Shown here: positions 1 through 61,999 of the stretch, piece by piece
How the letters are laid out: each line of letters opens with the position of its first letter
Position numbering within the stretch: position 1 is the stretch's first letter
Assembly (NCBI GenBank): GCA_035529475.1
Contig: DATKWR010000836.1
Span: 1 to 61,999, forward strand
Length of the DNA: 61,999 nucleotides
Reading direction: 5' to 3'
From: Sedimentisphaerales bacterium
GTDB taxonomy: Bacteria; Planctomycetota; Phycisphaerae; Sedimentisphaerales; Anaerobacaceae
The notes under the pieces: model-generated
Told to the model about the DNA's origin: nothing
Databases searched by the model: none
Seen by the model: only the letters and a program-made list of their open reading frames with translations
Translations under genes and position numbers: made by a program

Positions 1-208
1 TGATGGCAGACGATATCAGGGGGGGGGCGTGGTCTGCCCGCACGAATACATGGAGGCCATATTGTCCGGCAGGGCGCCGGAGCCGGGCATAGCCGAAATC
101 ACAATCAAGACCTCATGGTGGCGCAGGTTGTTGGGCAGACAGATTGTAGTACGTCACGTATCGGATCGACTATTCAAGGAGCAAGGGGGAGATGATGGCA
201 GAACTTAG
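1..208 (+). CDS. 3' part of a junction-spanning hypothetical ORF, about 73 aa if it starts at ATG 61974
   Basis: The frame read as codons 2-4, 5-7 and so on is open to TAG 206-208 and gives ..GGGVVCPHEYMEAILSGRAPEPGIAEITIKTSWWRRLLGRQIVVRHVSDRLFKEQGGDDGRT. It continues upstream across the junction to ATG 61974. It is absent from the ORF track because linearisation splits it. Confidence 0.4.
   Translation, partial: DGRRYQGGGVVCPHEYMEAILSGRAPEPGIAEITIKTSWWRRLLGRQIVVRHVSDRLFKEQGGDDGRT
19..27. repeat. G9 homopolymer tract
   Basis: Nine consecutive G read directly. It lies where two overlapping reading frames cross the junction. Confidence 0.9.
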
Positions 209-551
209 GGCTTTTGTGAAGGATTGGGGCGATATGAAATTGCCTCAAGAGGCTAAAGAACTAGAGAGGATAGGCTGGCAATTGGTAGCGGGCGATTGTC
301 TAACAGGAGACGATCAACGCCCATATGTGGTCTGGATTCTCCGCCAGCCCCCACTAATCAGGGACGGCGACGGAATGATCTCTATCCGGTTGGTTAGGCA
401 CTATCGAACCCAAGGTAAGCTCTATTATCCGGGAGATACCGTTAAGATCAACCCGAAGATCGCCACGGAACTTGTAACGCAGGGGTTCGGGATCATCGCC
501 GAAGTAGAGGCGGATACAAAAGGGCATGCAGACAGGATGGGCGTGCTCTAG
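192..551 (+). CDS. hypothetical protein, paralog family A
   Basis: 119 aa with SD GGGGGAG before ATGATG. The LRAF..W..EAKELE..GWQLVAGDCL..YVVWILRQP motif is shared with the ORFs at 45793 and 61344. The C-terminal LVRHYR..KLYYPGD..GFGI module is shared with the N-terminus of the 14268 ORF. Confidence 0.7.
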   Translation: MMAELRAFVKDWGDMKLPQEAKELERIGWQLVAGDCLTGDDQRPYVVWILRQPPLIRDGDGMISIRLVRHYRTQGKLYYPGDTVKINPKIATELVTQGFGIIAEVEADTKGHADRMGVL

Positions 552-568
552 GCAAGCGCCAGGGGGAG

Positions 569-781
569 ATGAACGTGAATAAGGCGAAGGCCATTAACGA
601 TCTGGTGGTCGACGCGAGCGCCGCCATCCTGTTAGGCGAACTGGAGCCGTTCGTAGAACGCATGGACATGGTTGACGCCGCCCTGGTGGCCGAGGAAATC
701 CAACGCATGTCCAGGACATTGCCAACACTGATCGCTATCTGCGAGGCGCTGAATACAAGATTGAATGGTGAGCCGGAATAA
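569..781 (+). CDS. hypothetical protein
   Basis: 70 aa with SD GGGGGAG upstream. It is tightly packed with its neighbours. Confidence 0.55.
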   Translation: MNVNKAKAINDLVVDASAAILLGELEPFVERMDMVDAALVAEEIQRMSRTLPTLIAICEALNTRLNGEPE

Positions 782-788
782 GGAGGAC

Positions 789-1022
789 ATGATGAATGAC
801 AGAATTGCACTCTATTTAGGGAAGTTGAAACTAGCCCAAATGCGAGCAAGGGACGCGAGACGGGCAGTCAAATGCGCCACGAAGCAGCTTGAGCAGACAA
901 AAGAACGACGTATGGAATACGTAGATGCGGAACAACTTGCGTGGCGGGACCTAGACTGGGCACTTCAGGAAAGGGATGGTGTTCCGGAGGATGAAAGAAG
1001 GTCGCGCATTTGCATAGAATGA
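789..1022 (+). CDS. hypothetical protein, charged and helical
   Basis: The track ORF 765..1022 is trimmed to ATGATG at 789, which follows AAGGAGG at 780-786. Confidence 0.6.
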   Translation: MMNDRIALYLGKLKLAQMRARDARRAVKCATKQLEQTKERRMEYVDAEQLAWRDLDWALQERDGVPEDERRSRICIE

Positions 1023-1032
1023 GGAGGAGGAA

Positions 1033-1386
1033 ATGGATGCACTATTGGAAGTACCCGAAGGCAAACTCCGGGAACTAATCACGCTCATCGAGGACGCCAA
1101 GAGCGCGAATCGTGAATATGACCGGTTTGCGGAGTCGGCGGAGGAGGCCGCAGAAGCCTCTCGCGACGCGTGCCAAAAGGTGCGGGATTGGGTAGAGGAG
1201 AACGGCTGGCCGGAACTGGGGCAGAGAACGGAACCAATAAACGTCAGTCTTACCAAGGAAGAGCTATGGACGATACTTCATGCCCTAGACAAGCGCTCCG
1301 TACATGAGAGTCAAGGCTCCATGGTTCACGCGTTGTATGGGCGGTTCCTGGAATTGGTTCCCGGATATGAATGTGGCCGGAAGTAA
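1033..1386 (+). CDS. hypothetical protein
   Basis: 117 aa, preceded by GAGGAGGAGGAA. Confidence 0.65.
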   Translation: MDALLEVPEGKLRELITLIEDAKSANREYDRFAESAEEAAEASRDACQKVRDWVEENGWPELGQRTEPINVSLTKEELWTILHALDKRSVHESQGSMVHALYGRFLELVPGYECGRK

Positions 1387-1406
1387 GGCGCTAGAATAGG
1401 GAGGAG

Positions 1407-1721
1407 ATGATGTCAGTACAATGGTCTGAGGCACTGCAGGCCTGTTTGGATCAGGCACAAGCGGCACAGCGGGCATGTGAGTTTGCGGCCAAGGGATTGT
1501 CCGAGGCAGAGCAGGGGTTGTCTATGGCACAAGTCCGCTGTAATGAAGCGAGGGCTGGCGTAAGGGCGGCTTGGGTCAAGATGCGTATGGCACTGGGGGA
1601 GGCCTATCCGCCGGGATTGTGGGAGGACACGTACGAGCCACAGTATGACAGGACATACGAATCCATCCGCAACGAGTTGATCAAGGAGGGATTGCTAGAA
1701 CCTAGCGTCGCGAAGGAATAG
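1407..1721 (+). CDS. hypothetical protein
   Basis: 104 aa with SD GGGAGGAG before ATGATG. Confidence 0.65.
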   Translation: MMSVQWSEALQACLDQAQAAQRACEFAAKGLSEAEQGLSMAQVRCNEARAGVRAAWVKMRMALGEAYPPGLWEDTYEPQYDRTYESIRNELIKEGLLEPSVAKE

Positions 1722-1726
1722 GGAGG

Positions 1727-2098
1727 ATGAGAATAATGCCATGTGAAACAGAGCTACAAATGGAACAGAGAATTATCACGGCGGCCAACAGATGCGCTAA
1801 GTACATGCTCGTTTACTGCAACGGTGAGGACGAGACTAGCGATTGTCGCGCCGCCCTAGTGCCAGAACAGCCGAATGATGAGGCGATTGGGTGGATGGAC
1901 GGCTATGCCTGGTCCAAGAAAGGGCGGCTATTGTGCGGTGACGCCGGGGGCAACTTGCTGATAGTGCGCAGGCACGGCGTAATGCGCTGGTGCTGGGAGG
2001 ATGGCCATGAGGCTGTGAAAGATGGTCGCGCAGAGGAGTGGCTACGAACGGGGGAGTTGATGCAAGAACAGTGGCCGGAATATAGTGCCGCGCTATGA
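1727..2098 (+). CDS. hypothetical protein
   Basis: 123 aa with SD GGGAGG upstream. Confidence 0.6.
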   Translation: MRIMPCETELQMEQRIITAANRCAKYMLVYCNGEDETSDCRAALVPEQPNDEAIGWMDGYAWSKKGRLLCGDAGGNLLIVRRHGVMRWCWEDGHEAVKDGRAEEWLRTGELMQEQWPEYSAAL

Positions 2099-2295
2099 CA
2101 AGGACAATAGTCGTGTGTGCTGTGTGTGGGCATTGTAAGCATTGGTCTCGATGGGGGCCTCCACTTAGATCGGGTGCAGTGTGGGGCGTGTGTTACAAGG
2201 ACGGATATGATCAAGGAACAAACACGCGCCCTGAGAACTATTGTGTGGGCTATACAGAATGGCTGACACCAGAACCAAGCGCCGTGCCAGAGTAA
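2095..2295 (+). CDS. small Cys-rich hypothetical protein
   Basis: 66 aa with an ATGA overlap onto the upstream stop. It contains CAVCGHC, a possible zinc-binding motif. Confidence 0.55.
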   Translation: MTRTIVVCAVCGHCKHWSRWGPPLRSGAVWGVCYKDGYDQGTNTRPENYCVGYTEWLTPEPSAVPE

Positions 2296-2302
2296 GGAGG
2301 AC

Positions 2303-2563
2303 ATGATGTATACCAATAGGCTTGTGGTCCATGACGCATCCGAGACGCTTGCTATGTGGGCAAGACGCGTTGAGCAGATAGAGGCAGCCTTGGCAGCTGT
2401 GCGTAAGGATTATGAGATTCTCCGCGGCGCGCTTGACAAGGTGCCCATGGGGAGTGAGTTGGTGGGCGTGCAACGCAACTGGAAGACAGGCACATATGCG
2501 ATCTCGTATCGGGAAGGGCCAGAACCGAGCGCCGCGTCTGCCAGGGGCGATGTTCTTGGTTGA
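2303..2563 (+). CDS. hypothetical protein
   Basis: 86 aa, with AAGGAGGAC before ATGATG. Confidence 0.6.
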   Translation: MMYTNRLVVHDASETLAMWARRVEQIEAALAAVRKDYEILRGALDKVPMGSELVGVQRNWKTGTYAISYREGPEPSAASARGDVLG

Positions 2564-2901
2564 ATCCAAGGGAAGCAAGTGGTGACATAATGGCAGAGGG
2601 GTGGGGTGGCAAGCGGCCTGGTTCGGGGAGGAAGCCAGGGCGAAGTCGAATTACGAAGCTGATCGAAGCAAAGTCAATGGATGAGTGTGCCGATGATGTG
2701 CGCTACGCGATCGGCCTGTTGATCACGTTCATGCGAGACGAAGATAACGACAAGCGCACAAGGATAGACTGCGCCAAAGAACTCATGGATAGGGTGCTTG
2801 GCAAGGCCACGCAGCACACAAGCACGGACGGCGTGGCTGAGTTGCACGTAACCGTCACCGGCGGCATCAACGCGGTGGACGAGGAGCCGGCTGCTGAGTA
2901 G
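2560..2901 (+). CDS. terS: putative small terminase subunit / DNA-binding protein
   Basis: 113 aa. WGGKRPGSGRKPG and IDCAKELMDRVLGK resemble N-terminal motifs of many phage TerS-like proteins. It lies 2 kb upstream of TerL. An alternative start is ATG 2590. Confidence 0.4.
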   Translation: MNPREASGDIMAEGWGGKRPGSGRKPGRSRITKLIEAKSMDECADDVRYAIGLLITFMRDEDNDKRTRIDCAKELMDRVLGKATQHTSTDGVAELHVTVTGGINAVDEEPAAE

Positions 2902-2906
2902 CGTGA

Positions 2907-3002
2907 TTATCTTAGGTAAAATCTGTGCCCTAGAGTGCCCTGTGGCGCGGTTATCATAGGAGTTTAGGGTCAAACTCATAGGATAATACATATTATCTGA
3001 GG
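2907..3002. promoter_or_regulatory. cluster of TTATCnTAGG-type motifs with an imperfect inverted repeat, a candidate protein-binding site (pac/cos or operator)
   Basis: TTATCTTAGG at 2907, TTATCATAGG at 2951, the inverted copy CATAGGATAA at 2977, and TTATCTGAGG at 2993. GTGCCC occurs twice at 2925 and 2935. Confidence 0.35.
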
Positions 3003-3016
3003 AAAAGGGAGGAGAC

Positions 3017-3130
3017 ATGAATGAGGACATATTGATCGGCGTGTTTTTCTTGGTAGGTATGATAGTGGGTGGACTTGTATCGCTAACCGGCGTGGTTGTC
3101 GGTATCGCCCTTTGGTGCGCCGCACACTAA
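3017..3130 (+). CDS. small hydrophobic protein (37 aa), below the track length cutoff
   Basis: AAAGGGAGGAGAC precedes the ATG. It translates to MNEDILIGVFFLVGMIVGGLVSLTGVVVGIALWCAAH, a single TM helix. Confidence 0.45.
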   Translation: MNEDILIGVFFLVGMIVGGLVSLTGVVVGIALWCAAH

Positions 3131-3229
3131 GGCTACCACCCTATCGGAATCCCGGGGGAAGGGGCAAAGGGGCATCTTGGTGGTCTGACAGCTGGGTGCA
3201 TTTCTAGGTACTTGTCATAAGGAGGATGT

Positions 3230-3565
3230 ATGGCAACGATAAGGGAGTGGCTATTGGAAGCAGGTTTTGCTTTTAAGGAAGGCCGTATCATATGGCAGCC
3301 AGTTAGTGCCGAAGCCTATTCTCCTGGCTGGTGTGGAACGAACGGCATCATGGATGGCCAAGAGGTTGGTTGGGATCACGACATTCTCGACCACGAATTC
3401 GATAGCGGCTTTGGTGCTCCCGAATGTCCCCGATTCATCGCCGAAGACGATACGACCATGTATTTTCCGCGTCAATATGATGGCGCAACCAAGCTCGTTT
3501 GCGTGCGAAAAGATATAGCCTATTATCTCAATCATGAACATCCAACGCCATATCCAGGCGGATGA
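3230..3565 (+). CDS. hypothetical protein
   Basis: 111 aa with AAGGAGGATGT before the ATG. Confidence 0.65.
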   Translation: MATIREWLLEAGFAFKEGRIIWQPVSAEAYSPGWCGTNGIMDGQEVGWDHDILDHEFDSGFGAPECPRFIAEDDTTMYFPRQYDGATKLVCVRKDIAYYLNHEHPTPYPGG

Positions 3566-3707
3566 CGGTCTCCCGACCTGGTTCTGGATATTGATGGCCG
3601 GACCGCTGCTTCCCCTCTACATGGGCGTCAAGCTAGCCGAGGCCATTCTCATGACCATTGAGGATTTGAGGCGCCACAAGAAATAGTCTTTGACATAAGG
3701 AGGAGTC

Positions 3708-4022
3708 ATGCAGCTAACCATTGAGGCAACCGGGCGGCACGCAGGCGAACACGCGGCAAGAATCGCCCAAGAGTTTCGGAACAGCGGCCTGGATGCGTGG
3801 CAGCTTGCACGCAAACTATACAGAATGGGCACGGGCGGCGGATGGAAGATATCGCGGGAATCCAAGCGCGATCTGGAGCGGGCAAAGAAGTTGTCATATG
3901 GCGTCATCTTTTGGGTACTTGTACTGGAGCTGCTCTGCGCGGAGAAGCGGGGCGAAAACGGCTCGACGGTTACGGGGGCGCAGCTTTTGGACCTATTGCA
4001 GGACAGATATCTGGGAAAATAG
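3708..4022 (+). CDS. hypothetical protein
   Basis: 104 aa with AAGGAGGAGTC before the ATG. The overlapping alternative-frame ORFs at 3721 and 3797 are rejected. Confidence 0.6.
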   Translation: MQLTIEATGRHAGEHAARIAQEFRNSGLDAWQLARKLYRMGTGGGWKISRESKRDLERAKKLSYGVIFWVLVLELLCAEKRGENGSTVTGAQLLDLLQDRYLGK

Positions 4023-4039
4023 CCATATAAGGAGGAACA

Positions 4040-4396
4040 ATGTCATTCAAATTGGAAATCGGGAAGAGGAAAGGCAAAGATCCCTGGTTTGGGTTCAGCA
4101 TTGAGAGGCCATTACCCACCCTGACGATTCCAATAGAAGTAGAACGGGATTGCCGAGACAACCGCCAAGATACACTGGAAGACCGCACACATTCTGATGC
4201 TTTCGTCAATTGTCATGAGGGACCTGTTACAATGGAGCGGCTACGGGAGGCGTACGCGGCGGTTTACACACATACTCCGCACGGCTCATTTAGTATTGAG
4301 ACAATCTCGCCGCGGGCGATAGAGACGCTTTTGTCCGGCGGCTTCATATTGGGGGACGAGGACGGCATTCCGACGTTCTATGTTTTGGGCGGGTGA
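4040..4396 (+). CDS. hypothetical protein
   Basis: 118 aa with AAGGAGGAACA before the ATG. Confidence 0.65.
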   Translation: MSFKLEIGKRKGKDPWFGFSIERPLPTLTIPIEVERDCRDNRQDTLEDRTHSDAFVNCHEGPVTMERLREAYAAVYTHTPHGSFSIETISPRAIETLLSGGFILGDEDGIPTFYVLGG

Positions 4397-4429
4397 GAGC
4401 CAAAGGGGCCATTAACACAAGGAGGAGAC

Positions 4430-4696
4430 ATGATTCATCGCTATGAGTATCAAACACTGAAATGGGGCGAACCGCATGTCGCATACAGCCAAGAGGACGT
4501 GCTTGAGGATCTCCGCAACCTAGGTCAGAAAGGGTGGGAACTGGTTTCAATTCAGACCAGCAGGGATCAGTGTAGTGGGGTCTGGGATGACTACGAGACC
4601 TGCAGGGCCTGGCTTAAGCGCGAGATAGACGATGAGGTGGGTGCCTATGCTAGGTATTGCCGACGCGAGGCATTAGCGGCAGTGACAAGACCATGA
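4430..4696 (+). CDS. DUF4177-like small protein
   Basis: 88 aa. YEYQTL..L..LGQKGWELVSI resembles the DUF4177 pattern. A paralog lies at 24039. Confidence 0.55.
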   Translation: MIHRYEYQTLKWGEPHVAYSQEDVLEDLRNLGQKGWELVSIQTSRDQCSGVWDDYETCRAWLKREIDDEVGAYARYCRREALAAVTRP

Positions 4697-5022
4697 ACCG
4701 CTGCGAGTTCATCAGGGGCATACTTCTGGCGCTGCCCGCAGTCGCTATGGCGAAGTTGCCCAAGTGGACGGCGAGGGAGGATTTTGGCCTTGGGCCGGAG
4801 ACATACGTCCATCTAACCTACCAAGACCCACTCGGGGATGAACAAGACTTCATTCGTATTTGTCGCAAGATTAGCGAACAGATGAAGCCGAGTCTTGAGG
4901 CGCTTAGAATGCTGGCCGATTATGACGAATATAAAGTTCTAAACGGCATCATTGACGTGTCCAATATGCAGATAGATTTGTCGGTTCCCGAGGCGCAATG
5001 GTGGAGTGACGAGGAACCATAG
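4693..5022 (+). CDS. hypothetical protein with a signal-peptide-like N-terminus
   Basis: The track ORF 4657 is trimmed to ATG 4693, which has an ATGA overlap. The N-terminus reads MNRCEFIRGILLALPAVAMAK. Confidence 0.5.
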   Translation: MNRCEFIRGILLALPAVAMAKLPKWTAREDFGLGPETYVHLTYQDPLGDEQDFIRICRKISEQMKPSLEALRMLADYDEYKVLNGIIDVSNMQIDLSVPEAQWWSDEEP

Positions 5023-6261
5023 ATGACCAAAGTTGCCCTCAAACTGCCCGACATGCACAGGGGCCAGGCCACCATCGCCAGGAATCCGGCGCGGTTCAAG
5101 TGGCTTTGCGCTGGCAGAAGATGGCGCAAGACCACGCTCGGCTGGGAGATGGCATTCGACGCGGCCATCACGGGAAAACGGATATTGTACGGCGCGCCGA
5201 CATACAAGCAGTGCAAGATACCGTGGGACGAGCTTTGGAGGTGCTGCGGAAGGTTCGGCAAGGGGAATATCAGCAACATGGAGGCGACATTCCCCGGTGG
5301 CGGAAGGATCACGTTCATTTCCCTGGACGACCCCAAGAATGCGCGAGGGCTATCCGCGGACGGGGTGATATTGGACGAGGCCCCCTACATCCAGGAGAGA
5401 GCGTGGGACGGCGTACTGAGGCCCATGCTCGGGGACACTATGGGCTGGGCACTGCTGATGGGCACGCCGAACGGCCACAACTGGTTCTGGCGCAAGTGGA
5501 TGGCGGCCAAGGACAGGAACGACTCCGAGTCCTGGCAGGTGCCGACACTGGGCGTAAAAGTAACAGACAAAGGTTTGGTCCGTGAGCCGCACCCATTGGA
5601 GAATCCGAACTTCGCATTTTCTGAGGCCGTAGACTATTATGAGGGCAGGCCCGAACAGACCTTCAGGGAGGAGTTCCTGGCCGAATTCACCCAGGACTCC
5701 GGGACCGTCTTCCGGAACATCGAGGAGGTCAGCAAGCTCAGGCCGGGAGTTCCCCAACTGGGTCACACCTACGTCATGGGGGTGGACTGGGGGAAGGTCA
5801 ACGACTTCACCGTCATATCGGTGGCCGACGCGACGGACAAGAAGCAGGTCGCCGTGGATCGGTTCAACCAGATAGACTACCGGTTCCAGCGGGGCAGGCT
5901 GGGGGTGATGAGGGACCGGTGGGGGCCGGAACTCATCGTCGTCGAGATCAACTCGATGGGGGACCCGATATACGAGCGCCTTCTGGCGGACGGCCTGCCG
6001 GTCTGGGCGTTCAATACGCAGACGAAGAGCAAGAAGGAGGCAATCGAGGCCCTGTCGTTGGCGCTGGAGCGCGGGAACTTTCCATTGCTGGACGACCCGA
6101 CGCAGAAGGCGGAATTGATAGCCTACGAGGTCAAGCGCAGCAGGGAGACCGGGATCACGCGCTACATGGCGCCCGAGGGGATGCACGACGACACGGTGAT
6201 GGCCCTGGCGCTGGCCTGGCATGCAGTGGGCCAGACGGGACCCTGGGTGATAGCATTATGA
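5023..6261 (+). CDS. terL: terminase large subunit
   Basis: 412 aa with a Walker A-like CAGRRWRKTT and Walker B ILDEAPY. The nuclease half has VMGVDWGKVNDFTVISV and MHDDTVMALALAW, typical of TerL. Confidence 0.9.
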   Translation: MTKVALKLPDMHRGQATIARNPARFKWLCAGRRWRKTTLGWEMAFDAAITGKRILYGAPTYKQCKIPWDELWRCCGRFGKGNISNMEATFPGGGRITFISLDDPKNARGLSADGVILDEAPYIQERAWDGVLRPMLGDTMGWALLMGTPNGHNWFWRKWMAAKDRNDSESWQVPTLGVKVTDKGLVREPHPLENPNFAFSEAVDYYEGRPEQTFREEFLAEFTQDSGTVFRNIEEVSKLRPGVPQLGHTYVMGVDWGKVNDFTVISVADATDKKQVAVDRFNQIDYRFQRGRLGVMRDRWGPELIVVEINSMGDPIYERLLADGLPVWAFNTQTKSKKEAIEALSLALERGNFPLLDDPTQKAELIAYEVKRSRETGITRYMAPEGMHDDTVMALALAWHAVGQTGPWVIAL

Positions 6262-6659
6262 CCTGGATAAAAGGCTGCCCTAAGCGTGACGGGGGTTATC
6301 TCGTTGCCAATGCACGTGGCGACATAAAGGTGGACCATTTGGATGATGGGCGATGGGAAGACTGGGAATTCGACGCCACACATTATATGAAACGCTCTGA
6401 TTGGCCCACGGGCTTGCCCGATCCGCCGCCACCGCCAGCGGAGCCAAAACCCCCAGAGACCGGATGGGTTTCGTCTTCTGAACGCCTGCCGACGGAATGG
6501 GGCGAACATTGGGTGCGCTGCGAAAGCGGGGCTGTCACCAGGATGGACTTCTGCCTCATGACGGGCAAGTGGGAATTGGACAATCCCGGCAGCGGCCCGC
6601 CGCACTATGAATATGAAGGCACGGTTGTGGCCTGGGCCAAATATGAAGGAGGACTATGA
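6258..6659 (+). CDS. hypothetical protein with a DUF551-like C-terminal part
   Basis: The start is at an ATGA overlap with the terL stop. There is a proline-rich linker, then GWVSSSERLPTEWGEHWV, which resembles DUF551. Confidence 0.55.
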   Translation: MTWIKGCPKRDGGYLVANARGDIKVDHLDDGRWEDWEFDATHYMKRSDWPTGLPDPPPPPAEPKPPETGWVSSSERLPTEWGEHWVRCESGAVTRMDFCLMTGKWELDNPGSGPPHYEYEGTVVAWAKYEGGL

Positions 6660-7012
6660 GTAAGGATCAACAGGACGATCCCCTTCCAAAGACATTGCTG
6701 GGATTGCCCATTGAATGGACTGATGAGTCCGTTAGTGATCAACCCATTATTCTTGCCCCCTTTGAGACCTATAAGGAGGGTGGTGGCGTGACAGACGACT
6801 TTCCAGCACCACGAATCTCAACAGATGGTCAATATGTACTTGACATGATCTATAACCCTTTTCTGGGCCATCCCCAGGGCCATTGGTCTGTCTACCTGAT
6901 TCATGCAGCAAATCGCAAACATGCCAAGATAGTCTCCTGGGATGAGGCAGTTGAAATGGGCCTATTCTCTCCAGGTGAGGATCCGGAAACGGTTGATGTG
7001 TGGCGTGGATAG
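6656..7012 (+). CDS. hypothetical protein, paralog family B
   Basis: 118 aa. The C-terminal VSWDEAVEMGLFSPGEDPE motif is shared with the 20141 ORF. Confidence 0.6.
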   Translation: MSKDQQDDPLPKTLLGLPIEWTDESVSDQPIILAPFETYKEGGGVTDDFPAPRISTDGQYVLDMIYNPFLGHPQGHWSVYLIHAANRKHAKIVSWDEAVEMGLFSPGEDPETVDVWRG

Positions 7013-7075
7013 ATAGCATTATGAACGAGACTGGCGCGTAAAGAGGAACGCGGCAGTTCTCGATAGCGAGGCCGG

Positions 7076-9244
7076 ATGAACAAGGCTCTCCAAGACAGTT
7101 TCCTCTTCAGCTCCATGGCGGGCAAGGCCATAGCGCTGAACCAGTTGGACGTGGTGTTCCCCGAACTCTTCGGAAAGGACGCCCAGAAAACCGTACAGTA
7201 TGTCTACAAGAGCGTGTCCTGGATATTCAGGGCCACGCGGATACGCTGCCACGCTCTGTCCGGACTGCCCTATCAGCTATACAAGGGCAAAAGGATAGTT
7301 GCAGAGTCCGACAAGCCGGAATCCAACCAGCCCTTCAGCAACACTGACTTGGAATGGCTGCTCTGGCGCACGGAAGCCGCAAGGTGCATGTTCGGGGCGT
7401 CTTTTTGGCTGAAGAGGCCCGCGAACGAAGAGTTGCAGTGGCTCAACCCGAATCCGCGCTATATGGAAGTGCTCACCGGCCCTTCCGGCATCATCGGTTT
7501 CCAACAGAAGAACACGACCAATGATCGGACATACAGACCCGACCAGATAGTCTACATGCCGACCTGGAATCCAGACGATGATCTGAAACCGGGCGTCGCC
7601 TGCGCGCAGGTTGCCCTGGATGACGCGATGCTGGCGGTCTACACGACCACGATGGCCAGCGGGAAGTTCGAGCACGGTGCGCTTCTGGACATCATACTGA
7701 CGACGGACCAGCCAAGCCCGCCGCCAGAGGAAGTCGAACGCATCCGCGGCATGATCGAGACCATACATCAGGGCGTCAAGAAGTGGTTCAAGACGCTCAT
7801 ATTGGGAAGGGGGCTGAAGCCCACCGTGATTGGCCAGCGGATGAACGAACTCGCGCTGCCGGAACTGGAAGACCAGACCAGAGAGCGGATCGCCGCGGCA
7901 TACGGAATGAGCGTCACGTACCTGGAGGGCGGGGCGGCGAGCAGGGCGACGGCCCAGGAAGAAACCCTCAAATTCGTCACCGGGACCCTCATCCCGGACG
8001 CCCGCATCATCCAATCCTCCATGAACCGCCAGCTCTGGGAGCCGCTGGGCTACCGGTGGGAATACCAATTCAACAAGATCGAGGCGATGCAGCAGAACGA
8101 GGCCATGAAGGGCCAGGAATACGCCCGGCTGCTGTTCCAGTTGGGTAAGCAATACGAGGCGAACATCCTCACGCGCGAGCGCGCGGTGTACATCGGCGAG
8201 CAGTTATGGGACCAGATAGGCATACCCATACCCGAGAACATGCCGGACAAGGAACCGGAACCGCCAAAACAGGAGCCGGAACCCGTCCAGGCACCACTGG
8301 AGGGGCAACCAGGCATACAGCCGGAGGGCGACGACCTGCGCACGTGGCGCAGACGGTCGCTGAAGCGTTTCAAGGAGGGCGGCGACTTCCGTGGGCCCTT
8401 CGAGAGCAAGGTTCTAAGTCAGGAAACGAAAGATGTGGTGGCCCTATCCCTAGAGATGGCCGAGACCGCCGAGGACATACGGGGTGCCTTCGATCCCCCT
8501 TTTGCTAAGGCCGTCCGCGAGACGGCTGACGGACAGAGGGACCCGGACGCCGAGAACAAGGACAGGGACGAGGCCAGACTGACAAGACTGCTCACAAGGT
8601 TCTTCAGGGAACAGCTTGCCCGGATCATGCGCAAACTGGGCAGGAAACCGGACATTAACAAGGTGGATTACGCCTTCTGGGAGAAGGAACGGGCCGGGTT
8701 GATGCACGTTTTGGGGCCGAACCTGGAGCGCATGGCGGCGACGGCGGCGGAGACGATGTACGAGAACAACCCCGTCACCGGCCAGAAGCAGGACATATCC
8801 CTGGCATTTGATTGGGGCCTCATAGCGGACGCCGCGGCTACGTGGGCCGAACTCTACGTGGGCCAGCTGATAACCCAGATAGACGGGACGACGCAGCGGG
8901 GCGTGAGGCAGAAGGTCAACCAGTTCGTCACCACTCCCGGGATGACAATAGGGGACCTGAGCGACAACCTCGGCAAGTGGTTCGGGCCCACCAGGGCCAG
9001 CATGATAGCCGTCACCGAGACCACCAGGGCATACGCCGAGGGGCAGAGGGTGTTCGCCGACAGGGCCAAGGGCGCGGGATTCAATGTTGTGGCGGTGTGG
9101 CAGACGAGCTACGATGAACTGGTTTGTGATGTATGCGGACCGAACCATGGCAAGCCCCAAACCGAGGGCTGGACAGTTGATTGGTTCCCGGCCCATCCAC
9201 GTTGTAGATGCTGGCCCACGCACGAATGGCTAGGAATGCTGTAG
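7076..9244 (+). CDS. portal protein fused to a MuF/SPP1 gp7-like minor head domain
   Basis: 722 aa. The N-terminal ~400 aa are portal-like. The C-terminus reads AVTETTRAYAEG...DELVCDVCGPNHG...FPAHPRCRCW, the Phage_Mu_F signature. Confidence 0.8.
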   Translation: MNKALQDSFLFSSMAGKAIALNQLDVVFPELFGKDAQKTVQYVYKSVSWIFRATRIRCHALSGLPYQLYKGKRIVAESDKPESNQPFSNTDLEWLLWRTEAARCMFGASFWLKRPANEELQWLNPNPRYMEVLTGPSGIIGFQQKNTTNDRTYRPDQIVYMPTWNPDDDLKPGVACAQVALDDAMLAVYTTTMASGKFEHGALLDIILTTDQPSPPPEEVERIRGMIETIHQGVKKWFKTLILGRGLKPTVIGQRMNELALPELEDQTRERIAAAYGMSVTYLEGGAASRATAQEETLKFVTGTLIPDARIIQSSMNRQLWEPLGYRWEYQFNKIEAMQQNEAMKGQEYARLLFQLGKQYEANILTRERAVYIGEQLWDQIGIPIPENMPDKEPEPPKQEPEPVQAPLEGQPGIQPEGDDLRTWRRRSLKRFKEGGDFRGPFESKVLSQETKDVVALSLEMAETAEDIRGAFDPPFAKAVRETADGQRDPDAENKDRDEARLTRLLTRFFREQLARIMRKLGRKPDINKVDYAFWEKERAGLMHVLGPNLERMAATAAETMYENNPVTGQKQDISLAFDWGLIADAAATWAELYVGQLITQIDGTTQRGVRQKVNQFVTTPGMTIGDLSDNLGKWFGPTRASMIAVTETTRAYAEGQRVFADRAKGAGFNVVAVWQTSYDELVCDVCGPNHGKPQTEGWTVDWFPAHPRCRCWPTHEWLGML

Positions 9245-9271
9245 AATGACCGTCACCATCAAGGAGGAAAT

Positions 9272-9460
9272 ATGGCAAAAAGAAGTCTAACGATTCGATG
9301 TTCTGATGAGCAGTGGGAGCGCATTAAGGACGCCAATCAGGATGAACGCTATGGCAAGACGACCGTGACGGTTCGGATTTGTAGGGTTGCGAGTAGGTCA
9401 GCGGAATCAATAGACATTGACTTGCAATGCGGAGAAGACAGCGGTGACGGTCAGCATTAA
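9272..9460 (+). CDS. hypothetical small protein
   Basis: 62 aa with CAAGGAGGAAAT before the ATG. Confidence 0.5.
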   Translation: MAKRSLTIRCSDEQWERIKDANQDERYGKTTVTVRICRVASRSAESIDIDLQCGEDSGDGQH

Positions 9461-9917
9461 GATCGAGGGCCTTGACAAACTGATGGACACCCTGGGCAAC
9501 CTGGAGGGTGCCAAGTACATGCGCGGCGTGCTGGAAGTCGCAGGGGAGCACGTCAGGAGCAAGATAGCGATAGAACCGCCAATTAACCGAAACTATCCAC
9601 TCCCATGGGCAAGTGAGGATCAGCGCAGACAATACATCGCCATGCGGCGCGCAGCGGGTCTTTCACCACGATATGATAGGAATAGCGATAGGTTGAGCGA
9701 ACGCCTCAGCCCGTCCTGGACGACCAAAGTTGCATCTGGCGGATTAAGTGCTACAATAGGGACCAAGGCAAGCTACGCCCGCCTCGTGCAGGACAGGGAC
9801 GTGCAGACCGAGATGCACAAACGCACTGGCTGGGTGACGGCCCAGGACGTGGTGGAGAAGGAATCTGACCGGATAGTGGACATGATAGGCGACGCCATAG
9901 ACAGGGCGATGGCCTGA
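9444..9917 (+). CDS. HK97 gp10-like neck/tail-completion family protein
   Basis: The track ORF starts at TTG 9417. GTG 9444 after GGAGAAG gives VTVSIKIEGLDKL, and ATIGTKASYARLVQ matches the gp10-family pattern. The start is uncertain. Confidence 0.45.
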   Translation: MTVSIKIEGLDKLMDTLGNLEGAKYMRGVLEVAGEHVRSKIAIEPPINRNYPLPWASEDQRRQYIAMRRAAGLSPRYDRNSDRLSERLSPSWTTKVASGGLSATIGTKASYARLVQDRDVQTEMHKRTGWVTAQDVVEKESDRIVDMIGDAIDRAMA

Positions 9918-9918
9918 G

Positions 9919-10035
9919 ATGCTGGAGTCGCGCAACCTCTGGATGGCCATACGCCAGGCAATCATCATCATCCTGGGCGCGATAGAGGAATACTTAGGAA
10001 TGCCGAGGAGCATAGTACCGAAGCACAAGCGATAA
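9919..10035 (+). CDS. possible 38-aa ORF
   Basis: It translates to MLESRNLWMAIRQAIIIILGAIEEYLGMPRSIVPKHKR and starts 2 nt after the upstream stop. It is below the track cutoff. Confidence 0.3.
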   Translation: MLESRNLWMAIRQAIIIILGAIEEYLGMPRSIVPKHKR

Positions 10036-10059
10036 CAGAATAGCCACCGGTCTTTAGAT

Positions 10060-10120
10060 CAGCGGCCTTTTCGGGAACCACCATGACAGCGGTTCCGGGA
10101 AGGGCCGCTGTTTGCATTTG
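10060..10120 (+). terminator. candidate intrinsic terminator or attenuator inside the head module
   Basis: CAGCGGCC (10060-10067) pairs with GGCCGCTG (10103-10110). There is an inner GGAACC/GGTTCC helix, followed by TTTGCATTTG. Confidence 0.45.
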
Positions 10121-10131
10121 TGGAGGCAGGA

Positions 10132-10872
10132 ATGGACGAATTCGACGAGACGGAGAACGAGATTATCGACGACCCGGTCGGGCCCTCCCGGCTGGAATTC
10201 GGGATACACCGGGCCAGCTACAGGGCCGCCGTAATCACCGACGAGAGTGGCAACATCCTGGGCACGCCGGAGAATCCGGTTCCAACGGAAGTGATAGTCG
10301 AGGGCGATGCGGCGGCGGCGGAGAACCCGTTGCCGATCGAAGTCATAGTGAACGACGCCCCGGCGGGCATTCCTAATCCCCTGCCCGTGGAGATCATCAT
10401 AGACGGCGGGCGCGCCGACGATGATAAGCCTGTCACGACAGATGAGATCATCCGCACCAACGACGTGATAACGCTCATCGACGATGTGCGGATAGACGAC
10501 GCCCCGACGAGTTTCATCAGCAAGCCCTTCGATGTGCAGGAATACGCCGGGGCCTGGCTCTACATCTCCGTCGACAGCACGCTCGCGCCCACGCACCTGC
10601 GCATCCTGGTGCAGTTCAGCCATGACTACGACGGGGAGATGGGCGCTGGCGCGGCGATCTGGTCGGACTTCGAGGAGGGTTTCTGGGCTAGTCTTGGCTG
10701 GGAGGACACCGACACGGCGAGCGGGGTTTGGAAAACGTACTATCTGCCCGTCGCGGGGCAGAACTTCTTGCGAGTTCAGGCGGTGGGGACGGGCACGGAC
10801 GCGAACAACTACTTTGACGTGACTGTCCGGATCCGCAAATTCCGTGGTCCTCACGGGGTGGCGCACGCATGA
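10132..10872 (+). CDS. hypothetical head-module protein with NP(V/L)PxE(V/I)I(V/I) repeats
   Basis: ATG 10132 follows GGAGG. The acidic N-terminus has three repeats (NPVPTEVIVEG, NPLPIEVIVND, NPLPVEIIIDG). The C-terminal half is beta-rich. Confidence 0.6.
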   Translation: MDEFDETENEIIDDPVGPSRLEFGIHRASYRAAVITDESGNILGTPENPVPTEVIVEGDAAAAENPLPIEVIVNDAPAGIPNPLPVEIIIDGGRADDDKPVTTDEIIRTNDVITLIDDVRIDDAPTSFISKPFDVQEYAGAWLYISVDSTLAPTHLRILVQFSHDYDGEMGAGAAIWSDFEEGFWASLGWEDTDTASGVWKTYYLPVAGQNFLRVQAVGTGTDANNYFDVTVRIRKFRGPHGVAHA

Positions 10873-11249
10873 CGGCGGGGAGAGTCATCAGGCAGTTTGG
10901 AACTCCAGCGGTTACTGGTATTGGATTGACCTGGGACGGGGCCTTCCTGTGGCACTGCGATAGAGGGACTGCTCAAATCTATAAGATCGATCCATGGACA
11001 GGCATAGTGAAACGGCAATTCGCGAGTCCGGCAGCTACTCCATATGGCCTCGCCTGGGACGGAGCCTTCCTGTGGAACTCTGATGGCACTCCGGTCGACC
11101 AAATCTATAAGATCGATCCATGGACAGGAAGGGTTGTCACGCAGTTCGCCTCTCCCGGGACAGGACCTACTGGGCTGACCTGGGATGGCCGGTGCTTGTG
11201 GGGTTGTGATGTCACCGCCGCTCAAATCTATCAGATTTCCGTGAACTAG
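10869..11249 (+). CDS. three-repeat beta-propeller-blade-like protein
   Basis: 126 aa made of 3 x ~42 aa repeats with the pattern QF.SP....GL(T/A)WDG..LW..D....QIYKIDPWTG. Confidence 0.65.
   Translation: MTAGRVIRQFGTPAVTGIGLTWDGAFLWHCDRGTAQIYKIDPWTGIVKRQFASPAATPYGLAWDGAFLWNSDGTPVDQIYKIDPWTGRVVTQFASPGTGPTGLTWDGRCLWGCDVTAAQIYQISVN
10884..11246 (+). repeat. about 126-bp tandem coding repeat, 3 copies
   Basis: CAAATCTATAAGATCGATCCATGGACAGG occurs at 10973 and again at 11100. Confidence 0.8.
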
Positions 11250-11257
11250 GAGCATTC

Positions 11258-11473
11258 ATGCCCATAATCAGATTGACCGAGACGGCTTGGCAGAATAGAG
11301 AATTGAACAGGGTACGTGCTGTGCTCACGCAGAACCTCAAAAGAACCGGGATGGAACAGAGCGGATTGATCCGTTTCCTCAAGCGGTATCTGGGCACGGT
11401 ATACACACCGGAGGAACTGCTGTGGTTCCGCGACCAGTTGATCAACGAGGGATCGATTGAGATAGAGGGGTGA
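11258..11473 (+). CDS. hypothetical protein
   Basis: 71 aa, sitting between the head-module genes. Confidence 0.55.
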   Translation: MPIIRLTETAWQNRELNRVRAVLTQNLKRTGMEQSGLIRFLKRYLGTVYTPEELLWFRDQLINEGSIEIEG

Positions 11474-11476
11474 CAT

Positions 11477-13729
11477 ATGCCATACGCGAGCATGGAAGAC
11501 GTGAATCCGGCGATAAGGGGAATTGATCCGCCCGTGACGTTGGGCCAGGCGAACAAGATCGCCGAGTGGGCGGACGCGATAACGGGCGCCGAGAACCCGT
11601 GGGCCGTTGCAATAAGTCAATTCAAGAAACTCTACAAAGTAGAGGATGGTAAGTGGGTGCTCAAGGAGCCGGAGAAATCGTTAGAAGAGCCAGTGATTGA
11701 GGAGAAGGCCGTGGAAACGGCGCCGGAAACACCTAGCGAGCCACCGGAAGACGAGATTGGCGAGTTGACAGAGGAATCCCTGGTCGCCTTCGGGGGGCCT
11801 CTCAAGGCGTTGGGCAATGGGCGTGTGGGCGGCTCACTGATCCAATATGGCGATATTGACCACCGGGACCTGGAGAAGGAATGGTTCAGCCCACGCACAT
11901 ACCTGGGCGCGCGCGGGGGCGACGGGGCGGACTGCATGTTCCATCACGGCCTTGTGGTTGCCGAGGGTTACGAGAAGGAAGCCGACCATCTTTTCCGGCC
12001 TATCTCCGTGAAGGAAACGGACTATGGCAAGTTCGCCGAGACCGTCCTGAATATGGCCGATGACTACGAAAAGATGATCTATGACCTGGCCACAGCGGGC
12101 AAACTGGGCTGGTCGAGCGCAACAGCATCACACTTGAGGAAGGTGACGGAGGAGGGCGAGATAATCCGCTGGCCCATCATCGAGGCCAGCATGACACCGA
12201 TGCCAGCGGAGCCACGGAATCGAATCGTGGCCCTGAAGACATACAAGGCCGAGGCGGGACCGGCGCTCAAGGCGCTGCTGCCAAAGGTGGACGCGGGGGC
12301 GTCCACGGCGGGCGCGAGCAAAGAGATAGTCAAGGCCAAACCGAAACGAAAGAGAGACAAGACAGGAGACAGAGAGATGAAAATGGAAGTATTTCCCCTC
12401 GCAGGCCAATTCGCGGCCTATGAGGTGGATGAGGATGGACAGAAGACCGGAGAGGCCCGACACGTTGATCCTGATGAGGGCAAGGTGAAGACTTGGATCG
12501 TGGGGCAACAGCCTATCCAGATGAATGCCGAGACGTTGGTTCTTCTGGCCAATCAGAGTGCGGACGCGACGGCGCAAGCGGTTGTTAAGGCCATACAGGG
12601 CATGGAAAAGGCCAGGACTGAACCGTTGGGCGGATTCACGACCAGGACGAGCGACTCCGTGCCAGTCAAGGTCTGGAGTCCGCGGGATCGGGGTGCATTC
12701 TGGGTCGCTGTCGCAAACAACGACCGGAACACCCTAAAGAACATGGGCTCGCAGTGGGTAGAGTACCAGTACGAGGCGAAGGACGAGGTCAAGGTTCTGG
12801 GCGACCAGACCGGCGCTGCCGGTGGCTTCACGGTTCCACCTGGAATCAGCAATGATTTCATCCGCATCGATCCCGAAGACGAGATCGTGATGCCCAGGGC
12901 CGACGTCATTCCCATGACCACGCGGACACTTCCCGTACCCGGTCTGGACACGACCGGCTCGACGCCAGGACGTTCCAACTTCTTCGGCGGCGTTGTCATG
13001 CACTGGGTGGAAACCGGCACGCAAAAGGGCGAGACCGAACCCGCCTTCACGCAGATCGAATTGGTTGCGCATGAGGCGTCAGGCTACACCGAAGTGAAAG
13101 AGGCCCTTCTGGCCGATTCGCCCATAAGCCTGGATACGCTGCTTCGGGGGTTATTCCGGGAGGCCGTGACATTCTATCGGGACGAGGCCTTTCTGGATGG
13201 AACGGCGGTGGGTCAGCCACAGGGCGTCATCATGGCACCCGGCACCTTTGTGCAGGCGCGGCAGACGGCGGGGACGATCACATATCTGGACCTTGTGCGC
13301 ATGAAGGGGCATTTCCTTCCGAGGTCCTGGACGCGCGGCATGTGGGTCTTCCACATTTCGTGCTATGAGACGCTGCGGACGCTGCAGGATCCCGCAGGGC
13401 ACTACATCTGGGCCACGGACGCCGTTGGCGGCGAGCCGCAGACCATCCTTGGTTTGCCATGGACGTTCACCGAGAAGACCAGAACCCTGGGATTGCGTGG
13501 CGATGTGATACTGGCCGACTGGAAGTATTACTACGTCGGCAACCGGCAGGACTTCACCGTTGCGGCTAGCCGCGATGCCGAGCATGTCTTCCGCCAGAAC
13601 CGGGTTGCGTACAAGTTCGTGATCCGGGTTGATGGTCAGGAAAAGTTGCGTGCGCCCGTGTTCCTGAAGGACGGTGTTACCGAGGTTTCGCCGTTCGTGG
13701 TTCTCGATGTAGAAGCGGCGACTTCATAG
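11477..13729 (+). CDS. ChaB-like domain, HK97-type prohead protease and HK97-fold major capsid protein fused in one ORF
   Basis: 750 aa. The N-terminal NPWAVAISQFKKLYKVEDGKWV is ChaB-like. The middle GGSLIQYGDIDHRDLEKEWF..CMFHHG..IIEASMTPMPAEP is S78 protease-like. The C-terminal GAAGGFTVPP..HWVETGTQKGETEP..EVKEALLADSP is Phage_capsid-like. Confidence 0.8.
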   Translation: MPYASMEDVNPAIRGIDPPVTLGQANKIAEWADAITGAENPWAVAISQFKKLYKVEDGKWVLKEPEKSLEEPVIEEKAVETAPETPSEPPEDEIGELTEESLVAFGGPLKALGNGRVGGSLIQYGDIDHRDLEKEWFSPRTYLGARGGDGADCMFHHGLVVAEGYEKEADHLFRPISVKETDYGKFAETVLNMADDYEKMIYDLATAGKLGWSSATASHLRKVTEEGEIIRWPIIEASMTPMPAEPRNRIVALKTYKAEAGPALKALLPKVDAGASTAGASKEIVKAKPKRKRDKTGDREMKMEVFPLAGQFAAYEVDEDGQKTGEARHVDPDEGKVKTWIVGQQPIQMNAETLVLLANQSADATAQAVVKAIQGMEKARTEPLGGFTTRTSDSVPVKVWSPRDRGAFWVAVANNDRNTLKNMGSQWVEYQYEAKDEVKVLGDQTGAAGGFTVPPGISNDFIRIDPEDEIVMPRADVIPMTTRTLPVPGLDTTGSTPGRSNFFGGVVMHWVETGTQKGETEPAFTQIELVAHEASGYTEVKEALLADSPISLDTLLRGLFREAVTFYRDEAFLDGTAVGQPQGVIMAPGTFVQARQTAGTITYLDLVRMKGHFLPRSWTRGMWVFHISCYETLRTLQDPAGHYIWATDAVGGEPQTILGLPWTFTEKTRTLGLRGDVILADWKYYYVGNRQDFTVAASRDAEHVFRQNRVAYKFVIRVDGQEKLRAPVFLKDGVTEVSPFVVLDVEAATS

Positions 13730-13742
13730 GAGATATGACAAC

Positions 13743-14186
13743 ATGAGTTATACAAACTTGCCGACTGAACGAGAGGGACTTCTTGGCGAAATCTGCGCGG
13801 TCGCGGCACCCGCGGGAACCTACCGCACCGCGCCGACCTGGATGTCGATGGAGAACTTCCACCAGGCCAAGGTTACTCTGACCGTTGGCGATATGGCGGC
13901 CACATCCACGCTGGATATGGCTCTTCTGCAGGCGCAGGACGCCAATGGGACTGGCTCAAAGGCGCTCAAGGCGATCACGCAGCTGACCGCAGCCGGGGGC
14001 GATGAGCACGACATAGACTACATCAACCTACGGACCGAAGAGATGGACGTGCAGAATCTCTTTACGCACATCTGCGTAAGGGTGCGTGTTGGAACCGCGG
14101 CCGTCTGCTTCTCCGTGATCGCCGAGGGACGTATCCCGCGCGCGGCACCGGTGGACACATCGCGAGCGACCGAGATAATCGCCTAG
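13743..14186 (+). CDS. putative capsid-associated protein
   Basis: 147 aa immediately after the capsid gene. No recognisable catalytic motif. Confidence 0.4.
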   Translation: MSYTNLPTEREGLLGEICAVAAPAGTYRTAPTWMSMENFHQAKVTLTVGDMAATSTLDMALLQAQDANGTGSKALKAITQLTAAGGDEHDIDYINLRTEEMDVQNLFTHICVRVRVGTAAVCFSVIAEGRIPRAAPVDTSRATEIIA

Positions 14187-14192
14187 AGAGGT

Positions 14193-14255
14193 AGGCCAGG
14201 CCCGCTGAAACTCCTCCACTGGCCTTAGCCCTGGGAACGCGGGACCAACCAGGGC
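14193..14255 (+). promoter_or_regulatory. two consecutive 7-bp stem-loops between the head genes and the glyco-island
   Basis: AGGCCAG (14193) pairs with CTGGCCT (14219), and GCCCTGG (14228) pairs with CCAGGGC (14249). There is no U-tract. Confidence 0.35.
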
Positions 14256-14267
14256 GAACGGAGGAAC

Positions 14268-14909
14268 ATGCCCTTTCTTCAGCTGATTCGGCACCACAGG
14301 TTTCCGGACGAGACCGGGCGTCAGAAGTTGTTCTATCCCGGCGACGTGCTGACCATCAAAAACAAGAAATTGGCCGCGCAGCTCATCAAGGATGGTTTCG
14401 CGATAGACGCGAGCATACAGAGCCAGGACATACCCGACGACGCGGGAATCCTGCTGAGGCGGAAGATCCCCGGCCCGCCCGCGTGGGTGCAGGCGGCGGA
14501 ACTGAAGATGGTGACGGGGAAGTTGTGGAACCTGCCGTTTGCCCATTGTATGATATGGGACCCGGCGATCAAACCGAATAGGCAATTCATCGTGCCGACC
14601 TTCCGGCTGCTCAAGACGAGCGGCTGGGACGTGCTCGCGCCGGTGAGGAGCTACGACAAGCTGCTGAGGGACTTGCCGTTGAGCGATCAGAAGAAGGAAG
14701 CCGAGGAGCTGATCCACGACCTGCGGATTCCGTATTTCCGAACGCGGATGTTCTGGGCGAAACGGAACGAGCGGGTACAGGCACTACTGGACGAGTGGCA
14801 CAAGCGCGTCAAGGCCGGAAGGGACGAGAGGCTGGCCTTCATGGAGGCCGTCTACGTGACCAAGCCCTACATTCTGGCACTGCCCGCGGCCTGGATCGCG
14901 AGCCGATAA
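14268..14909 (+). CDS. divergent GT-A-like protein, first gene of the island
   Basis: 213 aa. RMFWAKRNERVQALLDEWHK aligns with VFWFRRNERTQKLFEVWRK (15032 ORF) and VWAWRRCEATETLLKTFHTEW (17707 ORF). No clear DxD motif. The N-terminal module is shared with the 192 ORF. Confidence 0.4.
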   Translation: MPFLQLIRHHRFPDETGRQKLFYPGDVLTIKNKKLAAQLIKDGFAIDASIQSQDIPDDAGILLRRKIPGPPAWVQAAELKMVTGKLWNLPFAHCMIWDPAIKPNRQFIVPTFRLLKTSGWDVLAPVRSYDKLLRDLPLSDQKKEAEELIHDLRIPYFRTRMFWAKRNERVQALLDEWHKRVKAGRDERLAFMEAVYVTKPYILALPAAWIASR

Positions 14910-14919
14910 GGAGGAAGGG

Positions 14920-15036
14920 TGATTAGTATTCTTGGCTTGCGAGGTCCATGGTATAGTTGGTTGGCTTACGTTGTACTCAGTAGCATCATCAGCACGCTAC
15001 TTCGCAACTATATTGGGAGGCCGCTTGGGTTGTGAA
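14920..15036 (+). CDS. possible 38-aa hydrophobic ORF
   Basis: GTG follows TAAGGAGGAAGG, and there is a GTGA overlap with the 15032 start. The track ORF 14932..15216 in another frame is rejected. Confidence 0.3.
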
Positions 15037-15643
15037 GGGCGTCGTCTACATCGCCTATGGAGAACCTGCGCGGAAAGAGGCCGCCGAATCCATCAAGTCT
15101 CTGAGGCAGCATCACGACTGGCCGGTCGCGGTGATTGGCGAGAAGGTCCTGGACATAGAACCGATCCGCTTCAGGGACAAGGGCGAACCTGGCCGCTGGG
15201 CCAAGGTTCACCTTGACAAACTGTCGCCCTTCGAGCCGACCCTGTACCTGGACGCGGACACGCGCATAAACGGCGACATCTCGTTGGGGTTTGACATACT
15301 CACTGACGGGTGGGACCTGATCATCATACTGAGCAAGATGCAGAACGCGGACTGGTTGTCTTTTTGCAGCGCGGAAGAGCGGGTGGAGACGATGAACGCG
15401 GCGGAGGGAGCTAAGGTCTGCACCGTCGGCGGAGGAGTGTTCTGGTTTCGCAGGAATGAACGAACACAGAAACTCTTCGAGGTCTGGCGCAAGGAATGGA
15501 ATCGCTGGCAGGGCCAGGATCAAGGGGCACTCATAAGGGCCTTGGTGCAATGTCCGGTGAGAATGTGGTTGTTGAGCCGGGAGTTCAACGGCGGGCCGAT
15601 CATAAAACACCGGTTCGGGAAGGCGAAACAAAGGAGGAGATAA
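15032..15643 (+). CDS. GT-A fold (GT8-like) glycosyltransferase
   Basis: 203 aa with a GTG start. It has the DxD motif YLDADT. A paralog lies at 17707. Confidence 0.65.
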   Translation: MKGVVYIAYGEPARKEAAESIKSLRQHHDWPVAVIGEKVLDIEPIRFRDKGEPGRWAKVHLDKLSPFEPTLYLDADTRINGDISLGFDILTDGWDLIIILSKMQNADWLSFCSAEERVETMNAAEGAKVCTVGGGVFWFRRNERTQKLFEVWRKEWNRWQGQDQGALIRALVQCPVRMWLLSREFNGGPIIKHRFGKAKQRRR

Positions 15644-15966
15644 TGGATACACGCACGCACACATTCCTGTTCGATAACTTGGCTGGCAAACGGGCACTGT
15701 TGCGACATCTGGGCGTGCCGGAAGCCGAGATAGACGATGAGCCCCAGATAGGCATTCATAACTATTCATGGGATGATCACGACGGCACATTCGCCTCAAT
15801 TCACTACAAGGGCAGAACGTGGACGGGACTATGCGGCAACGGTTTCGCTATAATTCACGATACGTTCGGTCAGATAGCCTTGTCTTTGCCATCCGGTCAA
15901 ATCTGTAAGGATTGCTGCAAGGGATACTTGGGCTTGCCCCCATATGATGGGGAACGCGTCAAGTGA
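15643..15966 (+). CDS. hypothetical protein within the island
   Basis: ATG 15643 follows AAAGGAGGAG and overlaps the upstream TAA. 107 aa. Confidence 0.6.
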   Translation: MDTRTHTFLFDNLAGKRALLRHLGVPEAEIDDEPQIGIHNYSWDDHDGTFASIHYKGRTWTGLCGNGFAIIHDTFGQIALSLPSGQICKDCCKGYLGLPPYDGERVK

Positions 15967-16826
15967 AAGTCCATCTCGTCGTCTTCGAGTACAAGACTAG
16001 CTGGATACTGGCGCGTCTGGCCTGCCATCTGGCGAAGTACAACGGTTGGGGAATCGGCACGAGGCCGGACCCGCGTGCGCACGTTAACATATTCTTTCCC
16101 TACCTGAAATGGCGATTCTCGAAATGGACGGGGGGCAAAACCGCGGCCTTCTTCACGCACTACGACACGAACGACAAGTACAAACGCAAGCACTGGAATC
16201 ATCTCGCCGCAAACACGGATCTGCGCGTGACCATGGCGAAGCAGTACGCCAGGATGCTCAGGAAACATGGCGTGACCGTGAACGTGACGCCACCGGTCGA
16301 ACTGGACAGATTTCGACCAAAAGGGAAAGTTCAACACGAAAAACCCGTGATAGGAGTCAGCGGCGACGTGTATCGGGGCGGCAGGAAGGGCGAACATCTG
16401 GTCCGGCAACTGGCGCAAGATCACAGCAAGGAATGGAAGTTCGTCGGTTCCGGCAAGATACAGACCGCAAAGGACTGGCCCATCAGGACAAAACATTATC
16501 GCTGGAAGGAAATGCCGGACTACTACCGGATGCTCAACGTGTTCCTATGCACCTCCCTCATCGAGGGGGGACCCGTCACCGTCCTAGAGGCGTTGGCTTG
16601 TGGTAGACCGATAGTCGTGCCTAATGGCGTGGGATTCATTGACGAACTGCCCGACGATGATGGAATTTACCGCTACGAGGCGGGGGATTATGGACAGATG
16701 GTGACAGCCTTGGAGCGGGCGGTGAAGGACAAGACCCCGCTGGAACAACTGCGTGGATATGTCGTGGATAGGACTCCGGAACGCTACGCCAGGGAATGGA
16801 AGGAAGCGCTGGGGCAGATACCATGA
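15963..16826 (+). CDS. GT-B fold (GT4-like) glycosyltransferase, paralog 1
   Basis: 287 aa with a GTGA overlap. It contains CTSLIEGGPVTVLEALACGRPIVVPNGVG, a glycos_transf_1-type motif. Confidence 0.8.
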   Translation: MKVHLVVFEYKTSWILARLACHLAKYNGWGIGTRPDPRAHVNIFFPYLKWRFSKWTGGKTAAFFTHYDTNDKYKRKHWNHLAANTDLRVTMAKQYARMLRKHGVTVNVTPPVELDRFRPKGKVQHEKPVIGVSGDVYRGGRKGEHLVRQLAQDHSKEWKFVGSGKIQTAKDWPIRTKHYRWKEMPDYYRMLNVFLCTSLIEGGPVTVLEALACGRPIVVPNGVGFIDELPDDDGIYRYEAGDYGQMVTALERAVKDKTPLEQLRGYVVDRTPERYAREWKEALGQIP

Positions 16827-17710
16827 AAGTCTGCATCGTCACCCCAAACTATGCCAAGGACAGCAGCGCCATCATAGCGCGGCTGGCCCGTCACCTGGAA
16901 GATGGCAACGGCTGGCGTATTGCCACGAAGCCGAATCCGCGGGCACTTGTGAACGTGTTCATGCCCTACGACCAGTGGCGGTTCTCGAAATGGAATCGCA
17001 CGCCGACGGCGGGATGGTTCACACACAAGGAAATCTGGCCAACAGAGCATGGCGCGAAGCGCAGGCGCTGGGAAGCGGCAAGTCGGGGTTTAGACTTGCG
17101 GGTGACGCCGAGCGCGATGTACGCCAGGGAACTCAGGCTGTGCGGATCGACGGCGCATATCCCGCATCCGGTAGAACTGGATCATTTCACATTCTGGCCT
17201 TTCGAGAAGCACAAGAAGCCCGTCATTGGCCTTTCGGGCAGAATCTATCCAGGCGGTCGCAAGGGCGAGATGCTTGTGGCGCGATTGGCCAAAGAATACG
17301 GTGACCGATGGAAGATCATCGGGTCGGGCAAGGGCTGGCCCGTTCCAACGAAATGGTACGAATGGCCTGAGTTGCCCAGATTCTATCACCGGTTAGATGT
17401 TTTCCTTTGCACCAGTCTGATCGAGGGCGGGCCGGTGACAGTTCTGGAGGCATTAGCTTCTGGCAGGCCGGTAGTCATTCCTTGGGGGGTAGGCGCTCTT
17501 GATGAATTGCCAAACATGCCCGGCATTTATCACTACAAGAGGGGCGACTATGACGAAATGGTGAAAGCCTTGCAGACAGCGATTGAAAACAAGACCCAGA
17601 TTGCTAGTCAAATGACCAGTCTGAGGGCAATCGTCGAAGGATATACACCGGAACGCTGGTGGCGAGGATGGAATGATGCGCTGCACAATCTCATTGGGGG
17701 CATGGCGTGA
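16823..17710 (+). CDS. GT-B fold (GT4-like) glycosyltransferase, paralog 2
   Basis: ATGA overlap. MKVCIVTPNYAKD...CTSLIEGGPVTVLEALASGRPVVIPWGVG is colinear with paralog 1. Confidence 0.8.
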   Translation: MKVCIVTPNYAKDSSAIIARLARHLEDGNGWRIATKPNPRALVNVFMPYDQWRFSKWNRTPTAGWFTHKEIWPTEHGAKRRRWEAASRGLDLRVTPSAMYARELRLCGSTAHIPHPVELDHFTFWPFEKHKKPVIGLSGRIYPGGRKGEMLVARLAKEYGDRWKIIGSGKGWPVPTKWYEWPELPRFYHRLDVFLCTSLIEGGPVTVLEALASGRPVVIPWGVGALDELPNMPGIYHYKRGDYDEMVKALQTAIENKTQIASQMTSLRAIVEGYTPERWWRGWNDALHNLIGGMA

Positions 17711-18522
17711 CCGACTGGACAGGAAAGGCAGGAATCTATCTCGTCGCCTACGGCAGGCACGCGCACGACTGCGCATACCACCTGATAGCGTCGATCCACA
17801 AGTATTCTCCCGGCATCCCGATATGCCTGGTGTGTGAGGGATTCGAGAAGGACTACCGCAAGCCGGCGGATCCGCTGCCCAGGTGGTCGCCGACGCCGGT
17901 GCCAGAGGGATTCAAGAAGCGGTTGCTGGCAGATGACATAGTCATCCCGTCGGCCATGAGGGACAGGAGGGCGCGCTACCAGAAGACGAAGATATGGAGT
18001 CTTGCGCCCGCGGAGTGGGAACTCGTGCTCTACATGGACGTGGACATGCTTGTCAAGACGAAACTCGACGCCTTCTTCAACATACTCAGCGATGGCTGGG
18101 AGATGGTGGTGACACTGAGTCCGCCCGACGCGGCGCTGGTGCACCATGCGCAGAGGAGGAAATACGAGGCTGAGAACCTGTTCACCAACAAGGCCCTGGG
18201 CGGCGACAGGTGGCTCCAGATAGCAGGCGGGGTGTGGGCCTGGCGGCGATGCGAGGCAACCGAAACGCTTCTGAAAACCTTTCACACGGAATGGCGGCGA
18301 TTCAAGCATACTGACCAGCAGGCGATGATGCGGGCGCTTTGGAAATGTCCGGTGAGGATGTGGACGTTCGGCACCGAATGGAACACCTTCGTTCACAAAC
18401 GGGACTACAAAAGAAGCGTGGGGATATACCACTTCGCCACCGCCGCGAGGGCGTGGGTAGTCAAGCACCAGGGGCGGAAACTGTGGCGAGAGATGAGCGC
18501 GCAGTTCCGGGAGAAGGAATGA
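17707..18522 (+). CDS. GT-A fold (GT8-like) glycosyltransferase
   Basis: 271 aa with a GTGA overlap. It has the DxD motif YMDVDM and is colinear with the 15032 ORF. Confidence 0.65.
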   Translation: MTDWTGKAGIYLVAYGRHAHDCAYHLIASIHKYSPGIPICLVCEGFEKDYRKPADPLPRWSPTPVPEGFKKRLLADDIVIPSAMRDRRARYQKTKIWSLAPAEWELVLYMDVDMLVKTKLDAFFNILSDGWEMVVTLSPPDAALVHHAQRRKYEAENLFTNKALGGDRWLQIAGGVWAWRRCEATETLLKTFHTEWRRFKHTDQQAMMRALWKCPVRMWTFGTEWNTFVHKRDYKRSVGIYHFATAARAWVVKHQGRKLWREMSAQFREKE

Positions 18523-18525
18523 GAC

Positions 18526-19062
18526 ATGGACATATTAACTGAGATACGGGATGACGTCCTGGAGGTTTTGGGGGAACTGGAAACGCGCGAGCGCTGGTGG
18601 GGGTCGGCGGCGGTGCCGACCGAAAAGAACGCCATAGTCAAGGGTGTCACCAATCCCTTCCGGGTGGTCAGCGGAAACAACGCCTGGGGCCCGGTCATTC
18701 AGGTCATAGGGTCTCGTGACGATCCGGGGCCAAAGGGAACGAGCACCTATCATCTACACCGGGTGATGGTCGCGGAGCAGAGCACCACGACGGCATGGAT
18801 GCCGAGATTCATATTCGGATACCAGTCGCTGAAGGAGGCCGTGTACGGGCATAGATGGAGCGAGATCATGGTGATTGCCTCAGTAGATAATCCGCACGCG
18901 ACCGCCGGGGCGCCCATCCAGATCAGGATAGGCAACGTTCCGGCGCGGCAATACAAGGTGTGGGCGCAGGGATGGAACGCCACGAATCTCGCGACCCTGG
19001 ACTTCTACATCGGCTGCCATGGGCATGATTCGCCTCACGGGTATCCGAGAGAGAATCTATAG
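18526..19062 (+). CDS. hypothetical protein within the island
   Basis: 178 aa. No motif recognised. Confidence 0.6.
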   Translation: MDILTEIRDDVLEVLGELETRERWWGSAAVPTEKNAIVKGVTNPFRVVSGNNAWGPVIQVIGSRDDPGPKGTSTYHLHRVMVAEQSTTTAWMPRFIFGYQSLKEAVYGHRWSEIMVIASVDNPHATAGAPIQIRIGNVPARQYKVWAQGWNATNLATLDFYIGCHGHDSPHGYPRENL

Positions 19063-20144
19063 TGACCGAGGACAAGAAGAGCCTCTGGGAACGTCTGGGC
19101 CTCGACCCGTGGGATGTCAGGCCCCCGGCGCACACCAAACGTCTGAACCTGGGGGCGGGGAACCGGGTATTCCCGTTGTGGATTAACCACAGCCTGGACA
19201 AGCACCGCCCCGAGATAGACGTGGCCTGGGACTTGAATCAAAGACCCTGGCCGTGGCCGTCTAACACGTTCTCGCGGGTGAACGCCTGGGCCGTGCTAGA
19301 ACATTTGCACCTAACGCTCCTGGAGAGCATGGACGAGATATGGCGGATTCTCCGACCGGGCGGCAAAGTCCATCTCAAGGTGCCATATTACAAGGCGGCG
19401 CGGGCCTATACCGACCCGACCCACATCACGCGCGGCTGGCACCCCAAGGTGTTCCATTTCTTCGATCCGGCCACCAGGCGCGGGCGGGAGTGCGACTACT
19501 ACACGCCGTTCAAATGGCAGATAATCGAGATAAACTGGACGGACAGTACCCAGGTGGCGATCGCCGCGAGCCTGCGCAAGATATGCAGTTTCAAGCAATG
19601 GGAGGAAGCGATGGTTGAGGGGGCCAGGGTCGTAGAACCGAGACGCATAATCTGGATCAACGGCAGGTCGAACGCGGGCAAGAGCACCATGTGTCGGTAT
19701 CTGCAGACGCTATTCCCCAGCATTGTCGTGGTTGACGATCACGACTTCTGGTTTGGCGTCTGGCAGTACACCTACGCCAAACTCAATTTGGAGAAGACGG
19801 CGGAGTTCGGGGTCGACTGGTTCAAGGACGAACGTAGGGAATCGACACACAGGGATTTCGCCATAGAGGTCGCGCTGACTGCAAAGGCATTGGCAAACCA
19901 GGGTCATCGGGTAGTGGTGAGCATGATAGCCTCGCCGCAGAAGCGGCGCGACCGCATCATGGAGATATTGGGTGATCCCTACCGCGTGTACCTGAAGCAC
20001 AAGGAAGGCGAAGAGAAGACACCTATCTTTGATCCGCCCCAAAAGGGCGAATACGACACGGTGATCGACGGGGACAAGCTCAACGCCCTGGGCTGCGCGG
20101 CGCTAATGGCCAAGCGATTGTCGAAGGAGGGACTGCTGACATGA
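19062..20144 (+). CDS. class I SAM methyltransferase fused to a P-loop kinase (APS-kinase/zeta-like)
   Basis: 360 aa. The N-terminal half has LNLGAGN..ILRPGGKVHLKVP. The C-terminal half has INGRSNAGKST and HRVVVSMIASPQKRRDRI, which resemble the P-loop and ISP motif of adenylylsulfate-kinase-type enzymes. Confidence 0.6.
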   Translation: MTEDKKSLWERLGLDPWDVRPPAHTKRLNLGAGNRVFPLWINHSLDKHRPEIDVAWDLNQRPWPWPSNTFSRVNAWAVLEHLHLTLLESMDEIWRILRPGGKVHLKVPYYKAARAYTDPTHITRGWHPKVFHFFDPATRRGRECDYYTPFKWQIIEINWTDSTQVAIAASLRKICSFKQWEEAMVEGARVVEPRRIIWINGRSNAGKSTMCRYLQTLFPSIVVVDDHDFWFGVWQYTYAKLNLEKTAEFGVDWFKDERRESTHRDFAIEVALTAKALANQGHRVVVSMIASPQKRRDRIMEILGDPYRVYLKHKEGEEKTPIFDPPQKGEYDTVIDGDKLNALGCAALMAKRLSKEGLLT

Positions 20145-20347
20145 CGCGAGAACATCCACTATCGCGTGAATCAAAAGACGGCAAGTATATCACGATCTAC
20201 ATCTATCAGGGGGATCAATGGCTGGTGCATTTAGGACATGAGAAGACGGGGAAACCAGCCGGAACCGTGTCGTGGGAAAAGGCCATTGAGATGGGATTAT
20301 TCTATCCAGATGAAAAACCGGAATTACTTGTCAGCTGCCATGAATAG
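20141..20347 (+). CDS. hypothetical protein, paralog family B
   Basis: 68 aa with an ATGA overlap. VSWEKAIEMGLFYPDEKPE is shared with the 6656 ORF. Confidence 0.6.
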   Translation: MTREHPLSRESKDGKYITIYIYQGDQWLVHLGHEKTGKPAGTVSWEKAIEMGLFYPDEKPELLVSCHE

Positions 20348-20362
20348 GGAAGGATTCCTGAC

Positions 20363-22810
20363 GTGAAGACCAAGAATCGCGTGGTATTTCTGGGAGAATT
20401 GCAACACGTCCAGTCCATCGAGGAGAAACAAATGAAGTATAAGGAATTGAGCGTAGAGGCGGATTTGATACAGCAGGAGCCAACAAGACCCGGACACAAG
20501 AACTTCGGCAAGGACTGCTACATCGCCCACAATCCCGAACTGACGGAAGTGCTCAAAGAGGAGTTCGGGCGTGACGGACTGTGCCTCAAGATATTCCATC
20601 CGTTGGCCGCAAGACAGAAGGCCCATCCCGAAGGCTTTAAGTGGGGCCGGACGCTGCTGACGGAAACGGTGAGGGTGCAGAATCACTTCGCCATCCGGGG
20701 ACTCGCCCCAAGGGTCTATGCGGTGGTTCTTCTACATGACCAGGGCGAGGGAGATCGCTTGGCGGAAGTCACCGATTATGCAGTGGGAGATGGCAAGCCG
20801 GACCTGGATAAGGCCAAGAGGATTGCCAAGAAGTATGAGATCGGACTTGCTGGATACGAGGATAAACTGGCCAAGGCCCAGGATTACTTCGATTACGATT
20901 TCAAGTGGGTCGGCAAATGGTTTGTGGACTGGGGGCGGTTCCACTTCACCGATCCCAAGAGCCACGAAAAGCGGCTTGGAAAGAGACTGATGCACCGGCG
21001 GCGGGGTCCCAAAGATAGCCTGGTCAGTTACCAGGCTGTTCCGGAACTCAATGTACCTGGGCAGCGCAACCGCGTATATCGCTTGAATCACATGCGGCTG
21101 GACGAGATCGATTTCCGGGGCAAGACCGTTCTGGACCTCGGGTGCAACACCGGTAGTTACATGCGCGAAGCGTACAGGCGCGGCGCGAAGCGGGTCGTGG
21201 GTGTAGACTTCAAGCATTGCAGCCTGTGGCATGACATCAACAACTGGCTCGGATTCTGGAACTTCGATTTCCTGGAACTAGAACTCCCACAGCAAAAGCA
21301 TCAAATTGCCAAGCTGTCTGGAATTGAGTCCTTCGACGTTGTGTTCGGGTTGGTCATACTGCCCCACGTGAAGGGTGGCTACCAGAAATGGATTGCCGAT
21401 CTCTGCGATGAGGTGATATGGCTGGAAGACTTCTCTGATTCAAAGCTGAAGGCTTTACGACAGGACTTCCAGCGTGTTGAGACGCTAGGATTCCTTCGTG
21501 ACGAAGCCAGGAAGAAGGTCCTGGTCCGATGTTGGAAGACGCCTAGGCCCCCGGCGGAACCGTTGCCAGAATCGGGCGAAGCGCGCAGGACAGCGGCCAT
21601 AGAGCGGGGACGCACGGCACAGGGGCGCGTGAATCTCTATCCCGAAACCATGGGATTCCTGTATGACTTGGCGGAAAAGGCACCGGACGGCATGGCGGTA
21701 GAGGCGGGGGCCATGTGTGGGGCTAGCTTTGTGTGCTGGGCGGCGGCCCGTGAGGGTAGGGGCAAATGCTATGCCGTAGACATCAAGAACCAACCCGATC
21801 TGCGCGCCAACATCGAACACTATGACTACGATGCGAAGGCCATCAGGGGCGTCAGCTGGGAGGCACCATATGTAACAGAGGAATTGCTGGCCTTTGCTTT
21901 CATCGATGCGGACCACACCAGGAATGGAATACCTAAAGATATCGAGGCATTCACAAAGCGTATCAAGCCCGGAGGCATCATCGTCTTTCATGACTATGAA
22001 AGGAAAGACCCCAAGGGGGTGGTCATAGAGTACGTGGACGCCTGGCAGAAAAAGGCACAGTGGATTCCCCTGGGAAAGGTCAACAGTGCCATAGCGTTTC
22101 AGAGGCCGGAAGATACGCCTAGGGAAAAGGCTGTAGAGATGGGCTTGTCGATCAAGGGAACGGGGAGTTTGAGGGCCAACGAACTTCGGTTCCTCTATGA
22201 CTGCGCGATGCAGGCACCACTGGGGCCAGCAATCGAGGCGGGAGTGCTAAACGGTGCCAGTCTAATAGCATGGCTTCCCGCCAGACTCGACAAGGGCGAA
22301 TGCTACGCCGTGGACACGATAGACCGCCCACTCATGAGGGAGAACCTGAAGACGGCAGGTTACGATAAGGATGTTATCTTCATCAAGGGCAATTCGTGGC
22401 TCGCGCCGCTGGAGATGGATGGCGATTTCGCCTTCGTGTTCATTGACGCCGACCACAAGAAAAGCGGAATCCCGAAGGACATAGCAGCGTACACACGCAG
22501 GATGGCCAACGGCGGCATCATTGTCTTTCACGACTATGGCCATAATCCCAAGAAGCGTCCGCGCATAGTAGTGAGGCAGGAAGTAGACAAGTGGCAGGCG
22601 AAAGCCAAGTGGGAGTTCATCAGTAGGGAACATCTGACCATAGCGTTTCGCAAACCAAAGGGGGAAGATGAAACACCAATCGGGAATGAGCGTCGCCCCG
22701 GTAACGGAGTACATGGCGAAGATTCTGCAAAGCCTGATAACGGAGATGAAGGGCAACCGCCAATTCACGTACTTCGAGAATCGGACGGGTCCGCAGATTG
22801 CCCTGGATAA
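20363..22810 (+). CDS. multidomain protein with a protein-kinase-like domain and three SAM methyltransferase domains
   Basis: 815 aa. LCLKIFHP..AEVTDY..FVDWGRF is kinase-like. VLDLGCNTGSY is MTase motif I. Two duplicated Methyltransf_24-like units follow (AVEAGAMCGAS..FIDADH..GGIIVFHDY and AIEAGVLNGAS..FIDADH..GGIIVFHDY). An alternative start at ATG 20432 follows GAGGAG. Confidence 0.7.
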   Translation: MKTKNRVVFLGELQHVQSIEEKQMKYKELSVEADLIQQEPTRPGHKNFGKDCYIAHNPELTEVLKEEFGRDGLCLKIFHPLAARQKAHPEGFKWGRTLLTETVRVQNHFAIRGLAPRVYAVVLLHDQGEGDRLAEVTDYAVGDGKPDLDKAKRIAKKYEIGLAGYEDKLAKAQDYFDYDFKWVGKWFVDWGRFHFTDPKSHEKRLGKRLMHRRRGPKDSLVSYQAVPELNVPGQRNRVYRLNHMRLDEIDFRGKTVLDLGCNTGSYMREAYRRGAKRVVGVDFKHCSLWHDINNWLGFWNFDFLELELPQQKHQIAKLSGIESFDVVFGLVILPHVKGGYQKWIADLCDEVIWLEDFSDSKLKALRQDFQRVETLGFLRDEARKKVLVRCWKTPRPPAEPLPESGEARRTAAIERGRTAQGRVNLYPETMGFLYDLAEKAPDGMAVEAGAMCGASFVCWAAAREGRGKCYAVDIKNQPDLRANIEHYDYDAKAIRGVSWEAPYVTEELLAFAFIDADHTRNGIPKDIEAFTKRIKPGGIIVFHDYERKDPKGVVIEYVDAWQKKAQWIPLGKVNSAIAFQRPEDTPREKAVEMGLSIKGTGSLRANELRFLYDCAMQAPLGPAIEAGVLNGASLIAWLPARLDKGECYAVDTIDRPLMRENLKTAGYDKDVIFIKGNSWLAPLEMDGDFAFVFIDADHKKSGIPKDIAAYTRRMANGGIIVFHDYGHNPKKRPRIVVRQEVDKWQAKAKWEFISREHLTIAFRKPKGEDETPIGNERRPGNGVHGEDSAKPDNGDEGQPPIHVLRESDGSADCPG

Positions 22811-23153
22811 ATGGCTACGCAGTTGGCTCTGGACGGACTATGGGCGGGCCGCCGCCTACGGTCACATTGAACTCTACGAGTCCGACAGGAAACGTCATGT
22901 GTGCCGATTCGGGGTCTGCGTCGGGCCGGACTATCGCGGTCAGGGCTACGGGACGAAGATCGTGGCCAAACTACTAGAGGAGGCGAAGGTGCTTGGTTTG
23001 CACAAAACGAACGCGAGCGTGTATGGCGACAACGCGCCCATGTTGCATATCTATAAGGATACATATGGCTTCACCGAAGAGGGTCGATACGTGGAGGAAG
23101 AGCGTTGGGACGGCGAGAGCCGCGATATGGTGAGCCTGGCGAAATTCCTGTGA
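22668..23153 (+). CDS. GNAT-family N-acetyltransferase
   Basis: 161 aa. VGPDYRGQGYGTKIVAKLLEEA is GNAT motif A. It overlaps the 3' end of the 20363 ORF by 143 nt in another frame. Confidence 0.75.
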   Translation: MKHQSGMSVAPVTEYMAKILQSLITEMKGNRQFTYFENRTGPQIALDKWLRSWLWTDYGRAAAYGHIELYESDRKRHVCRFGVCVGPDYRGQGYGTKIVAKLLEEAKVLGLHKTNASVYGDNAPMLHIYKDTYGFTEEGRYVEEERWDGESRDMVSLAKFL

Positions 23154-24085
23154 ACGTCCACGTGATCTGCACCGCATACGGAAAAAAGGGGCCGGAGCGT
23201 ATCTTGCCCCGCCACGCGCGGTATTTGCATGAGAATTTGGGATGGACCGTGGGGCGGGAACCTGATCCGCAAGCGGATGTGAACTATTTCTTGCCGTTCA
23301 CGAACGGCTGGAAGCATTGGGGACCGTGGGATTTGACTGACACGGCGGCTTTCTTTACACACAAGGAGCCATATGGGGCGAAGCGCAGCTGGTGGGATGA
23401 AGCGAGAGAACACCACGATCTCAGGATATGCAACGCGCCAATGTACTATGATGATTTGGTTCAGCATGGCCCGACTGAACTGGTGCAGCATTGTGTTGAG
23501 GTAAGTCATTTCACGCTGAGTCCGAGGAAGTATGACCCAGAAACGTTGCCGGTTGTTGGCATCAATGGATTCGTCAATCTTGGAGGGCGCAAGGGCGAAC
23601 TCTTAGTGTACCAGCTCAACAAATATGCCGCAACCGGCCATTTCAGAATCAAGGCGTCGGGCCAGGGCTGGCCAATTGAGAGCAAGTGGTACAGATGGGA
23701 AGACTTGCCAAGTCAGTTCTATCATAGGCTTGATCTCCTCCTCTGTACTAGCCTAGTGGACGCGGGTCCCGGTGGACCATTAGAGGCATTGAGTTGCGGG
23801 ATTCCCGTGGTCATACCGTCTGGTGTGGGGATCATGGATGAACTACCGGACACACATGGAATCTATCGGTATCCACGTGGCGACTTCGACGAAATGTGTG
23901 GAACCATACTGCACTGCATCACCGAACTGGGCACACATGATAAACGGGAATTACGGGCCATCACCAAGGACATGACGATCCGGGCGTTCTGCGATAACCA
24001 CAAACGAGTCTTCGAGAGGCATTTTAGGGGTGACAGAGATGTGGCAATACAGGACGGAGATATTCCAGGAGGAGAGGCTGAGTGA
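23150..24085 (+). CDS. GT-B fold (GT4-like) glycosyltransferase, paralog 3
   Basis: The track ORF is trimmed to GTG 23150, which has a GTGA overlap. CTSLVDAGPGGPLEALSCGIPVVIPSGVG is colinear with paralogs 1 and 2. Confidence 0.75.
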   Translation: MNVHVICTAYGKKGPERILPRHARYLHENLGWTVGREPDPQADVNYFLPFTNGWKHWGPWDLTDTAAFFTHKEPYGAKRSWWDEAREHHDLRICNAPMYYDDLVQHGPTELVQHCVEVSHFTLSPRKYDPETLPVVGINGFVNLGGRKGELLVYQLNKYAATGHFRIKASGQGWPIESKWYRWEDLPSQFYHRLDLLLCTSLVDAGPGGPLEALSCGIPVVIPSGVGIMDELPDTHGIYRYPRGDFDEMCGTILHCITELGTHDKRELRAITKDMTIRAFCDNHKRVFERHFRGDRDVAIQDGDIPGGEAE

Positions 24086-24254
24086 CCATAGGAGCAATTG
24101 CGATATGGTGATAAACCGCATCAACGCATTGGGGCGCGAGGGGTGGAGGATGATCGGGCACGAGATCAACTATGCCGACAACCCGCCCGTGTGGTGGTGT
24201 CTATTCGAGAGGGAAGTGTCCAGCGGGACAGTGAGGATGACGGTTCGTGATTAA
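24039..24254 (+). CDS. DUF4177-like small protein
   Basis: MWQYRTEIF..INALGREGWRMIGHE is a paralog of the 4430 ORF. The start is uncertain, either GTG 24030 or ATG 24039. Confidence 0.5.
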   Translation: MWQYRTEIFQEERLSDHRSNCDMVINRINALGREGWRMIGHEINYADNPPVWWCLFEREVSSGTVRMTVRD

Positions 24255-25326
24255 AGAACTGCGACTTTTCGGCGGCATGTTGGGCAAAGTCCACGAAGGC
24301 CAGAACTGCTACATCGCGCACAACGAGAGCCTGGCAAGCGCTTTGCAAACCAGGTACGCACGGCCCAATCTCTGCCTGAAGATATTCCGCAAGATGACCG
24401 AGGACGAATTGCTGGAGCCGGAGCAGTTCAAGTGGGCCGGCAACCGACTGATCGAGGCGACCAAGATACAGAATCTGTTCGCGCTCGCCGGACTCGCGCC
24501 TAGAGTGTATGGACTGGTTCTCCTCAACGGCGAGAGACTGGCCCAGGTGACGGACTATGTCACGGGAGAGGGGACGCCCGACAAGAAGGGGGCCGCCCGC
24601 ATGGCCGGGACGTGGGACATCACGGCATACGAACTGGAAAAGAGCGAACAGGATATAGCGCACTATCTGGCCCGCGACAGCAAATGGGTCGGCGACAAAC
24701 TCGTCGATTTCGGAAGGCTGCGGTTCGCCAACCCGCGCCTCTATAGGGTGTGGGTCAAGCGACATGTCGAATTGTATCACAAGAAACCCAGGGAGGAGCG
24801 CATCGGCTACCAGCCCTGCCCGGAGTTGGGAGTGGGGGGCAAGCGCGACGTCAAGGCCAGGGCCAAGCAGATGAAGATGTCCGAAGTGGATTTCGTGGGC
24901 GCGACTGTCCTGGACATAGGCTGCAACCAGGGCGCCTTCATGAGATTGGCCGACGACATGGGCGCCGCGAGGGTGATCGGCATTGACCACAAGCACCGCG
25001 AAGGGAACTACCTGCTGGCGAACTGGCTGGGCTATTGGAATCTCGATTTCTACCAGTTGGAACTTCCCAGCCAATGGAAGCAGATACGCGAGAAAAGCGG
25101 GATCAGGACGTTCGACATAGCGTTCTGCCTGTCAATCGTGGGACATGCCGGGGGTTACGCTTCGTGGATTCCCCGGCTTTGCGGGGGATTGATGTGGTTC
25201 TCTGGACAGAGCACGGAGAAGCGCGAGAAGTACCAGGCGGAATTAGCGCGGGATTTCAGCACGGTGCAGTGGCTCGGGTACGTGACCGACCACGGCGCGC
25301 ACCCCATGTGGCTCTGTTGGAAGTGA
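24247..25326 (+). CDS. protein-kinase-like domain fused to a SAM methyltransferase
   Basis: 359 aa with a GTG start. LCLKIFRK..AQVTDY..RDSKWVGDKLVDFGRL is kinase-like. VLDIGCNQGAF is MTase motif I. It is colinear with the first ~390 aa of the 20363 ORF. Confidence 0.7.
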   Translation: MIKELRLFGGMLGKVHEGQNCYIAHNESLASALQTRYARPNLCLKIFRKMTEDELLEPEQFKWAGNRLIEATKIQNLFALAGLAPRVYGLVLLNGERLAQVTDYVTGEGTPDKKGAARMAGTWDITAYELEKSEQDIAHYLARDSKWVGDKLVDFGRLRFANPRLYRVWVKRHVELYHKKPREERIGYQPCPELGVGGKRDVKARAKQMKMSEVDFVGATVLDIGCNQGAFMRLADDMGAARVIGIDHKHREGNYLLANWLGYWNLDFYQLELPSQWKQIREKSGIRTFDIAFCLSIVGHAGGYASWIPRLCGGLMWFSGQSTEKREKYQAELARDFSTVQWLGYVTDHGAHPMWLCWK

Positions 25327-25329
25327 GAC

Positions 25330-25941
25330 ATGACATACATCCCGGTTGAGCGGGTGAGGCGGTATCTGTCAACGAACGATCCCGACATAATGAAGAAGGA
25401 CGACCTGCTGCTGGAGGAGGACCTGGATAGGGCGCAGGGCATCATCGAGAACCTGACGGGTCGCACCTTCGAAGGTTATAAGGACACGCATTTCTTCAAT
25501 GCCGATACGGGTAGCGCGAACGAGCACGGCTACGGCGTGAAAGATGATGGGATCACGCTCATGCTCGACGAGGATCTGGTCAAGGCGTTCGCGGTCAAGA
25601 ACGGTGACGGCACGGTTATTGGCGCAAACGACTATGTGTACAAGCCCACCAACCGCAAGCCGAAGTACGCGATTGTCCTGAAGAACGATGTGTGGACCTA
25701 CAGCAGTTCGCCGCTCAATGCCATCAGCGTGCGCGGCTGGTGGGGTTACTGTCTGGGTCAGAACATCCCGTATGACATACAGCAGGCCTGCCTCCGTCTG
25801 ACTGCGTATCTGTACAGGCAAAAGGACGCGCAGGTTTTCGAGACGACGGCATTCCTGGAGGGCGGCGTGCTCACGGTTCCGCAGGGCTTTCCGATTGACG
25901 TGCTCAAAATCTGTCTAAACCGGAGGAGGAACGCGCTGTAA
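25330..25941 (+). CDS. head-tail connector (gp6-like adaptor) protein
   Basis: 203 aa. VERVRRYLST..DDLLLEEDLDRAQGIIENLTGRTF matches the gp6-like connector pattern. It is the first gene after the island. Confidence 0.55.
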   Translation: MTYIPVERVRRYLSTNDPDIMKKDDLLLEEDLDRAQGIIENLTGRTFEGYKDTHFFNADTGSANEHGYGVKDDGITLMLDEDLVKAFAVKNGDGTVIGANDYVYKPTNRKPKYAIVLKNDVWTYSSSPLNAISVRGWWGYCLGQNIPYDIQQACLRLTAYLYRQKDAQVFETTAFLEGGVLTVPQGFPIDVLKICLNRRRNAL

Positions 25942-26360
25942 TGCCAACCTATGATTTCAGAACCTATGTGGAGGGTGTCGCGGCCACAAAAGTACCAGGT
26001 GTGACCAAGGACTTTGGCATGGAGCCGCCTGCGTCGCTGACGACGGCGATGCTCCCGGCCAAGTTCCTGCGGGTGCCAAAATCAACCAGGGAGCGCTTCG
26101 CCTTCTGTGTCGAGGGCGCGGACATGCACGGATCGGGAATGATGACGGTGGAGGTGATCATAATAATAGAACCGGTTGCACAGGCTTTGCCGGAACCCAA
26201 CTTCACGGCTGCGGTGGATATGTCGGACAACCTGACGAAAGCGTTCAAGGACGCCGACATAGCTCTGAGTTATCCGACTATGACGACGAGAGTACAGGAA
26301 TACACCGTCCAGGGCTTCAACTATTGGGCCCTGGTAGCGGAAGTAACAGCAAGAGGATAG
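25941..26360 (+). CDS. putative neck / tail-terminator protein
   Basis: 139 aa, lying between the connector and the tail tube gene. TAATG overlap. Confidence 0.4.
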   Translation: MPTYDFRTYVEGVAATKVPGVTKDFGMEPPASLTTAMLPAKFLRVPKSTRERFAFCVEGADMHGSGMMTVEVIIIIEPVAQALPEPNFTAAVDMSDNLTKAFKDADIALSYPTMTTRVQEYTVQGFNYWALVAEVTARG

Positions 26361-26367
26361 GAGAAAA

Positions 26368-26844
26368 ATGCCTCAGACAGACGGACACATGACCAGCAAA
26401 CACTCGACATTGGAGGTGTCGAGCGACCAGGTATCCGCCGTCGGCAACGTGACCACGTGGACCGACATCAGCGGATCGAGCAATGCGCTCACGCCTTCGG
26501 GCGGGGATCACATGACCGGCTACACACACAGCTTTGGCGAATTCCACGACCCGCTGACCGGCATCGGCAAGGTCGAACCGGCTTCCGTGGTGGCGCGGGC
26601 CATCTATACGGAAGAGGACGAGGAGAGCACCGACCTGTTCCAGGGATTCTATGAGAACGAGACGAGAATCTGGATGCGGTATCGTCCGGCGGGCGCGGGC
26701 GCGGGAAACTGGGAGTACATCTTCCATGGCCACGTCGTGGGACCCTGCATCCCCTCCTCGGACGCGACGACCGCGGACATTCTGCTCGTCGAAGCGACCT
26801 TGTGGGGCGTCTACAAGGGCAGGCTGGGCCAGGGAACGACCTAA
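26368..26844 (+). CDS. putative major tail (tube) protein
   Basis: 158 aa, immediately upstream of the G/GT chaperone pair. Confidence 0.55.
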   Translation: MPQTDGHMTSKHSTLEVSSDQVSAVGNVTTWTDISGSSNALTPSGGDHMTGYTHSFGEFHDPLTGIGKVEPASVVARAIYTEEDEESTDLFQGFYENETRIWMRYRPAGAGAGNWEYIFHGHVVGPCIPSSDATTADILLVEATLWGVYKGRLGQGTT

Positions 26845-26870
26845 GAATAACTGAATAAAAGGAGGTAAAC

Positions 26871-27209
26871 ATGCCCAAAAGAACGGGAACCCGGAGAGTC
26901 GAGAGTCCCGAAATCCAGGGCGATGATTCCTATGTCGTCGTGCGCAAACTCAAGGTGAAAGAGATGCGCAAGGTGATAAAGGAGGCTGGAGAGGACGCGC
27001 CCCCGGAACAGCAGTTCGAGCGCGCGGCCAAGCTCTACGCCGACCATATCGTCGAATGGAACTGGGTCGACGACGATGGTAAGGCCATGCCCCAACTCAA
27101 GGACGATCCTGACGTGCTCGACCAGCTTTACGATGCCGAACTGATGTTCCTCGGCGAGGCGTTGGTGGGGACGGCGGCGGAACGAAAAAACTCGACCGCC
27201 AGCTCCTAG
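26871..27209 (+). CDS. tail assembly chaperone (G-like)
   Basis: 112 aa located between the tube gene and the tape measure gene, with a slippery heptamer near its 3' end. Confidence 0.8.
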   Translation: MPKRTGTRRVESPEIQGDDSYVVVRKLKVKEMRKVIKEAGEDAPPEQQFERAAKLYADHIVEWNWVDDDGKAMPQLKDDPDVLDQLYDAELMFLGEALVGTAAERKNSTASS

Positions 27210-27421
27210 ACTACTATTTTACGGGAGCTGGTTTTACCGGAGTCGGTGAGGAGCCGTGGGTGGTGACAGAACTCCATCTCTGTCGCGACGTCTATCACTG
27301 TCTGGGATGGATGCTCGATCTTGAGGATTGGGACCGGCTACGGGACCATATGATGGTCATGCACTATGAAGCCAAGTATGGCAAGAAGGACAAGGCCAAG
27401 GGCGTGAGCTTCAAGGATTAA
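26871..27421 (+). CDS. tail assembly chaperone frameshift product (GT-like, -1 PRF)
   Basis: After A AAA AAC at 27185-27191, the -1 frame is open to TAA 27419-27421 (LDRQLLDYYFTGAGF...KGVSFKD). It ends 2 nt before the tape measure ATG. Confidence 0.7.
27185..27191 (+). promoter_or_regulatory. -1 programmed frameshift slippery heptamer A AAA AAC
   Basis: An X XXY YYZ heptamer in the zero frame of the G-like ORF. Confidence 0.7.
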
Positions 27422-27423
27422 CC

Positions 27424-30400
27424 ATGCCTGAACGTAACCTGGACATCAAGATAACCGCAAAGGACGAAGCCAGCGGCGTCATTAGCGGCATGCAGAAAAA
27501 GATGACCAGTGTCGCCAATTCCTTCGCGACTATCGGCAAAGGAATGTCGAAATATGTGACTGCGCCCCTAGTCGCCTTTGGTGCTGTGGCTGCGCATACA
27601 GCTATCGACTTTGACAAGGCGATGATGGGCGTGAACTCAGTTGTCAAACTGAGCGGCCAGGCATTCCAAGACCTCAAAGAAGATGTCTTGGAATTCTCTA
27701 CGCACACAAGCAAAAGTTCTGCAGATGTCGCCGTTGCCCTGCGCGGCATTATGAGTACGGGCTACCAGACCGCCGACGCCATGACTATCCTCAAGGTGTC
27801 CGTTGACGCCGCTGGCAATATGATGACAGACACCGAAACGACCACGCGTGCCCTGACTTCGACGCTAGCCGCCTTTGGCTACGAAGCCTCCGACGTTACG
27901 CATGTGGCCGATGTCTTGCAGCTGGCCTCGAATAAATCCGCAATCAATTTCGAACTTCTTGCCTCGACTATCGGGAATGCTACCGGAATAGCGGCGGCGG
28001 CGGGAATCAGTTTCGAGACCCTGGCCGCCGCATTGATGACGACAGTTGATGCGGGCTATAGCGAGGCCGAGGCGTCCACCGCCGTGCGTGCCCTCATCCA
28101 GTCGCTTATCAAGCCGACCGATCAATTGGCCGGAATCATCAAGGTCTGGGGTTATGAGAGCGGTGAGACCGCGCTGCAGGAACTCGGACTCCAGAAGATG
28201 ATGGTTCTGCTAAACAAGACAACTGGGGGCAGTACGGAGGAAATCGCCACGCTTCTGGGCAATGTGCGGGCCATGAAGGCGGCCTTTGCCCTTGGCCGGG
28301 GTGAGGGTCAGGCGTTTGCCGATTCAATGGATGAGGTGGCCCTGGCCTCTGAGGGTGCTGGCGAACACGCGAAGATGGCGGAAATTCGCCACCAATCCTG
28401 GTCCTATCAGATCACGAAGATGAAGTCCGAGCTGGAGGTATTCAGCATTCGATTAGCCAATCTCTATATACCCACGATCATTCAGGTCGTGAAGGTGTTG
28501 ACGGGATGGCTCACGACGTTGGCAACCCTAGATAAGGAACAATTGCAGACTATTCTGACAATTGCATTGGTTGCCGCTAGTATCGGGCCCGTTCTAATTG
28601 GTGTGGCAAAACTGATAAGCGCAATGATTGCCGTGAAGAATGCCATAGCTATCATAAAAACCGCCATGATCGCCTTGAATGTGATATTAGCTGCTAATCC
28701 CATAGCGCTCATCGCTATGGGCATAGTGGCAGCCGGACTCGCGATCGCCGCCGTAGTCAAAAAGATCAGCGACAACACGCGAGAGATGGAAAAGGCGACT
28801 GCTAGCGCCAGCGCCCAAGCCAAAGAAACGACGAGCAGTTATGGAGAATATCGGCAAAGCGTGTTGGATACGATCCGCGTGGTCAACCAGATTCACAGCG
28901 CGGTAACAGATGAGACATTGGCCCAGATTCTCCTAGAAGAAGGGCTGATGGATACCCGTGATGCCTATATCCATGCGAAAATCGCCGCCGGTGACTATGC
29001 GGGGGCGATGGCCAGTGTCACCAATGGGCTGGAATTCGCCTACATAGCCACACTCCAGTTGAATGTGGCCCAGGACAAGAACGCCCAAACTCTCCAGTAT
29101 TGGGATTCTATCAATGATGAAGTTATGGGCGGTCTTCGGGACATGCAGGGCGAACTGGATACCACCACGAACTATGTGAGGGAATCCGACTATTGGATAC
29201 AACAGGCTGAAAGGAATTGGAGGACTTCTGCCGATGGCATGGCCACGGCGATGCACATGGCTGGCCAGGACATACAGGTAACGATGTACAGCACCCGGAA
29301 AATCGTACTTGATGCCCTGGATTCAGAACCCGTCAAGGATCAACTCGACAAGATGTTCGACATCATAGAGGACCACAATGAGGCCGTGGTGCAAATTGCA
29401 CAGGAGGCCGCCGACGAACGGGTGGAATCCCAGCGCCAGCTCGGCTTTGAGATGGCGCAGTCCGAGCAGGAATTCCAGCAGATGCACGCGGCGCTGCTTC
29501 AAGTGGGCAGGGTCAAGGACGCGGCAGATCTCCTAACGAAACACCAGCGCGAACAGGCCCTAGCGAACAGAGACTACCTGATACAGCAGCAGGAGCAGAA
29601 GCGCAACAACCTCATTAAGCGTATTGCTCAACTCACTAATTATCACCAGGCCCTCAGTGATCAAAACGATCAGACGGCCAGGGTATTGGCTGCGGAACTC
29701 CAGAAAAATGTGGGATGGGCTGATCTAGGTGCAGAAGCACAAAAAACCCTCCTCGATATAGCCTATTCCGGGGCGTCCGATAGATTAGCAAATGAACGTG
29801 ACTTTGCGCTAAAGCAACTAGAGGTTAGCAAATATATCGCTGAAGGTTCAGTGGATGCGGCTGCTGAAGCACTTAAGGCATTCATAGAATTACAGGAAGC
29901 ACGAGAAGCGGCTACCCTGCAAGAATTAAAGGACGCCCAAGCTACACTAACTGGTTGGACATGGACTATACCGCCCTTACCGGGCCTCGATTTGGGTGCT
30001 CTGGCTGGTAGTGGCCCCGCAGGGGAAAGGGCTGCGCAGCAAGCTACCGAACCCGCCACCCGCGTCATGGCCGAGGTTGCCAAGGACATAGAAGAGGCCA
30101 CGAAGTCCGCGATGCAGGCCATTAAGGACCTGGTCGAGTTCGATGTACCCGCTGGCGTAGAGGTTGGTCTAGGCAGGGTAGCTTCATTCCTGACCAAAGC
30201 GGCGGGCATGTTGCATACCGCCATGGAGGGCATAGACAAGGCCAGCGCCGATGTAGCGGCAACGATGGCCACGGCCACGGCAACCATAGTCGGCGCTTTC
30301 GCGCAGTTCGTGGGTCTTCAGGAGGGACTTGCGGTCACACCAGAACTTGGCGGACTCCCCGGCTGGATAGCGGGATTCAAAACCGTGGTCGATTCCATAG

Positions 30401-32931
30401 TCGGCGCATTGGAGGGCAGCGCCATAACGCTCGATGAAGAAGGCAAGTCGGCGGCGGCCATGCTGGCCGGGGCCGCAAGTAGTATCATTGGGATTGTCAA
30501 GCCTGCTATCGAGGCTATGGTGGCTCTCGCGGATTGGGAACCGGTGGAATCGCTAGTAGGCAAGATGGATTCCTTCCAGCGGTTGATTGGCCAGGTTGTG
30601 AATGCTCTTGAGGAAAGTGCTGACTGTTTCAAATTGGAAGGTATTCAGGCGGCTGGTGTCCTATTCGAGGCCATGAAGGGCAGTGTCTCCATCGTCAAGC
30701 CTGCTATCGAGGCCATGGTAGCACTCATTGAATGGGAGCCGGTAGAATCTCTAGCAGACAAGATGGATTCCTTCCAACGCCTGATTGGTCAGGTAGTCTT
30801 CGCGCTTGAGGAAGCTGCTGACGGCTTCAAACTGAAAGGTATTCAAGCGGCTAGCACTTTATTCGAGGCCATGAAGGGCAGCGTCTCTATTATCAAGCCT
30901 GCAATAGAGGCTATCTTGGCCCTGACTGCATGGGAGCCAACGCAATCGCTAGTAGACAAGATGAGCGCTTTTCAACAACTGATTGGCCAGGTGATCTTTG
31001 CCCTGGAGGAAAGTGCTGACTCCTTTAAGTTGAAAGGAATTCAGGCAGCCAGCATCCTATTCAATGCCATGAAGGATAGCGTGGCCATCATCAAACCGGC
31101 AATAGAAGCCATCCAGGCCCTCACGAATTGGGCACCCGTAGAATCGCTGGTGGACAAGATGGACGCTTTCCAGCGATTGATCGGCCAGGTGGTCTTCGCG
31201 CTTGAGGAGAGCGCAGATTGCTTTGAACTGGAGGGCCTTCAGGCGGCCAGCCTCTTGTCCGAGGCTATGAAGGGCACCCTATCCATTGTCAAGCCGGGAA
31301 TCGAAGCGTTGATTCTGCTTGGGGAATACACCCGGACTAGCGGCCTCACAAATGCAATCGCGAGTTTCGTGATGGACCTTGACCTTGTGGTCAATGAACT
31401 GAAAGCCTGCTGGCAATTCTTCGACTATGACGGAGTAGACGCGGCGGCTGGATTCTACGAGAGCGCCCAGAAGATCGTTGATATAGTGAAACCTGCAATC
31501 GAGGCCTTGATCGACCTAGCTGCATGGGAGGAGGAAGGAAGTATCCCAGCTAAGATGCATCGGTTGGTGATTCATCTTGACACCATAATTGAGGAGCTGA
31601 AGAAGCTCAAGGACCACTTCGTCGTCGAGGGCGTCCCGGTCTCGTTCGACTGGGCCGAGTCCGTCAACAAGATGATAGGGATCATCGTGCCGGGGATAGA
31701 AGCCATAACCACCATGATTCAGTACAAGGGCGCGACCACCCTGGAGCGGACGGCGGAGAAGTTCAAGGAGCGCCTGATCCTGCTGTTGCAGAAGCTGGGC
31801 GAGATAGAAGAACAGTACACCGGACCCGGAGTCAAAGACGCCACGGCCTTCGCCGGTGCAGTGAAAGAGATGATGAGTGTAGTAGTCCCCGGACTCGAGG
31901 CCATCAAGGAATTGATGGACATGCCCCTCAAGGGCAAGTTCGAGCAGGCCGCAGGCATATTCGAGATCAGGATGAACGATCTGGTCCAGATCATGGTGGA
32001 TGTATGGGAGAAGTTCGGCCCCGACGCGATAAAGGGAGCGAGCGAGGCCGCCAAAGCCATGACTGACATCTCTGACATGGTGACTCCGGCGCTTGGTGCG
32101 CTGAAGCGCATGGCGGCCTATACGCAGAAAACCGGTCTCGTCGAAGCTATGTATGACTTCAGGCATGATCTATACTCATTCCTTCAACAGTTGGGCGAGA
32201 TTAGATACTCATTATACGAGGGGGGTGGCCTAGCGAATGCCGAAGCATTCGAAACTGCAGCTGGTGAGGTCGCGGCGGCGGCCCAGGCAGGCGTGGACTC
32301 ATTGTTGGGAATTATGAGTTTCAGAGATTGGCAAACTGAAGCCGCCCATCCAGGTGGAGCAGGCGAAACTGGTATGTTGGGTTTGGCCAATGCCGTAATT
32401 TCCGCGCTCCAAACGGCTATCGCTGTCCTCAAAAGCGAAGAGTATGCGGGCGCAGCCGGGCGCTTCCATCATGCCGCATATACCATTGGCCAACGGATAG
32501 CCGAAGGCATATCGGACGGTGCCAATCTTGCTGCCGCTATTCAAAGAAAACTAAACGAAGCCATGACCAAAATAAGTTGGAATATCGGACCATTCTACCA
32601 AACAGCTTATCAGCTGGGTGCCAACATAGCCAACGGGATCGAGGCGGGATTCAACGCGAACATGGGCCAATTACAACCCAACATATCGGGCGGTTCGGCA
32701 ATGGGTATCGGGTGGTATCAGCATGGCCTGGACGCGATCATAAGCAGGCCGACGCTCATAGGTGTGGGCGAGGGAGGGCGTCCCGAGCATGTCGAGGTGA
32801 CGCCGCTGGGTAGGGAAGGCAGGGCAACCTACAGTTTTGGGGATATCCATATTCATCAAGCGCCAGGCGACGCTTTATTTGAGATGCGGGCTCTAATCTC
32901 AATGCTCGAAATGGGCACGGTGGCACCCTGA
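27424..32931 (+). CDS. tape measure protein
   Basis: 1835 aa, the largest ORF. It is Ala/helix-rich with a hydrophobic segment near aa 350-450, and its position after G/GT is canonical. Confidence 0.9.
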   Translation: MPERNLDIKITAKDEASGVISGMQKKMTSVANSFATIGKGMSKYVTAPLVAFGAVAAHTAIDFDKAMMGVNSVVKLSGQAFQDLKEDVLEFSTHTSKSSADVAVALRGIMSTGYQTADAMTILKVSVDAAGNMMTDTETTTRALTSTLAAFGYEASDVTHVADVLQLASNKSAINFELLASTIGNATGIAAAAGISFETLAAALMTTVDAGYSEAEASTAVRALIQSLIKPTDQLAGIIKVWGYESGETALQELGLQKMMVLLNKTTGGSTEEIATLLGNVRAMKAAFALGRGEGQAFADSMDEVALASEGAGEHAKMAEIRHQSWSYQITKMKSELEVFSIRLANLYIPTIIQVVKVLTGWLTTLATLDKEQLQTILTIALVAASIGPVLIGVAKLISAMIAVKNAIAIIKTAMIALNVILAANPIALIAMGIVAAGLAIAAVVKKISDNTREMEKATASASAQAKETTSSYGEYRQSVLDTIRVVNQIHSAVTDETLAQILLEEGLMDTRDAYIHAKIAAGDYAGAMASVTNGLEFAYIATLQLNVAQDKNAQTLQYWDSINDEVMGGLRDMQGELDTTTNYVRESDYWIQQAERNWRTSADGMATAMHMAGQDIQVTMYSTRKIVLDALDSEPVKDQLDKMFDIIEDHNEAVVQIAQEAADERVESQRQLGFEMAQSEQEFQQMHAALLQVGRVKDAADLLTKHQREQALANRDYLIQQQEQKRNNLIKRIAQLTNYHQALSDQNDQTARVLAAELQKNVGWADLGAEAQKTLLDIAYSGASDRLANERDFALKQLEVSKYIAEGSVDAAAEALKAFIELQEAREAATLQELKDAQATLTGWTWTIPPLPGLDLGALAGSGPAGERAAQQATEPATRVMAEVAKDIEEATKSAMQAIKDLVEFDVPAGVEVGLGRVASFLTKAAGMLHTAMEGIDKASADVAATMATATATIVGAFAQFVGLQEGLAVTPELGGLPGWIAGFKTVVDSIVGALEGSAITLDEEGKSAAAMLAGAASSIIGIVKPAIEAMVALADWEPVESLVGKMDSFQRLIGQVVNALEESADCFKLEGIQAAGVLFEAMKGSVSIVKPAIEAMVALIEWEPVESLADKMDSFQRLIGQVVFALEEAADGFKLKGIQAASTLFEAMKGSVSIIKPAIEAILALTAWEPTQSLVDKMSAFQQLIGQVIFALEESADSFKLKGIQAASILFNAMKDSVAIIKPAIEAIQALTNWAPVESLVDKMDAFQRLIGQVVFALEESADCFELEGLQAASLLSEAMKGTLSIVKPGIEALILLGEYTRTSGLTNAIASFVMDLDLVVNELKACWQFFDYDGVDAAAGFYESAQKIVDIVKPAIEALIDLAAWEEEGSIPAKMHRLVIHLDTIIEELKKLKDHFVVEGVPVSFDWAESVNKMIGIIVPGIEAITTMIQYKGATTLERTAEKFKERLILLLQKLGEIEEQYTGPGVKDATAFAGAVKEMMSVVVPGLEAIKELMDMPLKGKFEQAAGIFEIRMNDLVQIMVDVWEKFGPDAIKGASEAAKAMTDISDMVTPALGALKRMAAYTQKTGLVEAMYDFRHDLYSFLQQLGEIRYSLYEGGGLANAEAFETAAGEVAAAAQAGVDSLLGIMSFRDWQTEAAHPGGAGETGMLGLANAVISALQTAIAVLKSEEYAGAAGRFHHAAYTIGQRIAEGISDGANLAAAIQRKLNEAMTKISWNIGPFYQTAYQLGANIANGIEAGFNANMGQLQPNISGGSAMGIGWYQHGLDAIISRPTLIGVGEGGRPEHVEVTPLGREGRATYSFGDIHIHQAPGDALFEMRALISMLEMGTVAP
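30100..32260 (+). repeat. about 198-bp (66-aa) periodic repeats inside the tape measure gene, about 9-11 copies
   Basis: V/IKPAIEA-type unit starts are read at 30496, 30694, 30892, 31090, 31288 and 31486, all exactly 198 apart. Degenerate copies follow at 31687, 31885 and 32080. The outer boundaries are approximate. Confidence 0.8.
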
Positions 32932-33848
32932 TGGTAGAGATTGTCCAGGAACGGTTTGAGCTGCGGAACGACGTCGGTGACGAGTTGAGACTGGACGGGC
33001 CGATATACGTCACCGCGCATGATGGGCTCGGGTTGGTCAAGCCGAGGCGCTACGCGCAGACGGGTCCGCAGCAGGACGGCCAGACTTTGGGGGCCGCATA
33101 CTTGAATCCCCGCGTGGTGACATTCGCCTTGCATTACCACACGGATGATGAACCGGCCCTGCTGAGTGCCAGGGACGAGCTGGCCTTCATGCTCAACAAC
33201 CTCAACTCGCCCATCCACCTGGTCTGCATATACCCCGACGGCGTGGAGCGGCGGCTGGACGTGTTGCATTACGACGGGGCAATGGCGCCGAGGGCCGCGA
33301 GCGACCTGTATTATTACGCTGACGACGTGATCCAGCTGATAGCCGACGATCCGGTGCTGTACGAGGTTCCGCTGCGCGTGCTCACCTGGTCCCTGGCGGA
33401 ATACTACTACGGCCTTTGGGCGAAGGGTGTCGAAGTGCCGGTAGAAGTCCCGATATTCGTCGGGAGCAGCACCATCAGCCAGGTACAGACCCTGACATAC
33501 GCCAGTTCGTGGGGCACGTATCCCATTATTCGATTTAGCGGTCCGTGCACGAGTCCGCAAATCCGGAATGTTACAACCGGTGAGAAGATTGCTTTTGAGG
33601 CGGGCACGGAAATAGGCGAGAACGACTACTACGAAGTGGATTGCCGATACGGGTACAAGCAAGTACTCAATTCCGCTGGCAAACCGCGTACCGGAGAACT
33701 CACCAACGACAGCGACCTGGCCACATTCCATATCGCGCCACATCCCGAAGCCCTAAACGGAATCAACGAAATCTGGGCCGTGGCTATGAGTTGCACGACG
33801 GAGACGGAGATCATTATGCAATACTATATCCGGTGGTGGTCGATATGA
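32931..33848 (+). CDS. distal tail protein (Dit)-like
   Basis: 305 aa with an ATGA overlap onto the tape measure stop, the canonical position. Confidence 0.5.
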   Translation: MVEIVQERFELRNDVGDELRLDGPIYVTAHDGLGLVKPRRYAQTGPQQDGQTLGAAYLNPRVVTFALHYHTDDEPALLSARDELAFMLNNLNSPIHLVCIYPDGVERRLDVLHYDGAMAPRAASDLYYYADDVIQLIADDPVLYEVPLRVLTWSLAEYYYGLWAKGVEVPVEVPIFVGSSTISQVQTLTYASSWGTYPIIRFSGPCTSPQIRNVTTGEKIAFEAGTEIGENDYYEVDCRYGYKQVLNSAGKPRTGELTNDSDLATFHIAPHPEALNGINEIWAVAMSCTTETEIIMQYYIRWWSI

Positions 33849-34870
33849 CCCAAAGAAGCCTATGGTGGCCGACCGACGGGACGGGCGACGGTTCTGTTGA
33901 CGGATATTCAATGGATGATGTCACACGGGACCAGGGGATTAGATGGAATCCGGCCTACACGGACGCGGCGATGGGAGCCGGAATCTTCGATCCCCACGGG
34001 GTGTTTTTTGAGCATCTGAATGCGTTAGTGTCCACCGTGGTAGTAGGACCGCCGGATGACATTCAGATAGACACTGGCGCGGGAATTGTCCACGGGTTCC
34101 TATACGAGAATGACGCGCCGGTTCTGTTCCGACCATTCAATCCGGCGGGCGTCACCGGTTGGCTGGTCGTTTTGCGGGTCGACTGGAATGCGCAGACGGT
34201 TCGCCTGGCGCTTTTACAGAGCGCCGATGGCGTGGCTGGACCGCCGAATCCAACGCAGACGGACGGCGTGGTTTGGGAAATCCGGCTTATCAGGGGGACT
34301 GTTGCGCCTGGCGGGGCCATCACCACCTTGACCGCCTGGCGAAGGTATGTCGACGCGATAGCGCCCATCTTTCGTGTGAAAGAGTACATCCCTTGCGTCA
34401 CTGCAATCAGGGCTGGGGCGGAAATAGTGCGGTCAACGATGGCGGGCTGGGACTTGCTCAATGGTTTCACGACGGATTGCTATGGGAATTGGTCAGTTCC
34501 TATTGAGGCGGTCAATCTCGGCTTTGGTCAGGCAGGGGTTATGTTCTGGGCGGTCCTCACGGGGCCGGATTTGAGTGGCAATGTCGTTCTGACCAACCGT
34601 GCCCAGTGGGGCGCAAATGGTGTGGCATATAATAGCGGCACCAGCGGTGGTGGAAACGAAACAGAAACTTATCCCGGCGGGCAGCAGATACTCGAATGCT
34701 GCCCACATTCCATCATGGGGGCCGTGCCGCCAGTTGTCGCAGGAACATCGAGAGTATCCCTTCGTTTCCAGCGTTTGGGCGCTGACGCGGCGGACACGCT
34801 GCCGCGCACAGTCTATTTCCACGGATGGATTGCAGAATATCTAATACAGTTCACGCGACATATGGCATAG
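33845..34870 (+). CDS. tail tip / receptor-binding candidate, tandem paralog 1
   Basis: The track ORF is trimmed to ATG 33845, which has an ATGA overlap. MTQRSLWWPTDGTGDG...LNALVSTVVVGPPD...VVLRVDWNAQTVRLALLQ is colinear with the 34887 ORF. Confidence 0.55.
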   Translation: MTQRSLWWPTDGTGDGSVDGYSMDDVTRDQGIRWNPAYTDAAMGAGIFDPHGVFFEHLNALVSTVVVGPPDDIQIDTGAGIVHGFLYENDAPVLFRPFNPAGVTGWLVVLRVDWNAQTVRLALLQSADGVAGPPNPTQTDGVVWEIRLIRGTVAPGGAITTLTAWRRYVDAIAPIFRVKEYIPCVTAIRAGAEIVRSTMAGWDLLNGFTTDCYGNWSVPIEAVNLGFGQAGVMFWAVLTGPDLSGNVVLTNRAQWGANGVAYNSGTSGGGNETETYPGGQQILECCPHSIMGAVPPVVAGTSRVSLRFQRLGADAADTLPRTVYFHGWIAEYLIQFTRHMA

Positions 34871-34886
34871 ACGAAAGGAAAGAAAT

Positions 34887-35873
34887 ATGACACAGAAAAG
34901 CATCTGGTGGACGACGGATGGGATGGGGGATGGCAAGGCGGGGGGCTACCCGTCCGATGACATAACCCTTTGGCAACGAATCAAATGGACGGCGACTCCA
35001 GCACAGTTTGGCATCTTCTATGATTATCTCAACGCGCTGTTGAGCACCGTAGTGGTGGGGCCGCCGGATTATATCACCGTCGCAAGCGGCGCCGGCATGT
35101 GCTATGGATACCCATATCGAAACACCTCTCCCGTCATCCTCATGCCGAACACGCCGAACATTGGTCCGACCGGAGCGGCGGTCGTGTTGCGCGTAGATTG
35201 GTTGACACAGACTGTCCGCCTGGCGCTCTTGCAGAACACCGACGGCCTCATAGCGATACCGGCGGTGACACAATCGCCGGGCGTCCGTTGGGAAATCCAA
35301 CTGGCCTCGGCGGTCGTGTCGACGGATGGGACTATTGCCCTGACGGATACGCGCCACTTCATTATCCCTTCACATCCCGACTTGGCGCAGCAGTTCTTCA
35401 TTCCCTGCACAAGTGCAACCGTTGGGGGCGTAAATGTCACCCGCACGTCCGATGCGGGCTGGGACATGGCCGATGCCGTGCAGACCCTGTGCTACGGCAA
35501 CTGGAGCGTGCCCAGCAACGCGACTAATCTGGCGGCGGGCGAGACGGGTATCATCATAAGAGGAATCCTTGCCGCCGCAGGCGCAGCAGGAAATGTCCAG
35601 GTCCAGAACAACGTAGCCTGGGCAGACGCGGGGCTTGCGTACAATAACGGGATTCTGGCTTCTGCCTGGAATGCGGAAGCCTATGGCGGGGCCCTAGTCA
35701 TACTCGAATGCAGAACCATCATCGTGATTGCACCACCCAACGTCAATGCCGGCACAAGTCGCGTGTCTCTGCTATTTCAGCGTGATGCTACCCATATCAA
35801 TGACACATTGGCAGCCACGATCTATTTCATGGGTTGGGTCGCGGCATTCGACCAGCACATAGGAGATCACTAA
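34887..35873 (+). CDS. tail tip / receptor-binding candidate, tandem paralog 2
   Basis: 328 aa. MTQKSIWWTTDGMGDG...LNALLSTVVVGPPD...VVLRVDWLTQTVRLALLQ. Confidence 0.55.
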   Translation: MTQKSIWWTTDGMGDGKAGGYPSDDITLWQRIKWTATPAQFGIFYDYLNALLSTVVVGPPDYITVASGAGMCYGYPYRNTSPVILMPNTPNIGPTGAAVVLRVDWLTQTVRLALLQNTDGLIAIPAVTQSPGVRWEIQLASAVVSTDGTIALTDTRHFIIPSHPDLAQQFFIPCTSATVGGVNVTRTSDAGWDMADAVQTLCYGNWSVPSNATNLAAGETGIIIRGILAAAGAAGNVQVQNNVAWADAGLAYNNGILASAWNAEAYGGALVILECRTIIVIAPPNVNAGTSRVSLLFQRDATHINDTLAATIYFMGWVAAFDQHIGDH

Positions 35874-35876
35874 TAC

Positions 35877-36995
35877 GTGCCACAAATCTGGGAAGTGCGA
35901 ATCAAGAATCAGGCCGGAACTGTTCAGGCCATACTAACTGGACAACGTGACGGATTTACAGGTTTCTCGTTCACGCAGCGGGTGAACAGCCCCGGCGCGT
36001 ACCTGCTCTACTTTATGAAGCGCGCGACCCAGACCGATGCGGATTTCCTGACGAGGGTGGGCAAGACCGCCGGCTGGTTCGAGCTGGACGGCCAGGTGGA
36101 ATTCTGGCGCAGATGGCCGGAGATGGGCATAGACAAGCAATTGGTGGGGACATTTCTGCAGCTTGACTGGGAATGGTATATCACCGTCGAGGACGGGTTG
36201 ATGTTCTATAGTTCGGGGCGGGGACCTGTTGACCTGTTGGGAAGGCCCATCATAGACGCGGCGGCGGGGACCACCACAGCAGACAAGGCGGGCCCGGCGG
36301 AGAGTGTCATCAAAGAGTACATCACCGAACAGAAGGCACGCGGAGCAACTTCGCTGGCGAACGTGGCGATTGAGGCCGACGGCGCGGGCGGCAACGTAGA
36401 CACGTGGAAGCGGGGACACCGCAACCTGTTAGAGATTGTGCAGGAGATAGCCAAGGCCGGGGGCGGCGACTTCGATGTGATTCCCACGACCCCGGCCAAT
36501 TGGGAGTTCCAGTGGCATGACGGCCAGTTGGGAACGGACCGCTCGATAGGTTCCGACAGGGTGCGGTTCGCCTACGATCTCGGCAACATGCGCCAACCCA
36601 GACTCAAACTGGCACACCATGACGAGATCAACGCGGTACTTGTCGGGGGTCAGGAATCAGGCACAGCTCGGGAGCGTGTGTGGCGCACCGACGCCGCAAG
36701 GATGATAAGTAGCCCATGGAACCGCCGGGAAGTGTGGCGTGACCAGAGGCAGGAGGACGAGACGGCGGGGTTGGAAACGGCTGGCGACGAGACCCTGGCG
36801 GAGGGCAATCCAACGGAGGACCTGACCTTCATTCCTGTGCAGATTCCGAGCGCTTTATTGGGATATCACTATCGTCGGGGCGACCTGGTGCTGGCTGAGT
36901 TTATGGGCCACACGGCGGTCAAGAAGGTGGTCGAGACGACATTCACGTTCAACCGCGACGTGCAGGAGATCAACGTGGAGTTGGAGGATGCGTAA
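35877..36995 (+). CDS. minor tail protein (Sipho_Gp37-like)
   Basis: 372 aa with a GTG start. The call rests on position and general resemblance to ReqiPepy6 Gp37-type tail proteins, which is weak evidence. Confidence 0.4.
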   Translation: MPQIWEVRIKNQAGTVQAILTGQRDGFTGFSFTQRVNSPGAYLLYFMKRATQTDADFLTRVGKTAGWFELDGQVEFWRRWPEMGIDKQLVGTFLQLDWEWYITVEDGLMFYSSGRGPVDLLGRPIIDAAAGTTTADKAGPAESVIKEYITEQKARGATSLANVAIEADGAGGNVDTWKRGHRNLLEIVQEIAKAGGGDFDVIPTTPANWEFQWHDGQLGTDRSIGSDRVRFAYDLGNMRQPRLKLAHHDEINAVLVGGQESGTARERVWRTDAARMISSPWNRREVWRDQRQEDETAGLETAGDETLAEGNPTEDLTFIPVQIPSALLGYHYRRGDLVLAEFMGHTAVKKVVETTFTFNRDVQEINVELEDA

Positions 36996-38031
36996 TCTCA
37001 CGGGCGACATAAACAAGGACATAGCCATTCTGAACCGGCGCATAGAGCATCTAGAGACGCTGGAGTCCTATATGCTCTGGGCGCGCGGGATTGGTTGCCA
37101 GCATATCGCTCCGCCGGTCGAGGGCAAGGGCATCTGCAATGGCGACTTCGAGTGCGGGCCGACCAGGGAATATCCGCTCTGCCAAGATTGGATTCCCGAA
37201 AACGATTACGTCACGCGAGTCACGGGCGGACTGTCGGGCAACTGGCGCATCATGGGTGGACAGGTGGGCACCGGCGCGGGCGGGTACGTCCTCAGTGACA
37301 AATTTCAGCCCGTGGATGAGAATCGGGAATACTATCTCACTGCAGCTTTCATCGCCACGGACGCCGCAGCCACAGTGGATTTCGGGGTCTACTGTTACGA
37401 CGCCGCTAAGGTGTTCATTGGAAGCATCTGGCCGCTCGATGGCTGGGCTCCCGGACAGGATTGGGACCGCAGGCAGCTCGACATCGGGCCGGTCGGCGAT
37501 ACGAAATGGCTTGGTGGCACGCGGTATGCTAAGGTCATAAGCAATCTGCAGACGAACGCAGCGCTCACGGACGCCTGGTGTTACATCGATCACGTGAGAT
37601 TCCATGAACTCGACAAAACCTACAGCCCGCTGATACGACTGATGGATGACTGGACCATAGATGATACGCTCAGGGATTTCACGGTCGGAGTATCGATCTA
37701 TCCGACTTCGACGCTTACACTCACGCTAGAAGAACCGGGTTATATTTGGTTCACTTATCACTTATCCAGCCACAGAAACATAACCAATGCGCGAGCGTTC
37801 TCTCATACGTTTTGGCCCACAATAGGCGGCGCAGCCATTTCCGTATACGGATCGACTTTCGGTCAATCTGTGGTCAATGATTATCACGATCTCGACATTA
37901 CGGGCCGGACACAGAACATTCTCGCCAGGGGCGTTTATAACCTTGATCTGAGAATCCAAGTCATGAATGCGGCAGATACCGTGCAGTGTCAATATCTGAT
38001 AGGTACCGCATTCTACACGAGGGCTTGGTGA
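36988..38031 (+). CDS. tail fibre-like protein with an N-terminal coiled coil and a jelly-roll/CBM-like domain
   Basis: 347 aa. DIAILNRRIEHLETLE is followed by NGDFE..W..Y..A, a pattern seen in CBM_4_9-type domains. Confidence 0.45.
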   Translation: MRNLTGDINKDIAILNRRIEHLETLESYMLWARGIGCQHIAPPVEGKGICNGDFECGPTREYPLCQDWIPENDYVTRVTGGLSGNWRIMGGQVGTGAGGYVLSDKFQPVDENREYYLTAAFIATDAAATVDFGVYCYDAAKVFIGSIWPLDGWAPGQDWDRRQLDIGPVGDTKWLGGTRYAKVISNLQTNAALTDAWCYIDHVRFHELDKTYSPLIRLMDDWTIDDTLRDFTVGVSIYPTSTLTLTLEEPGYIWFTYHLSSHRNITNARAFSHTFWPTIGGAAISVYGSTFGQSVVNDYHDLDITGRTQNILARGVYNLDLRIQVMNAADTVQCQYLIGTAFYTRAW

Positions 38032-38561
38032 TGAAGCGGATCATCTGCATTGTGTTTCTGGCCGTGGTGTTCCGCGCAAGCGCGCAGTCGGACAACCTCA
38101 CGATCTGTGGAGAGGTCCGAAACGTCGACGGTTCGGGCGTCACCGGGGCGACCGTCAAGCTGCAGTACGGAGACCTGGCCAAGCAGACACTTATTGGTAT
38201 GGACGGAACCTGGTGCTTCGTGATCCGCAGGTTCACGGACAGGTACAGCCTGTACCTATCATTGCCCGCGGACTGTGTGAGCCTGGGGGCGAGCGCGCCG
38301 TGGGAACTGAGCCCGGTATCCGACAACGATTACGTGATAGGCATTGTAGTTCCGGCGGACATGCCAGAGGCCACCGGGATAGTGTTCGCCATAGAGTGCG
38401 GAGCGACGCCCACGAACACGCCTACCATTCTAGCAACCGATACGCCAGTGACGGTCGTGGGAACGATGCGGATACGGCTCAGCGGTACGGGGGTTATCGA
38501 GGTGCTATCGAACGGGACAATCAGATTCGTGAATTGGGATCTCACAATCATCGAGGAGTGA
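38031..38561 (+). CDS. signal-peptide protein with a CarboxypepD_reg-like domain
   Basis: Trimmed to ATG 38031. MKRIICIVFLAVVFRASA|QS is followed by ICGEVRNVDGSGVTGATVKL and a TP-rich linker. Confidence 0.55.
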   Translation: MKRIICIVFLAVVFRASAQSDNLTICGEVRNVDGSGVTGATVKLQYGDLAKQTLIGMDGTWCFVIRRFTDRYSLYLSLPADCVSLGASAPWELSPVSDNDYVIGIVVPADMPEATGIVFAIECGATPTNTPTILATDTPVTVVGTMRIRLSGTGVIEVLSNGTIRFVNWDLTIIEE

Positions 38562-38564
38562 TCT

Positions 38565-38846
38565 ATGCTAAACGGCAAACCGAACTGGTCGAACATCCGG
38601 GCTGCGCTGTACATCGTTGTCTTGATCGCGGCCATGGCCACGGGATGGGCAACATTGAGAGCTGATGTATCTGCGAATACCAGAGACATTGAGGAGGGCA
38701 ATGAGGAAAGAAAAGACGTTATCCTGTTACTCACGGAAGTGCAGGTGCAGATAAGGGGATTGGAGGTGGGCCAGGGAAACATGCAAAGTCAACTTGCGAT
38801 TATACAAAGGGAGTTGGGCGATTTGCGGCAGAGACTATCCGAATGA
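38565..38846 (+). CDS. single-TM protein with a coiled coil
   Basis: 93 aa with the TM segment IRAALYIVVLIAAMATGWATL followed by a heptad-like helix. Confidence 0.55.
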   Translation: MLNGKPNWSNIRAALYIVVLIAAMATGWATLRADVSANTRDIEEGNEERKDVILLLTEVQVQIRGLEVGQGNMQSQLAIIQRELGDLRQRLSE

Positions 38847-39682
38847 GCGTAGTCCTAAAACGCGAGATCTCCTACACGAGCCGCCGGGACATGTTCAGGC
38901 TGGTGTTCCTGTCGGATATACACCTCGGATCAAAGCACTGCGATGAACGGCTGTTAAGGGAGACGGTCGAATCCATCAAGCGCAGCAAGAACGCCTTTTG
39001 GATCGGACTTGGGGACTATTGTGAATGGATCAACGTGAGGGATCCCCGCTACCAGGAATCGGAGACGGCCAGTTGGCTTTGGGGCGTCGACGACAAGGCG
39101 GAGGAACAGAAGAGGCGGATCCAAAGCAGATTAGAGCCGATAGCGGACAAATGCGTCGGCCTGATTGAGGGGAACCATGAGTTCGCCATCAAGAAACACA
39201 CGGAGAGGGATGTCTTTCGGGGACTCGTGGAGGGTTTCATCAAGACCCGGCGCGAAAAGGGCATCACGGAGCCGTTGGGTCTGGGGCCGGACGGATTCAT
39301 CCGATTGATCTTCAGGCGCAGCGAAAAAGGCGCAACCTGGACGTGCGACGTGTACGCCACGCACGGAGCCGCCGGAGGCAGGAAGGCCGGGGCCAAGGCG
39401 CTAAGGCTTCAGGATTTGCACAGGACGCACGAGGCGCATATAATAGTGATGGGTCACAGTCACGAGCCCCTGGTGCTGCCCGCGGAGATTCGGCTGAGGG
39501 CGGGCAGAGGACCGAACGCACTAGCGAGCGTCACGCACTCGGTGAACGCGGGCTGTTTCCTGGGCACCGAGGGGGCGGGGTGGCCGGAATACGCCCGACG
39601 CAGGGACTATCCCCCGTCATTGGCGAGCGTGGTCGAGGCATGGATAGAACCCGACAAAGAGCGGGTGAGGATCATAGCGTAA
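38843..39682 (+). CDS. calcineurin-like metallophosphoesterase
   Basis: 279 aa with motifs LSDIHLG, GLGDY, GNHE, THGAAGG and GHSHE in canonical order. Confidence 0.85.
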   Translation: MSVVLKREISYTSRRDMFRLVFLSDIHLGSKHCDERLLRETVESIKRSKNAFWIGLGDYCEWINVRDPRYQESETASWLWGVDDKAEEQKRRIQSRLEPIADKCVGLIEGNHEFAIKKHTERDVFRGLVEGFIKTRREKGITEPLGLGPDGFIRLIFRRSEKGATWTCDVYATHGAAGGRKAGAKALRLQDLHRTHEAHIIVMGHSHEPLVLPAEIRLRAGRGPNALASVTHSVNAGCFLGTEGAGWPEYARRRDYPPSLASVVEAWIEPDKERVRIIA

Positions 39683-39814
39683 AGGAGAATCGGAATGACT
39701 CTACAGGAAGCGTTGCAATGGGTGCTCATCGGCAGCGGGGCTGGCTAGCCTACGCCATCATTGGCTGGATTCCGGCCCTGAAGAACCTGAAGGATGACTA
39801 TCCCATTGGAGTAG

Positions 39815-40276
39815 ATGGATGATCAAGGGAAGATAATCACGATGGAAGATGCTATGGATGTAGCCAGATATTTCCTTGCAATCGTTTGTGAAGAAGAGGG
39901 TGATTTTATCACTAACCTCAAGCTTCAAAAGCTACTCTATTATGCCCAGGGATTCCATTTGGCAATCCTAGGAAGTCGGCTCTTTGATGAAGAAATCTAC
40001 AGGTGGATGCATGGGCCAGTAGTCCCCGAAATCTACCGCGCATTCAAGGAATATGGGGCTGGGCCAATTGCTTGTCCAAAGGAAGCATTGTCTCAATTGC
40101 CAGACGAAACAAGGCAAGTCCTGGATGAGGTTTTTGCTGTCTATGGTCAATTCACTGCCTGGACTCTGCGAAACATGACACATACTGAGCCTCCATATTG
40201 TGAGGCGCGAGCAGACGGCATAATCTCGACGAAGGGAATGGAGAAGTTCTTCAAGACCCGACTCATTGAGCAATGA
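39815..40276 (+). CDS. DUF4065 / Panacea (SocA/GepA-like) domain protein
   Basis: 153 aa. VARYFL..ITNLKLQKLLYYAQGFHLAILGSRLFDEEIYRWMHGPVVPEIY is a close match to the DUF4065 core pattern. Confidence 0.75.
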   Translation: MDDQGKIITMEDAMDVARYFLAIVCEEEGDFITNLKLQKLLYYAQGFHLAILGSRLFDEEIYRWMHGPVVPEIYRAFKEYGAGPIACPKEALSQLPDETRQVLDEVFAVYGQFTAWTLRNMTHTEPPYCEARADGIISTKGMEKFFKTRLIEQ

Positions 40277-40797
40277 CGTCTCGCAAGAACCGAATCAAAC
40301 GGCGCAAGGTATCAGATATGGAGGAACTTCCTATGAACGAAAGAGAGAAGATGATTCTTGTTGAGCTTCAAACGCAACATGAAGAAGCCCTCAGGGCTTG
40401 GGATAGCCTTGACAACAAGTTGGTCTCCATCTTTATTGCCGCGGGCTTCATTTTCGCCTTGTTCGTCGCCCTCAAGCCCGCAACTGGCTTGTGGGGTTGG
40501 GTTCAGTTCGCAGCCTATCTTATTATGCTAGCCTTGACCCTGGTTGGTTTGTGGCCACGAACCACTCGGTCGCCTATCCGACTTGACTGGGAAACGATCT
40601 GGAAAGAATACTTGTCTGAAAGCGATGAGAATGCTTATAAGCAACTGGTGAGCGATTATCTGTACGCGCTTTCGGCGAATAACCGACTCGGCCACTTCAA
40701 ATCTCGGGTGCTGATGGTTTCAATGATTTTATTGACCATCCAGGTTTCGGCAGTGCTCATCACTCTAGCGGTTGCGTTAGCTGCAAAAGCATGGTAG
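40273..40797 (+). CDS. 3-TM membrane protein translationally coupled to the Panacea-like gene, a candidate membrane toxin/effector
   Basis: 174 aa with an ATGA overlap. The TM segments are VSIFIAAGFIFALFVAL, VQFAAYLIMLALTLVGLW and MVSMILLTIQVSAVLITLAVALAA. The N-terminus is basic. Confidence 0.55.
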   Translation: MTSRKNRIKRRKVSDMEELPMNEREKMILVELQTQHEEALRAWDSLDNKLVSIFIAAGFIFALFVALKPATGLWGWVQFAAYLIMLALTLVGLWPRTTRSPIRLDWETIWKEYLSESDENAYKQLVSDYLYALSANNRLGHFKSRVLMVSMILLTIQVSAVLITLAVALAAKAW

Positions 40798-40827
40798 AAT
40801 AGGCTTAGCATATTGGGAGGTTGAGAC

Positions 40828-41088
40828 ATGGCGGAGTTCTCATTATGGGGTCTGGGAGGCATGGTTCTGGTCACTGGCATCATGGAGGTAATCAAGTATT
40901 GCTTTCCCAAACTGAAAGATCGTTGGACTGTCGGTGTGTCAGTCGCGGCGGGCGTCGGGCTATCTTGGCTTGCCCAAACCGCAAAACTCTACCCGGAGGC
41001 CGCGACCGTGATTAACGTGACCGGTGCTGGTCTTCTAGCCGGGTTCGCAGCCTGCGGCTTCTTTAGCGGACTCAAGAAACGATCCTAG
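40828..41088 (+). CDS. holin-like 3-TM protein
   Basis: 86 aa with three hydrophobic helices and a basic C-terminus (KKRS). SD GGGAGG upstream. Confidence 0.5.
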   Translation: MAEFSLWGLGGMVLVTGIMEVIKYCFPKLKDRWTVGVSVAAGVGLSWLAQTAKLYPEAATVINVTGAGLLAGFAACGFFSGLKKRS

Positions 41089-41137
41089 CAGAAACAGCGC
41101 GAAAGCGCTGACCATACTCCTCCTTTTCACAGGGAAG

Positions 41138-41172
41138 GGCGGCGTCTCACCGGCGCCGCTCTTCTCGTTGTC
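41138..41172 (+). terminator. intrinsic terminator candidate at the end of the late/accessory block
   Basis: A GC-rich stem pairs 41138-41146 with 41152-41160 (core GCGGCG/CGCCGC) around a 5-nt loop, then CTTCTCGTTGTCTGT. A smaller hairpin CAGCGCgaaaGCGCTG lies at 41095-41110. Confidence 0.55.
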
Positions 41173-41191
41173 TGTGATGCGTCACGGAAAT

Positions 41192-41207
41192 GTCAATAAA
41201 AATTGAC
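41192..41207. promoter_or_regulatory. perfect palindrome GTCAAT-AAAA-ATTGAC, candidate operator
   Basis: Read directly. It lies about 35 nt upstream of the -10 element of the XRE gene promoter. Confidence 0.45.
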
Positions 41208-41217
41208 GCATAGGGGC

Positions 41218-41246
41218 TATACAAGTTGGATAATGTATGCTATAAT
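41218..41246 (+). promoter_or_regulatory. sigma70-like promoter with extended -10
   Basis: TATACA, a 17-nt spacer and TGcTATAAT (41241-41246). It lies about 30 nt upstream of ATG 41276. Confidence 0.45.
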
Positions 41247-41275
41247 AGCAGTGAGATGAAGGATGAGGAGGGTTC

Positions 41276-41494
41276 ATGAACTTCGGCAGAGCCGTAAGGA
41301 TAATGCGTACCGCGCGGGGAATGACCCAGGCGGAACTGGCGGAACGCGTCGGCTCCAGCCAGAGGATTATCAGCTTCATCGAGACCGGCCTGGTCAGGGC
41401 GACGGACGAGACGGCAGCCAAGATTCAGAAGGTGCTGGACTTTTCCCCGGCCTCGGATGAGGCGCTAAAGGTACTGGTCAAGGACGCCGACTAG
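41276..41494 (+). CDS. XRE-family (Cro/CI-type) helix-turn-helix regulator
   Basis: 72 aa. RTARGMTQAELAERVGSSQRIISFIETG is a canonical HTH_3 pattern. Confidence 0.85.
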   Translation: MNFGRAVRIMRTARGMTQAELAERVGSSQRIISFIETGLVRATDETAAKIQKVLDFSPASDEALKVLVKDAD

Positions 41495-41515
41495 CGACGG
41501 CGGCAAGGAGGCACC

Positions 41516-41767
41516 ATGACCAGCGCATTCACGAACAATCCATTCAGTCTGGAAGCCAAAGCCGAGCGCTTCGCTACCTATCACGGGATCGGCAGGCGTT
41601 CTGGCCAATCTTGGATTGAGGCCGTCGAGGAGGACTTGGAGATTTGCAGACCGACGGACCGTTACCACGCTTATCGATGCGCCCTCTGGCGCAGGATCGT
41701 GAAGAGGGCCAATGCGTGGGCGGCAAGGAGGACAGATGCTCGTCAAGGCACGGAATCTAGGGCATAA
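41516..41767 (+). CDS. hypothetical protein
   Basis: 83 aa with CAAGGAGGCACC before the ATG. Confidence 0.6.
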   Translation: MTSAFTNNPFSLEAKAERFATYHGIGRRSGQSWIEAVEEDLEICRPTDRYHAYRCALWRRIVKRANAWAARRTDARQGTESRA

Positions 41768-41960
41768 GGTCCTGTTAGCGGATGGACGTACCGGGACCAT
41801 ATGCGGTTGGGGAGAGCCGGGCAAACGCGGAATCCGAAAGGCGTCTCGTCGCAGAGCTATGGCCAGTGGTAGCCCGCATCTATTGATCGACATGGGCTTC
41901 ATCCTCGGTGGACATGCAACCGAATGGGTGCCGATGGATCAGATTATCGAATATGTCTGA
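41736..41960 (+). CDS. hypothetical protein
   Basis: Trimmed to ATG 41736, which follows CAAGGAGGACAG. 74 aa. Confidence 0.5.
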   Translation: MLVKARNLGHKVLLADGRTGTICGWGEPGKRGIRKASRRRAMASGSPHLLIDMGFILGGHATEWVPMDQIIEYV

Positions 41961-42003
41961 TGGGTGGGTGCCACGGGGCGCCCCGCAGGCCGAAAGGAGC
42001 AAT

Positions 42004-42150
42004 ATGAAGTGGTCGGACCGGCCATCATCGAGGAGCATCAGCGGGGCACTGGTCGTGCCCATCAGACTGTTGGTGATCGCGGTCGCTATCGGATTGGCGT
42101 GGTGGCTCGGCGAGCATTTCGTCTGGCAGATGTTTCGCAACCCGTGGTGA
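42004..42150 (+). CDS. small single-TM protein (48 aa)
   Basis: ATG follows GAAAGGAGCAAT. The TM segment is ALVVPIRLLVIAVAIGLAWWL. Confidence 0.45.
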   Translation: MKWSDRPSSRSISGALVVPIRLLVIAVAIGLAWWLGEHFVWQMFRNPW

Positions 42151-42164
42151 AAGGGTGAGCATTC

Positions 42165-42446
42165 ATGACAAGAATCTGGGGCATCGCATACGCCATTGAC
42201 CACGAGACTAACTACATCACATTCATTCATGGGCCATCGAGGCCAGCCAGAACGCTCAAAGATGTTTCGGGACGGCTCTGTGATTGGCTCGCGAAGACAG
42301 TTAACAATATGAGTCAAGCTAACCAGGGAAGCGTTGAGGCGTATTGGTGGGGATGGATATGGAGACGGAAGAATTATCCCGGTTGGCTTTCATGGACTAT
42401 CGCAGGGGCGGGTGAGCATAGTGGCGAATGCCCCGCCCGCCAATGA
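42165..42446 (+). CDS. hypothetical protein
   Basis: 93 aa. Confidence 0.5.
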   Translation: MTRIWGIAYAIDHETNYITFIHGPSRPARTLKDVSGRLCDWLAKTVNNMSQANQGSVEAYWWGWIWRRKNYPGWLSWTIAGAGEHSGECPARQ

Positions 42447-42472
42447 CAGAATCCGCAAGGAGAGGAGGAGGC

Positions 42473-42892
42473 ATGTGTGACAAGCCCATCATCAAGGGAC
42501 ATGCCGGATTGGTGCCCTGTATGTGCCGTCCAGATCTTACAGCGCTGGACGAGGAGGCCGTGATACGACAACTGGAAGGCATGTTGTATGGTGACTTCAT
42601 AGGGGTACACAAAACACCCGAAGGACCTGGCTATACGATTACGCATATGCCCACTGGCTATGCATTGTTGCTGTACCAGAATAAGCGGCGAGCTTATTGG
42701 TTAGGTCGTGAGCTGGCGAACTCCGGATTCCCTTGGGGAGAACTGAATCTTGTCAATTGCAGGGATGAAATTGGGCAACGGGCACGCCGTGTGAGGGATC
42801 AATGCGAAGAGCGCATGGCTTCGCCTCATAAAAAGCCAGACGTACCATGGAGCATAAATAGGGAGGGCCAAGATGAATCCACAGAATCATAA
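42473..42892 (+). CDS. hypothetical protein
   Basis: Trimmed to ATG 42473, which follows AAGGAGAGGAGGAGGC. 139 aa. Confidence 0.55.
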   Translation: MCDKPIIKGHAGLVPCMCRPDLTALDEEAVIRQLEGMLYGDFIGVHKTPEGPGYTITHMPTGYALLLYQNKRRAYWLGRELANSGFPWGELNLVNCRDEIGQRARRVRDQCEERMASPHKKPDVPWSINREGQDESTES

Positions 42893-43271
42893 CGACCCGC
42901 CCGACAACCCCGAGCCGCTGTGCCCGAAATGCGGCGAGCGGCGCAGGGATTGGCAGGAAAGGATAAGCGCTGACGATCCTACCGTCCTGTGCCTATCGTG
43001 TGGAATCGCATATGTACTCGGAGAGACCGACTGCCCCGCTTGTGACGGCACTGGATTCGTCACCGGCGATGGGCCGCCAGACGATGACGAGAAGAAGTGC
43101 CCGGTGTGCAAGGGAAGCGGGGGACTGGATGCTGACATTACTAAATACATTGGCACTCTGCAGGAGCAGATTCTACAGTTGGCAATCAGGATTGCGAATA
43201 TGAACGAGGAACTGGATGAAGCCTACTCTGCTCTCGGGGCAAAGATCGCAAAGAGTTCTAACCGGTTGTAG
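42873..43271 (+). CDS. zinc-ribbon protein with DnaJ-type CxxCxGxG motifs and a C-terminal coiled coil
   Basis: 132 aa with CPKCG, CLSCG, CPACDGTG and CPVCKGSG. Confidence 0.6.
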   Translation: MNPQNHNDPPDNPEPLCPKCGERRRDWQERISADDPTVLCLSCGIAYVLGETDCPACDGTGFVTGDGPPDDDEKKCPVCKGSGGLDADITKYIGTLQEQILQLAIRIANMNEELDEAYSALGAKIAKSSNRL

Positions 43272-43289
43272 TTTCAAAGGAGGAGCGAG

Positions 43290-43619
43290 ATGGCACTTGA
43301 GAAGTTGATTACGATGGGCGAGAAATATCGGCCAGCCATGAAGATCACAGACCAGGAAGAAGCCGATGCGTATTTTGAGTCGTGCGTGGAGCATACTATG
43401 AACTGGGGTCGTACCAGAGAAAAGGCGGAAGAAGTCGAGAAGGGAAATCTTGGCTATTACGCTGGATACTATGATCACGAGACCAGGGTCAGGGTTGAGA
43501 GGCTGTTCCGTTGCGCACACCCGGTGTTTGGCAAGGCCAGTGCTGGTGTGCCAACGCCCGAAGAAGCATTCAAAATGGGGCAAGATTGGGGAAAGGAGGA
43601 GCGCGATGAAGTGGTTTAG
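43290..43619 (+). CDS. hypothetical protein
   Basis: 109 aa with AAAGGAGGAGCGAG before the ATG. Confidence 0.65.
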   Translation: MALEKLITMGEKYRPAMKITDQEEADAYFESCVEHTMNWGRTREKAEEVEKGNLGYYAGYYDHETRVRVERLFRCAHPVFGKASAGVPTPEEAFKMGQDWGKEERDEVV

Positions 43620-43806
43620 GGACGGCGATCAAATCTGTGTCACGCGCGACACGTTCATCAATCTGCAGGAGTCGCCAGCGTTTTTCGTGCCCGCAGATGG
43701 CGACATGGGGCGCACCATCGTGAGAGATGGTTTGCTGGGATTGCCGCTGGGCGACCTGGCATATCTCAATATGATGCTCAAACTTGAGGAGGAGTGCGGT
43801 GGCTGA
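43606..43806 (+). CDS. hypothetical protein
   Basis: Trimmed to ATG 43606, which follows GAAAGGAGGAGCGCG. 66 aa. Confidence 0.55.
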
Positions 43807-44872
43807 CAAGCAGGTTGTGACGGTTCTGCCCATGCTGACGCCGGAGACGGTGACAATTCAACCAATAGAGTTCAGCCCAGATCAAATCGAACTCATTAAG
43901 CGAACTATCGCAAAGGGTGCCACCGATGACGAACTGAAACTGTTCTTGTACCAATGCCGCCGGACGGGACTTGACCCATTTGCGCGACAAATTTACATGG
44001 TGAAACGCTGGAGTAGTCGTGAGAGTCGAGAGGTGATGGGCGTGCAGGTCAGCATAGATGGTTTCCGTCTAGTTGCGGAACGGACCGGAAAGTACGCGGG
44101 CCAGTTAGGACCCTTTTGGTGTGGCGAGGACGGCAAATGGCTGGATGTCTGGCTCCAATCGAAACCACCACAAGCCGCCAAGGTAGGCATTCAGAACAGC
44201 AACTTTAGGGAACCCCTATGGACGGTTGCTATCTATAGAGAGTATGTGGTCACGAAGAAAAGCGGCGAACCGAACTGGATGTGGAGCAAGATGCCCGCGA
44301 ACCAGTTGGCGAAGTGCGCTGAATCGCTTGGCTTGCGCAAAGCATTTCCTCAGGAACTCAGTGGACTCTATACCACCGAAGAGATGGACCAGGCCGGAGA
44401 CGATAATGGCTCAAAGGAGACTGGCCAGCAGCAATCACAACAAGAACCCAAGGGCAAAAAGGAACCACCTCAGACCAAGCAATCAGCGCCCAAGGTCAAG
44501 CAGAAAGCCGCGCCCAAAGGCGTTGGCTGGGAAGGCTGGACAAAGGCCGCACGGGACAGATTCTGGGCCAAGGTGGGCGACATGAACTTGTCACGCGAGA
44601 CCGTGCATAAGGAGTTCGGCGTCGAGAGCATGAAGGAATGGGACCGCAGCATGGAAGACGCCAACGCGATCTTGGGAATTCTGGACTACGGCCTCAATCA
44701 CTTCGACATCGGACTTGAGGGCATCCACAAAACCCTGAACCTGAATGCTGTGCTTCCCTGGGTCGTGGCCGGATACACGGTAGGACAAGCCAAAGTTAAG
44801 ATAGACGCCTGGGTCGCAGAGCAAGCCGCCCAGGGAAAGGAAGTCCACGAGCAGACGGAGATTCCCCTCTGA
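43799..44872 (+). CDS. recT: RecT/Bet-family single-strand annealing recombinase
   Basis: [30 protein letters not shown]...[20 protein letters not shown] matches the RecT/Bet pattern. GTG 43799 follows GAGGAGGAG, while the track start is TTG 43784. A low-complexity K/Q/P linker and an extra C-terminal domain follow. Confidence 0.8.
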
Positions 44873-45228
44873 TGGACGATCCAGGGTTCGTGAAAGTCCG
44901 GGATAGATTGAAGTACGATGGCCCGGATCAAAACGGGATGACCCATCCACACGTGCGGTGTTGCGCCCAGTGTATAGACTGGCATCCGACAGAAGATATG
45001 GACGGTGATCGTCACGTGGGGATATGCTCCCACTTTTTGGCTATCGCCCAACATGGCCGTAAGGCATGGCATGATGGACGTGCTTGCCAGTTTAGAAACA
45101 CGGCGCAATGGTATCTGGAGATGACCACCGAGTGGGTGAGGGAAGTTGGGGGAGACGGCTTGTATACCCTGGCCTGTCGTGGCGGGTGCGCAAAGTGCAA
45201 CTGGTGGCAGGAGAATAAGGAGGTCTGA
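44872..45228 (+). CDS. Cys/His-rich hypothetical protein
   Basis: 118 aa with an ATGA-type junction. Confidence 0.55.
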   Translation: MDDPGFVKVRDRLKYDGPDQNGMTHPHVRCCAQCIDWHPTEDMDGDRHVGICSHFLAIAQHGRKAWHDGRACQFRNTAQWYLEMTTEWVREVGGDGLYTLACRGGCAKCNWWQENKEV

Positions 45229-45578
45229 TGCTATCCAAGAAGCAGGCCAAGGCGCTGGTGCGGAATCAGGAAACAGAATGTCTCCGCAGTCTGAGTAGGT
45301 ATCCCTACTCCTTTGAGCAGCTTCGGCTAGAATTCCAGGGACAAGATTTCGTCGGGTTTGGTTTTGCGAAATACAACCTGAATGATGCTAAATGTCCGAA
45401 ACTGCCGTGGGACCGAGAGAAAGGTCTGCGCATCGCCAGGGGTCGCGCCGAAAAGGACATAGCGGAGCAATTGATGCGCGTGCCAGTCAATGAGACAAAG
45501 TCAATAATCATGAGGATGAGGGTCATTGACGGCTTTGCGGAATTCACAGAGAGGGCACTGGTAGGAGGTGATGGGTAA
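45228..45578 (+). CDS. hypothetical protein
   Basis: 116 aa with a TGATG junction. Confidence 0.55.
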   Translation: MLSKKQAKALVRNQETECLRSLSRYPYSFEQLRLEFQGQDFVGFGFAKYNLNDAKCPKLPWDREKGLRIARGRAEKDIAEQLMRVPVNETKSIIMRMRVIDGFAEFTERALVGGDG

Positions 45579-45792
45579 TGCCAGCAGCGTATATAGATGG
45601 CACAAAACGATGTGCGGCGGCCAAGCTTACGATCTGGATGACGAGATTGACTGCGAGAACTGTGGGAAGATTCCGGCTATCCGCCAATGAAAGGAGCAGC
45701 GATGATACGAGGACGACTTTGGCTCTTGTGCCTGGTGGCGATGTTATTGACCGTCCTCGTGGGCGGCCCGGATTGGTTGTGAAGGAGGAGCG

Positions 45793-46098
45793 ATGGCAGA
45801 ACCGGAACTGAGAGCGTTTGCAGGGGAATGGGGTGGTAGTGGCATACCCGATGAAGCCAAGCAGTTGCAAAAGGCGGGCTGGCAATTAGTGGCGGGCGAT
45901 TGTCTAGAGGGAGCCGATTGTCACACGTATATCGTCTGGGTTCTCCGCAAGCCGGAACCGACGCTGCTGGAGGCGGCGCGAAATATGATTGAGATGATTC
46001 GAGCGGCATCCCATGTACCAAGCACAAACGAGTGGGGTACTGCGTTTCTACAGCTCAAACAAATCGTCGAGCGCGAGGAGCGAAGGGGTGAAGCGTAG
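45793..46098 (+). CDS. hypothetical protein, paralog family A
   Basis: 101 aa. LRAFAGEWGG..EAKQLQKAGWQLVAGDCL..YIVWVLRKPEPTLLEAARNM. The DNA core GGCTGGCAATT(G/A)GT(A/G)GCGGGCGATTGTCTA is nearly identical to that in the 192 ORF. Confidence 0.7.
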   Translation: MAEPELRAFAGEWGGSGIPDEAKQLQKAGWQLVAGDCLEGADCHTYIVWVLRKPEPTLLEAARNMIEMIRAASHVPSTNEWGTAFLQLKQIVEREERRGEA

Positions 46099-46249
46099 CC
46101 CGGTCTACCGGCTTTGGCGCGGCTTGAAACTGTTCCTTAGCATAGTGTGGCGGCCCGTCGATGGGCCGGTGGACAAGGATGATCCCATGCCCGTCATCTA
46201 TTGCAGTCCCCAGTTGGCTTTCGAGATAGCCAAGATCGTATGGAACTAA
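46088..46249 (+). CDS. possible small ORF (53 aa)
   Basis: GTG follows GAGGAGCGAAGGG. The start is uncertain. Confidence 0.3.
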   Translation: MKRSPVYRLWRGLKLFLSIVWRPVDGPVDKDDPMPVIYCSPQLAFEIAKIVWN

Positions 46250-46259
46250 GGGTGAAAGA

Positions 46260-46505
46260 ATGACCTGTGTGAAGATTCCCTGGAGTGTTTATGATAAGAA
46301 TGACTGGCGCGATTATGATAACGAACCGCCTAGTGATTGGTATTGGGTTTATGTACCTGGCGCGGGCGTCACAATCGCACTCTATCGATCATTCAACCAC
46401 CGATGGTGGGACTACCGAGTTACGGAACCCAAACCACTTGACGTCACCCACTACGCGCCACTTGATGAGTGCTGGCCCGAACCGCCAGAGGAGGAGGAGC
46501 GATGA
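46260..46505 (+). CDS. Trp-rich hypothetical protein
   Basis: 81 aa. Confidence 0.55.
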   Translation: MTCVKIPWSVYDKNDWRDYDNEPPSDWYWVYVPGAGVTIALYRSFNHRWWDYRVTEPKPLDVTHYAPLDECWPEPPEEEER

Positions 46506-47107
46506 CGTACCAACCGTATTCGCCGGAGGAGCGAGAGTGTATTCGAAAGTTGGTAGAAACTGTACTTGATCTTGGGGATTACGACCCCTTACACCTACAT
46601 GCTGCGGCAACATATACAGCTAAGCGCTGGCTCGCCACCTGCGACGGGTTAGAGGCCGAGAATGCTACCTTGCGCACACGCAACAAGTTGTGGCAAGACG
46701 AGGAGGATTACTTGCGAATGCGTATGGAGGAGCGCGGGCACATCATGCGAAAGGATGTGAAAGAGCCGCCCGATTATGACAGCCTTGCCGCCGAGAAGAT
46801 CATGGTGTGGCATCGAGGTTTCCTTATGGCATCATTACACCTCTGGTTTGATAGTGATGGCCAGAGGGTTGCTGCGGTCAGTTGGTGGCATCCCACCACC
46901 GAGCCCGCCCAGGCCGAGATGGTGCGCAAGGCGATGGAAAGTGACGGTTATATCTTCGACATCAAGACGTTTGATGGACTTGCCCGAGTCAGCGTAAGAC
47001 GTTACGCCAATCCACAGCCGATATCGGAAGCGACTATCCTTGACGAATGTGCCCTGAGCCGTGCCATCGTCGAGGTCAGCCTGCGTGCCGAGGGGCACAT
47101 CGAATAG
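46502..47107 (+). CDS. hypothetical protein
   Basis: Trimmed to ATG 46502, which has an ATGA overlap after GAGGAGGAGGAGC. 201 aa. Confidence 0.6.
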   Translation: MTYQPYSPEERECIRKLVETVLDLGDYDPLHLHAAATYTAKRWLATCDGLEAENATLRTRNKLWQDEEDYLRMRMEERGHIMRKDVKEPPDYDSLAAEKIMVWHRGFLMASLHLWFDSDGQRVAAVSWWHPTTEPAQAEMVRKAMESDGYIFDIKTFDGLARVSVRRYANPQPISEATILDECALSRAIVEVSLRAEGHIE

Positions 47108-47131
47108 GGGCCACAAAATTAAGGAGGAGAC

Positions 47132-47644
47132 ATGGATCAGACCTACAATTGTAGTTTCGACTATGGCACCGTCTTGACTGCAGACGAATGGCTGCTTTTC
47201 CGTGAACAGGTCACTGATCAACTCTCGGTGGATCCCGAAGAGGATGGCACGGTGAAGTTGAGCACTTGGAATCACTTCGACGTGATACCCAGTCACATCA
47301 AGAGCCTCTTTCCCCATAAGAAGATCATCGTAGGCGAATCCATCCCGGCGAACCACGCTTATAATATCTCAAAGACCATGGATGAGATTCGAGGTATGAT
47401 GGAATCTCTGCTGGCCAAGTCGGGTTCCCCAGGTCTGCCAAACCAAGATCGGTATGCTGAATTGTCCGAGGCGAAACAGGCTAATCCCGAACCGTACTTT
47501 ATGATGATAAAGGAGATGTTCGTCGAAACCAACGCCTGCACAGATACCATCAACGGCTATCTGAAGGACGGTCCGTGGCACATCCTGGCAATCTGTCCGC
47601 AACCGGGTCAGCGGCGACCGGACTACATCTTGGGTAAATTGTAG
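47132..47644 (+). CDS. hypothetical protein
   Basis: 170 aa with TAAGGAGGAGAC before the ATG. Confidence 0.65.
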   Translation: MDQTYNCSFDYGTVLTADEWLLFREQVTDQLSVDPEEDGTVKLSTWNHFDVIPSHIKSLFPHKKIIVGESIPANHAYNISKTMDEIRGMMESLLAKSGSPGLPNQDRYAELSEAKQANPEPYFMMIKEMFVETNACTDTINGYLKDGPWHILAICPQPGQRRPDYILGKL

Positions 47645-47737
47645 GGTCACCCAGACACACATCAAAAAGAAAGGGAAGCTCAAACGAATACACGAATCCT
47701 TGGTAAGGGCGGCGCAAGGGTGGCCCCACCGCCCAAT

Positions 47738-48097
47738 ATGGAAGGGGGAACTGTGAGTGAACACTACAATCTCTATCTGGTTGTATCGGAGACTCTATTT
47801 TGCGATCCATGGATAGAATATCGCATTGCCGAACTTGTGGTGGCGCGCAGTCATGGTCATGCGCGATGGCTTGCCTGGAACAAAGATCAACATGGCTTGG
47901 CATCACGAGCGCGCATCTATGACATGCCTAAGATGGCGGTCCGGCGCAAAGAAGATTATGTGGTTGGACCACCACGAATCGTCACCGATGATTTCTCGGC
48001 AGACAAGCAATTGGACGATTCTGAGGAGGGTCGCCATATTGAGTACCTTTGGCATCTCGGCAACGCGCCGCATATCGGGATAGTGGAGGACTCATGA
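47738..48097 (+). CDS. hypothetical protein
   Basis: The start is ambiguous: ATG 47738, or GTG 47753 after GGAAGGGGGAA. Confidence 0.5.
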   Translation: MEGGTVSEHYNLYLVVSETLFCDPWIEYRIAELVVARSHGHARWLAWNKDQHGLASRARIYDMPKMAVRRKEDYVVGPPRIVTDDFSADKQLDDSEEGRHIEYLWHLGNAPHIGIVEDS

Positions 48098-48372
48098 CCG
48101 AGACGACGGAGATACGGCTGGCGCGGATTGCACGCTTTCTTCTAGACGCGCTTTCCGATCGCTACAATATCAACCTAGACCGCTACCCGCGCTTAGAATT
48201 GTATCAAGCCAAACGAAAACTTGATAACGTATTAGCCGATATGGAGGAGGGGCAAAGGGCACTTCTCCTCTACGAAGCCTGGAAGCTGAACCCCTCCCTT
48301 GGCCGTCCCTACTCGGAGATACGCCAGGAACTCGTGGAGGAGGGGCTGCTGGATGACGACGGGGGGCAATGA
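48094..48372 (+). CDS. hypothetical protein, MTET(T)EIRLA family
   Basis: ATGA overlap. The N-terminus MTETTEIRLARIARFLLD resembles the 48652 ORF. Confidence 0.55.
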   Translation: MTETTEIRLARIARFLLDALSDRYNINLDRYPRLELYQAKRKLDNVLADMEEGQRALLLYEAWKLNPSLGRPYSEIRQELVEEGLLDDDGGQ

Positions 48373-48446
48373 TGTTCTGGGCGCTGACCATTCTGGTATT
48401 GGGCGTCCTGGCGGGAGCCTTCGTCTACTGGCTGCTGGATGAGTAA
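48369..48446 (+). CDS. possible 25-aa TM peptide
   Basis: MMFWALTILVLGVLAGAFVYWLLDE, overlapping the upstream stop. Confidence 0.3.
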   Translation: MMFWALTILVLGVLAGAFVYWLLDE

Positions 48447-48453
48447 TTAGGTA

Positions 48454-48482
48454 TTGACAAATGACTCGGAATGTGATATGCT
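48454..48482 (+). promoter_or_regulatory. near-consensus sigma70-type promoter (P1)
   Basis: TTGACA (48454-48459), a 17-nt spacer ending in TGA, then TATGCT (48477-48482). Confidence 0.65.
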
Positions 48483-48488
48483 TACAGA

Positions 48489-48651
48489 TGAAACAACGGG
48501 CCTGGCAACCCGAAGATAAGCATAGTATGGACGCCTTTCGTGAAGGTGTCCTGCCAGTCGCCGTGACGCTATGCACGGTTGCCAGCTAGGACGAAACAGG
48601 ACATCTTCAGGGAAGGCGTTTGGATTCTCTAACCGGTTGGAAGGAGGAATC
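48489..48651 (+). promoter_or_regulatory. about 160-nt structured 5' leader
   Basis: Arms 48531-48553 and 48597-48619 form a 23-bp helix with 1 mismatch and 2 G-U pairs. CTGGCAACC (48502) pairs with GGTTGCCAG (48577) in the loop. No SD-led ORF is present. Confidence 0.5.
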
Positions 48652-48915
48652 ATGACCGAAACAGAGATACGGTTGGCGCAGATTCAATCACTTATGCTCG
48701 ATGTTATGACTACGGTGATGCTTTCATGGCCTGGATGTTCACGTGGAGCTGAACTCATCGAAGCAAAGAAGGAGATTGATGGGATGCTTATGGAGAAGCA
48801 CGAGGAGGTGCTTGAGAGCGCGAAGTTTCACCCTAAAGGCGTCATCATCGGGGTCCTTATCAGTCTTGCTATTCAAGCATTGATATGGGGTTGCTATTAT
48901 GCCTTTTGGCGTTAA
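48652..48915 (+). CDS. hypothetical protein with a C-terminal TM helix
   Basis: The track ORF 48571 is trimmed to ATG 48652, which follows GGAAGGAGGAATC. It has MTETEIRLAQIQSLMLD and a TM segment VIIGVLISLAIQALIWGCYYAFW. Confidence 0.65.
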   Translation: MTETEIRLAQIQSLMLDVMTTVMLSWPGCSRGAELIEAKKEIDGMLMEKHEEVLESAKFHPKGVIIGVLISLAIQALIWGCYYAFWR

Positions 48916-48953
48916 TCCGCCCAATGTTCTAACCGGTTGGTGAAAGGAGCAAC

Positions 48954-49163
48954 ATGCCCAAGATCACAGCGGTATACTGGAAGGACGGCGAACCGAAAGA
49001 CGTTACCATCGAAGACGAGGACTTGCTCTACATACAACTTGAGGGGAAGTATGAGACGTTCACCGTACATCCCGACGAGTATGCATTGACCATCAAAACG
49101 ACGATGGACGATATGCTGGTACGACCGGCTACACTCAAGGAGATTCGGGTCAGTTCACTATAG
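48954..49163 (+). CDS. hypothetical protein
   Basis: 69 aa. GAAAGGAGCAAC precedes the ATG, with TCTAACCGGTTGG just upstream. Confidence 0.6.
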   Translation: MPKITAVYWKDGEPKDVTIEDEDLLYIQLEGKYETFTVHPDEYALTIKTTMDDMLVRPATLKEIRVSSL

Positions 49164-49178
49164 CACGAGAGGAACGAC

Positions 49179-49751
49179 ATGCCCAGCAATGATGACTCAG
49201 ATATGGTTTTTGCTTGGGAGAAGAGTTGGCTACCTGACCACAAGGGCAATACGCTAGGGGGATTGTGGCTAACACTTGTATGGCAAGATACTCTAGGGTG
49301 TTACAAGCCCATGAGTATGGGTGCCCTACCTTCGCATGAAACGTGGCGCGAGATCAAGAATGCCATAGACGAATTCTACAATACTGTAGATGGAACTTAC
49401 ATCGATCGAGAAAACATAGAGGGATTATGGGCCTTTCATGAAACGGATATCCGCAAAAGTCGACGGAACAAAAAGGGTTGCGTCTACATTGTCCGGGGTA
49501 GAGACGGATTCTACAAGGTCGGGGCAACCGGGAATTGGAAAAAACGGCTTCAAGCCCTTTCCCGTATTCATGGACATCTAGAGATTATCATGACAATAGA
49601 ATCGGAAAACAGCTTTGAGTTGGAAGGTTTCTTGCATGATATGCTCTGGCGTCGACACGTACATGATGAATGGTTCGCACTCACCGAAAACGATCTGAAG
49701 GTCACAATACCCAGAATCCTGAATCTTCTATCTTACCCGCTAGACGAATAG
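49179..49751 (+). CDS. T5orf172 / GIY-YIG-superfamily domain protein
   Basis: 190 aa. The C-terminal half GCVYIVRGRDGFYKVGATGNWKKRLQAL....LEGFLHDMLWRRHVHDEWFAL fits the T5orf172 (MUG113) pattern. Confidence 0.6.
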   Translation: MPSNDDSDMVFAWEKSWLPDHKGNTLGGLWLTLVWQDTLGCYKPMSMGALPSHETWREIKNAIDEFYNTVDGTYIDRENIEGLWAFHETDIRKSRRNKKGCVYIVRGRDGFYKVGATGNWKKRLQALSRIHGHLEIIMTIESENSFELEGFLHDMLWRRHVHDEWFALTENDLKVTIPRILNLLSYPLDE

Positions 49752-50633
49752 TTGAAAGGAACCATCGTTGTGCCAGAAATAATCCGCACTGTCAAAAGCA
49801 AAAGCAATCCCTATGTGATGATCGATAAGAGACTTTCAGAGAATGACGCCCTTAGCTGGGAAGCACGGGGCGTCATGGTGTATCTGCTCGGCAAACCCGA
49901 CGGGTGGACGACTCGCTTCACTGACCTGGTGAGGCGTGGGCCGGCCGGCGTCTGCAAGATGCGCCGCGTATTCAAGGAGCTACGTGAGCATGGACACATT
50001 CGTCAAATACGCACTCAGGATGATAAGGGGCACTTCATGTACGAAACCCGAGTCTATGAAGCGCCAGAAGATAATCCCTCCTATGATGGGAAACCCGTGA
50101 GCGGGAAACCCGCTAGCGGGCAACCTGACGACTTACTAAGTAATGAATCAGCAAGTAATTCAGATACCTCCGCAGTAGCGGAGGCGTGTGAAAACACGCC
50201 TTCCATATCGGAACTGGAATATATCTCTTGCGATGAAGATGGCGAACTGGTGCCGAAGAGGCTAAAGACGAAACGCAAGCCGAGCCGCGTCAGACTGGAG
50301 CAAGTTGAGCTGGGCCGTCACTTCTCGGAGCTCACGGATATTCCCATGCCAGAGAATCCCAACGGCAACCCACGCCGATACAAGGCACAGTATGTTGCGT
50401 GGTGGGAGCCAATGAAGGACATACTGGCCCTGAGAAACGATATGGCCAGGGCGAAGCGGCTGGTGAGGGATGCAATCGATGAATTGGACAATGACGGAAT
50501 GACAATCAGTTCGCCGAAGAGCATCCTGAAGACGGCCATAGGCATCCACGGAAGGAACGCGCGCGCCTCGCCGGAGGTTGACTGGTTCGCCGCGTCGCAG
50601 GAGGAGGAACAGTTGCGTGCCAGCAAGCCATGA
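49752..50633 (+). CDS. replication initiator / replisome organiser-like wHTH protein
   Basis: 293 aa. LSWEARGVMVYLLGKPDGWTTRFTDLVRRG..GVCKMRRVFKELREHGHI is a typical N-terminal wHTH of phage replication proteins. It lies directly upstream of the loader gene. The start is TTG 49752 or GTG 49770. Confidence 0.55.
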   Translation: MKGTIVVPEIIRTVKSKSNPYVMIDKRLSENDALSWEARGVMVYLLGKPDGWTTRFTDLVRRGPAGVCKMRRVFKELREHGHIRQIRTQDDKGHFMYETRVYEAPEDNPSYDGKPVSGKPASGQPDDLLSNESASNSDTSAVAEACENTPSISELEYISCDEDGELVPKRLKTKRKPSRVRLEQVELGRHFSELTDIPMPENPNGNPRRYKAQYVAWWEPMKDILALRNDMARAKRLVRDAIDELDNDGMTISSPKSILKTAIGIHGRNARASPEVDWFAASQEEEQLRASKP

Positions 50634-51391
50634 AGACGGAGCAGGATGTCATTGATAGCCTTGGTCACTGCGTATGTGGCGGGCATGGGTTCTTTCGGGT
50701 GGACGTAAGTTTGGGCCACCCGCTGTTCGGCAAGGCCATCCCCTGCATCTGTAAGGTGAATGACAGGGCGCAGGAGAAGGCTGCGAGTCTGCGCCGATTA
50801 TCGGGCATAAGCGAGCAGGCCATGACGCGGTGGACATTCGAGAGCTTCCATCCGGAATGGTGCAAGATACGTGACGAAACGAAGAGGACGGGGGCCGTTG
50901 CCGCCATGAGGCAGATCAAGGACGAATGTCAGCAATGGGAAGTCAAGGGATGGCGCATTCTGATAGGGCCATACGGTTCGGGGAAGACCCATCTGGCATA
51001 CGCCATCGCGGGTTCCTGCCTTCAGAGTAACCTGCCAGTCTATGCCGCGCTGGCGCCGGACATGCTGGGAATGCTCAGGTCATCATTCGACACGAACACT
51101 TTTGACGAATGCTTCGACCACCTACGCAACGTGGAACTGTTGGTCATAGACGACCTGGCGACCGAGCACGCCACGGCATGGGCAACCGAGAAGCTGTTCC
51201 AGATCGTGGACCACCGATACGTCAACGACTTGCCGCTCGTCATCACGACGAACGTGGACATCAGGAACGGCGGCAAACGGATAGAGGGGCGGATAGTTTC
51301 GCGGCTATTGGAGGGGACTGAGACCGAGGGCGGACGTTCGCGGTTGTGGATATTGCCCGTGTCGGACTTCCGGATGGGTAAGCGGAGATGA
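50630..51391 (+). CDS. DnaC/IstB-like AAA+ helicase loader
   Basis: 253 aa with Walker A GPYGSGKTHLA and Walker B LLVIDDLATE. ATGA overlap. Confidence 0.8.
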   Translation: MKTEQDVIDSLGHCVCGGHGFFRVDVSLGHPLFGKAIPCICKVNDRAQEKAASLRRLSGISEQAMTRWTFESFHPEWCKIRDETKRTGAVAAMRQIKDECQQWEVKGWRILIGPYGSGKTHLAYAIAGSCLQSNLPVYAALAPDMLGMLRSSFDTNTFDECFDHLRNVELLVIDDLATEHATAWATEKLFQIVDHRYVNDLPLVITTNVDIRNGGKRIEGRIVSRLLEGTETEGGRSRLWILPVSDFRMGKRR

Positions 51392-51403
51392 AGGAGGAGT
51401 GAC

Positions 51404-51580
51404 ATGGCGGTATATAGGAGCATGGAGGAATACTACGAGCGATTTTTCCCTAATGAACGTGAGGAGCGGCGCAGAAAGGAGAGACTCAAGAAGGAGGACC
51501 CGTTGGCGTATGCGATAGAACATGTGTGGGAAGTGTGGAGAAGATTGCACTGGAAGACGAGGCCGCCGGGGGAGGAGTAA
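51404..51580 (+). CDS. 58-aa basic hypothetical protein, below the track cutoff
   Basis: AAGGAGGAGTGAC precedes the ATG. It reads MAVYRSMEEYYERFFPNEREERRRKERLKKED.... Confidence 0.5.
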   Translation: MAVYRSMEEYYERFFPNEREERRRKERLKKEDPLAYAIEHVWEVWRRLHWKTRPPGEE

Positions 51581-51581
51581 G

Positions 51582-51893
51582 ATGAGTGAGACGCGATGGG
51601 ATGCTATCCGTAGACGATTGGACGAGGGGGACTGTCACCCATCAGGGCCCGTGTTTAATCTATTGGACAAGCTTGAGCGAGAAGCAGTCGAAGCCCAGGC
51701 CCAGATCGAGGCCATGACGCCCGACTGGAAGCTGGGCAGGTTGGTGAGGAGGATGCCGCGTTTTTCAGCACTCGTGCATGGTACGTGTGATGAGCAATGG
51801 ACTATGATTCACTTGCACTGGAATAGGCAATGGCATTATCAAGATATACCTGAGGCCGCTCTGTGCGAGGCGCTGGGGGAGGAGCAGGAATGA
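51582..51893 (+). CDS. hypothetical protein
   Basis: Trimmed to ATG 51582, which follows GGGGGAGGAGTAAG. 103 aa. Confidence 0.6.
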   Translation: MSETRWDAIRRRLDEGDCHPSGPVFNLLDKLEREAVEAQAQIEAMTPDWKLGRLVRRMPRFSALVHGTCDEQWTMIHLHWNRQWHYQDIPEAALCEALGEEQE

Positions 51894-52189
51894 ACGCTTA
51901 TGAAAAGATGCGATTAGAAGATACGGTTCGCAGCGAACGTGCCCGGGCAGATGAGTTTGCTAGGCAAGCGTGTGAGAATCAACGGGGACAATACCACGAG
52001 ATGCAACGCGAGTATGAAGCATGGCGAGAGGAACTAGCAGAGACTGAAGATGCCTTGTACGTGAGTGCTACCTGGTCGGCTCGATGGAAGGCCCTAGCCA
52101 AGAGACAACGCAAAGATCTCGCCGTCGCCCGCCTGATCATTGCAGACCTGAGCGAGACGCTAGGGGAGCAAGATGGCGAAGGCAAGTAA
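51890..52189 (+). CDS. hypothetical coiled-coil protein
   Basis: ATGA overlap. 99 aa. Confidence 0.55.
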   Translation: MNAYEKMRLEDTVRSERARADEFARQACENQRGQYHEMQREYEAWREELAETEDALYVSATWSARWKALAKRQRKDLAVARLIIADLSETLGEQDGEGK

Positions 52190-52406
52190 GGCGCAGCGGG
52201 AGATTCTTGGGCTTATGGTGCAGGGACACCTGTTGATTGAGGTTCCGCCAACTTGGCTGAGAGTTGGTGGTCGTATAGTGCAATTGTCAACGCTGGCCGT
52301 CCTTCGTAGAGAAAGATGGATTGAACAAGTTGAGCATCGATATTGGCGCAAAAGGGCATTCCAGATCACTGACGCTGGCCAGGAGGCAGTGAATGAAAAA
52401 CCCTGA
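52173..52406 (+). CDS. small putative winged-helix protein
   Basis: 77 aa. AQREILGLMVQGH....AFQITDAGQEAV is weakly wHTH-like. Confidence 0.45.
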   Translation: MAKASKAQREILGLMVQGHLLIEVPPTWLRVGGRIVQLSTLAVLRRERWIEQVEHRYWRKRAFQITDAGQEAVNEKP

Positions 52407-52587
52407 AGATCATGTTTGGGCCTTTATCCAAGAAATGGCCAGGTGGGATTCGGAAATGAGGTTGTGGCGATGGCGCTTGCCAGAAGTCACCCACATGATG
52501 ATGGCGGACGTCATAGCCAACGTAACCGGCGCAAACCTCTCCATCGTATTGGAAAGAGCACAGGAGGCGGCGAATGAGCATCTCTGA
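52393..52587 (+). CDS. hypothetical protein
   Basis: 64 aa. Confidence 0.45.
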   Translation: MKNPEDHVWAFIQEMARWDSEMRLWRWRLPEVTHMMMADVIANVTGANLSIVLERAQEAANEHL

Positions 52588-52783
52588 CGTGCCGGGCAAC
52601 TCGTCTAACGCCTGGTGGCTTCTTCTAAGGCCTGAGACGACTAGAGAAGATGCTGAGGAGATATTCTTTCAGAGTATCGGTAGAGAGGCTGAAGAATATA
52701 AGGGGTATCCCTCCGGGGTGCTTGTGGGACCATTGACGGACGAAGAAGGAAAAGAAGTGGAAAAGAAAAGGAGGGGTGGGTGA
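52574..52783 (+). CDS. hypothetical protein
   Basis: 69 aa. Confidence 0.45.
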   Translation: MSISDVPGNSSNAWWLLLRPETTREDAEEIFFQSIGREAEEYKGYPSGVLVGPLTDEEGKEVEKKRRGG

Positions 52784-52831
52784 ATATCGATCTTTCTGAT
52801 ATCATATCCGCGTTGACCAGGAGGGGCCGAC

Positions 52832-53092
52832 ATGAGCGATGATTGGAACCTTGATGAAAAAGCAGAATGGCCCGCTAATCCCAAGCATTTGATCCGGTTT
52901 TTGAGGATCACTTGGCGCAATAGGCATAAGCTCAGTGATATGCCTTGGCCAATCTATTTGCACATTATCTGGAAAGTGGCAGCAGTGAGTTGCAGGTATG
53001 CAGAAACTACACCGTGGAAGACCGAAGGCAAATCACTAGACGACAAACTTCTCGCTAACAGTTTGAAGCATTGGCTAACGGAGGAAGGGTGA
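52832..53092 (+). CDS. hypothetical protein
   Basis: 86 aa. Confidence 0.5.
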   Translation: MSDDWNLDEKAEWPANPKHLIRFLRITWRNRHKLSDMPWPIYLHIIWKVAAVSCRYAETTPWKTEGKSLDDKLLANSLKHWLTEEG

Positions 53093-53667
53093 GTACAGAG
53101 GTTCTGCCTGAAGTCATCCCCGCCTTGACGATCGGCGGGTTCGAAGCTACGATGTTGGGGCTGACGATAACGGGCCAGCCCGGCTACGAGGTCTGGGAAG
53201 CCTATGGGCGGGGCCTGCAAGGCGTTCAGTCGGCCATACATTGGGTCATAGGCGACTGGTTGAACTACGGCGAGGCGCGCTATGGGGATACGTACACGCA
53301 GGCGCTGGAGCTGACGCCCTATTCGCTCTCGACGCTGCAATCGGATAAGTGGGTCGCAAACGCGATACCATCTTGCAACCGGTTAGTAGGTTTGGCGTGG
53401 AAGGTGCACCGGGAGGTCGGCGGATTGCCGGTAGAGGAGCAGATGGGTTGGCTCGTCCAGGCGAGGGATAACGAATGGAGCGCCCCGGAGTTGAGGGAGG
53501 CAATCCACGGCACGCCCACGGAGGAGGAGCGGCTGGTCAGGGGGATGAAGAACATTATGCGTCAGATAAGCGAACTGCTGTTCATAGCCTCCATGGAGGA
53601 CATGGATGCGCTGCTTCTGGCCATGGACACCATAGGAGATCGAATCGATGCAAGGAAGGAGGAGTGA
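53089..53667 (+). CDS. putative DNA-binding protein
   Basis: GTG 53089 has a GTGA overlap and follows GGAGGAAGG. WVIGDWLNYGEARYGDTY..ALELT..LSTLQSDKWVA is a pattern seen in phage HTH proteins, which is weak evidence. Confidence 0.4.
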   Translation: MSTEVLPEVIPALTIGGFEATMLGLTITGQPGYEVWEAYGRGLQGVQSAIHWVIGDWLNYGEARYGDTYTQALELTPYSLSTLQSDKWVANAIPSCNRLVGLAWKVHREVGGLPVEEQMGWLVQARDNEWSAPELREAIHGTPTEEERLVRGMKNIMRQISELLFIASMEDMDALLLAMDTIGDRIDARKEE

Positions 53668-53912
53668 TGGCGAAGTGCCCCAGGTGTAACGGGATTCTAT
53701 CATGCGATGGCCGCAGCTATTATCGAGCGAAGATGATTCACTGCGAATCGCCAGATTGTGGTTGGGGTCGCTTGCGATGGACGTGCGCCAGTGATGAATG
53801 GTGGTGGAAAAAACTCGATCAATTCCATCGAAATCATCCCGTTATTGGCCTGGAGCCATACCTGGACATGGGTTCCTGTGCCGACATGCCCGACTATCCG
53901 GAGGAGGAGTGA
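53667..53912 (+). CDS. zinc-ribbon hypothetical protein
   Basis: ATG follows AAGGAGGAGTG. MAKCPRCNG..CESPDC. Confidence 0.55.
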   Translation: MAKCPRCNGILSCDGRSYYRAKMIHCESPDCGWGRLRWTCASDEWWWKKLDQFHRNHPVIGLEPYLDMGSCADMPDYPEEE

Positions 53913-54145
53913 TGACAAGGCTGATGCTGTTCGGGGACGCGCTGGTGGATATTGATGACGTGCGGTGTGCTGTGGGAATAGGTATTGAAAGGGTTGCGAC
54001 GCAAATCTATATGAAGACTAGCGGAACTTCAGAAAAGCCTGATCTGACGCTAGTAGCTCTCGGTGATGCCAAAGGCGAGTTCGACGCCTGGGCCAAGAGC
54101 CTCAACAGGCCGTTTATCCTGAATGAATCGAAGGAGGAGGAGTGA
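53912..54145 (+). CDS. hypothetical protein
   Basis: ATG follows GGAGGAGGAGTG. 77 aa. Confidence 0.55.
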   Translation: MTRLMLFGDALVDIDDVRCAVGIGIERVATQIYMKTSGTSEKPDLTLVALGDAKGEFDAWAKSLNRPFILNESKEEE

Positions 54146-54240
54146 TGAACATGCGTAAATGGCGATTCTGGGTAAACACGGTCTTTCTTTGGTCGCTGCT
54201 TGTGCCGTGCTTTGTGGGGATTATGCTGGACGGGGGATGA
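54145..54240 (+). CDS. possible 31-aa TM peptide
   Basis: ATG follows AAGGAGGAGGAGTG. MNMRKWRFWVNTVFLWSLLVPCFVGIMLDGG. Confidence 0.35.
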   Translation: MNMRKWRFWVNTVFLWSLLVPCFVGIMLDGG

Positions 54241-54264
54241 ATGCTTAGACTAATCAAAGGAGGA

Positions 54265-54513
54265 ATGAACGTGACAAAAAGACAGGCTCATATCTTGTTT
54301 CCACTCGAGACCGGGCAGCATCTGGACCCCCAAAATCCACCATGTGGTGGTTCATCCGTAACCCGGCCATCGAAGCCAACGCCGGGGCCACCACCCAAGG
54401 CGTCGGGCATAGAGGCGCCTCCTGTAGACGAAGACGAAACTCAAACAATCATTCGGTTGCTCACTAGAATCGCGGACGACGTGGTTTTCCTTCGGAATCA
54501 TTGCTCAGGATGA
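54265..54513 (+). CDS. hypothetical Pro-rich protein
   Basis: ATG 54265 follows AAAGGAGGA. The track start is 54241. Confidence 0.5.
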   Translation: MNVTKRQAHILFPLETGQHLDPQNPPCGGSSVTRPSKPTPGPPPKASGIEAPPVDEDETQTIIRLLTRIADDVVFLRNHCSG

Positions 54514-54520
54514 ATGTACG

Positions 54521-54820
54521 ATGCCCAGGCTAGCTGCCAAGAAGGACGCCAATCACGATGAGATAGCGGAAGTTTTCCGCAAGCTAGGCTGGCAGTGGAC
54601 GGACACCTACCAGCTGGGTATGGGGTTCCCGGACGGCGTGATCTCCAGGCCGGGCATGAACATACTCATCGAGGTCAAGTCGGAAAAGGGAACACTAACG
54701 CCGGAAGAGAAGCGGTTTCAGAAGCGCTTCGTGGGACCGCTGTACTACGTGCGATCCGTCGAGGAGGCGCAGGTGGTGGACGCTTTGCAGAAGTGTAGAG
54801 AATCACGGAGGGGGAAATGA
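54521..54820 (+). CDS. PD-(D/E)XK nuclease (VRR-NUC-like, possible Holliday junction resolvase)
   Basis: 99 aa. DANHDEIAEVFRKLGW...GFPDGVI...ILIEVKSEKGTLTPEEKRF fits the VRR-NUC-type pattern. Confidence 0.6.
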   Translation: MPRLAAKKDANHDEIAEVFRKLGWQWTDTYQLGMGFPDGVISRPGMNILIEVKSEKGTLTPEEKRFQKRFVGPLYYVRSVEEAQVVDALQKCRESRRGK

Positions 54821-54999
54821 GCAAGGAATCGAAAAGGCGGAGGATGTACCTGCCGAGCCGTTTTGGGGAATGGTGCGGCAAAGTGATACTCTTGGCTGGG
54901 ACCATCCTCGTCGTCACCGTATTAGGTTGGCTAGCAACGGGCGTCGTCAAGGGGATCATCAAGATGGCGATGGATATAGGAGCACTGTTAGGGGGATGA
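54817..54999 (+). CDS. small TM protein
   Basis: 60 aa. The TM segment is VILLAGTILVVTVLGWLATGVV. Confidence 0.5.
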   Translation: MSKESKRRRMYLPSRFGEWCGKVILLAGTILVVTVLGWLATGVVKGIIKMAMDIGALLGG

Positions 55000-55000
55000 C

Positions 55001-55165
55001 GTGGGATTGATTGTACTACATGCGTTTGGTCTGGGTTTTCAGACCTTTGGTCTACTTGTGGCCATTAGAGACAGATCGAAGGGATGCGCATTGTTCTCGA
55101 TCTTTGCTATGGTTTGGTCGGGCCTGTTTCTCTCTGTTAATATGGCAGTCCTCACGGGAGGTTAG
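55001..55165 (+). CDS. possible 54-aa two-TM protein
   Basis: GTG lies 1 nt after the upstream stop. VGLIVLHAFGLGFQTFGLLVAIRDRSKGCALFSIFAMVWSGLFLSVNMAVLTGG. Preferred over the track ORF 55011..55307. Confidence 0.35.
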   Translation: MGLIVLHAFGLGFQTFGLLVAIRDRSKGCALFSIFAMVWSGLFLSVNMAVLTGG

Positions 55166-55166
55166 C

Positions 55167-55307
55167 ATGTTCATCGAGGGCTATTTCTTTGCAAATCCGA
55201 TTTTGAATTACATGGCCTTTTTCGTATCATATTCCGTTCTGGCATTGGGTTTGACTGGAGCGTGTGTAGTCGTGGCATTGTTCATAAATGGGGATATTGC
55301 CTTATAA
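55167..55307 (+). CDS. possible 46-aa TM protein
   Basis: ATG follows GGGAGGTTAGC. MFIEGYFFANPILNYMAFFVSYSVLALGLTGACVVVALFINGDIAL. Confidence 0.35.
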   Translation: MFIEGYFFANPILNYMAFFVSYSVLALGLTGACVVVALFINGDIAL

Positions 55308-55613
55308 ATGAACGCCCACCGCAAGCTCCAGCTTGCCGTCCTGGAGCGCGACAACTATTCGTGCCATCCCTGTGGCCGCTACACATGCGAGACGCACCAC
55401 GTAGCGCCGCGCGGATGGTTCGGCAAGAACAACAAAGAGCAGGCGTGGCAGAAGAAGAACATGCTGGCGAAATGCCCGGTCTGCCACAAGCCGTTTGCGC
55501 ACACGAAGGCTGCGCGGAAACGAGACCTGGAGCACCTGGAGAGGCTGTACGGCTATCCGTATGCCGAGCAGCCATGGGTGGGCATACTGGGGAGGGCAGA
55601 TGAGTATCCCTGA
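55308..55613 (+). CDS. HNH endonuclease
   Basis: 101 aa. RDNYSCHPCG..THHV.....CPVCHKP has the HNH/zinc pattern. Confidence 0.65.
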   Translation: MNAHRKLQLAVLERDNYSCHPCGRYTCETHHVAPRGWFGKNNKEQAWQKKNMLAKCPVCHKPFAHTKAARKRDLEHLERLYGYPYAEQPWVGILGRADEYP

Positions 55614-57027
55614 CGTATTGGGCAATCGGGAGAAATGGCATATAGAGTGCGGCGATGCTAGAGACGTATTGCGAGAGATGGCCGATGAAAGCGTCCACTG
55701 TGTCGTCACCAGCCCACCTTATTGGGGATTACGTGACTACGGACTTGCGCCGACGATTTGGGGCGGCGATGCAGAATGTCAGCACGAATGGGGTAATGAA
55801 TTGCCATCCGTGAGTTTCAGTCCGCAACAAGATGCGTCTGGAGGAGTTGGTGGTGGCCGTCTTCATGGAACACGTGGTCAACAGGGATGGACGGCAGGTA
55901 CGGGGAGTGGAAAGGCCTCCCGGGGCCAATTCTGCCAGGTCTGCGGTGCCTGGCGCGGCGTTCTCGGACTTGAGCCATCGCCCCAATTGTACGTCCAGCA
56001 CATCGTCGAGGTGTTCCAAGAGGTAAAGCGCGTGCTCAGAGATGACGGCACACTTTGGGTTGTGATCGGAGACAGCTATGCCAGTATCGGCAGATCGGGC
56101 CGCAAGGAATCGCCAGGCGTTGGCGCAAAGCAAGCGATGGCACCCGTGAATCGTGATATTGTCTGGAAAGCCGGTGGGGATAGTAACTTCAGTTGGCAAC
56201 TGCCAGGTAAAATCAAGCCGAAAGACCTTGTGGGCATTCCCTGGATGGTGGCCTTCGCCCTTCGGGATGACGGATGGTGGCTACGCAGTGACATCATCTG
56301 GGCTAAGCCTTCATGTATGCCAGAGAGCGTAACTGACCGGCCAACTCAGTCCTATGAGCACGTGTTCCTGTTGGCGAAGAGCAAAAGGTATTTTTATGAT
56401 AACGAGGCGATCAAGGAACAGAGTACAACGAATGATTCACGGCGGCCCTATACAAGCAATGGTGCTTGGCAAGTAGATGGGCGACCAATTGAGCAACGGC
56501 ATAGTGGCGAGAGGCGGAACGGCGATGAGTTTAGCACCCGCAACAAGCGTAACGTCTGGACAGTGGCCACCTCTCCATATTTAGGTGCCCACTTCGCCAC
56601 TTTTCCACCGGCCCTCATAGAGCCCATGATTCTCGCCGGGACTTCCGCCAAGGGCTGCTGCGCAGAATGCGGAGCGCCATGGGAGAGGGTAATAGATCAT
56701 CATACGTCTATTCCCCAACGCATTGGTGGTGACAACAACTGGATCAAGATTGAACATCAAAGGACAGATCAACAGGAAAGAGCGGGTGGATTCTACGATG
56801 CCCAAAGTACAACCCTTGGCTGGCGTCCGACATGCTCATGTGATGCTGGCGATCCCATTCCTGCTATCGTTCTCGATCCCTTTGTGGGAGCGGGCACAAC
56901 CGTTATGGTAGCACTCAGGCATGGCAGACGGGCAATCGGGATAGATGCCAAGCCCGAATATTGCGAGATGGCGCGGAACAGAATCATTGAGGACAATCCA
57001 ATGTTCAACACAGTGGGAAAAGACTAA
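55600..57027 (+). CDS. beta-class N4/N6 DNA methyltransferase with an SPPY motif
   Basis: Trimmed to ATG 55600. Motif IV is VVTSPPYW, followed by CQVCGAWRGVLGLEP. Motif I is VLDPFVGAGTT, near the C-terminus. Confidence 0.85.
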   Translation: MSIPDVLGNREKWHIECGDARDVLREMADESVHCVVTSPPYWGLRDYGLAPTIWGGDAECQHEWGNELPSVSFSPQQDASGGVGGGRLHGTRGQQGWTAGTGSGKASRGQFCQVCGAWRGVLGLEPSPQLYVQHIVEVFQEVKRVLRDDGTLWVVIGDSYASIGRSGRKESPGVGAKQAMAPVNRDIVWKAGGDSNFSWQLPGKIKPKDLVGIPWMVAFALRDDGWWLRSDIIWAKPSCMPESVTDRPTQSYEHVFLLAKSKRYFYDNEAIKEQSTTNDSRRPYTSNGAWQVDGRPIEQRHSGERRNGDEFSTRNKRNVWTVATSPYLGAHFATFPPALIEPMILAGTSAKGCCAECGAPWERVIDHHTSIPQRIGGDNNWIKIEHQRTDQQERAGGFYDAQSTTLGWRPTCSCDAGDPIPAIVLDPFVGAGTTVMVALRHGRRAIGIDAKPEYCEMARNRIIEDNPMFNTVGKD

Positions 57028-57043
57028 CCGGCAAGGAGGGAAT

Positions 57044-57250
57044 ATGGCGGTACGACTCCGAGCTAATGGCAAAACTATTGTCTGTGCGGCGAAAAGCGAA
57101 GTCGAAGATGGCGACTGCTATATTGATGATAATTGGCACTATGAACTGGCTGTAGAACTCAAAGTGTTGCGTGTCATTGGTGAGGATGAATTCGATGCAG
57201 ACCTGTGGGCCTTTGTGAATGCGCGAGACAAGGAGGGCAAATCGCCCTAA
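57044..57250 (+). CDS. hypothetical protein
   Basis: ATG follows CAAGGAGGGAAT, with CTAACCGG just upstream. 68 aa. Confidence 0.6.
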   Translation: MAVRLRANGKTIVCAAKSEVEDGDCYIDDNWHYELAVELKVLRVIGEDEFDADLWAFVNARDKEGKSP

Positions 57251-57397
57251 TAGGGTGCTAAGGCCTTCTAACTAGGACTTCTAAGGTAGCACCATTCTAT
57301 AGGGCTTTGCGGCTTGAGCCCCGAATCAGGCCGCACACAAAGGGAGATACTGGCGGCGATGAAGAAGATGAAGCCCGCGCCACTATTTGATGGGGCC

Positions 57398-57426
57398 TTG
57401 ACACAACAATCGTGAAATGATATGAT
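57398..57426 (+). promoter_or_regulatory. near-consensus sigma70-type promoter (P2) for the lysin gene
   Basis: TTGACA (57398-57403), a 17-nt spacer ending in TGA, then TATGAT (57421-57426). Confidence 0.65.
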
Positions 57427-57448
57427 GTAAGCAGGCAGGGAGGGTGAA

Positions 57449-58882
57449 ATGACAGTAGCACGATCCATCCATTTCCAGAACTTGGGCCAGGCTCACGAAC
57501 AGGCCGAAATAATCCGAACATCCGATGTTCCCATCGTGAAAATAGTCAATTCACCAGGGACCAATCCGTTCCCGGGCAAGCGTGTCATCATCCGGGAGAT
57601 GGACCCGAATGAGACAAACATGGTCCGTTCCGGCGTCTCAGGGGCTAGGGTTTGGTGGGAGCACAACGAGGCCCGGATGCGCGAGAGGAGTTGGGCCTGG
57701 GCCTTCGAGGTTGCGGCGAACGAGCAACCCTGCAAGACGCCACAACAGTGTGGGATCCTCGCGGCCTATCAGATCGAGTGGATGCGCCAAGCCAGGCTCC
57801 GGGGCTTTACGCAGAAACTCCTGGCGGGCGTATTCAGCACGGGTGTGCCGGAGCCAGAATACGCGCCCCTCTTTGGGGATATGGTAAAACTGTGTGACTA
57901 TATGGCCTTCCACGAATACTGGGGGAGGGGCGGGCCCGATGATCCCGACTCGTATACCTGGCTCACGCAAAGGTACAGGCGCTTCTATGACGCCCTCGGA
58001 TTCACGAAACCCACCTTCATCACCGAGGCCGGGATATGCCTCGGGGACCCCCTTGGCTGGAAGGACGCGGGGATCACCGCGGAACAGTATGCCATCGAGT
58101 GTATTGCGTACTGCGACGAGTGCCAAGAGGATGGGTATGTGGAGGGCGTGTTCTTCTTCACCGCCGGCGGGGGCGACAAGTGGAAGCGCTTCGAGTTGAC
58201 GCCCCAGCAGACGCAGACCATCGTGGACAGCAACAGGCACCTCGTCAACTTGCCGATTATTAGCTCTGATACCGTAACAACTAGGACACCAGCTTCACCA
58301 GAGATAAAATATCTGCATATTGACTACGGCTTGGGCGCGGTTCCCTTCATCGACGAAGTGCGCCCCCCGATGCTGAATATCGGGAAGAGATGGTATCTTG
58401 CCAATAATCATCCCTCAATTCCCGATCATTATGAGGGACACCCGGAGAGATGCGTCGATATAAACTTAGAGGCTGGGGGGAACAGTGACCTGGGCGAACC
58501 AGTCGTCGCTTCATTCACTGCGGCAGTAGTTGATGCTGTGGACCTGACGGACCGCGCAGGCGGACGGAGTTGGGGTAAGACTGTGCGAATAGTTGGGTTC
58601 TTGGAAGATGGACATTTTGTGTGTTGGCGAGGTTGTCACTTGGATAGCATCGAAGTGGCAAGGGGCCAGATCATCAGGTGTGGGGACAGCATAGGGACAA
58701 TCGGTCATTCGGGGACACAGTATGCTCATTTGCATTTCGATATATCGATAGATAGAATCAATCCTATCGATTGGCACCCGCAGAATCATATGGATGCATT
58801 TGTAGATCCAATTGCTTTCTATCTGAAACATGGGGTCGATACTGCTTTGATGGAACGCCTGGTGAGATGGGATGGGCAATGA
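57449..58882 (+). CDS. two-domain lysin with a TIM-barrel glycoside-hydrolase-like domain and an M23 peptidase-like domain
   Basis: 477 aa. AANEQP and FITEAG resemble the clan GH-A acid/base and nucleophile motifs. The C-terminal GTIGHSGTQYAHLHFDISI is M23 (LytM)-like. Confidence 0.65.
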   Translation: MTVARSIHFQNLGQAHEQAEIIRTSDVPIVKIVNSPGTNPFPGKRVIIREMDPNETNMVRSGVSGARVWWEHNEARMRERSWAWAFEVAANEQPCKTPQQCGILAAYQIEWMRQARLRGFTQKLLAGVFSTGVPEPEYAPLFGDMVKLCDYMAFHEYWGRGGPDDPDSYTWLTQRYRRFYDALGFTKPTFITEAGICLGDPLGWKDAGITAEQYAIECIAYCDECQEDGYVEGVFFFTAGGGDKWKRFELTPQQTQTIVDSNRHLVNLPIISSDTVTTRTPASPEIKYLHIDYGLGAVPFIDEVRPPMLNIGKRWYLANNHPSIPDHYEGHPERCVDINLEAGGNSDLGEPVVASFTAAVVDAVDLTDRAGGRSWGKTVRIVGFLEDGHFVCWRGCHLDSIEVARGQIIRCGDSIGTIGHSGTQYAHLHFDISIDRINPIDWHPQNHMDAFVDPIAFYLKHGVDTALMERLVRWDGQ

Positions 58883-59535
58883 AGACATGTAACAAATGCG
58901 GTCAGGAAAAGGCGCTTTCAGAGTTTCACAAACGCTCAGATGCTAAAGATGGTCTTCAAGGCACATGCAAAGTGTGCCAACTAGAGAATGGACGTCGACG
59001 ATATAAGGCAAATCCTGAGCAGGTATGTGAAAGTGTCCGCAGATATTGAAAAGCTCATCCTGAGAAAATACGTGAGAGCAATCATCGTTATTATTGGGCC
59101 GATCCCGAGAAAGCACGAGAATGCTCGCGCCGATGGTATGAAGCAAATCGAGAACGCGGATGTGAGAATGCTCGTCGATGGCAAGAAGCAAATCGTGAAC
59201 GGAAAAACAGGAATGCTCGTCGATGGCAAAAAGCGCATCCTGAGAGTAGGCGACAGTTAGATCAGCGAAGATACGCTCGCAAAAAGGCCAGCAAAGCATT
59301 TCCGGTATCTTTGCAGGCGATTAAAGATAGAGATCATATGATTTGTCATATCTGTGGAAAGAGAGTATTGGAAAAAGATTTGTCATTCGACCATCTCATA
59401 CCGCTTGCACATGATGGGGTTCATGCCGAGTGGAATCTGGCAGTAACGCATTTGAAATGTAACCAGCGTCGTGGAGCAGGCAGGATTCCAGCCCAACTGC
59501 GATTGCATTGGCAGGCGGTGTGCCCGCCGCGCTGA
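58879..59535 (+). pseudogene. HNH endonuclease ORF interrupted by a single in-frame TGA (59047-59049)
   Basis: The same frame is open from 58879 to 59535 apart from this one TGA. The N-terminus is KTCNKCGQEKALSEFHKR..CKVC. RR(Y/W)xxA(N/H)(P/R)E repeats occur on both sides of the stop. The C-terminus is CHICGK..FDHLIPLAHDGVHAEWNLAVTHLKCNQRRG. Confidence 0.7.
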
Positions 59536-59563
59536 TGGAGAGGCTTGTGCGTTATGATGGGGC

Positions 59564-59592
59564 TTGACAAACCACGTTTCATGTGATAATAT
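59564..59592 (+). promoter_or_regulatory. near-consensus sigma70-type promoter (P3)
   Basis: TTGACA (59564-59569), a 17-nt spacer ending in ATGTGA, then TAATAT (59587-59592). Confidence 0.6.
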
Positions 59593-59598
59593 AGAGGT

Positions 59599-59775
59599 AC
59601 GGCGTGTGGTCGACGGATGCCGTACATGCCGTGATATGCCTCATCTACCAAGGTGCAAACCTGTAAGCGTAGAAGGAGATCTTTCGCCGTCCGGCTTTAG
59701 TCAGGCGGGGATTGCAGGCCGAGGCCACAACCTGGCCAAGGGATGTGCAAATTTCTAACCGGTGTGAGGATTCAG
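59599..59775 (+). promoter_or_regulatory. about 175-nt leader downstream of P3, with hairpins and a TTCTAACCGGT motif
   Basis: GTACGGC (59597) pairs with GCCGTAC (59619), and GGCCA (59723) pairs with TGGCC (59733). The track ORF 59564..59758 starts inside the promoter and has no SD. Confidence 0.35.
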
Positions 59776-59937
59776 ATGGATGAATCGTGGGAACGCCTTG
59801 AGTGGGAGGACTTTTTGGAGTTCGTGAAGCAGATACGATTGGTTCACAAAGGGGTCAGTCTGGCCATTCGTGCGCTCAATACTTTTCACACATACGTACT
59901 CTGGAGCCTATCCGGTTTCACACACAACGATCCATGA
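59776..59937 (+). CDS. hypothetical protein
   Basis: Trimmed to ATG 59776, which follows GTGAGGATTCAG. 53 aa. Confidence 0.45.
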   Translation: MDESWERLEWEDFLEFVKQIRLVHKGVSLAIRALNTFHTYVLWSLSGFTHNDP

Positions 59938-60010
59938 TCGGGCTAGGCAGTTCTTTTTGGCCGAATGTAGTGAACAGCCAGATGACGTTATTCTGAGTTT
60001 GAACTAACCA

Positions 60011-60316
60011 ATGTCTGAAGACTTCTACGCCTTGAAACCGTTGGATTACGATGTCGAACTTGGCAGAATGCTCAACCTAGTTGGCTTTGAGCTGATTGGG
60101 ACGCGGTCGCGGTTTCACGAGCAAGTCACCATCATTCGGGCTAGCAAATACAGCGAACGGTGGAAGCAGAAGCAGGAAATCATCTATTCCACGCCCACGA
60201 TGTTCAACCGCGCACGCATAGTCCGTTGCATAGAGGACGCTTGGAATAGGTATGATGAGGACGGGCCGCCAGAATGCGATATGTCGGAAGGCGGCAAAGT
60301 TCTAACGGGCCAATAG
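60011..60316 (+). CDS. hypothetical protein
   Basis: 101 aa. Confidence 0.5.
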   Translation: MSEDFYALKPLDYDVELGRMLNLVGFELIGTRSRFHEQVTIIRASKYSERWKQKQEIIYSTPTMFNRARIVRCIEDAWNRYDEDGPPECDMSEGGKVLTGQ

Positions 60317-60370
60317 AATAACGGGGTACGCCGAAACGGGGTGGGTGGGGCGGCGAAACAAGGAGGAGGC

Positions 60371-60808
60371 ATGGTCGGTGATGAACTGTGGGCAAAGGCC
60401 GTGATAGCTGCGCTGAGACGGGCAATGCGGACGGAAGTGACCTATCACCAGGCCTATTGCCACAGCGACACCGCGTGGATGCAGAGGCAAAAGGAGGAAC
60501 TTGAAACGGCATGGGTCAGGGTTGAAAACGCCCTAGTCGAGAGGAACAATACCTATTTCCTGACGACCAAACAGGCCCTAGACTACATACAAAAGGTGGC
60601 CCATGAAATGTTCATGTCGGTGCAGGTATGTCCGGTAGCCGAGGATCACGCGGTATTGCACGTCATGGGACCGCGCGGGTTTGATGACGCCTCCAAGACA
60701 CTGACACCGGAATTCATAGACAAGATCAGGTGGCATCCACACCGTTATGTGATAATCAAGGAGATGCTACAGGATTGGGAAACGGGCTTTGTGGGACCAA
60801 ATAGGTGA
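60371..60808 (+). CDS. hypothetical protein
   Basis: Trimmed to ATG 60371, which follows CAAGGAGGAGGC. 145 aa. Confidence 0.6.
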   Translation: MVGDELWAKAVIAALRRAMRTEVTYHQAYCHSDTAWMQRQKEELETAWVRVENALVERNNTYFLTTKQALDYIQKVAHEMFMSVQVCPVAEDHAVLHVMGPRGFDDASKTLTPEFIDKIRWHPHRYVIIKEMLQDWETGFVGPNR

Positions 60809-60818
60809 AGGAGGAGCC

Positions 60819-61181
60819 ATGCTGATCGAGACGGAATGGGCGGATTTGGATTTCGGGGAAAGTGCAGTCCAGATTGTGTCCAAGCGCCATCGAACCAATG
60901 AGGACGGGACGATTTGTCATAAGGGGGGCAGTCGCTGGTGGATTCCGTATGACCAGGTGCGGACGATTTACGTGGACAACAACGCCGACATCTGGTGGAT
61001 CGTGCACGTACGGACAGAGGGGCAGTCATTGCCGGGGATAACCCTCAAGGCTGACGAAGAGGCTTCACGCACGGCGATTGCAGAGATGATTCGCAGGATA
61101 GAAGCCCAGAGGGCCGCTCACTCTATCGACAGCAGCGCATTCAAGTTATTGCATATGAACAAGGAGGATTCAAGTGACTGA
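60819..61181 (+). CDS. hypothetical protein
   Basis: Trimmed to ATG 60819, which follows GAAGGAGGAGCC. 120 aa. Confidence 0.6.
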   Translation: MLIETEWADLDFGESAVQIVSKRHRTNEDGTICHKGGSRWWIPYDQVRTIYVDNNADIWWIVHVRTEGQSLPGITLKADEEASRTAIAEMIRRIEAQRAAHSIDSSAFKLLHMNKEDSSD

Positions 61182-61344
61182 GACGACAAAACAGGAAGAG
61201 ATGCCGAGCGTCGGCCTGCTAACGGCATTGAGCCAGATGGGGGAGGCGCTGAAGCAGAAGGGGGAGCCGGGGAACCGTCTTGCGGAGGCCCGCAAGGCCC
61301 TGGACGCGGCGATACTGGAATGGGCCGCCGGGGAAGAGGAATAA
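61174..61344 (+). CDS. 56-aa hypothetical protein, below the track cutoff
   Basis: GTG follows AAGGAGGATTCAA. VTETTKQEEMPSVGLLTALSQMGEALKQKGE.... Confidence 0.45.
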   Translation: MTETTKQEEMPSVGLLTALSQMGEALKQKGEPGNRLAEARKALDAAILEWAAGEEE

Positions 61345-61694
61345 TGGCCAAATGCCCAGAGTGTGGGGAAAGAGTGGCGGCAAAATTGAGAGCATTCGCG
61401 GTTGACTTCCGCGAAAAAGAGGGCGCATCATATGGGAAGGATGCCGAAGCATTACGTGAGGAAGGATGGACACTGTGGAGACATGGCAATGTAGGAAACT
61501 ACTGCTATGTCTGGGTATTCCGCGAACCCGAGCCGACGCTGTTGGAGGCGACGCTGCTGGAGGCAGCACGCCAAATGGCGAAAACTGCCAAGCAAGTTTA
61601 TGATGCCGGTCCGTCTTGCAATAGGGGGATTCTTTTGCAGATGGGGGAGGCATTATCAGCATTAGAGCAAGCCATTGAAAGGCAAAAGGAGTGA
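61344..61694 (+). CDS. hypothetical protein, paralog family A with an N-terminal zinc-ribbon
   Basis: TAATG junction. MAKCPECGERVAAKLRAFAVDF...GWTLW..YCYVWVFREPEPTLLEATLLEAARQM. It contains a 15-bp tandem duplication. Confidence 0.65.
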   Translation: MAKCPECGERVAAKLRAFAVDFREKEGASYGKDAEALREEGWTLWRHGNVGNYCYVWVFREPEPTLLEATLLEAARQMAKTAKQVYDAGPSCNRGILLQMGEALSALEQAIERQKE

Positions 61695-61990
61695 GGACGC
61701 GCACGTACCGCCTGGAATGCGACATCTGCAAAAGCACATTCTCTCGCGCGCCAGTTGCGCCCACGGATTATGGGATTGGCTTGGAGCTACGCAGATTGGC
61801 CAGAATGAAGGGCTGGGTGCGGTGTAAGGCGCATGGCAAGTGGTTTGATTTCTGTCCCAAGGGTACGCGGGAATTGACAAGCGACACTAGGGCCGCGCAT
61901 CGCGAGATGCCCGATCTGGTGGGCAAGGTGCTCGTGTCGCCAGAGGAGGCTAGACGGGAGGCCAGGAAGGAACATGCAAGGAGGAGATGA
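61691..61990 (+). CDS. Cys-containing basic hypothetical protein
   Basis: 99 aa with a GTGA overlap. Its stop lies within the terminal overlap. Confidence 0.55.
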   Translation: MRTRTYRLECDICKSTFSRAPVAPTDYGIGLELRRLARMKGWVRCKAHGKWFDFCPKGTRELTSDTRAAHREMPDLVGKVLVSPEEARREARKEHARRR

Positions 61991-61999
61991 TGGCAGACG
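61988..61999. repeat. 12-nt terminal overlap identical to positions 1-12 (TGATGGCAGACG). The contig closes into a circle of about 61,987 bp.
   Basis: Exact match of the window end to the window start, read directly from the sequence. Confidence 0.8.

Follow-up and report, generated by a model that had tools for sequence, protein, structure and literature searches.

The stretch of DNA analysed here (61,999 nt; hereafter, the window) belongs to an uncultivated tailed phage, which is the carrier of an 11-kb enzyme island. The island (positions 14268-25326) lies between the genes for the major capsid protein and the head-tail connector and consists of 14 translationally coupled ORFs, all on the + strand, which agrees in number and orientation with the first-pass annotation. 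It covers 11,059 of ~61,987 nt, or 17.8% of the genome (about 18% had been estimated). Adjacent ORFs mostly overlap by 1-4 nt or are separated by 3-15 nt, and promoter-like and terminator-like sites occur across the island at a frequency not above chance. The island genes and the structural genes around them are the following.

11477..13729, + strand: major capsid protein, 750 aa (Pfam Phage_capsid, E = 1.9e-41)
13743..14186, + strand: 147-aa head-module protein (phrog_28483, PHROG E = 1.4e-22)
14268..14909, + strand: degenerate GT-A paralog, 213 aa (hhalign against 15032)
15032..15643, + strand: GT-A glycosyltransferase, 203 aa, DxD motif YLDADT (Pfam Nucleotid_trans)
15643..15966, + strand: Cys-rich ORF, 107 aa, no family match
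15963..16826, + strand: GT-B/GT4 glycosyltransferase paralog 1, 287 aa, EX7E motif (Pfam)
16823..17710, + strand: GT-B/GT4 glycosyltransferase paralog 2, 295 aa (Pfam)
17707..18522, + strand: GT-A (GT8-like) glycosyltransferase, 271 aa, DxD motif YMDVDM (Pfam Glyco_transf_8)
18526..19062, + strand: 178-aa protein, putative head accessory or decoration protein (homolog context)
19062..20144, + strand: fusion of methyltransferase (N-terminal) and P-loop kinase (C-terminal, CPT/APS-kinase type) (Pfam)
20141..20347, + strand: 68-aa ORF, no family match
20363..22810, + strand: four-domain protein, 815 aa (Pfam)
22668..23153, + strand: GNAT acetyltransferase, 161 aa (Pfam Acetyltransf_1, E = 1.5e-12)
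23150..24085, + strand: GT-B/GT4 glycosyltransferase paralog 3, 311 aa, GTG start, DX7E motif (weak Pfam match)
24030..24254, + strand: 74-aa ORF of uncertain coding status (sub-threshold BrxA match, E = 0.0094)
24247..25326, + strand: fusion of protein-kinase-like (PK-like) domain (aa 1-~175) and class-I methyltransferase (aa ~195-359) (AF2/Foldseek, Pfam)
25330..25941, + strand: head-tail adaptor, downstream border of the island (phrog_442, E = 1.8e-8)
26368..26844, + strand: tail tube protein, 158 aa (gene position, weak AF2 model, Foldseek)

Both flanks proved to be what had been proposed. The capsid protein has a long N-terminal extension followed by an HK97-fold domain (aa 449-721), and the homolog of the 25330 adaptor in contig L069 matches Phage_connect_1. 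The 13743 product, found at 52 tblastn places among related loci, is a generic head-module protein, whose homolog follows the capsid gene in the island-less Bradyrhizobium phage ppBdUSDA122-1; it lies outside the island proper and delimits the insertion site on the upstream side. The tail tube gene is located directly upstream of the genes for the tail chaperone (26871) and tape measure (27424). The structural model of its product is weak (AF2 pLDDT 58), and the leading Foldseek matches in both libraries are members of the tail-tube family (phage 80alpha, monocin MttP and lambda gpV).

Profile searches upheld the glycosyltransferase and methyltransferase assignments of the first-pass annotation. 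The full inventory, based on Pfam, BLASTP, hhalign and AF2/Foldseek, comprises three GT-B/GT4 paralogs, two DxD-containing GT-A paralogs with one degenerate relative, five class-I methyltransferase domains (one in 19062, three in 20363 and one in 24247), one P-loop kinase, two PK-like domains and one GNAT, all as originally described. The sequence motifs quoted for these proteins are likewise present, except that 16823 reads ASG where '.CG' had been written. GT-B paralogs 15963 and 16823 are 52% identical (BLASTP) and match Glyco_trans_1_4/Glycos_transf_1 above the curated Pfam cut-offs (43.2 and 39.9 bits, respectively, for 15963). The third paralog, 23150, is 39-41% identical to the other two, and its Pfam match (E = 1e-4) is below the cut-off, as are those of both GT-A enzymes: 15032 scores 20.8 bits with Nucleotid_trans, just under the cut-off of 22, and 17707 scores 23.8 bits with Glyco_transf_8 (cut-off 24.3). 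The two GT-A proteins are 34% identical (BLASTP E = 4e-23); 15032 is conserved in relatives, and 17707 is represented in contigs L002 and L069 by homologs of 569 and 583 aa in which a GT-B protein is fused to the GT-A. The 14268 product has the conserved pattern TLxWxP in place of the DxD motif. This protein has no sequence match in Pfam or PDB; it is 27% identical to 15032 (BLASTP E = 7e-5), and the profile of its 30-sequence family matches 15032 with an hhalign probability of 97.6% (E = 3.6e-12). A gene of this type opens nearly all islands similar to that of the window (window-type islands), and its product probably serves as a subunit that is non-catalytic or recognizes the substrate.

The 19062 fusion matches CPT (E = 1.2e-7), Methyltransf_11 (E = 6.9e-5) and APS_kinase (E = 1.8e-4), its kinase domain has the Walker A motif GRSNAGKST, and fusions of this type are found in the window-type islands long enough to show it. 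Four domains make up the 815-aa product of 20363. The first (aa ~30-230) is PK-like and the second (aa ~234-390) a methyltransferase of the FtsJ/Methyltransf_23 type; the last two, at aa ~409-582 and 587-765, are tandem Methyltransf_24 domains of the sugar-O-methyltransferase type (Pfam E = 2.4e-30), 46% identical to each other. The best sequence match of the protein in the PDB is 6g7d. Over 348 aa its N-terminal half shares 41% identity with 24247 (BLASTP), and on this identity rests the PK-like assignment of the 20363 copy, the 24247 domain having been modelled directly (AF2 pLDDT 94.4). Among the 50 PDB matches listed by Foldseek for the 24247 model, all are kinase or pseudokinase chains except one sperm-axoneme entry, and the leading matches include the minimal kinase HopBF1. 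The methyltransferase domain of 24247 is FtsJ-like (Pfam), and the family profile matches the methyltransferase domains of PRMT, WbdD and MePCE. Distant homologs keep the Asp-x4-Asn of the kinase catalytic loop; the window copies read ARDSKW and DYDFKW, and judging by these residues the loop is degenerate in both. The phosphorylation of the glycan that had been considered possible is less well supported than first suggested, its candidate enzymes being the P-loop kinase and PK-like domains whose loops lack the usual Asp/Asn pattern.

Homologs of 24247 form 77 clusters. A gene of this type directly precedes the connector gene in every relative in which the junction is seen; in L079 this last slot is occupied by a longer form, in which the PK-like and methyltransferase domains are followed by Methyltransf_24. 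Among 1.84 billion proteins the PK-like-methyltransferase fusion is represented by 113 clusters, all of them on metagenomic contigs, most of which are phage-like, and by none in the cellular genomes scanned. The GNAT ORF (22668) overlaps the low-complexity tail of 20363 by 143 nt. It is preceded by a ribosome-binding site (GGGGGA), is absent from the gene calls of the Logan contig and, having no match in related loci, is found only in this window. The 15643 and 20141 ORFs are likewise found only here and have neither a family match nor a tblastn match in related loci; the 24030 ORF also has no tblastn match there.

The remaining gene, 18526, has homologs in only eight clusters and is missing from most islands. 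In L107 and L111 the homolog precedes the capsid gene, and in L187 it lies within a head module, flanked by Laminin_G_3 and Lcl_C proteins. Given these contexts, 18526 was set aside as an island enzyme; its product is likely a head accessory, decoration or structural protein moved into the island.

The order of capsid gene, gene for the 147-aa protein, island and connector gene is shared by ~30 metagenomic phage contigs (L002, L069, L075-L083, L085 and 27 of the 80 IMG/VR capsid relatives). One of them, L080, has at least 12.3 kb of island-type genes; the island of the window is not unique in its size. In three other capsid relatives this site is occupied by sugar-tailoring enzymes of unrelated kinds, namely, a sulfotransferase and a Maf-like MptE domain (L126), a sulfotransferase and a GT2-Methyltransf_24 fusion (L124), or TOD1/MUCI70 and Anp1 glycosyltransferases with an FkbM methyltransferase (L154); the site is therefore a variable hot spot. 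Such variable enzyme content at one site is the pattern expected of a surface glycan under diversifying selection. Laminin_G_3, beta-helix and Lcl_C proteins are further products of the variable loci in relatives, and in the distant contig L003 ThyX is encoded near a PK-like-methyltransferase gene. In six loci of a more distant island-less group, the tested proteins downstream of the capsid contain no enzyme domains.

Domain content, protein solubility, conserved position and locus variability are directly supported. Considering them together, we find it reasonably probable that the island is a cytoplasmic glycosylation and glycan-tailoring cassette, expressed late with the head-tail genes, which assembles a short oligosaccharide with heavy O-methylation directly on proteins of the virion. 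The acceptor, the chemistry and the sequence of steps that we infer are as follows. One of the GT-A enzymes, 15032 or 17707, would attach the first sugar to a Ser/Thr hydroxyl, drawing on host nucleotide sugars (genes for nucleotide-sugar synthesis are not present), and the degenerate paralog 14268 may serve for recognition. The three GT-B enzymes and the remaining GT-A would lengthen the chain, up to ~5 sugars, and the two Methyltransf_24 domains of 20363 would O-methylate the sugars. The kinase-methyltransferase fusions, P-loop type in 19062 and PK-like type in 20363 and 24247, could cap or decorate the chain, possibly yielding methyl-phosphate groups as in WbdD; the role of the PK-like domains may, however, be limited to nucleotide binding. 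Acetyl groups would be supplied by the GNAT, found in this phage alone.

Alternatively, the target of these enzymes could belong to the host or be soluble, such as a cytoplasmic methylated polysaccharide, a small molecule or a host protein, and its modification would aid infection or exclude other phages. The resemblance of the Methyltransf_24 domains to sugar O-methyltransferases of polysaccharide pathways, with 6g7d as the best PDB match, is in line with this, as is WbdD, whose kinase-methyltransferase pair functions in O-antigen termination. However, no island protein has a membrane segment and all are soluble; Pfam scans of the island and other larger ORFs revealed no lipid-carrier glycosyltransferase, flippase or polymerase, and the genome has no export gene, no lysogeny module and, as noted earlier, no integrase. 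A host target would also hardly explain the fixed position in the head-tail operon of ~30 genomes and the replacement of cassettes there, and we regard it as quite unlikely. It is highly improbable that the island hypermodifies the DNA of the phage, adding glycosyl, methyl or phosphate groups as protection against host restriction. In other phages such hypermodification does involve glycosyltransferases, P-loop kinases and methyltransferases, and the ThyX gene of L003 would fit, but no ORF of at least 250 aa encodes a thymidylate-synthase-like (dCMP/dUMP) hydroxymethylase. Moreover, the island resides in the late structural operon, as first described, far from the replication genes (43-57 kb), and the set of five glycosyltransferases and TylF-type sugar O-methyltransferases suggests an oligosaccharide product.

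[quoted passage not shown] The Corndog cassette, similarly to that of the window, is inside the head operon and its O-methyltransferase belongs to the same Pfam family, Methyltransf_24, but the two Corndog proteins compared (O-methyltransferase gp35 and glycosyltransferase gp38) show no detectable similarity to the island. Of the other mycobacteriophages named at the outset, Che8 has its glycosyltransferases near the right end of that genome type rather than in the structural operon. Neither of the two queries searched against GenBank phages, GT-B 16823 and the 24247 protein, produced a match.

Only 3 of the 100 ORFs in the window end in two Ser/Thr residues: those of the capsid (...SPFVVLDVEAATS), the tail tube (...GQGTT) and the tail chaperone. 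Among the genomes compared, which are not phylogenetically independent, all 27 island-bearing capsids have C-terminal Ser/Thr, all 11 full-length tail tube homologs end in Ser/Thr (QAT, ATT or GTT), and the number of terminal Ser/Thr is equal between capsid and tube in five genomes; the termini of cultured island-less relatives are Ala or Val. We propose the capsid and tail tube as the first and second glycan acceptors, respectively. The argument from termini is weak, because many island-less relatives share terminal Ser (12 of 21 relatives without a window-type island, mostly ...LATRS, the more distant group to which the six loci above belong). The termini may accordingly be coincidental and the virion glycosylated elsewhere, on 13743, the 18526 product, tail fibres or internal Ser/Thr. 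13743 always adjoins the island, 18526 behaves like a movable head accessory gene and is found beside lectin-like proteins in other phages, and the Laminin_G_3, beta-helix and Lcl_C proteins of relatives could be relevant too. Yet a homolog of 13743 is present in a cultured island-less phage, most islands lack 18526, and the sole experimental precedent has its glycans on the capsid and tube C-termini, so that we consider these other acceptors unlikely.

Virion glycosylation by a phage-encoded cassette, which we favour for the island, already has its precedent in Corndog. What is new is the conserved position of the island in ~30 contigs, the variability of this hot spot and the PK-like-methyltransferase fusion on metagenomic contigs.

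Nearly all genes of the window lie on the + strand, and the 12 bases TGATGGCAGACG are found at both 1-12 and 61988-61999. This suggests that the assembly closes into a circle and that the phage genome, of ~61,987 bp, is complete. The gene order is of the siphovirus type, with the head and tail genes arranged as listed below.

Head and tail genes of the phage
5023, terminase
7076-9244, portal-MuF fusion protein of 722 aa
9417-9917, HK97-gp10-like protein, between the portal and capsid genes
11477-13729, capsid protein of 750 aa, with the HK97 domain at aa 449-721
13743, head protein of 147 aa
14268-25326, + strand, island of fourteen ORFs
25330, head-tail adaptor (connector)
26368, tail tube
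26871, tail chaperone
27424, tape measure, followed by the distal tail genes

Beyond the tail genes there are RecT, a DnaC-like loader, a DNA methyltransferase and an M23 peptidase, with a calcineurin-like phosphoesterase (38843-39682) directly past the tail genes, a SocA/Panacea antitoxin-domain protein at 39815-40276 and a T5orf172/MUG113 (GIY-YIG-like) protein at 49179-49751 in the replication region. Neither a thymidylate-synthase-like gene nor tRNA genes were found in the window, and the same holds for an integrase, as the first-pass annotation had stated. The capsid protein shares no more than 31-35% identity with any phage capsid in GenBank (50,697 phage records). In a metagenome scan, the only match to the capsid domain was a 3.3-kb fragment (99% identical), and a 14.7-kb Logan contig from SRR8554643 codes for exactly the island proteins of this phage. 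That 26368 encodes the tail tube was assumed from gene position; although the AF2 model of the product is weak (pLDDT 58), the leading Foldseek matches in both libraries are tail-tube-family proteins.

The head module has several features of its own. The place of the HK97-gp10-like gene, between portal and capsid, is unusual. The N-terminal ~440 aa of the capsid protein have no family match but are kept in relatives, whose capsids measure 690-705 aa; this part may represent a fused scaffold or protease. The 126-aa protein encoded at 10869-11249 consists of three ~40-aa repeats (QIYKIDPWTG...GL.WDG.FLW) matching DUF6923 and Vgb_lyase beta-propeller blades, and the nearest relative, contig L107, encodes a longer form with more repeats (3923-4528); the protein could be a small propeller or a lectin-like virion component.

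The stretch between the 147-aa head protein and the connector is filled by fourteen + strand ORFs, most of which overlap by 1-4 nt or are separated by 3-15 nt. Together with the Pfam domain inventory, this bears out the earlier description of a tightly coupled glycan-building and tailoring island, except that the products of 13743 and 18526 are not enzymes. Between capsid and connector, Pfam detects five glycosyltransferase domains, plus two of the Methyltransf_24 family. Two ORFs, 15963 and 16823, encode GT-B/GT4 enzymes scoring above the curated Pfam cut-offs (Glycos_transf_1 / Glyco_trans_1_4), and both contain IEGGPVTVLE (EX7E). The third GT-B/GT4 protein, 23150, falls below the cut-off, is 39-41% identical to the other two and has a DX7E motif. 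The '.CG' element quoted for the shared motif of this family occurs as given except in 16823, which reads ASG. The probable GT-A enzymes 15032 (DxD motif YLDADT) and 17707 (GT8-like; YMDVDM) have Pfam scores of 20.8 against a cut-off of 22 and of 23.8 against 24.3, respectively. All paralogies proposed in the first-pass annotation were recovered by BLASTP, and the weak link between 14268 and 15032 was consolidated by hhalign with a profile of 30 family members (probability 97.6%, E-value = 3.6e-12). In the 14268 family, TLxWxP occupies the position of the DxD motif, so that this protein is a degenerate, probably non-catalytic GT-A relative.

The remaining enzymes, as detected by Pfam, are a methyltransferase fused to a P-loop kinase (19062), an 815-aa protein with three methyltransferase domains (20363), a GNAT acetyltransferase (22668) and a protein with one methyltransferase domain, directly behind which the polypeptide ends (24247). 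In the 815-aa protein, the two Methyltransf_24 domains form a tandem duplication (46% identity). The low-complexity tail of this protein is missing from shorter homologs, and the final 143 nt of its ORF overlap the start region of the GNAT ORF (22668-22810). The GNAT ORF has GGGGGA as a strong ribosome-binding site and was left out of the automatic annotation of the identical Logan contig. PDB sequence searches with 19062, 17707 and the 14268 family produced nothing useful. The island border was also considered as the site of a terminator or a structured RNA, an idea that was rejected because the sequence folds no better than shuffled sequence, and terminator-like sites within the region are not more frequent than expected by chance. 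An internal promoter was likewise set aside: there is a single 10/12 match (14152-14179), and promoter-like sites are overall fewer than by chance.

To place the island in a broader context, we scanned IMG/VR with a capsid alignment and obtained 80 capsid relatives. Among those with at least ~2.8 kb of sequence past the capsid gene, 27 carry a window-type island directly downstream of it. The recurring order, read in the metagenomic contigs L002, L069 and L070 and in IMG/VR contigs L075-L083 and L085, is capsid, 147-aa protein, 14268-like protein, GT-A, GT-B (often fused to a second GT-A), methyltransferase-P-loop kinase, protein-kinase-like (PK-like)-methyltransferase-Methyltransf_24, an optional GT-B, PK-like-methyltransferase and connector. 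The presence of the island at the same place in many relatives indicates that it has been inherited by the lineage and is not a one-off acquisition. Individual modules vary between islands, namely the copy number of GT-B, the number of Methyltransf_24 domains (one or two) and the presence of extra PK-like-methyltransferase genes; contig L080 has at least 12.3 kb of the same gene kinds. The small ORFs 15643, 20141 and 24030, like GNAT, are found in this phage only, among the loci compared. The 178-aa protein encoded at 18526-19062 does not occur in other islands and has just 8 homolog clusters in 5.8 billion. Two related contigs place its homolog upstream of the capsid gene (L107:2127-2633 and L111:1894-2361), and another homolog (L187:10001-10591) lies in the head module of an unrelated phage, between Laminin_G_3 and Lcl_C proteins. 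By its distribution, 18526 behaves like a movable virion accessory gene.

Three capsid relatives lack the enzymes of the window and have other glycan-related enzymes in the same position.

Alternative gene sets at the capsid-connector site
Contig L126, 3568-6266, sulfotransferase, MptE/Maf-like protein and DUF1647
Contig L124, 7586-14868, sulfotransferase, beta-helix protein, Laminin_G_3 protein and GT2-Methyltransf_24 fusion
Contig L154, 2459-9340, TOD1/MUCI70-like and Anp1-like glycosyltransferases, FkbM and Methyltransf_11 methyltransferases, and Lcl_C protein

These replacements show that the junction between capsid and connector is a variable hot spot for glycan-tailoring genes in this clade. 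Capsid relatives at a greater distance, with capsid ends that are mostly ...ATRS or ...ATRA, yielded no enzyme domains in the ten downstream proteins tested at six loci. Megablast with the island and tblastn with the 16823 GT-B each gave no match in the 50,697 GenBank phage records; tblastn with 24247 gave no match in GenBank phages, and the 815-aa protein produced two marginal matches only, both in huge uncultured phages. An IMG/VR scan with the single 815-aa sequence found nothing, whereas alignment-based scans did find relatives. A literature search yielded no description of such an exchangeable glycan locus.

The PK-like domain is present in both 24247 and the 815-aa protein and is fused to a class-I methyltransferase in each. 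An AF2 model of residues 1-200 of 24247, based on 74 homologs, has a pLDDT of 94.4, and of the 50 PDB matches listed by Foldseek, all but one (a sperm-axoneme entry) are chains of kinases or pseudokinases, with a top probability of ~1; HopBF1, a minimal kinase of 176 residues, is among the matches. Thus, the protein-kinase-like fold proposed from the sequence stands, but the catalytic loop is degenerate in both window copies. The beta-3 lysine (K45, in LCLK) and the DFG aspartate (D154, in VDFG) are nearly invariant in the family. The D-x4-N catalytic-loop motif is present only in distant homologs, as DMNxxNW; both window copies (24247-24846 and 20363-21052) and their close relatives have ARDSKW or DYDFKW instead, with Asn replaced by Lys or Arg. 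Phosphotransfer by both domains is therefore uncertain, and the altered loop, combined with the conserved lysine and aspartate, could denote either a pseudokinase or a changed chemistry.

The PK-like domain is rare. A phmmer search of 1.84 billion representative proteins collected 113 clusters at E ≤ 0.001, most of them 340-390 aa long, which is the size of the fusion, and all 77 homolog clusters of 24247 are metagenomic. No PK-like-methyltransferase fusion was found in 185,579 bacterial and archaeal species (one genome each), where only the methyltransferase half was matched; among the sequences searched, the fusion occurs exclusively on metagenomic, mostly phage-like contigs. More distant fusions reside in bigger glycan islands on contigs of 46-90 kb, the larger of which look viral, together with GT2 enzymes, a radical-SAM enzyme, an aminotransferase, a sulfatase or a deacetylase. 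Two of these contigs, L003 (90 kb) and L004 (83 kb), are viral-looking (ThyX, LAGLIDADG endonucleases, Cpn10, Tad6) and have still larger glycan islands: L003 encodes several GT2 proteins, a polysaccharide deacetylase and two tandem PK-like-methyltransferase copies, and L004 encodes GT2 proteins, a radical-SAM/B12 enzyme, a DegT aminotransferase, a sulfatase and GNAT.

Protein arginine methyltransferases (PRMTs) are characterized by a double-Glu loop. Although PRMTs top the PDB list for the methyltransferase domain, this assignment was set aside on inspection of the family consensus, FDIVxxLSxxxHxGGY, in which the loop appears to be absent. A known protein of similar make-up is WbdD of E. coli O9a, a bifunctional methyltransferase-kinase that adds first a phosphate and then a methyl group to the end of the O-antigen, forming a methyl-phosphate cap (PMC3482155). 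As in WbdD, which acts within a glycan pathway, a class-I methyltransferase and a eukaryotic-type protein-kinase fold are combined in one polypeptide, and a search with the family profile picks up the methyltransferase domain of WbdD (E-value = 7.5e-8), although PRMT-type methyltransferases score better. The two systems differ in that the domain order is reversed here, the PK-like domain is minimal (~175 aa) with a degenerate catalytic loop, and there is no coiled-coil ruler, membrane association or ABC-transporter pathway. The three kinase-type/methyltransferase fusions of the island might carry out methyl-phosphate capping as in WbdD; we infer this by analogy and go no further, because of the degenerate loop and because other methyltransferases score better in the same search.

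Where the glycan would be assembled can be judged from what the island lacks. No membrane segments were found in the island proteins (the top 19-residue hydropathy is ≤1.66, inside Rossmann-fold strands), Pfam scans of the window revealed no lipid-carrier glycosyltransferase, flippase, polymerase or transporter, and there are no genes for nucleotide-sugar synthesis. Accordingly, any glycan would have to be assembled in the cytoplasm on a soluble acceptor, with host nucleotide sugars as the source. The absence of membrane and export components, along with that of a lysogeny module, makes it unlikely that the enzymes modify the host envelope. Temperate-phage seroconversion cassettes (Gtr, O-antigen modification) similarly combine phage-encoded glycosyltransferases and acetyltransferases, but they depend on lipid carriers and on proteins embedded in the membrane and usually adjoin an integrase, neither of which applies to the island. 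Hypermodification of phage DNA is also an unlikely role, since no ORF of at least 250 aa has a hydroxymethyl-pyrimidine synthase Pfam domain, a structural operon is the wrong genomic neighbourhood for such a pathway, and the enzyme set fits an oligosaccharide. The placement of the island in the head-tail operon and its coupling point to virion proteins as the acceptor, and on balance we consider it rather probable that the island is a virion glycosylation system. Soluble multi-domain glycosyltransferase/methyltransferase proteins of chlorovirus PBCV-1 and other giant viruses likewise work in the cytoplasm, where they decorate the major capsid protein with methylated glycans; those viruses have eukaryotic hosts, and their atypical glycans are N-linked.

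According to published work, experiments have established virion glycosylation for a few mycobacteriophages, whose particles it protects against antibodies, and their cassettes are functionally the closest known system. In Corndog (cluster O), the enzymes gp35-38 are reported to modify the capsid and the tail tube, with glycans at both C-termini (Freeman et al. 2023, as relayed in PMC11600133 and PMC12363180). Corndog gp35 is a TylF/Methyltransf_24 O-methyltransferase and gp36-38 are three glycosyltransferases, all encoded between the portal and protease genes. The island resembles this cassette in placing glycosyltransferases and a TylF/Methyltransf_24 O-methyltransferase inside the head morphogenesis operon. 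Membership by homology fails, as no sequence similarity was detected to gp35 or gp38, the two proteins compared (BLASTP of 15032 against gp38, E-value = 0.58). Furthermore, Corndog has four genes in 2.75 kb with GT2/GT25-like glycosyltransferases, whereas the island has 14 ORFs in 11 kb with GT4 and GT8-like enzymes; gp35-38 include no kinase, PK-like domain or GNAT, all of which are present here; the insertion points differ (portal-protease versus capsid-connector); and the island, unlike the mycobacteriophage cassette, is part of an exchangeable locus common to many uncultivated phages. Che8 (cluster F, gp108-110 region) and Myrna (cluster C) also encode glycosyltransferases and have reported capsid glycosylation. 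In Che8-type phages, which are temperate and have an integrase, these genes are near the right end of the genome and not, as the first-pass annotation had stated, in the structural operon, where the glycosyltransferases of the island lie. The tblastn searches of GenBank phages with 16823 and 24247 brought up no match to the Che8 and Myrna enzymes.

Just as the reported Corndog targets are the C-termini of capsid and tail tube, both proteins end in Ser/Thr here (...EAATS and ...GQGTT). Two terminal Ser/Thr residues occur in 3 of the 100 ORFs of the phage, namely the capsid, tail tube and tail chaperone. A Ser/Thr end is found in all 27 island-bearing capsids and in all 11 full-length tube homologs, and the number of terminal Ser/Thr is equal in capsid and tube in five genomes with both readable. 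In cultured relatives without the island, the capsids end in ...VGA and ...VAA and the tail protein in ...AVV. However, a terminal Ser is also present in 12 of 21 relatives lacking a window-type island, and the sequences are not phylogenetically independent. C-terminal Ser/Thr was thus rejected as an exclusive marker of island-bearers, many island-less relatives ending in ...ATRS, and the termini represent a plausible acceptor rather than evidence of one. Other virion proteins are candidates for this role: tail fibres, the 147-aa head protein and the 18526 product. Against the 147-aa protein, rejected as an island-specific carrier, is its occurrence in a Bradyrhizobium phage without the island; against 18526, that it is a scarce, movable head-module gene.

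Extended to a wide clade of uncultivated siphoviruses, the fixed capsid-connector site may be seen as an O-antigen-like hypervariable locus with swappable 'glyco-serotypes', in which the PK-like-methyltransferase fusion of window-type islands would cap glycans on the C-termini of capsid and tube, possibly with methyl phosphate; we put this forward tentatively, as a possible though somewhat doubtful scenario. If the island does glycosylate virions, particle glycosylation would not be limited to actinobacteriophages and could involve a much more elaborate chemistry, with five glycosyltransferases, five methyltransferase domains, kinases and an acetyltransferase. As subjects for enzymology, the PK-like-methyltransferase family and the degenerate GT-A subunit would then be new, and they might provide glyco-engineering tools for phage particles. 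An exchangeable locus of this kind in many environmental phages would further imply strong selection on the phage surface, possible pressures being adsorption to material other than the host, defence against enzymes or grazers, and stability.

Follow-up and report, generated by a model that had tools for sequence, protein, structure and literature searches.

In PanA–PanT toxin–antitoxin (TA) modules, partner swapping is a hallmark of the family and the validated PanTs include membrane-depolarising proteins; the Panacea-domain antitoxin PanA changes partners freely and neutralises three such validated toxins (Kurata et al. 2022, PMC8832971). In PanT-D11, contact with PanA is made by the N-terminal region that precedes the transmembrane (TM) segment, and a role of PanA as sensor has been proposed (Ernits et al. 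2023, PMC10440598). A second group of membrane effectors comprises the three-TM (3TM) proteins PycTM and PucTM of the Pycsar and Pucsar systems, and the Pucsar 3TM effector is a hexameric channel of about 15 Å (bioRxiv 10.64898/2026.08.12.744502). No PycTM or pJV1-SpdB3 3TM protein was found among the PanT types in the main text and supplements of the PanA–PanT papers (one spreadsheet covered in part), and nothing on PycTM or SLATT was found in the supplements of the Panacea paper. Literature searches for DUF5706/PF18967 also returned nothing.

In this study, we analyzed a window of 61,999 nucleotides, meaning the whole stretch of DNA at its full length, from a soil phage of ~62 kb, in which a Panacea-domain gene (ORF A) stands immediately upstream of, and co-oriented with, a gene for a small membrane protein (ORF B). 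The original prediction was that the two form a translationally coupled PanA/PanT-like pair. The arrangement is indeed similar to PanA–PanT in that the genes are phage-borne, adjacent, co-oriented and bicistronic. The locus could represent a new membrane module under antitoxin control, or two unrelated accessory genes side by side. The best explanation, to which we assign a probability of roughly 0.4, is a swap in the toxin slot that gave rise to a PanA-controlled membrane effector for exclusion or abortive infection.

Table 1 Features at and around the PanA–3TM locus in the window
Feature	Coordinates	Strand	Basis or description
Panacea-domain (PanA/SocA-like) gene, ORF A	39815..40276	+	PF13274; longest ORF 153 aa
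20-codon in-frame extension (MTSRKNRIKRRKVSDMEELP)	40273..40332	+	5' of the conserved 3TM start
Shine-Dalgarno GGAGGA	40320..40325	+	sequence reading; 7 nt 5' of ATG 40333
154-aa three-TM protein, PycTM / pJV1-SpdB3 3TM family	40333..40797	+	homologues, PADLOC HMMs, AF2
86-aa holin-like membrane protein	40828..41088	+	phrog_1299 holin, E 2.9e-6
Intrinsic-terminator-like hairpin	41132..41166	+	15-bp stem, 10 GC pairs

ORF A and the 174-aa ORF B (40273–40797), both on the forward strand, are joined by an ATGA stop/start overlap, and the interval between the PanA and 3TM genes contains no terminator, with both genes in one transcription unit. This unit also includes the holin-like gene, which is the final gene of the rightward late operon, and is ended by the hairpin listed in Table 1; a promoter-like site (41218–41246) and then an HTH gene at 41276 follow. 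The PanA and 3TM genes are compositional outliers in the phage, with GC3 values of 0.47 and 0.58, respectively, against 0.56–0.79 for six large genes of the phage. A calcineurin-like phosphoesterase (metallophosphoesterase) is encoded two genes upstream of the 3TM gene. We found no integrase in the phage, no tRNAs and no repeats flanking the 3TM cassette. When the region was compared with GenBank phages by DNA similarity, the PanA core was the sole match. The six public runs that contain the window DNA are low-depth soil metagenomes; their contigs held no variants or alternative junctions, and contig breaks inside the PanA gene result from the low coverage.

ORF A had been predicted to encode a DUF4065/SocA/Panacea protein, and this was borne out by a match to the Pfam model SocA_Panacea (PF13274) at 77.4 bits, where the cutoff is 25.7 (E 2.1e-21, model positions 1–112 of 113). 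The protein also matched phrog_1281 (1e-46) and, under the model cutoff, NCBIfam SocA_antitoxin. Homologues numbered 4740 at E<=1e-10, and the best 119 of them, after the window's own protein, were 51–63% identical. By alignment with relatives, the true start is more likely M10 (39842) or M14 (39854). In a 26-sequence alignment of the clade, the window PanA keeps all 33 invariant columns and is off consensus at 7 of 63 strongly conserved columns, compared with 10 for its nearest relative, a sister that has the canonical partner described below. Judged from these alignments, it is a typical, intact member of a clade with soluble partners. Extra divergence at conserved positions, a sign of changed specificity, was not seen in comparison with the clade, and this speaks against control of the 3TM protein by PanA. 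A sequence-profile search of the PDB with the PanA clade gave nothing usable.

We next describe the membrane protein, for which the layout and the family could both be assigned. Hydropathy analysis of the 154-aa form gave segments at residues 29–47, 53–73 and 126–150, with the K/R-rich stretch 74–125 inside. The AF2 model (pLDDT 94.7, pTM 0.84) contains helices at 3–47, 53–73, 86–94 and 98–153, and thus the predicted layout is an N-terminal cytosolic helix, a TM1–TM2 hairpin, a cytosolic helical segment and TM3; the model contains no beta-sheet appendage or CNBD. Its family comprises at least 277 representative clusters (E<=1e-3), in which D27, K29, P75, P81, W86 and K123 are nearly invariant. 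PADLOC PycTM models matched 34 of the 65 family members tested, with E values down to 1.5e-9. The '2TM Effector' and RT-SLATT models matched only 1–3 of the 65, at E about 1e-3. The window protein alone aligned with PycTM over its full length at E 0.045, below the HMM thresholds, and it is its own family of 277 clusters, by matching the PycTM HMMs, that ties it to PycTM. It had no match in the Pfam copy searched; its precomputed match to PF18967 is marked 'weak', and the family members P0153, P0156 and P0159 have unmarked matches. On this homology, ORF B belongs to a PycTM-related family (PF18967, the pJV1-SpdB3 3TM Pycsar/Pucsar effectors), as the prediction of a Pycsar-effector-type membrane protein had anticipated. 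The similarities to PycTM and PucTM are full-length homology at the family level, three TM segments, an alpha-helical cytosolic region, a length of about 155–175 aa and association with anti-phage loci. The two identities, the shared transcription unit and the compositional outlier status of both genes count in favor of the PanA–3TM module.

Fold searches with both AF2 models against the PDB, and with the better one against BFVD, returned generic helical bundles, none at E <0.1; no relative of the 3TM protein with a solved structure turned up in the PDB, where the sequence-profile search with the 3TM family also gave nothing usable. Further relatives of the 3TM gene were not found in IMG/VR, JGI metagenome contigs or GenBank phages (tblastn), and in this search the divergence within alignments A2 and A7 was too great for a pattern scan.

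The functional start of the 3TM gene is most likely ATG 40333, M21 of the 174-aa ORF, because all the homologues begin there with MNE(K/R)(E/Q)K and because GGAGGA lies 7 nt upstream. Two homologues have GTG in place of ATG at the equivalent codon, and the gene callers give the 154-aa product. We considered the 174-aa ORF, read from the ATGA start, as the main product and rejected it on the same homologue N-termini and Shine-Dalgarno (SD) sequence. The start at 40333 lies 56 nt from the PanA stop (which ends at 40276), compared with a 4-nt overlap if the ATG at 40273 were used; translational coupling can therefore be proposed only as a possibility. The predicted ATGA overlap exists, but it is probably a relic and not a working start. 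In the same way, the three hydrophobic helices and the soluble helical segment between TM2 and TM3 that had been described for ORF B were recovered, whereas its basic N-terminus (MTSRKNRIKRRKVSD...) falls in the 20-codon extension, outside the conserved protein, because the start is most likely at 40333.

A ATGGAGGAAC..CC. motif 5' of the ATG/GTG start is common to three related loci (L007, L008 and L010), and a near-identical ATGGGGGACCCTCCT occupies this position in L009; by this comparison, the SD is part of a mobile 3TM cassette. Homology to L010 starts only at 40314, the apparent boundary of the cassette. Upstream of it, the extension resembles the beginning of a different protein. The canonical PanA partner, a soluble protein of ~137 aa, starts from −3 to about +16 nt relative to the PanA stop and has a basic N-terminus, and 15 of 94 such partners contain the motif [KR]x[KR]I[KR], against 1.3 expected; the extension has this motif too. 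In comparison with composition-matched shuffles, the likeness of the extension to partner N-termini gave p of about 0.05–0.09, which is suggestive only, and twenty open codons by chance are nothing unusual. A canonical partner gene that was replaced has probably left its 5' end behind as the extension. The boundary at 40314 and this resemblance of the leftover to a partner N-terminus favor the PanA–3TM module, and the SD and start that the cassette itself provides, 56 nt past the PanA stop, disfavor it. The SD and the probable lack of translational coupling are also points at which the window partner differs from PanA–PanT, whose toxicity and neutralisation it would share.

The slot itself is well defined among the 160 nearest PanA relatives (80 genomic and 80 viral loci). 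The soluble ~137-aa partner stands beside PanA in about 130 of them, and its gene starts within ~30 nt of the PanA stop in 55/80 genomic and 75–76/80 viral loci, including those of the cultured P22-like phages Emek and E212; orphan PanA genes account for about 5 of the 80 viral loci. PanA with the ~137-aa partner is thus a very common two-gene cassette of phages and prophages (for example, Salmonella phage vB_SemP_Emek orf149/orf161 and Escherichia phage E212). The partner had no Pfam match and only sub-threshold matches to NCBIfam (MAG6450) and PADLOC (NsnC), and a sequence-profile search of the PDB gave nothing usable. The window locus shares with this cassette the PanA clade (46–63% identity), the gene order, the ATGA-type junction and a moron-like position near the end of the structural/late region. 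It differs in that the 3TM gene takes the place of the soluble partner, occupying its exact slot, and the canonical partner is absent from the whole window; this replacement favors the PanA–3TM module and makes the predicted PanA/PanT pair plausible.

Conservation of the pair in relatives, by contrast, was largely not observed, and in this the locus is unlike PanA–PanT. A 3TM neighbor was present at none of the 80 genomic and none of the 80 viral nearest relatives of PanA. The pair recurs in L001, L003, L004 and L006, all of them identical copies of the window phage; in L002 and L005, two cut-off contigs, the 3' end is all that is left of PanA. The sole relative with a comparable arrangement is L010, in which a PanA fragment lies 5' of an intact, 72%-identical 3TM ORF, on a contig with 1.2x coverage that may be chimeric. 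The recurrence of a PanA sequence 5' of this 3TM gene argues for the module; that only a fragment of PanA is left beside an intact 3TM gene argues against it. PanA was absent from all eight other distinct 3TM contexts, and a pairing that is essentially unique, in a family that often occurs alone, also weighs against the module.

Five of the eight other contexts are lysogeny-control or defence regions of prophages. In L013–15, the 3TM gene lies between a cI-like repressor gene and an integrase gene, directly downstream of the repressor; in L011, L017 and L102, it adjoins PDC-M19B, PDC-M02A/B or MTase-Mrr defence genes. Since the 3TM genes stand alone beside prophage repressor genes, the family generally would need no antitoxin. 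Prophage membrane exclusion or abortive-infection genes of the lambda rexAB type are expressed with the repressor. The 3TM relatives share with them the position downstream of cI-like repressors, beside the integrase, and a membrane channel as the predicted output; they have no sequence relationship to rexAB, and the window gene, by contrast, belongs to a late operon in a phage without a detected integrase. Unlike in Pycsar/Pucsar, a cNMP cyclase is not adjacent at the window or in the eight other contexts, the 3TM gene being carried singly by phages and prophages: no cyclase Pfam family occurs among the genes called in those contexts, and PADLOC PycC did not match the window neighbors (the metallophosphoesterase, PanA and the holin-like protein).

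According to the toxin-slot swap, the end of the late operon would be occupied by an accessory module of mosaic make-up. Its ancestor would have carried PanA followed directly by the conserved soluble ~137-aa partner; the body of the partner gene would then have been replaced by the self-contained 3TM cassette, which supplies both a ribosome-binding site and a start codon, leaving behind ~14 codons of the old basic N-terminus. PanA would bind the 3TM protein at its cytosolic N-terminal helix, which corresponds to the part of the membrane toxin PanT-D11 that PanA touches, and prevent its assembly. On loss or titration of PanA, for example, when another phage superinfects or when infection has reached a late stage, the 3TM protein would oligomerise into a channel and depolarise the membrane, resulting in exclusion or abortive infection. 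The protein antitoxin would thus stand where Pycsar has a cyclase and a cyclic-nucleotide signal.

The main rival, which we regard as a tentative but serious possibility, is that the two genes are independent neighbors, namely, an orphan PanA that acts in counter-defence and a stand-alone 3TM exclusion or defence gene regulated by a signal other than PanA. Such a PanA would serve to neutralise the ~137-aa toxin that hosts or resident prophages encode in PanA-partner modules; the window PanA is typical and intact, yet the phage lacks the soluble partner, and the canonical pair is so common in prophages (75–76 of the 80 viral loci) that incoming phages would often meet this toxin. DarG-like proteins provide a precedent for counter-defence by an orphan antitoxin (PMC11825919), and the eight solitary 3TM contexts and the cassette's own SD and start are also as expected of a stand-alone gene. 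However, orphan PanA is rare among the relatives, at about 5/80 viral loci. Unrelated genes would also not be expected to show what is seen here, namely, a cassette placed exactly in the toxin slot and, in a second lineage (L010), PanA sequence once more beside the same 3TM subfamily.

A bolder version of the swap, which we consider unlikely, places a Pycsar-type 3TM cassette in frame in the toxin slot, with the coupled ATGA and the basic N-terminal K-x-R-I-K peptide of the former toxin kept and the product controlled by PanA. In the 174-aa isoform, a new killing domain would thus come with a handle already suited to PanA docking, and the locus would be a snapshot of Panacea antitoxins changing partners, with an effector of the Pycsar class run by a protein antitoxin or sensor and not by a cyclic nucleotide and its cyclase. 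In a wider sense, PycTM-like proteins without a cyclase would make up a class of prophage exclusion factors that is widespread and encoded by single genes.

The position of the locus allows a role in lysis timing to be considered, although we judge it improbable. The 3TM protein would be a holin, a pinholin or an antiholin-like channel working with the 86-aa holin-like protein, and PanA or the 174-aa isoform would be a delaying inhibitor. The holin-like gene that had been predicted to adjoin the pair does match a PHROG holin family, and PanA, 3TM and holin-like are the last three genes of the late unit, directly before a strong terminator. Two in-frame 3TM starts 20 codons apart, giving forms of 154 and 174 aa that differ by a strongly basic tail, can be likened to dual-start holin/antiholin pairs, and the related Pucsar effector is itself a channel. 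Against this, the 3TM protein had no PHROG match at E<=0.01 and thus none to a holin family, and its relatives occur outside lysis cassettes, in regions for lysogeny, immunity or defence. No endolysin gene adjoins the 3TM and holin-like genes, the sole peptidase-like candidate being 16 kb off (57449–58882), and in P22-like phages this moron position in the late operon is taken by canonical PanA pairs that have no link to lysis. Very unlikely is a decoy, a phage-encoded copy of the host effector that shields the phage from Pycsar/Pucsar by soaking up cCMP, cUMP or cGMP or by co-assembling with host PycTM into dead hexamers, with PanA unrelated: the full-length homology to PycTM, the absence of a cyclase from every context examined and the phosphoesterase two genes upstream agree with it, but nucleotide binding by the 3TM protein and the whole idea are purely inferential, and defence fits better than counter-defence because most 3TM relatives lie in prophage immunity regions and defence islands.

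If PanA and the 3TM protein are merely neighbors, the locus is an ordinary moron cluster. Two leads hold either way: a large, unannotated family of cyclase-less PycTM-like proteins in prophage immunity regions and defence islands, and a very common, uncharacterised cassette of PanA and a ~137-aa protein in phages that include cultured P22-like ones. The apparent in-frame relic of a replaced toxin is a concrete candidate mechanism for the partner promiscuity of Panacea. If PanA does control the 3TM protein, Panacea TA modules and Pycsar/Pucsar membrane effectors would become connected toolkits, and a cyclic-nucleotide-gated class of effectors could be re-wired to a protein antitoxin or sensor.

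Both ORFs of the original prediction are present on the plus strand of the window (~62 kb, 55.7% GC), and the ATGA overlap between them comprises the stop codon of ORF A and the longest-ORF start of ORF B. Every credible gene in the window lies on this strand, including those for a large terminase subunit, a Sipho_Gp37-type tail protein, RecT, a replication initiator, a DnaC-like loader, and a DNA methyltransferase; no integrase-sized ORF was found among the window ORFs scanned. Several soil metagenomes contain identical pieces of this DNA.

ORF A was rightly recognized as a Panacea/DUF4065 protein (hereafter PanA). It matches Pfam SocA_Panacea (E = 2.1e-21; 77.4 bits, cutoff 25.7) and phrog_1281 (1e-46), and it retains 33 of the 33 residues invariant in a 26-sequence alignment. 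Its clade is very large and tightly conserved (4740 matches at E ≤ 1e-10), and the best 119 homologs, its own protein aside, share 51–63% identity with it. These comparisons establish from sequence that ORF A is a Panacea protein. Translation probably starts at 39842 or 39854, because its relatives start at the residue aligned with M10.

The prediction that ORF B encodes a three-TM protein of the Pycsar-effector type (hereafter 3TM) was also correct. Translation probably begins at 40333: each of the three close homologs (55–72% identity) opens with MNE(K/R)(E/Q)K where M21 lies, the equivalent codon is GTG in two of the three, GGAGGA (40320–40325) lies 7 nt upstream as a ribosome-binding site (SD), and gene callers give a product of 154 aa. 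A profile built from these four sequences matched 277 representative clusters (E ≤ 1e-3), almost all of them 150–180 aa long and aligned over their full length. In a 65-member alignment, D27, K29, P75, P81, W86, and K123 are near-invariant, and 34 of the 65 members match PADLOC PycTM models (best E = 1.5e-9), with the window protein at E = 0.045 over positions 9–153 of 160. For it and its relatives, precomputed PF18967 (PycTM) matches also exist. By hydropathy and the positive-inside rule, TM1, TM2, and TM3 lie at residues 29–47, 53–73, and 126–150, with the N-terminal helix and residues 74–125 cytoplasmic; the AF2 model from a deep alignment (pLDDT 94.7; pTM 0.84) has helices at 3–47, 53–73, 86–94, and 98–153. 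Nothing resembling 3TM was found among solved structures and BFVD models. By these alignments, ORF B is a member of the PycTM/pJV1-SpdB3 superfamily, with the same architecture as the pJV1-SpdB3 3TM effectors of Pycsar and Pucsar. The window locus is not a Pycsar system, since it has no cyclase.

Features of the window and of loci fetched for comparison
Sequence	Coordinates	Strand	Feature	Remarks
Window	27424–32931	+	1835-aa ORF	taken as tape-measure protein from its length alone
Window	38565–38846	+	93-aa protein	N-terminal TM helix, then coiled coil; three genes 5' of PanA
Window	38843–39682	+	calcineurin-like metallophosphoesterase	Pfam Metallophos 3.5e-6; phrog_7339 "DNA repair exonuclease" 1.3e-20
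Window	39415–39444		promoter-like site TTTGCA-18-TATAAT	10/12 matches; inside phosphoesterase gene
Window	39718–39822		34-codon ORF, MGAHRQRGWLAYAIIGWIPALKNLKDDYPIGVDG	gene-finder call; one hydrophobic stretch
Window	39815–40276	+	ORF A (PanA)	153 aa
Window	40273–40797	+	ORF B (3TM)	174 aa
Window			86-aa protein 3' of the pair	PHROG holin family, 2.9e-6
Window	41132–41166		terminator-like hairpin	strong, 15-bp stem; 3' of holin-like gene
Window	41218–41246		TG-extended promoter-like site TATACA-17-TATAAT	ahead of Cro/cI-type HTH gene
Window	57449–58882	+	477-aa protein	C-terminal metallo-endopeptidase domain; phrog_7767 2e-11; weak endolysin match
L010	1–489		ORF with PanA fragment	
L011	3120–6265 (region)		3TM	after PDC-M19B homolog (1.4e-54)
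L012			3TM, same protein as L013–L015	no repressor called upstream; contig ends just downstream
L013–L015			3TM	flanked by cI-like HTH repressor and integrase
L016			3TM	among early genes
L017	2504–7952 (region)		3TM	repressor, small ORF(s), 3TM, MTase-Mrr fusion, PDC-M02A/B, integrase
L102/L103	2879–6930 (region in L102)		3TM	repressor, small ORF(s), 3TM, MTase-Mrr fusion, integrase
L100/L101	1744–4022 (region in L100)		3TM	adjoins M78 peptidase and sigma-r4 regulators
L184	2889–3374		canonical partner	one example; seen across L018–L097, L098, L104–L185
L185	2950–3372		canonical partner

At the accessory slot proposed between tail fibers and a holin-like gene, tail genes lie upstream of the pair and a gene with a holin-family match lies downstream. 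Because a hairpin follows the latter, PanA and 3TM are the third- and second-last genes of the late transcription unit. This hairpin and the promoter-like site beyond it form the border that separates the late operon from the early region with HTH and RecT. The promoter-like site inside the phosphoesterase gene could drive moron-style expression of PanA and 3TM, independent of the late operon. The 34-codon ORF, just 5' of PanA and overlapping its longest ORF, may or may not be a genuine gene. The 93-aa protein has a spanin- or holin-like shape and no family match, and the sole lysin-like candidate seen (57449–58882) is ~16 kb from the holin-like gene. The calcineurin-like phosphoesterase is encoded two genes 5' of the PycTM-like gene. 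Cyclic-nucleotide phosphodiesterases belong to the same superfamily, which makes a tie to cNMP signaling conceivable.

The two genes are not conserved together in relatives. No 3TM family gene was detected within 2.5 kb of PanA at the 80 nearest loci in bacterial genomes or the 80 nearest in IMG/VR (0/160). PanA is directly followed by a canonical partner gene at 55 of the former and 75–76 of the latter. The canonical partners are one family of soluble proteins (~135–150 aa) that share two invariant Cys, the motif ...AFRF.G..PMVGYR....FHI.W.D..FTLYDH, and, at the N-terminus, a basic tail carrying K-x-R-I-K; the gene begins −28 to +18 nt from the PanA stop, often with an ATGA overlap. No Pfam match or solved (PDB) relative was found for this family. 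The partner accompanies the nearest PanA relative (63% identity, bacterial chromosome) and forms a late-region moron with PanA in the cultured P22-like phages Emek (3' of the ejection-protein gene, with a terminator at its end) and E212 (between the transglycosylase and tailspike genes). A six-frame search found no canonical partner in the window, where 3TM has replaced it in the slot after PanA.

From the side of 3TM, the pair recurs in identical copies of the window phage (L001, L003, L004, and L006); two other contigs (L002 and L005) end inside PanA and keep its 3' end alone. Homologs with 60% (L007/L008) and 55% (L009) identity sit on short contigs that lack PanA, and six further family members in phage or prophage DNA are all without PanA and without any cyclase. 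L010 (72% identity) is a partial exception, the only one: 200 nt 5' of its 3TM gene lies a fragment matching PanA positions 94–127 (E = 3.5e-10), the C-terminal part of an ORF whose unrelated N-terminus, joined in frame, resembles a multi-TM membrane protein. With contig coverage at 1.2x, this fusion reflects either a genuine rearrangement or chimeric assembly.

The window and L010 show nucleotide homology (80%) from 40314, immediately ahead of the SD, to 40766, and the SD-start motif is identical in L007 and L010 and near-identical in L009. The 3TM gene is therefore a self-contained cassette. The stretch between the PanA stop and this cassette (40273–40313), MTSRKNRIKRRKVS, opens with the ATGA overlap typical of the clade and looks like the basic N-terminal tails of canonical partners, such as MAKRKKNRIAKQQVSGG, MSRVKGRIKQRDK, and MAKAKRRIKHPRP. 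The window peptide carries [KR]x[KR]I[KR], found in 15 of 94 canonical N-terminal tails against 1.3 expected; against composition-matched shuffles, p was ~0.05 for the alignment and ~0.09 for the motif. This stretch is probably a remnant of the partner gene that 3TM replaced. The overlap behind the proposed translational coupling exists, but the coupling itself is probably a relic, with 3TM probably starting at 40333 from its own SD. GC3 is 0.47 for PanA and 0.58 for 3TM, compared with 0.63–0.79 for five of six large reference phage genes and 0.56 for the sixth, the methyltransferase gene.

The locus shares the domain and gene arrangement of the PanA–PanT module but differs in that its pair is not conserved in relatives; PanA and 3TM are a putative functional pair. 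We tentatively favor, at a probability of roughly 0.4, control of the 3TM effector by PanA through the cytosolic N-terminal region. PanA would bind this region, and its release would allow 3TM channel assembly, membrane depolarization, and, as a result, exclusion or abortive infection. For PanA–PanT-D11, binding to an N-terminal region has been predicted and is backed by mutagenesis (PMC10440598), TM2 lines the hexameric channel formed by one pJV1-SpdB3 3TM effector of Pycsar/Pucsar (bioRxiv 10.64898/2026.08.12.744502), and PycTM is believed to disrupt membrane integrity (PMC11224242). Among the PanTs reported in the Panacea papers and supplements, including part of one spreadsheet, we found no PycTM-type partner of PanA and no SLATT or DUF5706-type PanT; a literature search on DUF5706/PF18967 returned nothing. 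A somewhat less probable reading is that the neighbors act separately, PanA as an orphan antitoxin against the common PanA–partner modules of hosts or resident prophages and 3TM as an independent exclusion gene. A joint role in lysis timing with the adjacent holin-like gene is unlikely, and an anti-Pycsar decoy function of 3TM is very improbable; another function, or none, takes up the remaining probability. Any tie of Panacea to the two halves of a Pycsar-like system would be no more than an association.

The canonical ~137-aa partner is conserved, uncharacterized, and very common in prophages, and its presence in cultured P22-like phages (Emek orf161, E212) makes it directly testable. Cyclase-less PycTM-like 3TM genes (~156 aa) lie in prophage lysogeny regions and defense islands, 3' of cI-like repressor genes and beside integrase. 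In the contexts surveyed, 3TM usually stands alone within prophage immunity regions and defense islands, and the cyclase-less members suggest an undescribed family of single-gene exclusion or defense systems.
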